Of a DNA stretch of 39,989 bases, positions 1 through 39,989 are shown piece after piece. Position 1 is the first letter of the stretch. Each line of letters starts with the position of its first letter. Below the pieces are notes generated by a model. The model did not search any database. It saw nothing but the letters and a program-made list of their open reading frames with translations, and was not told where the DNA came from. The stretch lies in NCBI GenBank assembly GCA_031268005.1, contig JAIRYA010000025.1:1-39989 (forward strand), in the 5' to 3' direction. The DNA is from Puniceicoccales bacterium (GTDB lineage Bacteria > Verrucomicrobiota > Verrucomicrobiia > Opitutales > LL51). A program made the translations under genes and the position numbers.

Positions 1-909
1 TATTCGCCATCCTTCATTGGATTATCCAATTACGGCAACACATGTTTTGCGAATAGCAGTCTGCAGTTTTTATATTCCATTCCAAGCTTCAGAAATGGTA
101 TCCTACAATACAACGGTGCGAATTCTCGCATTCGAAATCTCAAAACGCTGTTTTTATGCATGCAAAACAATAAAAATATAGGCGCAGTAAGTGACAATCA
201 AATGAAAGATTTTTTACTTCCATTGCTAGGGAGCCTTGGATTTAAGACAGATGCTCAACATGATGCGCAGGAATTTATGATAGGTCTTTTAAATTTCATA
301 GAAAGTCAAATTCCGGGAGCTATGAAAAGCTTTCAAGTCCAAACTCTTCGGACCATAACGGCTACTGATGGAAGTAAAGATCCTCCGCCAATAAAAACCA
401 GCCTCGAAACGGCCCCTATGATTCAATTGGCGGCAAAAGACGGCAGCGGTAATGAAATCTCTTCCCTCGGCGATGCGCTAAAAAAATTCATTGAAAAAGA
501 ACTTATGACCGGCGACAATCAGGTTAAGTTTTCAGACGGAATAAAAATGGACGCAGAATCGGTTACAAAAATAGAAAGTGTGCCCGCAGTTGTCCTATTT
601 CAGTTCAATCGATTTCAAAACGATGGGAGAGCAAGTAGTAAACTGAATCACCCAATTGACATCCCCTTTGAACTTGATTTAAGGCCTTACTGTTCAAATA
701 ATCTATCCGTTAATCTGGAGCTTTTCGCCGTTATCCAACACGGCGGTGGAGTTTCCGGTGGACACTATTTCGCCCATGTTAGGGATAATTATTCCAATAA
801 ATGGATATGTTTTAACGATTCAATGAGAAGTTTCGTAAATGACAATGAAGCAATGAAAAAAGCTTTCAATGAAAATGCATATGTGGTGGCATACCGCCGC
901 AAAAAATGA
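1..909 (+). CDS. Eukaryote-type ubiquitin-specific protease (peptidase C19 / USP), 5'-partial
   Basis: Frame 1 is open from base 1 (YSPSFIGLSNYGNTCFANSSLQFLYS...), so the Met at 160 in the ORF track is internal and the gene starts upstream of the window. Cys box GNTCFANSSLQ, QHDAQEF box, His box HGGGVSGGHYFAHVRD and WICFND motif are all present. Confidence 0.85.
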   Translation, partial: YSPSFIGLSNYGNTCFANSSLQFLYSIPSFRNGILQYNGANSRIRNLKTLFLCMQNNKNIGAVSDNQMKDFLLPLLGSLGFKTDAQHDAQEFMIGLLNFIESQIPGAMKSFQVQTLRTITATDGSKDPPPIKTSLETAPMIQLAAKDGSGNEISSLGDALKKFIEKELMTGDNQVKFSDGIKMDAESVTKIESVPAVVLFQFNRFQNDGRASSKLNHPIDIPFELDLRPYCSNNLSVNLELFAVIQHGGGVSGGHYFAHVRDNYSNKWICFNDSMRSFVNDNEAMKKAFNENAYVVAYRRKK

Positions 910-1004
910 TGTCCTGCCACGAACGAAAAAGTCTTTACATTAACAATAAAAAAATTATTTATAAAATAAAAATTATCTGCGATGGATAGGGTTACATTAG
1001 GAAT

Positions 1005-2741
1005 ATGAATCAAATTTTAAAAGTCTGCATTTTTGCTATTTTTCTATCCTCCCTCCTGGGAGGCGATGCCTATTCTGGTCCCAAAAATATTAGCAAAAAG
1101 TCCCATGGGAGACAGTTAGGATTAAAAAAGCTTCGCAGGACGAAAAAATCTCTCGAATCAAAAAAAAGGCAGGCAGTAAAAAAATCTCGCAAATCGAGCA
1201 ATGACAAGAAAAAGACACAACCTCGAGCCTTAAGTCCTAAAAGAATTACCTTGCCAGCGAAACTTCTGCCGAAAGCAGTAAATCCAAAATCTCTCGGATC
1301 AAAAAAAAGGCAGACAGTAAAAAAATCTCGCAAATCGAGCAATGACAAGAAAAAGACACAACCTCGAGCCTTAAGTCCTAAAAGAATTACTCTGCCAGCG
1401 AAACCTCCTCCTAAAGCAGTAAAGCTGCCCCCAAAACCTCCTCTATCGGCGGCGAAAGTAATTTCGCCGCCGTTCACAAAACTTATTTCTTTGCCAGCGA
1501 AACCTACTTCGAGCATAACAAGTTCAACGCCCAAACATCTCCCATTGGTGGCGGAACCTCCTCCGAGCATAACAAGTTCAACGCCAAAAACTCCCCCATT
1601 GGTGGCGGAAGTAATTTTGCCGCCGTTCACAAAACTTATTTCTTTGCCAGCGAAACCTACTTCGAGCATAACAAGTTCAACGCCAAAACATCCTTCAGTG
1701 CCTCCGAAAGAAGCAAAGCTGCCCCCAAAACCTCAGCCGAAGGAAACGAGTCTGTCTGTGCCGTTGCCCACTACGACGCCTTTGACAAAGCCAATCATTA
1801 ATAATAAGTATTCGCCATCCACCATTGTATTAGCCAATTGCGGTAGTACGTGCTTTGCGGATAGTGTTTTGCAGATTTTATATTCCATTCCAAGCTTTAG
1901 AAACAGTATGCTGCAATACAACGGTAGGGATCCTTGCATTGAAAGACTTAAAAAGTTGTTTTTACACATGCAAAATAGCAACGCCATAGATCAAACTTGG
2001 CTAAAAGAGACTTTATCTTCATTATTTAGTGCTCTAGGAAATATTTATACACTAGACATTGAAAGTGACGCGCGGGAGTTTATGCTGAATCTTTTAGATT
2101 TCATAGAAAATAAATTTTCGGGATCTACGAAAAGCTTTCGAGGAAAAAATTCCACAACCATAGCGTCCCAAAACTTGGAAATTTCAAAAACTGAAGATCC
2201 TTTTACAATAATTTCCCTGCCATTGAAAGATTTCACATCCCTCGTCAGAATGGTGGTAGATCTTTTTCATGAACTGGAAATGGACTATGTGCTTGAGAAT
2301 GAAAGCTCCGTCCCAGCGAAAATGTCCATGAAAATAGCAGATATTCCCGAAATCGTAGCACTAAGCCCTAATCTACTTGTGCACGGTTCAAAAACTGGCA
2401 CACAAATAAAGCTAAAAAATTCGATTAGCATCTCATTTGAATTAGACCTGGGGCTCTACTGCTCCAATGAACAAAAAGTCGATCTGGAACTTGTCGCACT
2501 CAACGTACACATCGGAAATGGTTCATCCGGACACTATGTGGCATTTGTTAGGGATGAAAATAATAGCCAGTGGATACTCTTCAACGATCTTGAACCTTCG
2601 CCTAAAAGTATGAGTAAAGAAGACATGATTAAAGGCTATTTTCATACGAGTAGTTGCCCTTCCTATGGTGGCTTTGCAAGTCCATACCTATTAATATACC
2701 GCCATAAAAAGGGATGTCACTGTAGTAAATGCAAAAAATAA
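1005..2741 (+). CDS. Secreted repeat-containing ubiquitin-specific protease (peptidase C19 / USP) family protein
   Basis: N-terminal hydrophobic signal-like segment MNQILKVCIFAIFLSSLLGG. About 240 aa of K/P/S/T-rich repeats follow. C-terminal USP domain has Cys box GSTCFADSVLQ, DAREFM box, His box HIGNGSSGHYVAFVRD and WILFND motif. Confidence 0.85.
   Translation: MNQILKVCIFAIFLSSLLGGDAYSGPKNISKKSHGRQLGLKKLRRTKKSLESKKRQAVKKSRKSSNDKKKTQPRALSPKRITLPAKLLPKAVNPKSLGSKKRQTVKKSRKSSNDKKKTQPRALSPKRITLPAKPPPKAVKLPPKPPLSAAKVISPPFTKLISLPAKPTSSITSSTPKHLPLVAEPPPSITSSTPKTPPLVAEVILPPFTKLISLPAKPTSSITSSTPKHPSVPPKEAKLPPKPQPKETSLSVPLPTTTPLTKPIINNKYSPSTIVLANCGSTCFADSVLQILYSIPSFRNSMLQYNGRDPCIERLKKLFLHMQNSNAIDQTWLKETLSSLFSALGNIYTLDIESDAREFMLNLLDFIENKFSGSTKSFRGKNSTTIASQNLEISKTEDPFTIISLPLKDFTSLVRMVVDLFHELEMDYVLENESSVPAKMSMKIADIPEIVALSPNLLVHGSKTGTQIKLKNSISISFELDLGLYCSNEQKVDLELVALNVHIGNGSSGHYVAFVRDENNSQWILFNDLEPSPKSMSKEDMIKGYFHTSSCPSYGGFASPYLLIYRHKKGCHCSKCKK
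1146..1404 (+). repeat. Intragenic direct repeat, ~118-bp block repeated with a 141-nt (47-codon) period
   Basis: 1146-1263 and 1287-1404 are near-identical by eye. Both encode SKKRQxVKKSRKSSNDKKKTQPRALSPKRITLPAK. Confidence 0.85.
1458..1690 (+). repeat. Intragenic direct repeat, ~80-bp block repeated with a 153-nt (51-codon) period
   Basis: 1458-1537 and 1611-1690 are near-identical and encode PPFTKLISLPAKPTSSITSSTPKH. Shorter SSITSSTPKxxPLVAE units lie between them. Confidence 0.8.
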
Positions 2742-2922
2742 GGTACCCAAGTTCTATTGTTTTCATCCCCTGGCGCCATTTCATAAAATTTTCAAAAATA
2801 TTCCAGATCGCGGGGTGTCGGAAAATTTAATGGCCTATTTCGGATAAATCTGAAAATGGTTTTTGCGTGATTTTTCCCGAAAAAAGTCAAAGATTTTCTG
2901 GAAAGGGATGGAAAAGTTCTTT

Positions 2923-3933
2923 TTACGCCAGCTTCCAATTGGGATAAAAATTAATTGCTTTCAAAGTATGCGTTTCGTCGACTGCCGCTGCAAAGGCGAC
3001 CATGGATGCGTTATCGCCCGTATATTTTGCTTCGGGAATGTGACAAACTATTCCATTTTCTTTCCCCAATTCTCCTATGCGCGTTCTCAGTTGCCGATTG
3101 TTCGAGACGCCTCCCGATAGGCCAATACTCCGAAAATTTCCCTGAAATAAAACCTGTTCCATTTTTTTCGCCAAAATGTCGATAATTGCAAACTGGTAGC
3201 TCGCACAGATATCATTAAATTGTTCGCGGAGTGCTTCATCACTCAATTTTTCAAGCCTGTAGCGCAAACTTGTTTTTAAGCCGGAGAAACTAAAACTCAT
3301 TTCATTTTCCCTAGTAAATGCCTGTGGAAATTGGAAACGTTTTTCATTTCCCAGTGTCGCATAATGCTCCACTTCGGGGCCACCCGGATATTTCAATCCC
3401 AATAATTTTGCTCCCTTATCGATCGCTTCGCCGGCCGCATCATCGATGGTTTGTGCGATGATCCGAACTTCGAAATTTTCATCAACTTCCGCTAGAATCG
3501 TATTCCCTCCGGAGACGAGGAGCGATAGGTGGGGGAAATTTTTTGATTTAAAATCGTTTTTCTGCGAATTTTGTCCCATGAAAGGTGACAGGATATGTCC
3601 GCGCAAGTGGTGGACACCCGTAACCTCCCGTTTCAAAATTAATCCCAAACTCTGTGCAAAAGATACCCCAAGTGCCAAACTTCCCGGCAATCCGGGGCCG
3701 CAGGTAACCGCAATCTTTGTAATTTTCGATGGGGAAATATTTTTTACCAAATCTGCTAGCATCACGGGAAAGTTGCGCAGATGCTCACGGGCGGCTAATT
3801 GGGGTACAACTCCACCGTATAAGGCATGCAAATCGATTTGAGAACTCGTCTTTTCATAGGAAAACAGTCCACTTTGTTCGTCAAAAACTGCAAGACTCGT
3901 ATCATCGCAGGAACTTTCAACGCCCAAAATCAT
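2923..3933 (-). CDS. tsaD: tRNA N6-adenosine threonylcarbamoyltransferase TsaD
   Basis: Motifs GVESSCDDTS, HHLRGH and GGVSNN, with Kae1/TsaD-like sequence throughout. Start moved from ORF-track 4068 to Met46 (MILGVESSCDD; ATG complement at 3931-3933), giving a typical 336 aa. Confidence 0.9.
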   Translation of the reverse strand: MILGVESSCDDTSLAVFDEQSGLFSYEKTSSQIDLHALYGGVVPQLAAREHLRNFPVMLADLVKNISPSKITKIAVTCGPGLPGSLALGVSFAQSLGLILKREVTGVHHLRGHILSPFMGQNSQKNDFKSKNFPHLSLLVSGGNTILAEVDENFEVRIIAQTIDDAAGEAIDKGAKLLGLKYPGGPEVEHYATLGNEKRFQFPQAFTRENEMSFSFSGLKTSLRYRLEKLSDEALREQFNDICASYQFAIIDILAKKMEQVLFQGNFRSIGLSGGVSNNRQLRTRIGELGKENGIVCHIPEAKYTGDNASMVAFAAAVDETHTLKAINFYPNWKLA

Positions 3934-4089
3934 GGAAAACGCAAACGGTGAAATGGGATTGATTGCAGGATTTCGTCCCGCATCCACGGGGAAATTGCTT
4001 GGGACCTTGCCCCAAATTCCAAAAAGAATCGCAGACTTCTTGACCTTCCAGGCAAAGGTTTTGCGCAAATTTTATTTTCTCATTCGCGT

Positions 4090-4404
4090 TCATGGAAATA
4101 TGAAAACGGGTTCTATGTACTCCATTTCATCCCACTCCTTCAACTTCAAATCTTCGGGAACTTTCTCATCGCTTTTTCCGAAAAATAGAGTTTTTGGCGA
4201 TAATTCTTCAATTTCCTTTCTCTGTTCCGAGATATCAACCAGAGTCACCGATCCAATGGAGGAGCCGTCCAAGCGACATTCCAATTTTGGAATTTCTATC
4301 CTATGCAGAACAAAAACAAGAACGATAATCACTATAAAAAATCGCCACAATACAGCCCACCGCTTTCCCAAGAAAACAGCTAAAATACAAAGAAACTTCG
4401 GCAC
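4090..4404 (-). CDS. Hypothetical membrane-anchored protein
   Basis: 104-aa ORF with one N-terminal hydrophobic helix (AVLWRFFIVIIVLVFVL). It starts 6 nt after the stop of the small basic ORF and is co-directional with and upstream of tsaD. No recognisable motif. Confidence 0.5.
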   Translation of the reverse strand: MPKFLCILAVFLGKRWAVLWRFFIVIIVLVFVLHRIEIPKLECRLDGSSIGSVTLVDISEQRKEIEELSPKTLFFGKSDEKVPEDLKLKEWDEMEYIEPVFIFP

Positions 4405-4409
4405 ATCGA

Positions 4410-4565
4410 CTATTCTTCTGGCTTTGTTTTAGGCAATGAGGTCAAATGACGACCCTCCTTCCACAGGCCACGCTTACGCAACAATTCGATACGCTCAAAG
4501 CGTTTCAAAACGCTACGCTTTGCACCGCGACTACCGCCTCTTCGAAAACTTGGATGCTGGGACAT
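4410..4565 (-). CDS. Small basic protein (51 aa), below the ORF-track size cutoff
   Basis: Hand translation of the minus strand: MSQHPSFRRGGSRGAKRSVLKRFERIELLRKRGLWKEGRHLTSLPKTKPEE, ending in TAG at 4410-4412. From memory, the MSxHxS...VLKRFERI...GLPKTKP pattern resembles the 'small basic protein' family found in several non-proteobacterial phyla. Not verified by search. Confidence 0.5.
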   Translation of the reverse strand: MSQHPSFRRGGSRGAKRSVLKRFERIELLRKRGLWKEGRHLTSLPKTKPEE

Positions 4566-4731
4566 AACTTCCGTCATTCAAATGAACCTCCCTTAAAAGC
4601 AAGTCAATTTTTAGCAAATTCTAAATTTTTTTTGCCACATTACTGCCCTACCAAGCCATTGCCGTGCCCATTGCAGACGACTAAAAGAACAAGCTTGACG
4701 AAACTATTTTTTTGATACAGTTTATAAAATC

Positions 4732-5064
4732 ATGAGTATGCCAACGGATATAAACAATCCCAATCATATTGATAGGCAGGCTATAGAAATTTTCTCAAAT
4801 GAAAGGATCTCCTGTGTCATCGGGGAAGATATTGAAAAAAATTTTGAGGACCTCACGGAAAGTGAACGTGATAAGTTAATAAAAAGTTTCATGCAGCTCC
4901 AAAATGATTCTGATGTTCGTAGTGTTCGCGGTGTAACTGGTACCACGACATTGATGATATCGAAAAATAGGGCAGCAAGTTTGGAATTTTTCTGTCAAAT
5001 AAAGATCACCGACCAACGGGAACTTGTCCAATTCGAAATTCGGAAGCTTGATATTGTGGAATAG
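4732..5064 (+). CDS. Hypothetical protein (orphan, 110 aa)
   Basis: Only long ORF in this interval. Acidic and helical N-terminal half. No motif recognised. Confidence 0.45.
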   Translation: MSMPTDINNPNHIDRQAIEIFSNERISCVIGEDIEKNFEDLTESERDKLIKSFMQLQNDSDVRSVRGVTGTTTLMISKNRAASLEFFCQIKITDQRELVQFEIRKLDIVE

Positions 5065-5415
5065 CAACGGACAACGGCGATGCTAGGGTGGCTAGGAATT
5101 GCATTGTAATAAAAAAATAAATTTTTATTAATATTTTATTGAAATAATAAAATTATTAAGTATTATTTACCTCGGAAAGTGGCAAGCGTTTGTTCATTTT
5201 TCGAGGTATTTTTATTAAAAACAGAAAGGATATGCAATGAATAACAATATAAAATTAATGATATTAATGGGAATGGCTCCCTAATAGCCAATGAAAATGT
5301 AAAAGCTACGCTAGAAACTACAAATATAGAAAATAGAGTATTTTTAGAAAACAATTGGCTGAAAATTACCATACCTAATCAAGTATGGCAAAATCATTTT
5401 CTGAAAAATCAACCA

Positions 5416-6000
5416 TTGGAAACGAATTATGATGAAATTGAAAAATGGCTCTTGAATTCTTTTTCTCCAGACAACGGAACTCTGACTATTTTGCTTAAAG
5501 ATACTCGTAAGGTTATATTACATGACTCTAATTTCGATTGGAATGCTACCAATGCTCTCATTACTTATAATATCGAAAAAATAACAATTCTTAACTCAAA
5601 ATTATCAGAAGAATTAACAAATTTAACATATAAAATAACGTATAAAAATTTTAAATATGATCCAAATGCTAAGGAAAATAATCAAAATATCATAAATAAC
5701 ATCGACGATTTTGTCGAAAAATTTACGAATGTAGACAAAAAATTTGATCAAAAAATAAAAAACATGATCGAAATTATGAGACAGGATCCCCTTAATAAAG
5801 AATCTAATCATGAGCTCCTTACCGATTTTCATTCACTAAAAGGAAACCTCAAGGGATATTACGCAGTATCAACAAGTGATGGCGGAAGAATCGTCTACAC
5901 GCTCAATAACGATATTGTGGAAATAGTTGGAATAAGCGATGTTCATAACTATAAAAAAATCGCAATAAATCATTTAGAAAGCAAAAAACAAAACAAATAA
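5416..6000 (+). CDS. RelE/YoeB(Txe)-like toxin domain protein with an unknown N-terminal extension; 5' end uncertain
   Basis: The C-terminal ~85 aa (FVEKF...DQKIKNMIEIMRQDPLNKESNHELLTDFHSLKGNLKGYYAVSTSDGGRIVYTLNNDIVEIVGISDVHNY) follow the RelE/ParE/YoeB pattern L-x-G-x-L-x-G-x-Y...R-I-V-Y...I-V-x-I...H-x-Y. The ORF-track start is TTG. The same frame is open back to 5245 without an ATG. Confidence 0.6.
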   Translation: METNYDEIEKWLLNSFSPDNGTLTILLKDTRKVILHDSNFDWNATNALITYNIEKITILNSKLSEELTNLTYKITYKNFKYDPNAKENNQNIINNIDDFVEKFTNVDKKFDQKIKNMIEIMRQDPLNKESNHELLTDFHSLKGNLKGYYAVSTSDGGRIVYTLNNDIVEIVGISDVHNYKKIAINHLESKKQNK

Positions 6001-6161
6001 TAAGAAACGGTAAAACACGGCGGCAAAGGGAAGAAATTGAAAGGATTGAAAATTAACTCCAGGGGAAAACTTTTCCTGTTATTGGGAGTGGAAAAACCTG
6101 CCACTCCTATTAGAAGAAGTATCAACGGAGGAACGCTCAAAGAAAATAAAAGTGATTCCAA

Positions 6162-6208
6162 GGAATGGAAGCATGGGGAATGGAAGCATGGGGAATGGAA
6201 AGCATTGG
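6162..6208. repeat. 15-bp tandem repeat (ggaatggaagcatgg), ~3 units
   Basis: ggaatggaagcatgg occurs twice, followed by ggaatggaaagcattgg. Lies in the convergent intergenic region between 6000 and 6286. Confidence 0.7.
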
Positions 6209-6285
6209 TAGATTGTCCAGTCCCATTCCTGTGCACCCTTGTTCTTTTTTTGTAAATTTTTGTCTAATATTTCACCATTCGCCTT

Positions 6286-6948
6286 TCAATAGTATTTTTT
6301 TAAATAGTTTACCGGATCGTCGCACTGCCTCGGATCCACGTCGACGGCGATGGTACCGTTCTTTAGTAAGATAATTCTATCGGAAATTTTCGTCAAAAAA
6401 TCCAAATCATGGGAAGCAATGATCATGGTGACGCCGAACTGTTCGTTGACGGATTTCAATAGGGAAACGACGTCCATGGTCGTCGATACGTCCAAACCGG
6501 AGGTGGGCTCGTCGCAGAGCAAAATATCCGGATTGGTTATTAAACTTCTCGCCAGGGCAACTCTCTGTTTCTGCCCTCCCGATAGAGCCACCGGATATTT
6601 TTCCGCTTTGGATCCAATTCCGAGATTTTTGAGAATGCTTTCCGCCTGATTTTTGTGCTCTTCCTTTTTATCCCTATCCTTTAAATCGGGGGCGTAGGTC
6701 AAATTTTGTAGCACGGTCATGTGGGGAAAGAGCTGGAAATCCTGGAACATAAAACAAACGCGGCCGTTGCATTCCATGGTGCCTTTATCGAAGGATTCCA
6801 GTTTTTGGATACAGCGGAGAAGCGTCGATTTCCCGCAACCGGATGGCCCCGCAAGACCTAGGATGCCAGATTTTTTTATGTCGAAACTGATATCCTCCAA
6901 CACCTTTACATCATTAAATGACTTGCAAATATTATAAATTTTTAGCAT
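6286..6948 (-). CDS. Polar amino-acid ABC transporter ATP-binding protein (GlnQ/ArtP/HisP type)
   Basis: Walker A GPSGCGKST, signature LSGGQKQRVALARSL, Walker B ILLCDEPTSGLD. Start set to MLKIYNICKSF (6948) rather than 6987, leaving a 17-nt overlap with the upstream permease. Confidence 0.9.
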   Translation of the reverse strand: MLKIYNICKSFNDVKVLEDISFDIKKSGILGLAGPSGCGKSTLLRCIQKLESFDKGTMECNGRVCFMFQDFQLFPHMTVLQNLTYAPDLKDRDKKEEHKNQAESILKNLGIGSKAEKYPVALSGGQKQRVALARSLITNPDILLCDEPTSGLDVSTTMDVVSLLKSVNEQFGVTMIIASHDLDFLTKISDRIILLKNGTIAVDVDPRQCDDPVNYLKKYY

Positions 6949-7585
6949 ATAGTTTTCGCTTTTCAATTTTCTTTCCAATGAATTCAATCAATAGCACGAG
7001 ACCGTAGTAATATGTGGCAGCCATACACAATGGTAAAAAATAATCGCACCGAATCAATGAAACCATCTGGGCCTTTCGCATAATTTCTATGCCTCCAATC
7101 ATGGGAATTACGGCGGTCATCTTAATGATGTCGATCATTTCATTGAGTAAAATGGGAAGAATATTCATGGTAACCTGGGGCAAAATAATATCCTTCCACA
7201 TGTAAAAACGAGGAATTTCTAGGGTTTTTGCGGCCTCGAATTGCCCCTTCGGTAAATTTTCTATGCCCGCTCGAAATATTTCCGCCACATAGGCAGAACT
7301 GTTAATTCCAAAAGCCAAAATACCCGCCCATAAAACGTTGAGCTTTAGTCCAAACTTTGGCATCACGAAATAGATAAAAGTTAGTTGCAAAACGAAGGGC
7401 GTTCCCCTTAAAAAGGAAACAATTCCGTTGATCATCCACCTCCCTATTCCGTTGTATCTCAGGACCGCCAGTAGGGCGCCCAAGAAAATTCCGATGAGAA
7501 TCCCTCCGATGGCCAGCGCCAGGGTAAAGGGAAGCCCACCTCCAATGCGGAAAAAATCGGAAATTATACTGTTACTTTCATTCAT
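6932..7585 (-). CDS. Polar amino-acid ABC transporter permease (His/Glu/Gln/Arg family), copy 1
   Basis: 217 aa, multi-TM. Motif INSSAYVAEIFRAGIENLPKGQFEAAKTL is typical of the HisM/GlnP EAA loop. Confidence 0.9.
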   Translation of the reverse strand: MNESNSIISDFFRIGGGLPFTLALAIGGILIGIFLGALLAVLRYNGIGRWMINGIVSFLRGTPFVLQLTFIYFVMPKFGLKLNVLWAGILAFGINSSAYVAEIFRAGIENLPKGQFEAAKTLEIPRFYMWKDIILPQVTMNILPILLNEMIDIIKMTAVIPMIGGIEIMRKAQMVSLIRCDYFLPLCMAATYYYGLVLLIEFIGKKIEKRKLYAKNL

Positions 7586-8360
7586 CGGGCATTGTCCATT
7601 CTTCTTGTAAATTCCATTTTTCTTTTAGCGCTTTCAGCTCCCCATTCGCCCCAAGCTCCCTTAAAATTTCATTAAATTCAACCCTAAGGGGCGACCCCTT
7701 TGGAAAGGCAAAGGCAACACCCTCGGTTTCACTCCTAAGATCAAATGCGGAATATTCAAACTCCGGATATTTTTGGCAGTAGATGGGGGTCATACAGGCG
7801 TCTATGTAGACGGCTTTCACTTGCCCGGATTTTAATGCCTCTATGGCCGTCGTTTGATCGTCGAATGGAACTAATTCCGAATCGGACATATTTTTTCCCA
7901 GCAGCTTTGTCATTATGGGATGCATCGGATAGGAAATTTTTTCCCCGCGAAGCTGATCCCTATTCACTATGTAATCGCTTTTTTTAAACATGAAGAGCAT
8001 CATTTCCGGATAATAGCTCACACTATAGTCAATCCCCTGGCGTGTTTCGGGAAAAATGCCCCAATTTTCGAAGGCTACGTCAATCTTTCCCGTTTGCAGC
8101 GCCGTGGGAAGCAATGGGAAACCTATGAATGTGAAAGTAGCTTTTTTTCCAAGTTTTTCGGCGATAAGTTTGGCAAGTTCGACTTCGAAGCCCCCATGAT
8201 TACCATTTTCATCGAAGTACGTCATCGGTATAACTCCCCCTTCCGTTCCAAACCTAATCGTACCATTCTCTTCCTCTCCGCTATCTTTTCCATTCCTTAG
8301 CAATAAAACTATACCCATTACAAGGGTAATCGCCAAAATCAAAATCGCACACTTTTTCAT
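7578..8360 (-). CDS. Amino-acid ABC transporter substrate-binding protein (SBP family 3), copy 1
   Basis: Signal peptide MKKCAILILAITLVMGIVLL, then IRFGTEGGVIPMTYFDENGNHGGFEVELAKLIAEKLGKK, typical of SBP_bac_3. Overlaps the permease start by 8 nt. Confidence 0.85.
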   Translation of the reverse strand: MKKCAILILAITLVMGIVLLLRNGKDSGEEENGTIRFGTEGGVIPMTYFDENGNHGGFEVELAKLIAEKLGKKATFTFIGFPLLPTALQTGKIDVAFENWGIFPETRQGIDYSVSYYPEMMLFMFKKSDYIVNRDQLRGEKISYPMHPIMTKLLGKNMSDSELVPFDDQTTAIEALKSGQVKAVYIDACMTPIYCQKYPEFEYSAFDLRSETEGVAFAFPKGSPLRVEFNEILRELGANGELKALKEKWNLQEEWTMPDE

Positions 8361-8571
8361 AACACCCTAGTGTAATTGTAAATGATTCCAAAATTTCAAA
8401 CCTATAATTCAAAAAAAATGCATTATTATAAAAACCTATGGCGTCACTTTGAATGCAACGGAAAAATATCGACTTTTCGCCGACAAAAAGTCCCCCGAAA
8501 GCGAAAATGTTCAATTTTTTTAACACCCTTATATAACTAAATATTTCATAAACATCACGAATCTTTAGCAT
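8361..8571 (-). pseudogene. Decayed remnant of a second ABC ATPase (glnQ-like) gene
   Basis: The reverse complement of 8522-8571 (atgctaaagattcgtgatgtttatgaaatatttagttatataagggtgtt) aligns ungapped, 35/50 identical, with the 5' end of the intact ATPase gene (reverse complement of 6899-6948). It occupies the same syntenic position with the same 17-nt overlap with the permease stop. No Walker A follows, and only ~210 bp remain. Confidence 0.55.
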
Positions 8572-9202
8572 ATGGCTTCCATTTTTCAATTTTTTTTCCA
8601 ACAAATTCGATGGATAAAACGAGGCCGTAGTAATACACACCCGCCATGCAAAGCGGCATGAGATATTCGTATTGTTCCGCCGCAACCGTTTGAGCTCTTC
8701 TCATAATATCCAAACCGCCAATCATGGCGATCAGTGCCGTTTCCTTAAGCAAGGCAATCACCTCATTGACCATAGCCGGAAAAATATTGGCGATCACCTG
8801 GGGTAAAATGATATCCTTCCACATGTAAAAACGCGTAATCTCAAGGGTTTTCGCCGCCTCAAATTGCCCCTTGGGCAGACTTTCGATGCCGGATCTCAAT
8901 ATTTCCGCCACATAGGCAGAGCTGTTGATTCCAAATGCCCAAATACCCGCCCATAGAAAGCTGAGTCTAAATCCTAGGATGCTCGGCGCTATGAAATAGA
9001 TAAAACTCAATTGGAGTATGAGCGGTGTTCCCCTTAAAAGGGAAATTATTCCAGTGATAATCGGCCCGGCGATGCCACTGTATCTCAGCACGGATAATAC
9101 AATACCTAGAATTGTTCCAATGAAAACCCCTCCAAATGTCAGCTGCAATGTGAGGAGGACTCCGGATCCGATGTATAGAAAATTGGGAATTACTTTATTC
9201 AT
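8555..9202 (-). CDS. Polar amino-acid ABC transporter permease, copy 2
   Basis: 215 aa, clear paralogue of 6932..7585. Shared strings include INSSAYVAEI, ESLPKGQFEAAKTLEITRFYMWKDIILPQV and YYYGLVLxIEFxGKKIEK. Confidence 0.9.
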   Translation of the reverse strand: MNKVIPNFLYIGSGVLLTLQLTFGGVFIGTILGIVLSVLRYSGIAGPIITGIISLLRGTPLILQLSFIYFIAPSILGFRLSFLWAGIWAFGINSSAYVAEILRSGIESLPKGQFEAAKTLEITRFYMWKDIILPQVIANIFPAMVNEVIALLKETALIAMIGGLDIMRRAQTVAAEQYEYLMPLCMAGVYYYGLVLSIEFVGKKIEKWKPYAKDS

Positions 9203-9968
9203 CTGCCAATTTCCAGGTTTCTTTCAGCCCCCATTTATCTTCTAGCATCCGCAATTCTCCACTGGATTCCAAATTTTTTAAAGTTTCATTGATTTCGTTT
9301 TTCAACGGTGAACCCTTGGGAAGGGCCATGGCTATGCCCTCACTAATTCTCAGAGAATCCAGTGAAAAATAGGTCAATTCGGGATTTTCTTTGCAATAAA
9401 TTTCGGCCACAAATACGTCCATGTAAACGCATTCCGTTTGCCCGGCTTTTAAGGATTCTACGGCAAGGCCCATTTTATCCATGGAAACTAATTCCGCATG
9501 GGGTAGTTTTTCTTCCAGGCATTTTTTGATTCGACCGCTGAGCTGATAGATAATTTTTTTCCTAGAAAGCTGCCCTTGGCTTCCTATGGGATCGCTTTTT
9601 TTGTGCAAAAATACCATCTTTTCGGGATAGTAGGAAAGTGTGAAATCGAATTTTTTCCTCGATTCCGGGGTTACACCGAAGGCCGCGATAATCACATCTA
9701 TGAATCCCTTTTCCAAAGCCACCGAAAGGAAATCGAAATTCATATCATCAAAAATTGCATTTTTTCCGAGTTTTTCGGCTATAAGCTCGGCCAATTCGAT
9801 CTCGAATCCCGTCATCTTCCCTTCCCGATAATATTCCATGGGCGGATAGTCGGCGGAGGTCCCAAATCTTATGGTGTTGCTTTTTTCTCCATTTTTGCGA
9901 TTGAACGACACAAAAACAATGGCCGCTGCGACCGTAAACAACAACGCCCATAAAATATATTTTTTCAT
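9195..9968 (-). CDS. Amino-acid ABC transporter substrate-binding protein (SBP family 3), copy 2
   Basis: Paralogue of 7578..8360 (IRFGTSADYPPMEYYREGKMTGFEIELAELIAEKLGKN). Start set to MKKYILWALLF (9968) by analogy with copy 1; the ORF track extends to 9986. Confidence 0.85.
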   Translation of the reverse strand: MKKYILWALLFTVAAAIVFVSFNRKNGEKSNTIRFGTSADYPPMEYYREGKMTGFEIELAELIAEKLGKNAIFDDMNFDFLSVALEKGFIDVIIAAFGVTPESRKKFDFTLSYYPEKMVFLHKKSDPIGSQGQLSRKKIIYQLSGRIKKCLEEKLPHAELVSMDKMGLAVESLKAGQTECVYMDVFVAEIYCKENPELTYFSLDSLRISEGIAMALPKGSPLKNEINETLKNLESSGELRMLEDKWGLKETWKLADE

Positions 9969-10169
9969 ATCTTTTCCGAAATTCATAGTAAATTTACTTC
10001 GAATGCAAAGTCGAAATTTGTTTTTTTTAAATTATAATATCTTGAAGCTTTACCAGCAGAAAATGCGGCGGCGGAGTTAAACTTCATCGCCCACCGAAAA
10101 AAAATTCCATCCCTAGCATTTATAAATATAGGGATTGACCGCATCTCCTTTTTTCTTGGACTAGAGTTA

Positions 10170-11345
10170 ATGGATCGGGATGGTTTTACACTGGAAAGGA
10201 AGTTTATTCGTAGGTTGAAATATTTGCCAGCGATTTTTTCGTTGGATGTGATGGTTTTTTTTGCTTTGCCAACGCTTTCTGCCAGCGAAGGGTCTACCGA
10301 TCCAGCCCATAGGAGCCGGCAATATTCAAAAATAAAAAAAGATGATGCGCTGTCTTGTCCCTCGCGGGTGAGGCACCTTTCAAAGGAATTTGCCTGGACA
10401 TTGAGAAAACAATTTTCCCTCCCATTGGACGAAGAACAAAATGTTTCAGAAAAAAAAGAAGCGAAGGCACTAGCCGAAGAATTGATCGAAATTTTAAGTG
10501 AATTTGTCGTCTCCAATTCGGATTTAATCCTCCTTCATCTTTCGTCGGCGAAGTTGCATAAAACAACTCATCGGGAAATTTATAGGGAAGTTTCTTGCCT
10601 CGCCTTGGAGCAAATCTTTTCCATGGCGCTGAGTTTGGGCTGCATCGATGAATTGGTAAAACAATTAGAGGAAGGCCGTGAAGGTATAGTACTTATAAAA
10701 CTGCGCGATAAACTCGAAACGACTACCCATATTTCGACAATTATAGAGGAAAGCGAAGAACCCAAGAGAAAATTTTCAGAGCGGCATGCGGAACTCATGA
10801 GCAATGAAATTTATTTAATTACTTCGAGCTATAAAAAACTATTCAACTGGAATGGTCGAGAAATAATACCGCTTTCCTCCGAAGTCATTGCCCTGATAAA
10901 CGAAACCAGAAAATGTGTCTCGAAATCACTATTGCCTTCGACGCTACTGGATTCCTTTCTGTATACATTGGCAACTTTTATTGTCGTTGAGTCCAATAGA
11001 ATTGCCGAAACATCGCCCGAAAAATTTATTTTTGACATCTACACATCCACCGTTTATACCGCATTACAAAACATTTTGCCCATGGTTTCAGTTTCCGGGT
11101 TGACATGGGGATTTGCCAATTCGTTGAAAAACAATAAATCTAAATCAAAAATTAGTAAAAAATTAAAGTCTCTATTCCAGGAAAAAGCGCCCCACATCCT
11201 AAATAACCGCGGGGCAGTGGAGGAAAAAAGATATATAAAAAATCAAATGCATGACATTCATGCGAAACTTCACGAGGTCGTTAAAGAATATTTCAGCGTA
11301 TTTCACAAGCGAAAAACCTTCGGTTCCATTCCTTCCCCACTGTGA
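10170..11345 (+). CDS. Hypothetical protein, probably secreted
   Basis: 391-aa ORF with a signal-like segment LPAIFSLDVMVFFALPTLSASEG; the true start may be the Met at 10251. Largely helical, with no recognisable motif. Terminator-like hairpins follow. Confidence 0.55.
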   Translation: MDRDGFTLERKFIRRLKYLPAIFSLDVMVFFALPTLSASEGSTDPAHRSRQYSKIKKDDALSCPSRVRHLSKEFAWTLRKQFSLPLDEEQNVSEKKEAKALAEELIEILSEFVVSNSDLILLHLSSAKLHKTTHREIYREVSCLALEQIFSMALSLGCIDELVKQLEEGREGIVLIKLRDKLETTTHISTIIEESEEPKRKFSERHAELMSNEIYLITSSYKKLFNWNGREIIPLSSEVIALINETRKCVSKSLLPSTLLDSFLYTLATFIVVESNRIAETSPEKFIFDIYTSTVYTALQNILPMVSVSGLTWGFANSLKNNKSKSKISKKLKSLFQEKAPHILNNRGAVEEKRYIKNQMHDIHAKLHEVVKEYFSVFHKRKTFGSIPSPL

Positions 11346-11475
11346 AGTTCCCGCGGGCTTGCCCTAAGGGGCTCCGCGCCCCTAGGATCATCGCCAGGAG
11401 ACAAGTCTCCTGGACCTTTTTTAAGCCCAATGCCTTTGCAATCTGCAATGCCATTGGGCAAAGGAGTTTTTTTTC
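11346..11475 (+). repeat. Interspersed palindromic repeat, module B copy (dual terminator-like hairpins)
   Basis: ccaggagacaagtctcctgg (11394-11413) followed by a T-run. Then gcccaatgcctttgcaatctgcaatgccattgggc (11425-11459) followed by a T-run. Homologous to 17418-17525. Confidence 0.75.
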
Positions 11476-11687
11476 AATGAGTCTTTTTGGGAATTAGAGC
11501 TCTTTTTAAGACAGTGGGAGGGAATAGCATCGCGTTAAAAATTTTGGCGAAATTTTGGGTTTTCCGCTTTTTACTAGTATCGCAGGGGACTATTTTTTTC
11601 TTGGACTAGAATAAAGACTAAAAATAATATTTTTTTACATAAATGTATTGTAAAAATAATTTAATTTATTATTTTATTAAATTATCT

Positions 11688-13751
11688 ATGAAAAAATTTA
11701 TAAGCATACTTGTTTTGGCGTGTGTGGGACTGGTTTCCTTCGGCGCGGAAATGGAAAATAGCCCCCTTGTTCTCCAAGATTTACGTGGCAATTCCCATGT
11801 TGTACCCTGGTTTAGGAATATACAACCCGATCTGTTGCACCTTATTAGGCGCAGCTATTGGCTTACAAAGCGTTCCTCCGAAAATAATTTTCTGCGGGAA
11901 AATCAAATGTTAAATGGCAACGACCACTTGAAAATAAAAGAAACGGGGCACCAATGGTTTTGTGATCGCAATTTTACTGGAATTCATGGAAAAATTGAGG
12001 GCACTTCCTGGATTCGTACGGCACTAAATTACTTCATGGAGTGCTTGACCTGTGGAAATTTTCAAGCCGAACTTGATTTCCCCGGATTTGTTGCCCTAAA
12101 ACAGCCTACGGATGACTGCGAATACTACGTCATTAGCGTCGTATTTAGGGGTTCTCAAAGTGAAGATTTTCAACCGAAGTCGGGAATGCTCGGAGCGAGT
12201 TGGGCGACCAATTATGATGCGCTTCCCCTTGCGGTCGATCCCTTGGCATACGGATTCGAAGGGACTATGCACAGCGGTTATCTGACAAAGATGAACTATT
12301 GCAATGCTTCCCGCGATGATCTCCTTGAAATGGTCGATCAGGGTGAAATTAATAATCCGCTCAAAACCATTTCCAATCTGAATTTCATCAATCCTCTCGA
12401 TGAAAGCATTGGGCGTATAATTTCAACTATTCCGGAAGAGGAGCGATTCAAGATCCGCTTTGTTGTAACCGGGCATAGCCAGGGTGCAGGATTGGCTCAG
12501 ATTGGTTTACCCCATATGATTAGGCACTTTGGAAAGGAAATTCCCGGCTTTGTGGATAATATTTCGACGCCAAGATTTTTTGGATATTTTCTATCGGCTC
12601 CCCACGTCGCCGCCGGTCAGGAGACGGTGAATAATTATGCTAATTTCGTGGGCTACGATAATATGATCACCCACGCTGCCTTTCGCGATATTGTAACCAT
12701 TGCTTCCCTTCCCAATTATATGATCCTCGGTCACTTTGCCTGCGATTCGGCATATGACACTATTTATCGCGGAATTTGTTCGGAAATTGCCTACAATAAT
12801 CGCCTGTTTTTGCTCAATTTTTTTAAAAATTGCCTCGATAGGGATAGCTTTGATAGGGATGATGCAAACCATTGGCGTTATCGCGAAGATCCGGATTTAG
12901 TCATTTGCTGGAGAGAAATAAAAAATATTTTAAATTATATCGATTTTTCATACGATGGCATTGGGAAAGATGGCATTGTGCAAATACTCAATCTGGGACT
13001 TGATTGCTACCACAAAAGAAACAAAATGCCCGAAACGGATCATTTTTTCAGGGAAGATCAGGTACCCTTTAAAAACCAGATGGATTGGGAAAAAATTCGG
13101 GATATTTGTCGCGGGGATCTGCATCCCTCGGAAATTCGCCTTGACGGAGATCGTTGTGCCATTATTCATCGCATCGTCGAGAATATCCATGGGGACACGG
13201 TCACTTTTTCATCGGATGGAACATTTAATATTTCTTCCCTAATCGACACGGTATTGGATTTAATGGACGCGGAACATGGCTCGGAAAATCCAGGCGGATT
13301 TAGGGAATATCTTAGGCGAATTTTTTGCTGTTCCTGCTGCTGGGGTGAAGAGCCAAAGGCGTCGTCATCGTTTATATTTGATCCAAATTTTAGAGAATTG
13401 CTTGCGACAAATGGTATCCATCCGGAGGATTATGGCATTACGCCGGCGGGGCGCGTATCCCTAATTGCCTATTTACACTATGGCTCCAAGTCCTTTGAAT
13501 CCACTTTATTCGATGAATTTTTACCTTCTCGCAACTTAGATTTTGCGCTAAAAAATGGGAAAATTGCCATGAATGATGCACATCCCCTATTACATTCGGA
13601 AATAGGTGACCCTATGGCCGAAAACAATGCCGATGAAAATATTGTGTCTTTAAGACGAGTTAGCGATAGTTCTGCGCACAAAGGGATAATTCATAGCAAA
13701 ATATCAACTATTCATTTTCCATTAAACCTTTATCACGAAGGAATAGAATGA
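11688..13751 (+). CDS. Secreted class-3 (fungal/eukaryote-type) lipase family protein with a long C-terminal extension
   Basis: Signal peptide MKKFISILVLACVGLVSFGA; start chosen at 11688 rather than 11643. Nucleophile elbow VVTGHSQGAGLAQ (GHSxG) sits in a Lipase_3-like context (VISVVFRGSQS...). About 400 aa lie C-terminal to the catalytic core, including a CCSCC cluster. Confidence 0.8.
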   Translation: MKKFISILVLACVGLVSFGAEMENSPLVLQDLRGNSHVVPWFRNIQPDLLHLIRRSYWLTKRSSENNFLRENQMLNGNDHLKIKETGHQWFCDRNFTGIHGKIEGTSWIRTALNYFMECLTCGNFQAELDFPGFVALKQPTDDCEYYVISVVFRGSQSEDFQPKSGMLGASWATNYDALPLAVDPLAYGFEGTMHSGYLTKMNYCNASRDDLLEMVDQGEINNPLKTISNLNFINPLDESIGRIISTIPEEERFKIRFVVTGHSQGAGLAQIGLPHMIRHFGKEIPGFVDNISTPRFFGYFLSAPHVAAGQETVNNYANFVGYDNMITHAAFRDIVTIASLPNYMILGHFACDSAYDTIYRGICSEIAYNNRLFLLNFFKNCLDRDSFDRDDANHWRYREDPDLVICWREIKNILNYIDFSYDGIGKDGIVQILNLGLDCYHKRNKMPETDHFFREDQVPFKNQMDWEKIRDICRGDLHPSEIRLDGDRCAIIHRIVENIHGDTVTFSSDGTFNISSLIDTVLDLMDAEHGSENPGGFREYLRRIFCCSCCWGEEPKASSSFIFDPNFRELLATNGIHPEDYGITPAGRVSLIAYLHYGSKSFESTLFDEFLPSRNLDFALKNGKIAMNDAHPLLHSEIGDPMAENNADENIVSLRRVSDSSAHKGIIHSKISTIHFPLNLYHEGIE

Positions 13752-14703
13752 GGTCATTCACATTCTTTGCGTTCGGAACATTGGACATGGACATTTGCTT
13801 CCATACTTCCCTTACAAAGCTTTCATCCAAGGAGTTTTTTTCAATTCCTTCAATCTCATCATCCCCAATTTCCCTATCTTTTGCGAAATTTCTCATAATA
13901 CCTTGCATAATACCTTGCAACTGTCCTCTCAGTTCCACGCGTTTTAGTTCGTCGCCATAGCCATCCACCTCCTCCTCTTCTTTGACGTACTCCTCCCGTT
14001 TTTTGGGGTCTAGGCCGATGTATTCCAACTGGCGGAGAACTTGCTCCATTCGCATGGGCATGCCGAGATCCCTGCAGCGCCCAATCTCTCCTCCATCGAA
14101 GCGATCGGAATACTTTATTATATAGTACCACCATTCCAAATCGGACAGTTTTCTCTCCACGGGAAATTTGAGCTCCCCGATGCCTTTTCCCTTTAACTCC
14201 ACCTGGATCAAATGAATCCCCTTCACCGTTTCGTAGGGGAGAAGCTGACCATTTTGACCCGCTTTTAGGGAAAATTTATTGATCATTTCGTAGTACTTCA
14301 GCGCCGAATCGCCGTTCGTGGAATAGTCCACGAATTGTATGGCGTAGACATCCTTTATCTGGGGCGCCCATTGCCCCCCCTCAAATTCCTGGTTGGCGAA
14401 GGTCGACGCCGCGTAGAACAGCACCCGCTTGTCAAAATTAGTGTGGTGAATCACCTGCATGTCCACGATGATGTGCTCCCGCCTCTCCGATATGGCGTGG
14501 TAATCCATGGATGCAAAGGAATTGTAGCCCCTCAGGGGGATTTCCAATCTCTCCTGGTTCGTGGCGATGGTTACGGGGGCAACACCCACGTGGCCTAGGA
14601 GTTCGTTGATCAGCGTCTCCGCCGTATCCGGATCGGACAGCATCCTCTTGAACCCGACGTCGCTCGTCGCCCGTATGAATCGCGTATTGCTTTCCCTATG
14701 CAT
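13708..14703 (-). CDS. PD-(D/E)XK nuclease family, Rpn-type recombination-promoting nuclease / putative transposase
   Basis: N-terminal SDVGFKRML motif. Core is MDYHAIS...IIVDMQVIHHTNFDKRVLFYAASTF (D...D/E-x-Q...R..FY). C-terminal tail is shared with 37317..38660 and 38712..39989. Confidence 0.8.
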   Translation of the reverse strand: MHRESNTRFIRATSDVGFKRMLSDPDTAETLINELLGHVGVAPVTIATNQERLEIPLRGYNSFASMDYHAISERREHIIVDMQVIHHTNFDKRVLFYAASTFANQEFEGGQWAPQIKDVYAIQFVDYSTNGDSALKYYEMINKFSLKAGQNGQLLPYETVKGIHLIQVELKGKGIGELKFPVERKLSDLEWWYYIIKYSDRFDGGEIGRCRDLGMPMRMEQVLRQLEYIGLDPKKREEYVKEEEEVDGYGDELKRVELRGQLQGIMQGIMRNFAKDREIGDDEIEGIEKNSLDESFVREVWKQMSMSNVPNAKNVNDLILFLRDKGLMENE

Positions 14704-14780
14704 ATATCCATACTCCTAACTTTTTCCTTAAATTGTCAAGGATAACAACTTCACAGCTATCGCTTCTATCGGATGTTTAT

Positions 14781-14806
14781 AAAAAAACTTTCCCAGAAAC
14801 GGGAAA
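14781..14806 (-). terminator. Rho-independent terminator candidate downstream of the FKBP gene
   Basis: Minus strand reads tttcccgtttctgggaaa followed by gttttttta: a 6-bp stem, 6-nt loop and U-run. Confidence 0.5.
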
Positions 14807-14888
14807 TTGTTTACTCATAACCTAGACCCGTTCTTAAAGGCGAGCCTAGGATTTGTATTGTATTCAAATAAAATTCAAAAAATTTATT

Positions 14889-15722
14889 TTATAAATTTAC
14901 TACCTCTTTCGCCAATTCTTTGGCTGACTCTTTCACCAATTTTGGATCCGTAATTTTGTGTATTTCGAACCTAAATTCCAGCGTTGATCCACCGGGAACG
15001 GGACCAATCCTTTGGTCGCCATAGCCGAGATCGGGTGGTAAAAATGCCTGAATTTCTCCGCCTTGTCCGATAAAAGGAAGGACTTCTTGCACACCGGAAA
15101 CGAGCGAGCCCAGGTGAAGAGAGGCCTTTTCCTTTCGCTCATAGCTGCTATCAAAAACTTTTCCATCGATGAGTTTTCCTTCATAGTCAACTTCGAGGGT
15201 ACAGTCACTATTAGCGCGAACGGCATCGCCCACTTTAATAATTTTGTAAAGCAAACCCGAAGCCGTTTTTTGAATACCCGGTTCCTTACTCTTAGTTTCT
15301 AAAAATTTTTTTCCCGATTCTTTTCTCATTTCAAGCTGTTCCTGTACTTTTTTGACAAAAAAACTTTCCATCTTTTCAAAATCTTCCTCCTTGGAAAGAA
15401 GAGATTCTTCTCCCTTCGCACCGCTTCTAAAACCGGCACAAACCAATTCCAGTTCCGTCGGATTTAGACCTAAATCCGAAAGACCACCGCCGCTGGCAAT
15501 GGCAAAGCCAATAGTTTTTAGAAACGTATCCGTTTGTTCTTTTGTAAGAGGAACCTCTCCTCCCGTCTTTTCTCCACCGGGAGCAAGCCGCGTCTGAACA
15601 GTATTGAAACTTTCATCATCATAGTCCGGAAAATTTAATTCCGAACTTGGATTCGCTGAAAATAAAAAACCTCCGCCTAGTAATACGGACGATATTAACC
15701 CATTCTTTAATTCCTTTAACAT
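14889..15722 (-). CDS. FKBP-type peptidyl-prolyl cis-trans isomerase, Mip-like
   Basis: Signal-like N-terminus and long helical linker. C-terminal FKBP domain: GLLYKIIKVGD...VDYEGKLIDGKVFDSSYERKEKASLHLGSLVSGVQEVLPFI...PPDLGYGDQRIGPVPGGSTLEFRFEI. Confidence 0.85.
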   Translation of the reverse strand: MLKELKNGLISSVLLGGGFLFSANPSSELNFPDYDDESFNTVQTRLAPGGEKTGGEVPLTKEQTDTFLKTIGFAIASGGGLSDLGLNPTELELVCAGFRSGAKGEESLLSKEEDFEKMESFFVKKVQEQLEMRKESGKKFLETKSKEPGIQKTASGLLYKIIKVGDAVRANSDCTLEVDYEGKLIDGKVFDSSYERKEKASLHLGSLVSGVQEVLPFIGQGGEIQAFLPPDLGYGDQRIGPVPGGSTLEFRFEIHKITDPKLVKESAKELAKEVVNL

Positions 15723-15932
15723 AATTCTTAAATTAATTTCGATCTTTAGACATAGGAAAAAAATAAATTAAAACAAGAAAATAACAAAATTTTTTTAGTT
15801 TATCTTTTTTCCTCTGAATTTAGAAAAACACAAAAATCTCTCCGTTTCTCGATTCTAAAATAAAAACACCCTTTTTTCTTCTAATAAAAGAAAATTTACA
15901 TACCTTTCATTTACTACCAACCTCCTCCAAAG

Positions 15933-15956
15933 GCCCTCGGTTTTTAAACCGAGGGC
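15933..15956 (-). terminator. Hairpin downstream of rpsT (weak terminator candidate)
   Basis: gccctcggtttttaaaccgagggc forms a 9-10 bp stem. The U-tail on the minus strand is poor (cttt). Confidence 0.35.
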
Positions 15957-15982
15957 TGGATGGGATATGGATGGGAAATTCT

Positions 15983-16231
15983 TTAGAAGGCAAACTCACT
16001 CATCATGCTTTTCTGTCTCGATGCCCTATTACGATGAATAATGCCAACTTTTACGGCCTTATCCATGGACGAAATATATTCACGTACCGCTTCACTCAAC
16101 CCTTCGCCCCTTTGATTTATAAGAACTTTAATTTTTTTAAACTGCGTTCGCAGACGACTTACAACTCTCCGGTTACGTATCTCGCGCTTTGCGGCTTGCC
16201 TCACACTTTTTAATACTTTCTTATTTGCCAT
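15983..16231 (-). CDS. rpsT: 30S ribosomal protein S20
   Basis: MANKKVLKSVRQAAKREIRNRRVVSRLRT...GIIHRNRASRQKS matches the bS20 pattern (MANxKSAxK...N...R...K...IHKN.A.R.K). Confidence 0.9.
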   Translation of the reverse strand: MANKKVLKSVRQAAKREIRNRRVVSRLRTQFKKIKVLINQRGEGLSEAVREYISSMDKAVKVGIIHRNRASRQKSMMSEFAF

Positions 16232-16261
16232 CCTTCTTCTCCATTAAATTATTATGTATGT

Positions 16262-16290
16262 ACACTAGCAGTCCATTTGCATACTGTCAA
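16262..16290 (-). promoter_or_regulatory. Sigma70-like promoter candidate for rpsT
   Basis: Minus strand: TTGACA (16290-16285), 17-nt spacer, TAGTGT (16267-16262). Upstream A-tract. GGAGAAG lies before the ATG. Confidence 0.45.
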
Positions 16291-16449
16291 GCAATTTTTT
16301 TTGGAAAATTTAAATCGTGCCCAAAAATCTTATTTTTAAGAAAAATTAACAAAAAACAAGGAGCATAAATTTTCATAATCATCCTCCATTTTACTCCAAT
16401 GCAATTGGCTGAAAATCATTTGGATTGAATCAATTTGGACACAAAATTT

Positions 16450-17124
16450 TTAGACAAAGCAACATTGTTTTTGGGTTTTTGAGTTGATCCTATAGAGTAT
16501 ATTTTGGATATGTGTGAGCAATTCTTCGCAGGTTTGGGCCGCATAAGTTTCGGGATAAATAATTCGCAGCTTGACCGTTATGGAAGAAAATGGTTTTGGT
16601 AGATAGAATTGATCCCAGGAACGAAAACGCCACGCGCTGTGAATTTTAATACCCCCAAGGATAATGGGGGTATTTGTTTCCTTTGCCAATGCGGCAATTC
16701 CCGGTTTGACGTTATATTTTGGGCCACGGGGACCATCCGGAGTAATCGCTATGGTGTGACCTTCGTTGAGAAGTCCCGTCATTTCCAGCAGTGCGGCCTT
16801 TCCTCCGCGCTTTGTTGATCCCCGTACCGCACAAATGCCCATATTTTTATAAATTTCCGTTAACCAAGCCCCGTCCCTGCTTGGACTAATTAGGCCATAC
16901 ATCTTTGTTCCCTGAAAATGGCGCTTGAATAGCTCCGAGGCTACGAATAAACGATTGTGCCAGAGTGCACAAATTTTGGGTGTTTTATGGTATTGTTTGA
17001 GCAAAGCTAAATCGCCCTCACTGATTTCAATGCGTAGAGTCTTCGTCCAAATTCTAATTAAAAAGGTTATAATTTTTGCAAAACATTGCTTCAATGGCGA
17101 TAACCAATTCACACTTAAACTCAT
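16450..17124 (-). CDS. DUF374 / lysophospholipid acyltransferase-like protein
   Basis: WHNRLF...LISPSRDGAWLTEI...GICAVRGSTKRGGKAAL...AITPDGPRGPKY..KPGIAALA is characteristic of DUF374 proteins, which are commonly linked to Kdo/LPS genes. Confidence 0.7.
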   Translation of the reverse strand: MSLSVNWLSPLKQCFAKIITFLIRIWTKTLRIEISEGDLALLKQYHKTPKICALWHNRLFVASELFKRHFQGTKMYGLISPSRDGAWLTEIYKNMGICAVRGSTKRGGKAALLEMTGLLNEGHTIAITPDGPRGPKYNVKPGIAALAKETNTPIILGGIKIHSAWRFRSWDQFYLPKPFSSITVKLRIIYPETYAAQTCEELLTHIQNILYRINSKTQKQCCFV

Positions 17125-17224
17125 GGAATGAAGAAAATAGATTTTTTGTATTTTTCAAATAAATTATCCTCCCATTGGAATGCAATTCCGCCGAAGTATG
17201 GCGTCTCTTTTTCTCTTCCTATCG

Positions 17225-17380
17225 CTTCTCCATGGAAAAACTTTCCTTGCTTCGCCAAAATCCAGCAAAATTTTGCTGGGTTTTGGCTGAAAAGAAGTCA
17301 AGGAGGCTATAGCCTCCTTGCGAAGTTTGAGGCGGAGCCTCGGGCAAACCTCCTTGCAGGGACCGGGCGAAGTCCTGCAA
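17225..17380 (+). repeat. Multi-hairpin interspersed repeat, module A copy 1
   Basis: ~92% identical by eye to 17581-17740. Hairpins: ggaaa/tttcc; gccaaaatccagcaaaa/ttttgctgggttttggc; aaggaggcta/tagcctcctt; gaggc-gga-gcctc; ttgcagg/cctgcaa. Confidence 0.8.
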
Positions 17381-17417
17381 ATCAAACGACGAAATCCTGG
17401 CAAAATCTGTTCCAAAG

Positions 17418-17525
17418 GCTGCGAGCCCTTAGGATCTCCGCCAGGAGACCCGTCTCCTGGCCCTTTTTTAAGCCAAATGGCTTTGCAATTTGCAAAGCCA
17501 TTTGGCAACAGTGTCTCTTTTTTTT
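17418..17525 (+). repeat. Interspersed palindromic repeat, module B copy
   Basis: ccaggagacccgtctcctgg (17441-17460) plus a T-run. Perfect 35-nt palindrome gccaaatggctttgcaatttgcaaagccatttggc (17472-17506) plus a T-run. Homologous to 11346-11475. Confidence 0.8.
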
Positions 17526-17580
17526 AGTCAAAGCCCTGCGGCGAAGCCGCGGGGTTGGAATTTTCCTCCTGCCAAAAATC

Positions 17581-17740
17581 TCTTCCCCATGGGAAAACTT
17601 TCCTTGCCTTGCCAAAATCTAGCAAAAATTTTGCTGGATTTTGGCTGAAAAGAGGCCAAGGAGGCTATAGCCTCCTTGCGAAGTTTGAGGCGGAGCCTCG
17701 GGCAAATCTCCTTGCAGGTGCAAAAAAGGAGTCCTGACAA
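17581..17740 (+). repeat. Multi-hairpin interspersed repeat, module A copy 2
   Basis: Direct repeat of 17225-17380 at 356-bp spacing, with the same five hairpins. Confidence 0.8.
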
Positions 17741-17751
17741 CCTTGAAAAAT

Positions 17752-18756
17752 TCATTCTTCTTCGCCGAGGCGCTTTCCCGGAATGAGATAATTCACCACG
17801 TAATCTCTTAGGGCATCCTCCAAAGGCGTCAATGATTTTTCATAGCCAATTCCGCGCAGCTTTTGAATATTAGCGCAGGTATAATATTGGTATCGGGTCC
17901 GCAAATTTTCAGGCATTTCGATGAATTGGACGTGCCACGGCTTGTCCAAGACTTCAAAAATTGGCCTCACCAAATCGAGCCACGTGCGCGCCTCCCCGGA
18001 ACCGATATTGTAGATCCCCGCCGTTTCACGGCCATTTATTTTTTCCGGAACGTTGCCGAGAAAAATCGTCATATCGACCGCATCTTTTACGTATAAAAAA
18101 TCGCGCCTCTGCCATCCATCGCCGCAGTCTTCGCGGTAACTTTTAAATAGCCTGACTTCGCCCTCCCCTCGAATCTGTTCATAGGCTCGCGCCACCATAC
18201 TGATCATGGGCCCTTTGTGGGCCTCGTTCGGTCCAAAAACATTGAAATATTTCATTCCATATAATTTCATTCCCCGGGATTGGGCGTAAATGTCAAATAG
18301 GTGCTTGGAATAGCCATACATATTGAGTGGACGTAAATTTTGCAGTGGCGCTTCGTCATCCATCCCCCGGGTGCCGTCACCGTAGGTCGCCGCCGAAGAG
18401 GCATAGACGAAACGCAGGGCGCAATTTTCAGCGTGGTGCGCCAAGTTTTTCGTAAATTCAAAATTGTTTTTCATTAAAAATCGCCCATCGGTTTCCATCG
18501 TATCCGCACAGGCCCCCAAATGAAAAATCGTCCGAATATCCTTCGCAAAATCACTTTTTAAGTAGGGCATTAAATCGTCCGCATCGACGTAATCGCTGAA
18601 ATGCAGTGGAACTAAATTTTTATAGCGGCCGTCATCGGATAGGCGATCGGAGACAATGATATCCCTAAAACCGAGACGATTTAGAGCCCAAACTAATGCA
18701 CTGCCGATCAATCCGGCGCCACCGGTAACTAAAATTTTTCCCTCTGAAATGCCCAT
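17752..18756 (-). CDS. hldD: ADP-L-glycero-D-manno-heptose 6-epimerase
   Basis: Collinear similarity to E. coli HldD/RfaD: ILVTGGAGLIGS, FHLGAC, YASSAATYG, LNMYGYSKHLFD, FNVFGPNEAHKG, RDFLYVKD. Start set to MGISEGKILVTGG (18756); the ORF track extends to 18822. Confidence 0.88.
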   Translation of the reverse strand: MGISEGKILVTGGAGLIGSALVWALNRLGFRDIIVSDRLSDDGRYKNLVPLHFSDYVDADDLMPYLKSDFAKDIRTIFHLGACADTMETDGRFLMKNNFEFTKNLAHHAENCALRFVYASSAATYGDGTRGMDDEAPLQNLRPLNMYGYSKHLFDIYAQSRGMKLYGMKYFNVFGPNEAHKGPMISMVARAYEQIRGEGEVRLFKSYREDCGDGWQRRDFLYVKDAVDMTIFLGNVPEKINGRETAGIYNIGSGEARTWLDLVRPIFEVLDKPWHVQFIEMPENLRTRYQYYTCANIQKLRGIGYEKSLTPLEDALRDYVVNYLIPGKRLGEEE

Positions 18757-18815
18757 AACTTTATTAACTGTTTCCCCTAAAATAACCCTTTGAATCTTGG
18801 AATGAATTGATTTTT

Positions 18816-18896
18816 GGGGCAAAAGCGCGCGGAATTCCGCGCGGGACAGGGGATTTTATCCCCTGTTCTACAAGGCAAAGCCTTGGCTTTTGCCCC
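18816..18896. other. 81-nt perfect four-way-junction (cloverleaf-like) palindromic element
   Basis: Outer stem ggggcaaaag/cttttgcccc (10 bp) encloses three hairpins: cgcgcgg-aatt-ccgcgcg, acaggggat-ttt-atcccctgt and caagg-caaag-ccttg. Lies in the intergenic region between msbA and hldD. Confidence 0.65.
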
Positions 18897-18958
18897 AATA
18901 AACTCATGGAATGTACTAAATTCCGATGCATTTTTTGTGCAATAAATTTCCCCAATAC

Positions 18959-20719
18959 CTAGGACTCTATCACCTGTTGTTTTTCGTATAACCTGCGATA
19001 CAAACTATCGCCCTCCAATAAATTCCGGTGCGTTCCCCGTTCCACAATTTCGCCCCGGGAAAAAACCAACACTTCATCGACGATGGACATCATACTGAAG
19101 CGGTGTGAAATCATAATAATTGTCTTATCCTTCTTTAAATTTTTGATTGCCCGATAAATTGCCTGTTGGCTTTCCGAATCCAGCGCCGAAGTCGCCTCAT
19201 CGAAAATTAAAATGGGACAATCCCTTAGAAATACGCGAGCCAATGCGATGCGCTGCCGTTGTCCTCCGGAAAGGGAGTTTCCATTTTCGCCGATGAGTGT
19301 ATCATAGCCCTCCGCCATCTGTGAAATAAAATCATGGGCATAGGCTTTTTCAGCGGCCTCGATGACTTCTTCCCTCGATGCATCCGGCTTCCCCCAAATA
19401 ATATTCTTATATACCGTATCGTTAATGAGCGTCGGATCCTGTGGAACGTAGGCGATATTCCTCCGCAAATCGTGTTTTAGCATGGCGCGAATATCGATTT
19501 TATCGACGGTAATAGTTCCCCGATCGGGGTCAAAAAATCGCAAAATCATAGCCACGAATGTCGATTTTCCCGCACCGCTGCCTCCGACGAGTGCGTAAGT
19601 TTTTCCCCGTTGAATGCTTAGGTTTAGCTTTTTGAGCACATCCTTATTTTTGAGATAGGCAAAGGAAACATCCCTAAATTCGATATCCCCGCGAAGCCTA
19701 TCAACGGGGACCGGATTTTCGGGATCGTGTATTTTTTCCGGTTCACTGAGAATGACTTCGATGCGATCGACGGCCGCCATGCTACTTTGGATCTTATTAC
19801 TGAGATCACCCAGGCGCTTAATGGCATCGTAGCCGAAGTAAAGCGCCGTCGCCAATGCCATAAAAATTTCCAATTTTAAACCCTGCCTATAGGCATAAAA
19901 CATCGAAAAACCAACGCCAACCGCCGAAATGACCTCAATAATTGGGGAAACAATGAGCTGATATTTGATTACTTTTAGAAATGCGTCGGAAAATGCATGG
20001 CAAGCTTTCCGGTAATTTTTCGTTTCCTGCTCCTCTAAGCCGAAGGCACGCACCTCCCTAATGGCCGCCAAATTATGATTAAGTCTATCGATGATCTCCG
20101 CCGTCTGCCTTTGCATCTGCCCAGATTTTTGGCGCAGGCGCAGTCCAATTTTTCGAATGGGAAAAATAAAAACGGGTAAGGCGGAGAGGAAGAGAAATAA
20201 AATGACGAGATTCGATTCCTGGATGCAAAGATAAATCAAATAGCCGATTGCGCCCAAAAGGGCCATGGGCTGGGTGATGACATCGTGGGAAATGTCGACC
20301 AAATTGGTTTGGATAATCGTACTGGCATTGATGGAGCGGGAAATCAACTCCGCAGGCGGGCAATCATTAAAAAATCCCAGGTGTAGGCGTTGAATTTTTT
20401 GAAAAATCATCATGCGCAATTCTTCGACGATATGCTGTCCACATGCGGCGAAATAATAGGAGCTCAAAAATCCAGACACTCCTCGAATAAACATAACCAA
20501 CATGGGAAGTAGGGTCAAAATGGTTACCGTCACGCCATCGATTTCTTCGCCGCTAAACAGGATGCTCGAAGAATATTTGAGAATAACCGGGATGCCAAAC
20601 CCACTCGCCAGGCCGTGGATGATTCCCATGGAAATGGCGATGGCGACATCTTGTTTCGTTGTTTTGAGAAACCGAAAATAGCTGAATAGACTTCCGGCGC
20701 TCATTCTACACTCACGCAT
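18959..20719 (-). CDS. msbA: Lipid A export ABC transporter permease/ATPase, MsbA-like
   Basis: Six-TM exporter domain fused to an NBD. Walker A GGSGAGKST, signature LSGGQRQRIALARVF, Walker B ILIFDEATSALD. LPS gene neighbourhood. An alternative start Met lies at 20704. Confidence 0.8.
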   Translation of the reverse strand: MRECRMSAGSLFSYFRFLKTTKQDVAIAISMGIIHGLASGFGIPVILKYSSSILFSGEEIDGVTVTILTLLPMLVMFIRGVSGFLSSYYFAACGQHIVEELRMMIFQKIQRLHLGFFNDCPPAELISRSINASTIIQTNLVDISHDVITQPMALLGAIGYLIYLCIQESNLVILFLFLSALPVFIFPIRKIGLRLRQKSGQMQRQTAEIIDRLNHNLAAIREVRAFGLEEQETKNYRKACHAFSDAFLKVIKYQLIVSPIIEVISAVGVGFSMFYAYRQGLKLEIFMALATALYFGYDAIKRLGDLSNKIQSSMAAVDRIEVILSEPEKIHDPENPVPVDRLRGDIEFRDVSFAYLKNKDVLKKLNLSIQRGKTYALVGGSGAGKSTFVAMILRFFDPDRGTITVDKIDIRAMLKHDLRRNIAYVPQDPTLINDTVYKNIIWGKPDASREEVIEAAEKAYAHDFISQMAEGYDTLIGENGNSLSGGQRQRIALARVFLRDCPILIFDEATSALDSESQQAIYRAIKNLKKDKTIIMISHRFSMMSIVDEVLVFSRGEIVERGTHRNLLEGDSLYRRLYEKQQVIES

Positions 20720-20757
20720 GGAAATAAAACATGTATGATTTTATAAATCTTTAAATA

Positions 20758-21705
20758 CTAAATCTTTTCAATGCTCCAGCGGCGCATCAGTTCTGAAAAT
20801 TTAGACGATCCCACTAAATCTTTTATTCCCCGATTGATCGTCGATAGCCAGGGTGAATTTTTTTTCATTTGCACGGCGATCTCATTCCGATTGTCGCTAT
20901 CATTCGCCAATTTCAGTGACAGGAAGTCTAATTCCGGATATTTTGCTATCCAATCGCAGGCCGTATGGCTATTGGTCAGCAAAATATCGATAGGCTGAGA
21001 AGAATTTTTATTCGTTTTCAATAAACTTCCAAACAGCTCGCCATTGGATTTGAAGGCGACAATTTTCGTATTTTGAATATTGGCCTGGCGAATGTGCTGC
21101 TCGAAAAAGAAGCCCTCGATGAGGCCGATACTTTTTTCTTTCAGTGAAAATTTTTGAGAATTTTTTTGAGATTTTTTCAAAAAAACGGCGACAACATCGC
21201 TCTTCAAGTAGCCGTCGCTGTAATCAAAGAGCGGGTCGCTGCCATTTCTAAGGATACCCCCCAAGGCAATATCGATTCTATTTTCCCTAATATTTTCATC
21301 AATTTTAGTCACATCTATCGGGGAAATTTCAAGATCGATACCCTCTTCCTCCGACAGCAGTCGCAGGAGATCGACTTCGAATCCCACGGGCATTTCATTG
21401 CGTATGGCCGAGAAAGGTAAGTTATCGCTTACAATCCCAACCCTTAGAATTTTTTTAGATTTTGTCAGCGTAGCGGCTAGGGGAGCGATTTTCTGGGCTC
21501 CATCGATCCCCTCGGAGGGTGAATTTTCGGAACCTTCTCCGTAGGAAAACAAAAAATTTGCAATCCCCTTCATCATACCGATTTGCTTCTCCGTGATCGT
21601 TATGCCCTTGAAGCCCTCCCATTTTTCCGTTTTATCTCCCTCACTCGCAAATGCATTGATCGCAAAAAAACAAAGAAAAAATAATCCAATCCTCCCCACT
21701 TTCAT
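20758..21705 (-). CDS. Orphan amino-acid-binding SBP family 3 protein with an N-terminal extension
   Basis: Signal peptide MKVGRIGLFFLCFFAINAFA. Motifs LRVGIVSDNLPFSAIRNEMPVGFEVDLLRLL...RIDIALGGI are SBP_bac_3-like. Confidence 0.75.
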   Translation of the reverse strand: MKVGRIGLFFLCFFAINAFASEGDKTEKWEGFKGITITEKQIGMMKGIANFLFSYGEGSENSPSEGIDGAQKIAPLAATLTKSKKILRVGIVSDNLPFSAIRNEMPVGFEVDLLRLLSEEEGIDLEISPIDVTKIDENIRENRIDIALGGILRNGSDPLFDYSDGYLKSDVVAVFLKKSQKNSQKFSLKEKSIGLIEGFFFEQHIRQANIQNTKIVAFKSNGELFGSLLKTNKNSSQPIDILLTNSHTACDWIAKYPELDFLSLKLANDSDNRNEIAVQMKKNSPWLSTINRGIKDLVGSSKFSELMRRWSIEKI

Positions 21706-21821
21706 GGGGAAATTTGTAAGTTTTTCATGGCAAAGGTCAATGGATTTGATAAAAATAAGAACAACCGCCTCACATTTCAGTCGGCAACAACCTTTTAAAC
21801 TGCCTCTCCTGCCCTAATTTT

Positions 21822-22691
21822 TCAGGTTCGCACATAGGCGATTTCAGCCCATTGGCCCATTGTCTTCGTATTGGAAATACCGCAATCCCAGTAGCGTTCG
21901 ACCAATGGCATAAAGACATTTTTGACCGATTCAAGTTCCTCCACGAGAATCCCACTCAACGATAGAATGCCGTATTGTCTTATCGTATTGACGAGAATAG
22001 GGGCCTGGGAGATCAGCGTCGGAGCCAAAATATTAGCGACGATGAGATCCGCCTGTCGCCCTAAAATTCCCTCACTGATATCCGCCACCTTAAATTCTAT
22101 GGAATGAATTTCATTATTCCGTGCATTTTTTTCGCTGATTGCAATTGCATCGGGGTCCACGTCGAAACCGTACACGTTGCCGAACCCAAGTTTTGCCGCC
22201 CCCAGGGATAAAATTCCGGAACCGCAGCCCACATCGATTACTCTCCTCAGAAATACGGAATTTCTAAATAAATTCCAGTAGTCGACGATCCGCGCCAAAC
22301 ACAATTTTGTAGTCTCATGGGCTCCCGTCCCAAAAGCCATTTCCGCATCCAAATAAATTCCAAAATGTTTTTCGGGAATCCCGTAACTTTCCCTTTCCCA
22401 AACCGGGACGACGTGTAAAGGGCCGATATTAAAGGGAGTCAGAAATTTTTTATACTCATTTTTCCAATCGCAGTCCCGAAGGATGGAGCAAACTAATGTT
22501 TTCCCCGACAGCAGGGGAATTTGTTGCCGTAAACTTTCCCAAGATTTTTGAAAATCGTCCTCAAAATAGCCACACAATTGGCACCGATTATCTCCCTTTT
22601 CCAAAACCCAATGGATCTGTTCCGTTTCCCCAAGGGCAACTTCAACAACAGGCCATTCGTCGGGCAATAGGTCTAAAAAAACTTTATTCAT
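21822..22691 (-). CDS. prmA: Ribosomal protein L11 methyltransferase
   Basis: SAM motif VIDVGCGSGILSLGAAKLG and DVDPDAI, with PrmA-type N-terminal domain length. Start set to MNKVFLD (22691), an 8-nt overlap with the rpe stop; the ORF track extends to 22733. Confidence 0.85.
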   Translation of the reverse strand: MNKVFLDLLPDEWPVVEVALGETEQIHWVLEKGDNRCQLCGYFEDDFQKSWESLRQQIPLLSGKTLVCSILRDCDWKNEYKKFLTPFNIGPLHVVPVWERESYGIPEKHFGIYLDAEMAFGTGAHETTKLCLARIVDYWNLFRNSVFLRRVIDVGCGSGILSLGAAKLGFGNVYGFDVDPDAIAISEKNARNNEIHSIEFKVADISEGILGRQADLIVANILAPTLISQAPILVNTIRQYGILSLSGILVEELESVKNVFMPLVERYWDCGISNTKTMGQWAEIAYVRT

Positions 22692-23325
22692 ACTCCACTT
22701 GTTCCACAAATTTTCGAGGATCTTGTGCCGCAAAAAACGCCGTCCCCGCCGTCACAATATCGGCACCCCGTTGGATGCAAAGTTTTGCATTTTCCAAATT
22801 TATTCCGCCGTCGACTTCAATTTTCACCGCTCCATGACATCCGCGGAGCATTTCAATTTTTTCCAATGTATTTTCAATAAATTTCTGTCCACAAAGTCCC
22901 GGATTCACCCCCATAATTAACACCAAATCAACCGCATCGATGAGGGGAAAAACTTTCTCCACCGATGTTTCGGGATTAATCGCAATACCCGCCTGTTTTC
23001 CCATTTGTTTGATGTGGCGCAATGTTTTCTCCAGTGGGGCTTTGGATTCCAGGTGAATGGAAATCAGATCCGCTCCCTCCTTCGCGAATGACTCCACAAA
23101 ATATTCCGGATGGCTAAGCATCAAATGCACATCGAAGAAAAGATTTTTTTTGCCCGTTGCAAGTGCCCGAACCGTTTGCGAGCCAAATGCGAAATGGGGG
23201 ACAAAGTGGCCATCCATGGCATCGATGTGTAGCCAGCGCGCACCGCTTCTAATAACCCTATCCATACTCGCCTCCAAATTGGCGTGATTTCCGGCCAAAA
23301 TTGATGGCGCAATCGTAATTTTCAT
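22684..23325 (-). CDS. rpe: Ribulose-phosphate 3-epimerase
   Basis: IAPSILAGN, WLHIDAMDGHFVP, DVHLM, MGVNPGLCGQKF and VDGGIN are canonical Rpe motifs. Confidence 0.92.
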   Translation of the reverse strand: MKITIAPSILAGNHANLEASMDRVIRSGARWLHIDAMDGHFVPHFAFGSQTVRALATGKKNLFFDVHLMLSHPEYFVESFAKEGADLISIHLESKAPLEKTLRHIKQMGKQAGIAINPETSVEKVFPLIDAVDLVLIMGVNPGLCGQKFIENTLEKIEMLRGCHGAVKIEVDGGINLENAKLCIQRGADIVTAGTAFFAAQDPRKFVEQVEYE

Positions 23326-23335
23326 CGGAAATAAC

Positions 23336-23836
23336 TCACCAAATGTTCACCAATAGGGCACAAATTTTTCTCGCCAGACGCTCCATGAGTTGGGGAATAG
23401 CCTGATCTCGAAGGGAATGAAAATCTCTCCCCTTCAAAAGATCCACGGCCACTTCAACCCGTTGGCGCTCCAATAAGGATTTTCCACTCCTATCGACGAG
23501 CGTACATTCTGCAACGATGCGAAGGTTCACCGATAAAGCAATCGATGTGTCTTTGGGATCGTAGGCGGAATTTTTCTGGGAAAAATCGACAATTTCCACC
23601 CGCAAATGGGATTGGGCTTCCCCTTTGTGCGCTAGTTTTAATGGCGTACTCCGTTGAATTTTTTTGGTCAACTGTGCCGTGAGAGGGCCCGAAGCCTTTG
23701 GGCAAAGTGAACTATTTTTTACCGGCTCCACATAAATTGATTGCACCACATTTTGGGGAGAAATACCCGAATGATAGTGGGAACAACCGGAAAAAATTAG
23801 GCACAAAAGGAATAAAATGAATCCTGTTTTTCCCAT
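23336..23836 (-). CDS. Lipoprotein, possibly LptE-like
   Basis: Lipobox LIFSGC and a ~145-aa mature protein. The functional guess rests only on size, lipoprotein nature and adjacency to the bamD-like gene and LPS genes. Confidence 0.4.
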   Translation of the reverse strand: MGKTGFILFLLCLIFSGCSHYHSGISPQNVVQSIYVEPVKNSSLCPKASGPLTAQLTKKIQRSTPLKLAHKGEAQSHLRVEIVDFSQKNSAYDPKDTSIALSVNLRIVAECTLVDRSGKSLLERQRVEVAVDLLKGRDFHSLRDQAIPQLMERLARKICALLVNIW

Positions 23837-23844
23837 TTTTACCG

Positions 23845-24945
23845 CTACCCCAAAATGCTCTCCCCTTCGGCCAAGTCGATTTTATCCACAAAATTGTTGA
23901 AATCATCCCCGCCAGTAACACCCTCTGGCTCATCCTCCTTCGGTTTATAGGATGCAAAAAGAAAATCAACGGGTGTCGATTTTGGCCTAATCCCATTGAG
24001 GATCCCCTGAATTTTTTCCTCCGCTACCTTCGCTCCGGATGTGTGGGGTGCAAAATCAATGGCCGAACGGTATAACATTTTTGCGGCTTTTCCATTGTAG
24101 CGCGTATTAAAATAGAAATCACCCAAAGCAATCTCTGACCGCACGACGGATTCTTCCAATTCCCTTATTTTTTGGTTAACAAAATTAATCTCCACGTGTC
24201 CGGGAAATAGTGAACAAAATTCATTGTAATAGCGCAGCGCCGTAACCGCTCCACCCTGATTATACTGGTCCCCTTTGACCAAACTGCTATAGATTTCTGC
24301 AATTTTCAAATAGACGGAGGGAACTTCCACCGAATCGGGATAGACATCGATTAACTGAGCCAAAGCCCCGATGGCCAGATGGTAATACTTCGCCCGAAGG
24401 TGCAAATTGGCAATTTCGATCAAAGCCTGGGGAGCATAGTAACTGTAGGGGGCATATTTCACCACGAGTTCATAATCCTTTACCGCAGAATCGTAGTCGC
24501 GTAGCCCGGGAATGGTTCCAAAATAGCGGGGTCGAACCCCCCCTTGCAATTTCTTTGCAATCCAAAAATAGTGTTCAATTGCATCGGGAAACCACACACT
24601 TTCCGGATAGCATTTTACTATTTTTGTGAACATCTTTATCGCCGCGGTAAATTGATGATTATTTTCATAGGTTAATCCGCGAAAATAGTAGGCCCAGGGG
24701 ACCACATCGCTCGTTTTATAATCCTTGCAAATTTTTTCGTACAATTTCAATGCCGTTTTCGAATCATTCTGCGCTTCAGCGTTTTCTATCCTTAAAATGA
24801 GATCCTCCAGGGGAAGCCTTTCCTTCCCTAGAAATTTCGATTTTTCCCTATGCCTTCTCAGCGCCAACGAATGGGCCCCCAAAGGGCAGGAAAGTATGGC
24901 ACCCATAATTAGGGAAATAACCGGTAAATATAATCCATGGAACAT
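23845..24945 (-). CDS. bamD: TPR-repeat outer-membrane assembly lipoprotein, BamD/YfiO-like
   Basis: Start set to MFHGLYLPVISLIMGAILSC (24945), which avoids overlap with fabH. Lipobox-like ILSC. Repeated TPR-like Y-x-x-A/YP-x-S segments (CYPESVWFPDAIEHYF, YAPYSYYAPQALIEIA, VYPDSVEVPSVYLKIA). Confidence 0.6.
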   Translation of the reverse strand: MFHGLYLPVISLIMGAILSCPLGAHSLALRRHREKSKFLGKERLPLEDLILRIENAEAQNDSKTALKLYEKICKDYKTSDVVPWAYYFRGLTYENNHQFTAAIKMFTKIVKCYPESVWFPDAIEHYFWIAKKLQGGVRPRYFGTIPGLRDYDSAVKDYELVVKYAPYSYYAPQALIEIANLHLRAKYYHLAIGALAQLIDVYPDSVEVPSVYLKIAEIYSSLVKGDQYNQGGAVTALRYYNEFCSLFPGHVEINFVNQKIRELEESVVRSEIALGDFYFNTRYNGKAAKMLYRSAIDFAPHTSGAKVAEEKIQGILNGIRPKSTPVDFLFASYKPKEDEPEGVTGGDDFNNFVDKIDLAEGESILG

Positions 24946-24989
24946 ATGCGAAAATAAACAAACCTTTTGGCTTTGGGCAACAAAAATTT

Positions 24990-25973
24990 TCACTTCCAAC
25001 GAATTAAAGATGCCCCCCATGTCGCTCCTGCGCCAAAGGCAACGATTAAAATTAAATCTCCGGACTGAATATGCCCCCCTTGCAAAGCTTCATCCATCGC
25101 AATCGGAATGGAGGCCGCGGAAGTATTGCCCGTGTGCTGTAAATTTGAAAATATTTTTTCCTGGGGAATTTTTATGCGCTCCGAAATCGCCGAAATAATT
25201 CGCATATTTGCCTGGTGGGGAATCACGCAAGCCACATCTTCTATGGTTAAACTATTTCTCAATAGAATGTCCTCGACGGCCGCGCACATCCGCTTGATCG
25301 CCTCCTTGAAAACTTCACGGCCCTCCATTCTAATGAAACGCTCCCTTTCGCCCTCACCGGATGCCGTAACTCCAAATCCTTGACAATATAACAATTGGGA
25401 TAAATGGCCATCGGCACCGACCAATATGTCCAATATACTCGCTTCGGAATTCGTATCCGTATTGCGCGATAGAACAACGGCCCCCGCCCCGTCACCGAAA
25501 AGTACGCAGGTGGATCGATCCTCCCAGTCCACGATGGATGACATTTTTTCCGCACCGATGACGAGAATATTCTTCATCATCGAATTGTTGATCAAAAAAT
25601 TGCGCCCCACGTCTAGGGCGTAGACAAATCCGGAACAGACCGCATTAATATCGAAGCACGGGATATCCGTACACCCCAATTTTCCCTGAATAATACACGC
25701 CGTTGACGGAAACTGCATGTCGGGCGTAACCGTCGCGACAAGGATTAAATCAATATCGCAAACGGAAATATTTGCATTTTCCAGAGCCTTCTCTGCGGCC
25801 CTACTACCGAGATCGGAGGTCACCTCCGTATCCAGACAAATTCTCCGCGATTCAATTCCCGTACGGGAAACAATCCACTCATTGCTGGTATCGACCATTC
25901 CTTCCAGGTCGGCATTCGAAAGCACACAATCCGGGACGTATGAACCTACGCCCCTAATAATAACACGCTCCAT
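24990..25973 (-). CDS. fabH: 3-oxoacyl-ACP synthase III
   Basis: Active-site context NAVCSGFVYAL, then HQANMRI and GNTSAASIP, at 327 aa. Confidence 0.92.
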   Translation of the reverse strand: MERVIIRGVGSYVPDCVLSNADLEGMVDTSNEWIVSRTGIESRRICLDTEVTSDLGSRAAEKALENANISVCDIDLILVATVTPDMQFPSTACIIQGKLGCTDIPCFDINAVCSGFVYALDVGRNFLINNSMMKNILVIGAEKMSSIVDWEDRSTCVLFGDGAGAVVLSRNTDTNSEASILDILVGADGHLSQLLYCQGFGVTASGEGERERFIRMEGREVFKEAIKRMCAAVEDILLRNSLTIEDVACVIPHQANMRIISAISERIKIPQEKIFSNLQHTGNTSAASIPIAMDEALQGGHIQSGDLILIVAFGAGATWGASLIRWK

Positions 25974-25992
25974 CGCTATTTAATTTTTGCCA

Positions 25993-26238
25993 CTACGCAG
26001 AAATAACGCTGACACGGCGATGCTTAGCATCCCATTCCACCCTACCGTCAATGAGTGAGAAAAGCGTAAAATCTCGCCCAAGCCCCACATGCTTTCCCGG
26101 ATGCATTTTTGTCCCACGCTGGCGCATTAAAATACTGCCCGCATGCACGATCTCACCACTATAACGCTTCACACCCAAACGTTTGCTCACACTATCGCGG
26201 CCATTCCGTGACGTCCCCTGCCCTTTTTTATGTGCCAT
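25993..26238 (-). CDS. rpmA: 50S ribosomal protein L27
   Basis: [48 protein letters not shown] is canonical bL27. Confidence 0.95.
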
Positions 26239-26258
26239 TTTCAGATCCTCCTTAAAAA

Positions 26259-26573
26259 TTAAACGGAAATCGATTCAATCCTAATCACCGAAAGCTCCTG
26301 GCGATGACCGCGGCGACGCTCATAGCCCTGGCGGCGTTTCTTCTTAAAAACATAGACCTTTTTTCCCCTTTTGTTTTCGAGGAGCATTGCTTTGACGACG
26401 GCCCCATTGACATAGGGTGCACCGATCTTGGCATCTTGCCCTTCTCCGACAAAAAGTACCCTATCCAAATTAATCACATCTCCGGATTTCGATCCAACGT
26501 AGCGATTCACAAATAAAATATCTCCCTCGCGAACGATCAACTGTTGGCCTTGATTCTCGATAATTGCTTTCAT
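26259..26573 (-). CDS. rplU: 50S ribosomal protein L21
   Basis: [18 protein letters not shown]...DRVLFVG...[15 protein letters not shown] is canonical bL21, immediately upstream of rpmA. Confidence 0.93.
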
Positions 26574-26651
26574 TCTTAAATCTATTCTCCAATAAAAAGC
26601 GTATCAAAGGTAACGCAAGCTATTTTTGTGTTTTTTTAAAATTAAAGGCAT

Positions 26652-27851
26652 TTAGGCTAGCATTTTTGCTAAAATTTCACGAATCCATTTCCCATTCCTT
26701 AAAAACTGCACTTCGATGCGCACATAGAAGAATGGTATGCTAAACCGAAAATCATCGGGAATTCTGACCGCATCCTTTTCCGTAGTGATGAGAAAATCGG
26801 CCGCCTCTGCCCGCTCATTAATCCGCGAAAGTTCGCTATTCGTGAAGCGGTGATGGTCGATGTAACGCCTCTTATAAATAATATTTGCCCCCAGACCGAG
26901 AATGAATTTTTCGAAACCTTCCGGCGATGCAATCGCACAAAAAATGGCGACTTTTTTCCCTTTCAAAATTTCCAGGGATTGAATTTCCTCCGTGCGATGG
27001 GCTACGAGGTAGCAGGGTTTATGGGTGCATTCGACGATTTGTGCCTTCGGGTTGATGGCGCTAATTTTTTGTTCCAGCAAAGAATTTCTCGTCCCATCCG
27101 ATTTCGTTAGGAGAATGCAGGATGCCCGATCCAAATGCTTCAGCGGTTCCCGCAAAATGCCACGGGGCAGTAAATAGCAATTGCCAAAGGGATTGGTCTT
27201 GTCGATCAAGGCCATTCGCAAACTTGAACGCAATCGCAAATATTGATAGCCATCATCTAGGATCAAAATATCGGAACCGAAACGCTTGATCGCATAGCGT
27301 CCCGCTTTAATTCGGTCCTTATCGACCACAACCGGTATGCCCTTCAAATTTTTAGCCAGCATGTAGGGTTCATCGCCCGCATGTTCCGAATCGAGGAGAA
27401 TATTTTTCCCGTCACTCACAACTTTGGGAGGTTTATCCGACGAATGGGTTAGCCAACGCCAAAACTTCCAATAGGCCGGCTCGCTTTTACTCTTATACCC
27501 CCGACTAATGATGGCCGGCCGCCGCCCCATCCCCAGAAGTAATTTGGCCAAATATTCTGCCACGGGCGTCTTGCCCGTCCCTCCCATCGTAATATTTCCC
27601 ACGACGACGACGTGGCAACCTAGAGACTGCGAATGGAGATAGTGCTTTTGATAGAGCCAGACGCGCAGCCTAATGATGAGGACAAATAGAAAGGAAAAAG
27701 GAACTAAAATAACGGTGATACCCTTCGCCAATGGCGTCCCTTTCCGGTCATAGAGAATATCGGCGATAAACTGTACAAATTTATCAAATGCCCGGTAAAT
27801 ATGTCTCCTTTGTTTTTTTAGGATATAGCGAATTTTTCGTAAAATCCTCAT
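26652..27851 (-). CDS. lpxK: Tetraacyldisaccharide 4'-kinase
   Basis: P-loop [27 protein letters not shown] and ILDDGYQ. Start set to MRILRK (27851), forming an ATGA overlap with the holA stop; the ORF track extends to 27929. Confidence 0.85.
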
Positions 27852-28948
27852 GCATTGACGGGCTTTGCCTTCGATAAAATCACCGGCGTCCCGGAAGAAG
27901 CCATCACCATTCTCAGCTGAAAATACCACTCTTCAAACAGCAACTGTTGCCGTCCGTAGTGTTCCGATAGGGTAACAATCGCGCCCAGGAGTTTGCTTTG
28001 AAAATCGATCCAATCCCCCAGGGAACCCTTTTTTGCAATTGCCAATAACTTTCCCAGATACCACGGATTTTGCGTAAAAATACTGCCCACTTCCCCGCGA
28101 TACAAGGCCGCATATTTTTCCTTGAGCCGTTCCAGGGCGATTTTAGTAACATTTTCCAGGCCATCATTTTCGTGGAGATAGCGCAATTGAATGAGCAAAC
28201 GCAGGCGATTTTGCAGCGCCGCCAACAGCGGCCTTCCCTCTTCCCTGTAAAGGAAGTAGCGGCGGATTCCCCGGGCGAAAGCCTCCCCATCATCCCCAAA
28301 AAATAACTCAACCGTTTCAAAAAAATCATCGCCGCGAAGGTCGACAACAATTTCCTCCACGTCCCGAACTTCGATCCCACTTTCATCCGCCCCATGGAGC
28401 AACAATTTATCCAGTTCACCGCCAATTATTGCCAAATCATTGCCCGTTCGCCCTAAAAATTTACTAAGCGCTTCGGCGCTTATTTTTTTACCTTCACCCT
28501 TCACCCCATCGCGGACGTATTGTTCGCACCCCACCGACTTAGGCGCTTCCAAAATCTCACCGTGGCAATTTTCTAAAAACCATTTAATAACCCTTTGGCG
28601 CCCATCGACGGATCTCGCCGCCATCAAATAGCCAACTTCCGGTAGTTTTTCGAGTAGGCTTTGCAATTCATCCATCCAGGACAGAACCTCCTCCGAACGC
28701 CCAATGGAAGCGTCGCTCAAAAAGGAAACATCGCGATAGTAAACGCACTTTTTCTCGGCAAAAAGGGAAACCGTACGCAGCGCCTCGCACACCCGTCGCA
28801 ATTCTTGAACGGCCTCGGAAATACTATCCGCATCGCTGTCGATGGTTTCAATTTCAACGCCCTGAAAAGATTGAAGAATGGCATCACTGCGTTTCCTAAC
28901 GCTAAAGCAATCATTACCTGCTATAAAAAATTTCGATTCCAACATCAA
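27848..28948 (-). CDS. holA: DNA polymerase III delta subunit
   Basis: 366 aa. N-terminal FFIAGNDCF and central GNDLAIIGGELDKLLLH resemble HolA signatures (YLL.G.D.. and ..EL.KL.LY). Assignment by pattern only. Confidence 0.6.
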   Translation of the reverse strand: MMLESKFFIAGNDCFSVRKRSDAILQSFQGVEIETIDSDADSISEAVQELRRVCEALRTVSLFAEKKCVYYRDVSFLSDASIGRSEEVLSWMDELQSLLEKLPEVGYLMAARSVDGRQRVIKWFLENCHGEILEAPKSVGCEQYVRDGVKGEGKKISAEALSKFLGRTGNDLAIIGGELDKLLLHGADESGIEVRDVEEIVVDLRGDDFFETVELFFGDDGEAFARGIRRYFLYREEGRPLLAALQNRLRLLIQLRYLHENDGLENVTKIALERLKEKYAALYRGEVGSIFTQNPWYLGKLLAIAKKGSLGDWIDFQSKLLGAIVTLSEHYGRQQLLFEEWYFQLRMVMASSGTPVILSKAKPVNA

Positions 28949-29005
28949 TTCATTTAAAATAGGAAAAAAACAGATGAGGCAATGGCGATCTAACCACAGC
29001 GCCTC

Positions 29006-29710
29006 CTATGAAGTCTCTTCGTCGCTTTCCTCCAGTTGGGCGGAATTTTTATCCTTTTCGGGAATCCACTGCGGATTGACCACTCCCCCCGAAATGATCA
29101 TTTTCATTCCATCGGCGACGGACATGGCTAAAAATATAACGTCCTCCCGGGGAACAAACAGCAAAAACCCACTCGTCGGATTGGGTGTCGTTGGAAGAAA
29201 AACATTGATGACTTGTTCCTTCGTTTTGACTTGAACTTCCCCCATCGTCTCACTGGTTAAAAAGCCGAGGGCATAGCTCCCCTTACAGGGATACTGAATC
29301 AGTACGGTCGTTTGGAAGACGGCCTCCCGATTTTTACTGAATGTTTCGACGATCTGTTTCACCGTTTTGTAGACACTATTCACAAAGGGCACGCTTTCGA
29401 TGAGCTGTTCCGTCAGGCGAATAACTGTTTTTCCTAAAAAATATTGCGACAAAAATCCGAGTACGGTAATAATCCCAACGATAAAAATCGTGGAAAATAG
29501 ATTAATCACCGTATTCATCCAGAATTTATCCGGAATTTTTAAACCAAAACAATCCAATAAAAATCGACTCGATGGCGCTCCCACATAATCCAGCAATAGG
29601 GTCACGACAATGGCGGTAATCCCCAGGGGAAGTAGGATGAAAAGTCCCGTAAAAAACCAATTCTTAATCATCCTAAATAAATGCGGAGACTTTCTACTTT
29701 TTTTAGCCAT
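29006..29710 (-). CDS. DUF502 family membrane protein
   Basis: The N-terminal IKNWFFTGLFILLPLGITAIVV motif and two-TM plus soluble-domain layout are typical of DUF502. Confidence 0.7.
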   Translation of the reverse strand: MAKKSRKSPHLFRMIKNWFFTGLFILLPLGITAIVVTLLLDYVGAPSSRFLLDCFGLKIPDKFWMNTVINLFSTIFIVGIITVLGFLSQYFLGKTVIRLTEQLIESVPFVNSVYKTVKQIVETFSKNREAVFQTTVLIQYPCKGSYALGFLTSETMGEVQVKTKEQVINVFLPTTPNPTSGFLLFVPREDVIFLAMSVADGMKMIISGGVVNPQWIPEKDKNSAQLEESDEETS

Positions 29711-29760
29711 GCTTTAACTCTATAAATTACTTGGAAAATACAATGTTTTTTTATTCAATT

Positions 29761-30183
29761 TCAAATCAATCCTATGCAACGCTCCCCATTTTTCTTTGCC
29801 ATGATTTGAATATTTTGCGTCATATTCCCCTCCAATTCAACCAAATTCTCCGCCCATTCTACGACAATTACAAAGGGATGCTGGGCATAGTCTAAAACAC
29901 CCAAATACTCCCCTCTTTCCAGGCGATAGGCATCGATGTGAATCAAATTCATTGTCCCCGCATAGTGCGCCAGAATATTAAATGTCGGACTTGTTAGGGG
30001 TTCCCCAATCCCCAAAGCCCTTGCTATACCCTTCGCAAAGGTTGTTTTTCCGACGCCCAAATCCCCGCGCAAAGCAATGATAGTGCCATCGCCTAGCAAT
30101 TTTCCAAAGGCTTCTCCGAGGGCGATCAAATCCTCCGCCGTTGGACAAATAATTCCCTTTTTTAATCTCTCTTTCAATGTCAT
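29761..30183 (-). CDS. tsaE: tRNA threonylcarbamoyladenosine biosynthesis ATPase TsaE
   Basis: LRGDLGVGKTTFAKGIARALGI, SPTFNI and HIDAYRL. Start set to MTLKERL (30183); the ORF track extends to 30249. Confidence 0.85.
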   Translation of the reverse strand: MTLKERLKKGIICPTAEDLIALGEAFGKLLGDGTIIALRGDLGVGKTTFAKGIARALGIGEPLTSPTFNILAHYAGTMNLIHIDAYRLERGEYLGVLDYAQHPFVIVVEWAENLVELEGNMTQNIQIMAKKNGERCIGLI

Positions 30184-30295
30184 ATGCCATTGGAATGGCA
30201 ATGGAATGGGATAAGCCATGAAAAGCAAGATAGTAATTTTCCACAGCATTCCTGAAGCAAATTCTTTTTGGAAAAAATTCTCTTTTTCTCAAACA

Positions 30296-30432
30296 AGACT
30301 TCTCTCCCTGCCAAAACCAGTGGAGATTTTCTCTTGGTTTTGGCTGAAAGAGGTCAAGGCGTTTGTGACTCCTTGCAGGCGCAGGACAGCGTTCTGCAAG
30401 CAGGCGACGGAGTCCCGTGGCAAGCCTAGGGA
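30296..30432 (+). repeat. Diverged third copy of multi-hairpin repeat module A
   Basis: gccaaaaccag...ttggttttggc hairpin (30310-30344), ggctgaaagaggtcaagg, ctccttgcagg...ctgcaag hairpin (30369-30400). Collinear with 17225-17380 and 17581-17740 but much more diverged. Confidence 0.55.
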
Positions 30433-30527
30433 ATTTACTCTCTCTTCGGCATTTCATCCCATTGCCTAAGTCGAAGGGGTAGCGAAAATATTAAAAAAAA
30501 TTTTTCTAAAATATTTAATAAAAGAGT

Positions 30528-30555
30528 TTGACAAGGTTGGAGATGGATTTAGGTT
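30528..30555 (+). promoter_or_regulatory. Sigma70-like promoter candidate for rplM-rpsI
   Basis: TTGACA (30528-30533), 16-nt spacer, TAGGTT (30550-30555). Strongly AT-rich UP-like tract at 30485-30525. Confidence 0.4.
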
Positions 30556-30574
30556 GGCAGGGGTTGGGTGTTCC

Positions 30575-31006
30575 ATGAAGACAACTTTAGTAAGAAAAGA
30601 AGATGCACAGAATAAGGCATGGCGTATCGTTGATGCGGCCGATATTGTGCTGGGAAAGTTAGCAGTAAAAGTGGCGAATGTGTTGCGCGGAAAGGATAAG
30701 CCAACGTTTACACCCCACGTTGACAACGGTGATTTTGTGATTGTTATCAATGCGGAAAAGGTGAAAGTTACGGGAAAGAAGGAACTCGATAAGAAGTACA
30801 TGTTTTATTCGATGTACGTGGGAAATGAGAAGCGTATTTCCCTAAATAGGATGCGGGTGCGCCGTCCGGAATTTATCATTGAACATGCGGTAAAAGGTAT
30901 GCTGCAAAAGAATCGCCTTGCAAATGCCATGGTTCGAAAATTGAAGGTGTATGCGGGTGCAGAGCATCCCCACGGGGCGCAAAAACCGAAACCGTTAGCC
31001 ATATAG
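30575..31006 (+). CDS. rplM: 50S ribosomal protein L13
   Basis: WRIVDAADIVLGKLAVKVANVLRGKDKPTFTPHVDNGDFVIVINAEKV is canonical uL13. Start set to MKTTLV (30575). Confidence 0.95.
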   Translation: MKTTLVRKEDAQNKAWRIVDAADIVLGKLAVKVANVLRGKDKPTFTPHVDNGDFVIVINAEKVKVTGKKELDKKYMFYSMYVGNEKRISLNRMRVRRPEFIIEHAVKGMLQKNRLANAMVRKLKVYAGAEHPHGAQKPKPLAI

Positions 31007-31015
31007 TTTGTGATC

Positions 31016-31414
31016 ATGAGTGAAGATTTAGTAGAATTTTTAGGAACGGGTCGCCGTAAGACTTCCATTGCACGGGTTAGAATTTCCACTGGCAGTGGCA
31101 AAATTGTTGTTAACGGTAAACCCATTGGGGAATATTGCTACCAGGAGGTGACCCAGAAAATGGCTTTGTCGCCGCTAGTTACGGCAAATTTATTGGGAAA
31201 AGTTGATGCCCGTATGAATGTCTTTGGGGGAGGTATTTCCGGACAGGCGGGTGCAATCCGCCTGGGCATTGCCCGCGCCCTTTGTGAGATGGATACGACG
31301 CTTAGGCCCATCCTAAAGCGAGCGGGACATTTGACGCGCGACGGTCGAAAGAAGGAGCGCAAAAAACCGGGACAGCCGGGTGCCAGGAAGCGATTCCAGT
31401 TCTCAAAGCGCTAG
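31016..31414 (+). CDS. rpsI: 30S ribosomal protein S9
   Basis: GTGRRKTSIARV, GGGISGQAGAIRLGIARAL and LTRDGRKKERKKPGQPGARKRFQFSKR are canonical uS9. ATG at 31016; an in-frame GTG lies at 31010. Confidence 0.95.
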   Translation: MSEDLVEFLGTGRRKTSIARVRISTGSGKIVVNGKPIGEYCYQEVTQKMALSPLVTANLLGKVDARMNVFGGGISGQAGAIRLGIARALCEMDTTLRPILKRAGHLTRDGRKKERKKPGQPGARKRFQFSKR

Positions 31415-31435
31415 GACTAAGTTTCCATTGTTCTG

Positions 31436-31470
31436 GAAAAGGTACTTTTGGGGTACCTTTTTTGTTTTTT
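31436..31470 (+). terminator. Rho-independent terminator after rpsI
   Basis: aaaaggtac-ttttggg-gtacctttt forms a 9-bp stem, followed by tttgtttttt. Confidence 0.7.
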
Positions 31471-31549
31471 CCGTGAAATAAGACAGAAATACGGGGGAAT
31501 TTCCTCAAAAGCACTGGACAGCCGATGGATTTGAATTAGATGAATTTCA

Positions 31550-32467
31550 ATGAAAAGAATGGGATTGTTATTTCCGGGTCAGGGAACGCAAATGGTGGGA
31601 ATGGGACGGTCTCTCGTGGATCACTACGAAACGGCGGCAAAGTTATTTGAAGAAGCGAGCTCGATTTTGGGCTACGATTGGGAAAAATTGTGCTTTGAAG
31701 GCCCGATGCAAACACTCACGGAGAGTCGTCACTGCCAGCCGGCTCTATTCGTGCATCAGTTCGCAGCGGCTCGGGTCTTGGAAGAACTCGTTGGAGCGGA
31801 AAAATTTACGCTTGCCATGGGACTGAGCATCGGAGAGGTGGCGGCACTGGCGATTGCGGGTGTATTCGACTTCAAAACCGGCGTAAAAATTGTCCAAAAA
31901 AGAGGAGAATTTATCCAGGAGGCCTGTGAAATGAGCGACGGTGGAATGGTTTCCATTCTAGGTACAACCTTCGATGCCGTGGAAAAATTGTGCGATCTAT
32001 GTGCCGTGGAGATTTCCAATGTTAACGGTCCCGGACAGATTGTTTTAGCGGGAGAAAAAGAAAAAATACGCCATGTCATCGAGATGGCCACGGAGGTAAC
32101 GGGTGGAAAGGCGCTGCCTTTGAATGTCGCGGGAGCGTTTCACAGTTCCTGGATGGAGCCGGCGCGGGAGAAGTTTGATACATTTTTAGGGGGAATTATT
32201 TTCAAAAAACCGAAATTTAAAGTGATTAGCAATGTGACAGGCGAGATAGTGGAAAATCCGGAACGGATTAAAGCACTGCTGATTCAGCAAATTGTTTCGC
32301 CGGTTCGCTGGTGGGATTGCATGCGAAGGGCGAAACGGGAAGGAATAAATTATTTCTATGAATGTGGCGTCGGCAAAACCTTGGCGAATATGGCGAAGCG
32401 CATTGACAATGAATTACGGGTACTATCCTTCGGTAGTTATGGGGATAATATTGAATTTCGGCGATGA
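31550..32467 (+). CDS. fabD: Malonyl-CoA:ACP transacylase
   Basis: FPGQGTQMVGMG, active-site GLSIGEVAAL, QPALF and GAFHS, at 305 aa. Confidence 0.9.
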   Translation: MKRMGLLFPGQGTQMVGMGRSLVDHYETAAKLFEEASSILGYDWEKLCFEGPMQTLTESRHCQPALFVHQFAAARVLEELVGAEKFTLAMGLSIGEVAALAIAGVFDFKTGVKIVQKRGEFIQEACEMSDGGMVSILGTTFDAVEKLCDLCAVEISNVNGPGQIVLAGEKEKIRHVIEMATEVTGGKALPLNVAGAFHSSWMEPAREKFDTFLGGIIFKKPKFKVISNVTGEIVENPERIKALLIQQIVSPVRWWDCMRRAKREGINYFYECGVGKTLANMAKRIDNELRVLSFGSYGDNIEFRR

Positions 32468-33369
32468 ATGAAGACCACGAAGTCTTCATTGCTCCGGGTT
32501 CTGGATTCTGTAAAGGCGTTGCGTTTGCGGTCCAAAAAGCACTCGATGTTGCCAAAAATAAAAAAGAAGGATCCGTATTTTTAGATGGCGAATTGGTCCA
32601 CAATCGCGCCGTTGGAGAGCGGTTATATGCCCAGGGAATACGACCATTGCAGCGAAATTCGAAAATTCATGGAGGGGATACGATTCTAATTCGAGCCCAC
32701 GGTATTTCACCGAAACGGAGGCTATTTTTAGAGCACTTCGGATGCAAAATCGAGGATTGTACCTGCCCACTGGTGCGAAAAATTTCGAGGATCATGGAAG
32801 CAAATCGGCATAGGCAAATTATACTATTGGGCGATCGCAATCATCCGGAAATTGAGGGATTGTGCGGATACGCAGAAAATATACGCGTCTGTGAAAACTT
32901 GAAGGAGCTTTCCCAACTGATCGCGGAAGTGTGCCAAAATAAAAAAACAGACAAAAATTTTTTAGATAATAAAAATTTCAAGGGGACGGAAAATTGGATC
33001 ATGCTTTGCCAATCGACGTTGGATATGGATTTTCTGGAGGCGGCGAAAAATTTATGCGGTGAAAAAAATTTTTCCGTTGAGATTTTTGACACAATTTGTT
33101 CGGCGACGAAACGGCGCCAATCGGGCCTCGAAGTCTTAAAGGATTGCGATGCGGTGATCGTCGTCGGTGGATTCCATTCGGCGAATACGAAGCGTCTATT
33201 TGAAAAAATGAAAAGACAAGTGGCCGCCGTATTCTGGATAGAAAAGGTCGGTGATTTGGCCCCAATTAATTGGAGGATTTATCCGAAAATTGGCATTGCG
33301 GCAGGGGCTTCAACGCCGCAGAGCGCCATGGAGAATATTTATGGCGAAATTTCTAAAAAAATAGCTTGA
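32464..33369 (+). CDS. ispH: 4-hydroxy-3-methylbut-2-enyl diphosphate reductase
   Basis: GFCKGV, ELVHNRAV, IRAHGISP, CPLVRK, CSATKRRQ and VVGGFHSANTKRL: three conserved Cys contexts. 4-nt overlap with fabD. Confidence 0.9.
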   Translation: MNEDHEVFIAPGSGFCKGVAFAVQKALDVAKNKKEGSVFLDGELVHNRAVGERLYAQGIRPLQRNSKIHGGDTILIRAHGISPKRRLFLEHFGCKIEDCTCPLVRKISRIMEANRHRQIILLGDRNHPEIEGLCGYAENIRVCENLKELSQLIAEVCQNKKTDKNFLDNKNFKGTENWIMLCQSTLDMDFLEAAKNLCGEKNFSVEIFDTICSATKRRQSGLEVLKDCDAVIVVGGFHSANTKRLFEKMKRQVAAVFWIEKVGDLAPINWRIYPKIGIAAGASTPQSAMENIYGEISKKIA

Positions 33370-33421
33370 AATTGTGAAAAAACAGAAAAGGATAGAAATA
33401 TAGTTAAAATTTATCCTAGGC

Positions 33422-33450
33422 TTGCGATGTTTGTGCGTTATTGATAAGCT
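33422..33450 (+). promoter_or_regulatory. Sigma70-like promoter candidate for rpsB-tsf
   Basis: TTGCGA (33422-33427), 17-nt spacer, TAAGCT (33445-33450), ~65 nt upstream of the rpsB ATG. Confidence 0.4.
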
Positions 33451-33516
33451 CTAAAAGTTGAAGAGTATTCGATTTTTGTGGTTTGCGCATTGCCATCGTG
33501 GGTACGGAGTTTTACC

Positions 33517-34443
33517 ATGAATATTACAATTAATGATTTATTTGAGGCGGGGGTTCATCTCGGCCACCAGAAACGTCGTTGGAATCCAAAATCCAAGAAT
33601 TTTATTTTTGATCATCGGGGCGGTATTTCGATCATTGATCTGGAAAAGACCTATGAGCAATTGGATAGGGCCTGTACTTTTGTGCAAGAACTTGCAAGTA
33701 AGGGGCAAAAAATTTTATTTGTGGCAACAAAAAAACAGGCACAGGAAGTTGTCCGTGAAATGGCAACACTTTTAAAGATGCCGTTTTGTGTCAATCGCTG
33801 GCTCGGTGGATGCCTGACGAATTTCGAAACGGTGAAACGTAGTTTGAACAAATATCGCCGATTTTTAGCCATGGAAGCGGACGGTTCACTGGCGGTGATG
33901 CTAAAGAAAGAGGCCGCCGTCATTCGCCGCCAAATGGCTCGAATGCACCGCGGTTTTGAGGGGATGCTCGAGGTTAACAATCTTCCCGATGCGCTATTTA
34001 TTGTGGACGTGAAGTTCGAAAATATCGCCGTTCAGGAAGCCCACCGCCTAAATATTCCCACGGTTGCAATTGTGGATACGAACTCCGATCCTTCATTCAT
34101 TTCCCATGTTATTCCCGCCAATGATGATTCGTCGAAGTCCATAAAAATTATTTTGGAAACGGTTTCCGAGGCCATTCAGATGGGCCAAGAGGCCTATGAG
34201 GCCAAGCAATCGGACAGCAGAAAACGGCAAAAAATTATAGCGGAAAAAGATTTAACCGGCAATGATGGCGTAACGATAGATGCGGAACTTGCCAGTAAGG
34301 CCGAAAAAGTAACCGACAGGGACGAGGAAGCTGCCCTTGGGGGGCACAATAGACCCGCAGCGCACAGGAGACGTTCTACGGGTAAAAACACGGAGGAAAA
34401 GCCCATGGAAAATGGAGTAAAATCTGAGGAAATTAAAGAATAG
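33517..34443 (+). CDS. rpsB: 30S ribosomal protein S2 with a charged C-terminal extension
   Basis: LFEAGVHLGHQKRRWNPK, ILFVATKKQAQ, PDALFIVD and IPTVAIVDTNSDP. Start set to MNITINDL (33517), with GGAG 10 nt upstream. About 80 extra charged residues at the C-terminus. Confidence 0.95.
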   Translation: MNITINDLFEAGVHLGHQKRRWNPKSKNFIFDHRGGISIIDLEKTYEQLDRACTFVQELASKGQKILFVATKKQAQEVVREMATLLKMPFCVNRWLGGCLTNFETVKRSLNKYRRFLAMEADGSLAVMLKKEAAVIRRQMARMHRGFEGMLEVNNLPDALFIVDVKFENIAVQEAHRLNIPTVAIVDTNSDPSFISHVIPANDDSSKSIKIILETVSEAIQMGQEAYEAKQSDSRKRQKIIAEKDLTGNDGVTIDAELASKAEKVTDRDEEAALGGHNRPAAHRRRSTGKNTEEKPMENGVKSEEIKE

Positions 34444-34452
34444 GAGTAAAAA

Positions 34453-35046
34453 ATGGTAGAAGTTAGTGCAAAGTTAGTCGGTGAACTCCGCAATTCGACG
34501 GGAGCCGGTTTTGCGGATTGCAAAAATGCCTTAGTCGAGGCCAATGGAGATTTCGAAAAAGCGGTGACGATTTTAAAGAAAAAAGGCGTAGCGACGGCGG
34601 CCAAAAAATTAGGTCGTGCGGCAAATGAGGGCGTCGTTGAATCCTATATTCACGGCGATGGACGCATCGGAGTGCTATTGGAACTGAATTGCGAAACGGA
34701 TTTTGTCGCCAAAAATTCAGAATTTAGGAAACTGGCACGGGACATTTGCATGCACATTGCGGCAGCAAGCCCTCTGTACATTTCCCGCAGCGAGGTCTCG
34801 GCGGATTTGGTTGAAAAGGAAAAAGAGATTGCAACTGCTCAGGCGGCGGGAAAACCGCAGCATGCGATTGATAAAATTGTGGAAGGAAAACTGGACAAGT
34901 GGTACCAACAAATTTGCCTATTGGATCAGTCTTTTGTAAAAGATCAGGACAAAACGGTGAATGATCTCATTGGGGCAATGATTGCGATTATCGGCGAAAA
35001 TATTCGCATTGGACGTTTTTCCCGTTTTAAAATTGGGGAGCAATAG
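34453..35046 (+). CDS. tsf: Elongation factor Ts (short form, 197 aa)
   Basis: VSAKLVGELRNSTGAGFADCKNAL, then GRIGVLLELNCETDFVAKN. AGGAG lies upstream of the ATG. Confidence 0.92.
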   Translation: MVEVSAKLVGELRNSTGAGFADCKNALVEANGDFEKAVTILKKKGVATAAKKLGRAANEGVVESYIHGDGRIGVLLELNCETDFVAKNSEFRKLARDICMHIAAASPLYISRSEVSADLVEKEKEIATAQAAGKPQHAIDKIVEGKLDKWYQQICLLDQSFVKDQDKTVNDLIGAMIAIIGENIRIGRFSRFKIGEQ

Positions 35047-35238
35047 GATATTTATTCCTCCGCCGATGAAAAATGGCGGAAGTGAATGGTTTTTAGGATA
35101 TATTTTTTTCCAATTTGCATGAAAAGTTAAATCCACCTAAGCCTCTGTGGCAACGCATGTCCCAACGGAAAAAGTCTTTTCCAAAAAAATAACGAAAATA
35201 TTGTTGTATTTTTAAGAATTTGATTTATTCTATAAACA

Positions 35239-36162
35239 ATGTATTTGCTTAAACAACTGAGGCAATTTTCCACCGTTGTGGCGGATACGGGTGACTTGGA
35301 ATCGATTGAAAAATTTAAACCCCGGGATGCGACAACCAATCCGTCCATCGTCCTCAAAGCCGTCGGTGAAAATTCGCAATTTCTACAAAATATTCTAAAA
35401 AAATATTCCGACCTGGCGGTGGAGCAAATAATGGATCATCTCCTCGTTGAGCTCGGAGCGGAGATTCTAAGAATTATTCCCGGACGCGTTTCAACGGAGG
35501 TCGATGCCCATCTTTCCTTTGACATTTTGGCAACGGTCAACAAAGCCCGGGAGTTGGTGCAGCTGTATCGCAAAAAAGCCATTAATTCGGAGAGAATTCT
35601 AATCAAAATTGCCGCCACCTGGGAAGGCATTCAAGCCGCAAAAATCCTCGAAGAAGAGGGCATTCATTGCAATATGACGCTCCTATTTTCCCTGGAGCAG
35701 GCGATAGCCTGTGCGGAGGCGGGTGTGACGCTAATTTCTCCCTTCGTCGGACGGATTTTGGACTGGTATAAATGCAATAATCCGGAAATTTTAAGCGGCG
35801 ATTTCGATCCGGGCGTTGATTCGGTGCGGCGAATTTTTAGCTACTATAAAAAATGGAACTATGGGACGGAAATCATGGCTGCGAGTTTTAGAAATATCGA
35901 TGAAATTATTGCGCTCGCCGGATGCCATTTACTCACGATTAATCCGAAATTGCTTGACATATTGGATCAGGAGGAAGGAATTATAGACCATAAAATGGAT
36001 ACGTTAGGAGAAGAATGGGAACAAAAACTGGCGTTAAAAGAACCGGATTTTCGTTTGGCATTGAATGAAAATCAGATGGCCACGGAAAAATTATCGGAGG
36101 GAATTCGCCTGTTTTGTCGGGACATTCGTCAGCTGGAAAAACTTATTGCGGCCCAACTATGA
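35239..36162 (+). CDS. tal: Transaldolase
   Basis: QLRQFSTVVADTGD, DATTNPS, IKIAATWEG (Schiff-base Lys context) and ISPFVGRILDW. Confidence 0.92.
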   Translation: MYLLKQLRQFSTVVADTGDLESIEKFKPRDATTNPSIVLKAVGENSQFLQNILKKYSDLAVEQIMDHLLVELGAEILRIIPGRVSTEVDAHLSFDILATVNKARELVQLYRKKAINSERILIKIAATWEGIQAAKILEEEGIHCNMTLLFSLEQAIACAEAGVTLISPFVGRILDWYKCNNPEILSGDFDPGVDSVRRIFSYYKKWNYGTEIMAASFRNIDEIIALAGCHLLTINPKLLDILDQEEGIIDHKMDTLGEEWEQKLALKEPDFRLALNENQMATEKLSEGIRLFCRDIRQLEKLIAAQL

Positions 36163-37157
36163 ATACCATAAAACATTTCGACGGCGCAGAACAATTTTTT
36201 GACATTTGCAAGCAATTGAAGGGGAAACGGGTTGGTATTTTGGGGCATTTACATCCCGACGGCGATTGTTTGGGGGCACAAATTGCGATGCATAATATTC
36301 TGATTCAGTGCGGTGCCGTACCGCTTTTGGGGCTGTACAACGATTACATTGCGTCAAATTTACGGTGGGTTTCCCGTGATTATATTTTTACAAAACCGGA
36401 GGAAATGGCCACCGACGAATACGTTTTTGTCGACTGCAGCGTAAAATTGCGAGCCGGTGATTTTGCGAAGAAGTTGCCCATGCCATTGCTGTCGGTCGAC
36501 CATCACATTTCCGGGGAAAGGTTTGCTCACCATAATTTTTTCCATCCCGAAGCCGCGGCAGCCTGTGAAATTATTGCGGATTTTCTTCACCAAAAACAAT
36601 GGGAAATTTCGAGTCATACGGCGACTGCCCTATACGTGGGCATGGTGACCGATACGGGAAAATTTAGCTATTCTTCAACAAATACACGCACGCTATTTCT
36701 GGCCCTACAGCTCGCATTACACGGGGCGGATCCCCACCGAATTTGCACTGAAATTTATCAAAATGAACCCCGGGAAAAATTTGCTTTGTTGCAGCGCTTT
36801 TTGGCTTCACTGCAATTTTACGCCGATGGCGCGATTTGCATCGGCCATGTGACGGAGCGGGACTATCTGGAAACGCACACGACTTCGGAGGACAGGGAAG
36901 ATTTTGTGGATTATCCGCGGGCGATTAGGGGGGTACGCGTTGCGGTAATTACCCACTACCGCGACGGCAAAATTTGCGTCAGTTTGCGTTCGAACGATCC
37001 CGCGCTGCGCCTGGACCTTTTAGCTAGAAAATTCTCCGGCGGAGGGCACACCTGTGCCGCATCGTTTACCATCGAAGGCATCTGGGAAAAATTCGAAAAA
37101 GTTTTTATAAATAAATTGCGAGCCCATTTGGATTCCTTCTCCGTAAAACATTTATGA
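36159..37157 (+). CDS. nrnA: DHH/DHHA1 phosphoesterase, NrnA-like oligoribonuclease / pAp phosphatase
   Basis: HLHPDGDCLGA, VDHH, GMVTDTGKFSY and GGGHTCAAS. Start set to MNTIKHF (36159), an ATGA overlap with the tal stop. Confidence 0.75.
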   Translation: MNTIKHFDGAEQFFDICKQLKGKRVGILGHLHPDGDCLGAQIAMHNILIQCGAVPLLGLYNDYIASNLRWVSRDYIFTKPEEMATDEYVFVDCSVKLRAGDFAKKLPMPLLSVDHHISGERFAHHNFFHPEAAAACEIIADFLHQKQWEISSHTATALYVGMVTDTGKFSYSSTNTRTLFLALQLALHGADPHRICTEIYQNEPREKFALLQRFLASLQFYADGAICIGHVTERDYLETHTTSEDREDFVDYPRAIRGVRVAVITHYRDGKICVSLRSNDPALRLDLLARKFSGGGHTCAASFTIEGIWEKFEKVFINKLRAHLDSFSVKHL

Positions 37158-37316
37158 AGGGTATTTTATTAAAAATTAAATCAAAAGTCGTCGATGGCAA
37201 TTTTCCCATTGACAGGTGTATTTTATTAGGTTTTTTACGGCATTATTCGGTAATTTTTTTGATGGGTGATACTGTACCCAGGAAGAAAGCGTAAACAAGA
37301 AAAAAAGGCAAAAAGT

Positions 37317-38660
37317 ATGGAAAAGAAAAAAAATCTAGGAATAGGGAAAAAAGAGAACGGGAAGTCTTTGCAGGCATCGGGGGCAGAAACTTCGCTTTTT
37401 TTGAGGGCAAAGGGGCCCTATGATAGCTCAAAGAATAGAGACTACGGAGGAAAATATGCCTTTGATATTGGCGATGGAAAATTTGAAAGAGGCGAGTTCA
37501 TTTGCATCGCAAACCCGACCTACGATAAAACATTTAAATTGTTGTTCACGCCCGTAAATATTACGGATACCGATCCCGTATTTGTCCAATTGTGCAATGT
37601 AAAAAGTAGCAAACTTCGCCTAATGTCACTCCTAAATAGTATTATTTATCCCCATTTCGAAAAAGATGAACGGGCGGAACATATCGTCGAGATAGAGTTG
37701 GAAACTACGGAACTATTAGCCGGGCAGGATGAAGATGATGATAATAACGACGAAACTTTTGAAAAAGCATTAAAGGCGTTACGCTGTGACATCGTTTGTA
37801 AATGTACGGTTCAGAAAAGTCATCAAGCCAAAACAAGTAAGAGTGAAACGCTATTTGTTTATTTTGACATAGAAATGCAAAGGGCTGATATTCCGGGAAG
37901 AATAAATGCTTTTTTAAGGTATAGGGATATTTTAAAAAATAAATTTAAAGTAAAAGAGGACGATGAAGTAAAATTAATAGCCTTTTTGAATTATAAAACC
38001 CAGGGAGTGGCGATGGCAAATGTAGTCGTGACGACTGTGGCCATTGATTCGGGAACAAATACGCTAAGGCTCGTCGACGAAAGGGAAGCCGTAGAAGCCG
38101 CGAAATTATCGAAATTAATTGGACTTCCGGCGATTGTTGAAGAAATAAAATCCAATAATGAGGTAAAAATCAGCGATGCACCTCTGGGGACATACGGTCG
38201 AGAATGGTTGAAATTGTTGGGAACCCAGTGGTGGGCAGAAAGGGAAAACAAGGAAAGTGATCGCTATGTGGTGCCGCAAAATGCCGATTGTCCGGGAGTA
38301 CGGGAGGCTTTAACGGTATTAAGTCGCAAGGGAATTACGGATGAGGCGCTTCGGGAGGAAATCGACAGGCTTTTCAGTGCTAAGAATACGGCAAAGCAAT
38401 TGCAACAGAGAGGAAAAGAAGAAGGAAGAGAAGAAGGCGAAAAAATCGGTGCGTTAAAAGAAAAATTAAAAACATTGATGAAAAATTTCATTAAAAAGCA
38501 AGAATTTGACGATGATGATATCGAAGAAATTGAAGGGCATTCTTTGGCTAAAGATTTTGTGAAAGAAGTTTGGGATTCACTGGCGGAGAATCTCAAAAAC
38601 CAAGGGAATTTAGGCGATTTCATTGCAATTCTTGGGGAAAAAGGTTTGCTGAAAGAATAA
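37317..38660 (+). CDS. PD-(D/E)XK Rpn-family nuclease / putative transposase, tandem copy 1
   Basis: NPTYDKTFKLLF motif. Core is LRCDIVCKC...FVYFDIEMQR (D...E-x-Q). EG-repeat (GKEEGREEGEKIG) and helical C-terminal tail. Start set to MEKKKNLGIG (37317) by homology with the downstream copy. Confidence 0.75.
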   Translation: MEKKKNLGIGKKENGKSLQASGAETSLFLRAKGPYDSSKNRDYGGKYAFDIGDGKFERGEFICIANPTYDKTFKLLFTPVNITDTDPVFVQLCNVKSSKLRLMSLLNSIIYPHFEKDERAEHIVEIELETTELLAGQDEDDDNNDETFEKALKALRCDIVCKCTVQKSHQAKTSKSETLFVYFDIEMQRADIPGRINAFLRYRDILKNKFKVKEDDEVKLIAFLNYKTQGVAMANVVVTTVAIDSGTNTLRLVDEREAVEAAKLSKLIGLPAIVEEIKSNNEVKISDAPLGTYGREWLKLLGTQWWAERENKESDRYVVPQNADCPGVREALTVLSRKGITDEALREEIDRLFSAKNTAKQLQQRGKEEGREEGEKIGALKEKLKTLMKNFIKKQEFDDDDIEEIEGHSLAKDFVKEVWDSLAENLKNQGNLGDFIAILGEKGLLKE

Positions 38661-38711
38661 TTAAATTGGCCAATTAAACAAATTTTTTTGAGAGAAGAGA
38701 AAACAAAAAGT

Positions 38712-39989
38712 ATGGAAAAGAAAAGAAATCAAGGAATAGGGAAAAAAGAGAACGGGAAGTCGTCGCAGGCTTCGGGGGCAGAAACTTCGCTTTTTTTGAG
38801 GGCAAAGGGCCCCTATGATAGCTCAAAGAATAGAGACTACGGGGGAAAATATGCCTTTGATATTGGCGATGGAAAATTTGAAAGAGGCGAGTTCATTTGC
38901 ATCGCAAACCCGACCTACGATAAAACATTTAAATTGTTGTTTACGCCCGCGGATGCCCGCCAGGAATTCGGAGATCTTGCCAACGTAAAACGTGCCAATG
39001 GACGTTTGAAATCACTATTAAATAGTATTATTTATCCCAAGTCCGAGGAAAATTCAGAGGAAGAGCATATCAGTAAAGTGGAATTATTGCCAACGGAAAA
39101 TCTGCAAACTCAGTACAAGAAAAATACAAATAAAAAGCTGGAAGAGGCCCTAAAAGTCTTGCGCTGTGATATCGTTTGCAAATGTACAATATCGACGAAA
39201 AATCGGGAAGAAAATTGTAGTGCGTGTTTTGTTTATTTCGACATAGAAATGCAAAGGACAAAGATAGAAAAAAGATTGCAGGATTTTTTAGATTATCGAA
39301 AAATTTTAGAAAAAGAGTACGAAACAAAAGATATAAAAGTGGTGGCTTTTTTGAATTATTCTACGGAGGAAGTGGTGCAAGAAGTAGTGGGAGGTTATTT
39401 TGCCTTTAATGAGGAGAAAAATGCCTTTGATCCCCTGGAGGAAAATATGGAAGATGTAAAAAAACGTATCTCTCCAATGATTGGCCTTAAGAGAGTAGTC
39501 GCAGAAATACAAGAAAAAAAAGATATTGCGGTTGTGCCGGGCAAGTTTTTGAAGGAAAATGGAAAAGAATGGCTAAAATTATTGGGGGTGCAATGGTGGG
39601 GAAGGCCGCCCGAGGAAAATGATACGAAAACTAAAAATCTGCCTAATTATCGTTTTATAGTTCCTAGGAATGTAAATTGCGAAGCCGTTCGAGAAGCTTT
39701 GCAAATATTGGAATCTAAAAATTTGGATTTAGCAGCAATTGAAAAAGAAATTGAAAACATTTTTGATGCGGAACGAACGATTAATAATGTTCGAGAAGGA
39801 GGCCTAAAAGAGGGCCTAAAAGAAGGCCTAAAAGAAGGCGAAAAAATCGGTACATTAAAAGCATTGATGAAAAATTTCATTAGAGGAACAGAAATTAACG
39901 GAGATGATATCGCAGAAATTGAAGGGCATTCTTTGGCTAAAGATTTTGTGAAAGAAGTTTGGGATTCATTGGCGGAGAATCTCAAAAAT
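38712..39989 (+). CDS. PD-(D/E)XK Rpn-family nuclease / putative transposase, tandem copy 2, 3'-partial
   Basis: Absent from the ORF track because it runs off the window. Hand translation from ATG 38712 is open for 426 codons to the edge: MEKKRNQGIGKKENGKSSQASG...NPTYDKTFKLLF...LRCDIVCKC...FVYFDIEMQR...GLKEGLKEGLKEGEKIG...EIEGHSLAKDFVKEVWDSLAENLKN. Confidence 0.75.
   Translation, partial: MEKKRNQGIGKKENGKSSQASGAETSLFLRAKGPYDSSKNRDYGGKYAFDIGDGKFERGEFICIANPTYDKTFKLLFTPADARQEFGDLANVKRANGRLKSLLNSIIYPKSEENSEEEHISKVELLPTENLQTQYKKNTNKKLEEALKVLRCDIVCKCTISTKNREENCSACFVYFDIEMQRTKIEKRLQDFLDYRKILEKEYETKDIKVVAFLNYSTEEVVQEVVGGYFAFNEEKNAFDPLEENMEDVKKRISPMIGLKRVVAEIQEKKDIAVVPGKFLKENGKEWLKLLGVQWWGRPPEENDTKTKNLPNYRFIVPRNVNCEAVREALQILESKNLDLAAIEKEIENIFDAERTINNVREGGLKEGLKEGLKEGEKIGTLKALMKNFIRGTEINGDDIAEIEGHSLAKDFVKEVWDSLAENLKN
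39801..39836 (+). repeat. 12-bp tandem repeat (ggcctaaaaga[ag]) x3 encoding (GLKE)3
   Basis: ggcctaaaagag ggcctaaaagaa ggcctaaaagaa, in the EG-repeat segment of the Rpn-like protein. Confidence 0.8.

Follow-up and report, generated by a model that had tools for sequence, protein, structure and literature searches.

Tandem genes for predicted exported USP-family (peptidase C19) deubiquitinases in a Puniceicoccales bacterium

Introduction

To our knowledge, only four bacterial deubiquitinases of the ubiquitin-specific protease (USP) class have been tested biochemically, namely TssM and SnUSP1-3. TssM of Burkholderia pseudomallei and Burkholderia mallei is a USP-class enzyme secreted by the Sec-dependent type II route (PMC10719079). 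SnUSP1, SnUSP2 and SnUSP3 of Simkania negevensis (Chlamydiota) were validated biochemically as active deubiquitinases (PMC10643670). USP-domain proteins have also been described in Amoebophilus asiaticus (Aasi_0770 and Aasi_1805), Cardinium hertigii (CAHE_0028) and Ca. Paraimprobicoccus trichonymphae (BED92619.1) (PMC8831229, PMC3486910, PMC10579323). In addition, ubiquitinyl hydrolases occur in clostridial endosymbionts of termite protists, together with eukaryote-like proteins that have Sec signals (PMC10579323).

Here we analyzed a stretch of 39,989 nucleotides (contig JAIRYA010000025.1 of assembly GCA_031268005.1), referred to as the window. Two USP genes, copy 1 and copy 2, lie in tandem at its beginning (Table 1).

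Table 1. Features of the two USP genes, with positions in the window
Feature	Position (nt)	Strand	Description
Copy 1, USP gene, 3' part	1-909	+	Catalytic domain complete, 302 aa and stop codon; frame 1; 5' part beyond contig end
Copy 1, Cys box	34-66	+	GNTCFANSSLQ; catalytic Cys15 is codon 43-45; oxyanion Asn10 shortly upstream; aligned with USP47 Cys box
Copy 1, QDE box	256-276	+	QHDAQEF
Copy 1, His boxes	739-819	+	HGGGVSGGHYFAHVRD at 739-786 (His255, gatekeeper Tyr256); WICFND at 802-819 (Asn272, Asp273)
Spacer between copies 1 and 2	910-1004	+	95 nt; best sigma-70-like match of the region TTAACA-16-TAAAAT (940-967); AGGA at 999-1002; consensus matches only
Copy 2, USP gene, complete	1005-2741	+	578 aa; starts at 1005, no other in-frame ATG precedes the Cys box
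Copy 2, leader	1005-1070	+	Hydrophobic, signal-peptide-like, MNQILKVCIFAIFLSSLLGGDA; hydropathy 2.5; AF2 helix 2-17
Copy 2, polybasic disordered module	1083-1394	+	aa 27-130; 28 K, 11 R, 3 acidic, net +36; AF2 pLDDT <50
Copy 2, Pro/Ser/Thr-rich disordered linker	1395-1808	+	aa 131-268, 36 Pro; internal repeats 1431-1539 vs 1584-1692, 93%
Copy 2, USP catalytic domain	1809-2741	+	phmmer alignment to USP7 catalytic domain, full length
Copy 2, catalytic codons	1851-1853; 2532-2534; 2583-2588	+	Cys283; His510; Asn527/Asp528
Copy 2, Cys box	1842-1874	+	GSTCFADSVLQ; oxyanion-hole N278, catalytic C283
Copy 2, QDE box	2061-2081	+	ESDAREF; D and E kept, first Q replaced by E
Copy 2, His boxes	2508-2555; 2571-2588	+	HIGNGSSGHYVAFVRD (H510-Y511); WILFND (N527-D528)
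Copy 2, C-terminal tail	2712-2738	+	GCHCSKCKK, basic, Cys-rich; ECPCRTCKK in copy-2-like L002 gene; not in copy 1

Results

Catalytic domains

The Pfam profile, a sequence search of the PDB and the predicted fold all confirmed both proteins as members of the USP family (peptidase C19). Copy 1 matched Pfam UCH/USP (PF00443) with an E-value of 4.7e-42 (144.8 bits, profile 1-254 of 254). Copy 2 matched with an E-value of 8.6e-31 (107.9 bits, profile 3-254 of 254, residues 276-565), and the cutoff was 23.9 bits in both cases. NCBIfam held no model for these proteins. A first-pass annotation had reported the full USP catalytic signature in both open reading frames, and every motif it quoted was found, at the positions given in Table 1. 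The profile and structure checks it proposed gave the same picture. Both copies matched PF00443 across the profile, the catalytic Cys, His and Asn/Asp fell in the columns of USP7 C223, H464 and D481, and the predicted fold of copy 1 matched USP cores (AF2 and Foldseek). The pairs of the third triad position, N272-D273 in copy 1 and N527-D528 in copy 2, aligned to USP7 D481-D482. The PDB sequence matches were USP47, USP18, USP8 and USP7, with the catalytic columns aligned. The Cys, oxyanion Asn, His and Asn-Asp were retained in both copies despite 36% identity between their catalytic domains (BLASTP E 2e-50), and also in relatives on metagenome contigs L004, L002 and L003. In USPs, the acidic residues of the QDE box bind the ubiquitin tail (box as defined in PMC3486910). 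The KRF motif was absent from copy 2. None of the open reading frames, motifs, profile matches or inter-copy similarity can be due to chance.

The domain model of copy 1 had a pLDDT of 88 and a pTM of 0.87 (AF2). Foldseek matched it to USP18 (5chv, E 1.6e-29, TM 0.84/0.83) and USP7 (TM 0.85/0.79), and the result for USP2 was similar. The TM-score was similarly high when normalized on either partner, so the fingers subdomain is present in the model, where its strands were E113-144 and E185-203. Both copies were predicted to be complete thumb-palm-fingers USP domains. A four-Cys zinc ribbon at the fingertip is found in many USPs, not in all. Neither copy had a CxxC pair in its fingers region. 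This does not bar USP membership, because USP7 and others are also without the ribbon.

Leader and N-terminal modules of copy 2

The N-terminus of copy 2, MNQILKVCIFAIFLSSLLGGDA-YSG, had an n-h-c layout, and the hydropathy given in Table 1 was the highest over 13 residues. It had been described as Sec-type signal-like. This description was supported by leader conservation among the paralogues (92% identity in L004 gene B, 75% in L004 gene A and 62% in L002) and by canonical signal peptides in five other Puniceicoccales USPs from four MAGs, with the caveat of the basic stretch directly behind the leader. The signal peptides of those related USPs looked cleavable and were not followed by a polybasic block. 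In copy 2, the first 18 residues past the presumed cleavage site carried a charge of about +4, and the following 100 carried +36. A highly basic stretch right after the leader is unusual in Sec substrates and impedes Sec export in model bacteria. No secretion-system genes were found within the window. In the sequences at hand, no copy 2-type leader was found in front of non-USP genes. The leader was seen only ahead of USP genes, and therefore nothing supports a general effector leader.

Within the polybasic module, 141 nt were duplicated in tandem (1145-1423, 94%). The module also contained SPKR and KKxxKK runs and was kept in at least three paralogues. In the full-length AF2 model, residues 18-272 were disordered and residues 273-570 had a pLDDT of about 90.

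Duplication and divergence

By eye, the first ~170 nt of the two catalytic domains had been judged to be at least three-quarters identical. We counted 133 identical positions out of 170 (78%) between 1-170 and 1809-1978. A repeat search gave 79% for 1-167 vs 1809-1975 and a second block of 74% for 261-360 vs 2066-2165. The remaining catalytic-domain DNA showed 33-60% nucleotide identity per 30-codon block. At third codon positions, two blocks had an identity of about 0.8, against about 0.3 in the remainder. Since this pattern is a mosaic, gene conversion fits as well as simple divergence. The two copies diverged most in the middle fingers/palm part.

Frame 1 of 1-909 was open at the 5' end of the window, in agreement with the earlier view that copy 1 runs off it. 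Inspection of the upstream side, which had also been proposed, led to metagenome contig L004, which yielded the absent N-terminus. The final 115 nt of L004 are the first 115 nt of the window, and L004 has one more USP gene upstream, the third. The number of USP genes in the array is therefore probably three or more. Each of them has the same build, with a hydrophobic leader, a polybasic disordered stretch, a proline-rich linker and a USP domain. The spacer between copies 1 and 2 was partly conserved with L004. Copies 1 and 2 and their L004 and L002 counterparts formed one clade with 100% bootstrap in a crude NJ tree, which was used only for well-supported shallow clades and not to trace a eukaryotic donor. 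These results supported tandem duplication followed by diversification, as first proposed, now refined by the shared clade, the array of at least three genes and the mosaic similarity. The dN/dS of copy 1 vs L004 gene A was about 0.72, which could mean relaxed constraint and not diversifying selection. The value for copy 2 vs L002 was saturated and was discarded.

Genomic context and relatives

The window holds tsaD, lpxK, lptE, rpsB, rplM/rpsI, ispH and fabH, which confirmed the assignment to a bacterial chromosome. This chromosome is Gram-negative and belongs to Puniceicoccales/Opitutales (Verrucomicrobiota). IspH shared 60-66% identity with several Puniceicoccales MAGs, and FabH shared 76% with one MAG from a lower-termite gut. 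The MAG codes of these relatives denote lower termites of the family Kalotermitidae. The Opitutales LL51/UBA9783 are listed as reduced-genome endosymbiont lineages. Judged only from these relatives, the bacterium of the window would be a relative of termite-gut-protist symbionts. No tRNA, rRNA or other Rfam RNA was found in the window.

The neighbors of the USP genes were tsaD, a YoeB-like open reading frame and ABC transporter genes. Neighboring orphan open reading frames had no match in a PDB search. A role as a deconjugating protease of a bacterial Ubl-conjugation or antiphage system was considered and rejected, since the window holds no adjacent E1, E2, Ubl or other conjugation genes and PADLOC gave no defense-system match. 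Because the USP genes are located where the contig ends, only one assembly junction ties them to the chromosome. Their GC3 was 0.37 vs about 0.48, and their RSCU correlation with housekeeping genes was 0.2-0.33 vs 0.4-0.85.

Related USPs were found in other termite-gut Puniceicoccales MAGs, often in tandem and with bacterial neighbors (fabH, an M23 peptidase gene and glgB). One such MAG had four USP domains in 8 kb. On the basis of the crude NJ tree, the USP family appears to be already old inside this bacterial order. A homology search with the catalytic domain of copy 2 returned its own protein, one relative at 44% and one weak match only. When searched with the close-family alignment, the GTDB representative genomes gave no related locus and the JGI metagenomes gave a sole relative at 24%. 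A hand-made degenerate DNA pattern of the Cys box recovered 42 loci. Public automatic gene calls start USPs of this type downstream of the catalytic Cys. Surveys built on such calls therefore miss them or misjudge them as inactive.

Discussion

We consider it probable, at roughly 0.7, that the two genes encode paralogous, exported and host-directed USP deubiquitinases, for which we infer activity, substrate, export route and host. The preprotein would consist of the conserved hydrophobic leader, the disordered polybasic segment, the proline-rich spacer and the complete USP domain. The leader would carry it over the inner membrane via Sec. It would then be released, as type-II-secreted TssM of Burkholderia is, or tethered at the surface through the basic linker. 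With Cys15/His255/Asn272 in copy 1 or Cys283/His510/Asn527 in copy 2, the USP domain would hydrolyze the isopeptide bond that follows the C-terminal Gly-Gly of ubiquitin from the host or of a closely similar ubiquitin-like modifier. Ubiquitin of the host protist is the most likely target. The symbiont surface or proteins of the host may thus be stripped of ubiquitin marks, which would blunt clearance by autophagy or the proteasome. The array of three or more genes, whose substrate surfaces are diverging, would have arisen by duplication in tandem, gene conversion in patches and rapid protein evolution. The first-pass annotation had taken such enzymes to be host-directed effectors of eukaryotic origin. 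This is reasonable by analogy and given the atypical codon usage, but no donor was identified.

Other readings must be weighed against this one. The proteins may be real exported proteases of the USP fold that act on another Gly-Gly modifier (NEDD8, SUMO-like, Fubi/ISG15-like or a protist-specific Ubl), or the paralogues may divide ubiquitin and Ubl between them. We regard this as unlikely. The best structural match was the ISG15-specific USP18, although this is probably due to the compact size of USP18. Cross-reaction is known from SnUSP2 with ISG15 and from TssM with NEDD8, but ubiquitin is the preferred substrate of most USPs and of all four bacterial ones that have been tested. The altered QDE box and the missing KRF motif of copy 2 would suit another modifier, as would the divergence of the paralogues, which is greatest in the fingers/palm part. 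However, neither copy has lost the D and E of the QDE box or the aromatic gatekeeper that follows the catalytic His. The leader may instead be an uncleaved membrane anchor. By the positive-inside rule, a net charge of +36 right behind the hydrophobic helix could hold the USP domain inside the cell or on the bacterium's own envelope, where it would act after lysis or vesicle release or on a bacterial substrate. In the L002 paralogue, a lipobox-like FLGC directly precedes an Asp, and the Simkania USPs also carry hydrophobic regions thought to attach to membranes. This arrangement is very unlikely in our view, because no substrate of a USP is known from within bacterial cells, genes for a ubiquitin-like substrate or for conjugation are missing from the neighborhood, and related Puniceicoccales USPs have ordinary signal peptides that look cleavable, with no polybasic block.

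It is highly improbable that the genes date from an old transfer and are now functionless and decaying under relaxed selection, as might be read from the dN/dS among close paralogues, the atypical codon usage and the truncation by public gene callers. The open reading frames are long and unbroken, the structure models are confident, the leaders are conserved, and gene number is growing rather than falling. All catalytic and oxyanion residues are kept between copies with 36% identity and in relatives from other samples. A misjoin of eukaryotic (protist) DNA to a bacterial contig is barely credible. The USP genes do lie at the extreme contig end, are AT-richer with divergent codon usage, and have many eukaryotes at ~30% identity among their nearest relatives beyond their own clade. 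However, the layout is compact and intron-free, with the short spacer and bacterial-type leaders. The closest single-domain match is a Puniceicoccales protein, the family forms Puniceicoccales-specific clades, and independent MAGs of this order hold it between fabH and M23 and beside glgB.

The polybasic module may have a function of its own. It resembles a histone-H1 tail or NLS in its SPKR and KKxxKK runs and its net charge of +36 per ~100 residues, and by this analogy it might direct the deubiquitinases to host nuclei or chromatin as "nucleomodulin" deubiquitinases. We consider this quite unlikely. The verrucomicrobial "Nucleococcus cluster" includes intranuclear symbionts (PMC8204192). If nuclear targeting were true, an intranuclear or nucleus-manipulating verrucomicrobial symbiont of flagellates could erase ubiquitin marks from histones or other nuclear proteins.

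Termite-gut Puniceicoccales/Opitutales have a USP family that is diversified, often in tandem and apparently Sec-exported. With exported, host-directed deubiquitinases as the preferred reading, manipulation of host ubiquitin would now also include the phylum Verrucomicrobiota and bacteria that live in symbiosis with anaerobic flagellates. The young paralogues offer a natural series for studying the divergence of USP substrate surfaces.

The proteins are like the catalytic domains of eukaryotic USPs (USP7, USP18, USP2 and USP47) in fold, catalytic residues and Cys, QDE and His boxes. They differ in sequence (22-26% identity only), in the minimal domain of ~300 aa and in the absent zinc-ribbon Cys of the fingers. 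Unlike eukaryotic USPs, they have a leader of bacterial export type and none of the usual eukaryotic accessory domains. With TssM they share the USP class and, as predicted here, would share its Sec-dependent export. However, TssM has no fingers subdomain and an N-terminal Ig-like domain, whereas the window proteins have full fingers in the models and a disordered N-terminal part. Assignment to the TssM-type fingerless class (fingers deletion, Littlefinger loop, Ig-like domain) was rejected on these modeled features.

SnUSP1-3 resemble the window proteins in their complete USP domain, canonical Cys and His, aromatic gatekeeper and several paralogues per genome. They share non-catalytic N-terminal regions with hydrophobic segments, and Simkania lives inside eukaryotic cells. 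N-terminal signal peptides were absent from the chlamydial USPs examined. SnUSP1-3 belong to another phylum, and no close sequence relationship was detected; the window proteins did not group with chlamydial USPs in the NJ tree. Unlike them, the window genes are in tandem, have a common Sec-like leader and a polybasic, proline-rich linker, and encode a predicted activity. The USPs of Amoebophilus, Cardinium and Paraimprobicoccus are likewise predicted to be host-directed and belong to intracellular symbionts. The Paraimprobicoccus C19 peptidase (P0028/L037) comes from an endosymbiont of a termite-gut flagellate. Its N-terminus is hydrophobic, and it shares 28% identity with copy 1. In contrast to the window genes, the USPs of these three are single genes of Bacteroidota or Bacillota without a polybasic module, and their activity is predicted. 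USP effectors of bacteria are thus a rare kind that is already known, and the bacterial lineage carrying them is new.

USP domains and catalytic residues

The first-pass annotation claimed a tandem pair of eukaryote-type USP (C19) genes at the 5' end of the window (copies 1 and 2). The motifs it quoted were all found in both ORFs, and their coordinates were fixed. Both copies covered the full Pfam UCH/USP profile PF00443 (E 4.7e-42 for copy 1 and 8.6e-31 for copy 2), with scores far over the curated threshold, and NCBIfam had no model for either protein. The catalytic domains shared 36% identity (E 2e-50). Phmmer against PDB sequences gave USPs only, including USP47, USP18, USP8 and USP7 (lowest E 9e-21). 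The whole USP7 catalytic domain was aligned, and the Cys, His and Asn of copy 2 fell in the columns of USP7 C223, H464 and D481.

Public automatic gene calls begin at an internal Met past the catalytic Cys (window 1005-2741 and the related proteins P0001, P0002 and P0004). The call for copy 2 is 277 aa from MLQYNG, and those of its relatives start from MQNGN. Since the ORFs really open far upstream of these starts, the database entries resemble Cys-less fragments.

Positions of USP genes and other features
Feature	Position	Strand	Description
Copy 1	1 to stop 907-909, frame 1	+	302 codons, open from nt 1
Copy 2	ATG 1005 to stop 2739-2741	+	578 aa
Amino-acid ABC transporter tandem duplication	6286-9986	-	two solute-binding protein + permease pairs, then one ATPase
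Large orphan ORF	10170-11345		391 aa
Large orphan ORF	11643-13751		702 aa
PD-(D/E)XK family transposase-like gene	13708-14703	-	PF12784, E 2e-14
Large orphan ORF	37266-38660		464 aa

Predicted fold and N-terminal module

The AlphaFold2 model of copy 1 was confident (pLDDT 88, pTM 0.87). Superposed on USP18, USP7 and USP2, it gave TM scores of 0.83-0.85 with either partner normalising, which indicated that the fingers subdomain is present in the model. In this the predicted structure differs from TssM of Burkholderia, a fingerless bacterial USP (PMC10719079). The four-Cys zinc ribbon common in USPs was absent from both window proteins, as it is from USP7.

Copy 2 is ordered, from N to C terminus, as a hydrophobic leader (MNQILKVCIFAIFLSSLLGGDA|YSG), a polybasic stretch, a proline-rich stretch and the USP domain. 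The polybasic stretch (aa 27-130) contains 28 K, 11 R and 3 acidic residues (net +36) and a 141-nt tandem duplication; the proline-rich stretch (aa 131-268) has 36 Pro and repeats of its own. In the full-length model, residues 2-17 formed an N-terminal helix, residues 18-272 had no confident structure, and the USP domain was well folded (residues 273-570). A 199-aa antisense ORF at 1070-1669 (minus strand) was a mirror artefact of these K/P-rich repeats, and like shadow ORFs were seen on L004, a metagenome contig carrying close relatives. The 95-nt spacer 5' of copy 2 holds a promoter-like site (10/12, a consensus match only).

The leaders of the window and L004 USP genes read LLGGDAYSG. On L002, a second such contig, the USP gene that comes next (1527-1706) has a leader reading ...LSSFLGCDTYSG, with a lipobox-like FLGC whose Cys is followed by Asp. 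Given this leader, some paralogues may be lipoproteins. In addition, copy 2 and its L002 counterpart have a conserved basic Cys-rich C-terminal tail (KKGCHCSKCKK at window 2712-2738; KKECPCRTCKK at L002 1282-1308), and some 25 residues before it another Cys, the fourth, is conserved. The tail is absent from copy 1. Its role might be that of a small zinc site, or of a lipidation or membrane-targeting tail.

Extent of the array

On L004 (JGI, 2144 nt), gene A codes for a complete protein of the same build (459 aa, 79% identity to copy 1); a further gene whose leader is the same lies immediately downstream. The final 115 nt of L004 (2030-2144) match window 1-115 without a difference. Most simply read, L004 adjoins the window contig on the left in a conspecific population. 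In that case the order would be gene A, copy 1, copy 2 and then tsaD, and copy 1, at about 493 aa, would also have this leader and linker. Since gene A itself differs from the overlap stretch at only 2/114 positions, the contig ends precisely where a near-identical repeat lies, which leaves the join probable but unproven. A gene resembling copy 2 lies on the short contig L002 (catalytic domain 48% identity, likewise with the CxCxxCKK tail); the ends of this contig overlap by 65 nt (1-65 and 1642-1706), the hallmark of a collapsed tandem repeat. In this family, contig breaks fall where the catalytic domain begins, a near-identical stretch.

Relatives and divergence

Among 1.8 billion representative proteins, searched exhaustively without a profile, there were 15,859 matches, of which only P0004 (gene A) was close. 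The best single-domain match beyond the window/L004 family was P0019 from a Puniceicoccales MAG (32%). The other matches with a named source were eukaryotic USPs of about 30% identity (vertebrates, choanoflagellates, amoebae), and many more were unnamed metagenome proteins. A degenerate Cys-box DNA pattern run over GTDB representative genomes gave 42 loci, nearly all encoding USP domains. They came from four termite-gut Puniceicoccales MAGs (six contigs), Ca. Paraimprobicoccus trichonymphae (a Trichonympha endosymbiont), several Chlamydiota, Dependentiae, Cytophagales, other Verrucomicrobia and assorted gut MAGs. Tandem or multi-domain layouts recurred, with two genes at L003/L016 and two at L029. 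At L007 (JAIRZB010000102.1, Glyptotermes MAG), four USP domains lie in three ORFs over 8 kb, and one 1294-aa protein joins two of them to a classical signal peptide; expansion is stronger there than in the window. Canonical signal peptides were found on USPs of L007, L031, L047, L029 and L003 and were absent from chlamydial USPs.

MAG codes correspond to Neotermes castaneus (Nc350), N. cubanus (Ncb351), Calcaritermes temnocephalus (Ct408) and Glyptotermes sp. (Gsp477), all flagellate-bearing lower termites (PMC11257099 and its supplement). In a crude NJ tree (293 columns, 100 bootstraps), copy 1 paired with gene A (100) and copy 2 with L002 (100), and all four grouped together (100), their sister being the second gene of the Nc350 and Ncb351 pairs (73). 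The first genes of those pairs fell in a second Puniceicoccales clade. These clades indicated that the family is old within Puniceicoccales, and that copies 1 and 2 are a lineage-specific duplication older than the split from the L002/L004 organisms. This bears out the earlier proposal of tandem duplication and diversification. The DNA similarity estimated by eye also held: 1-170 and 1809-1978 share 133/170 nt (78%), and an independent repeat search gave 79% across 167 nt and a second block of 100 nt (74%). Third-codon-position identity between the copies was about 0.8 in two blocks (codons 1-30 and 91-120) and about 0.3 mid-domain, a mosaic explained as well by patchy gene conversion as by selective constraint. 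For copy 1 and gene A, pS was 0.155, pN 0.115 and dN/dS about 0.72, which amounts to fast protein evolution with catalytic motifs untouched. GC3 was 0.37 in the USP genes versus about 0.48 in housekeeping genes, and their RSCU correlation with the housekeeping pool (0.2-0.33) was the lowest among longer genes (others 0.4-0.85). Both biases are consistent with a foreign origin and name no donor.

Genomic context

Outside the USP genes, the window is ordinary chromosomal DNA of a Gram-negative bacterium, with tsaD, amino-acid ABC transporters, Mip-like FKBP, msbA-like, prmA, rpe, lptE, a BamD-like TPR protein, fabH, lpxK, holA, tsaE, rplM-rpsI, fabD, ispH, rpsB-tsf and tal, among others; it holds no rRNA gene and no dnaA. 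IspH was 60-66% identical to several "Puniceicoccales bacterium" MAG proteins, and FabH shared 76% identity with its counterpart in MAG Ct408_bin149. Reduced-genome, low-GC, NTT-carrying endosymbiont lineages include the termite-gut Opitutales families LL51 and UBA9783 (PMC11257099), and symbionts of termite-gut protists, both intranuclear and cytoplasmic, occur in the verrucomicrobial "Nucleococcus cluster" (PMC8204192).

An AT-rich patch at 4732-6000 (GC 0.29 in 5001-6000), with codon usage uncorrelated with that elsewhere in the window (r -0.04), contains a 194-aa ORF whose C-terminal part is weakly YoeB toxin-like (PF06769, E 2e-5, under cutoff) and, upstream, a 110-aa orphan ORF. It may be a foreign toxin-antitoxin-like insert. 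The transposase-like gene, with the top GC3 of the window (0.62), is probably a mobile element. The three large orphan ORFs had no Pfam, PADLOC or PDB match and could be additional host-interaction proteins; the 702-aa one gave a sub-threshold class-3 lipase match. The cumulative GC skew minimum lies at about 29700-30600, where genes change from the minus to the plus strand between tsaE and rplM; a replication origin or a strand-switch point would look like this.

Proposed function and alternatives

The best-supported reading is that the tandem genes encode a set of deubiquitinases that would be exported and would target a eukaryotic host's ubiquitin system. Intact genes in a bacterial context, family membership, the conserved catalytic apparatus and the predicted fold were established here, as were the conserved leader and the disordered basic/proline-rich linker. 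Isopeptidase activity would be expected by analogy with SnUSP1-3 of Simkania negevensis, which are active (PMC10643670). Sec-dependent export would have precedents in TssM, which is type-II secreted (PMC10719079), and in clostridial endosymbionts of termite protists, whose Sec-signal eukaryote-like proteins include ubiquitinyl hydrolases (PMC10579323). The canonical signal peptides on the USPs of L007, L031, L047, L029 and L003 are a further precedent. The weak point of this reading is the polybasic block directly behind the leader, which would hinder Sec export in model bacteria; the leader could be a membrane anchor instead. Alternatively, this block may be what the protein chiefly works through, either tethering it to an anionic cell surface or targeting it to the nucleus or chromatin.

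Five rivals were considered, and none fits better than exported deubiquitinases. The enzymes might be anchored rather than secreted. The substrate might be a ubiquitin-like modifier instead of ubiquitin, or the genes might be decaying relics. An assembly chimera was also weighed, but related USP genes in Puniceicoccales MAGs adjoin fabH, an M23 peptidase gene or glgB, which argues against eukaryotic contamination. A role in a bacterial ubiquitin-like or defence system was opposed by the lack of E1/E2/Ubl neighbours and of PADLOC matches.

Comparison with known bacterial USPs

USP-type proteins are rare in bacteria, yet known. No report from Verrucomicrobiota was found in the searchable literature. 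Known cases are TssM (PMC10719079), SnUSP1-3 (PMC10643670), Amoebophilus Aasi_0770 and Aasi_1805 and Cardinium CAHE_0028 (PMC8831229, PMC3486910), and the "ubiquitinyl hydrolases" of clostridial termite-protist endosymbionts (PMC10579323). New here are the lineage, the tandem array with a common leader, and the polybasic/proline-rich module.
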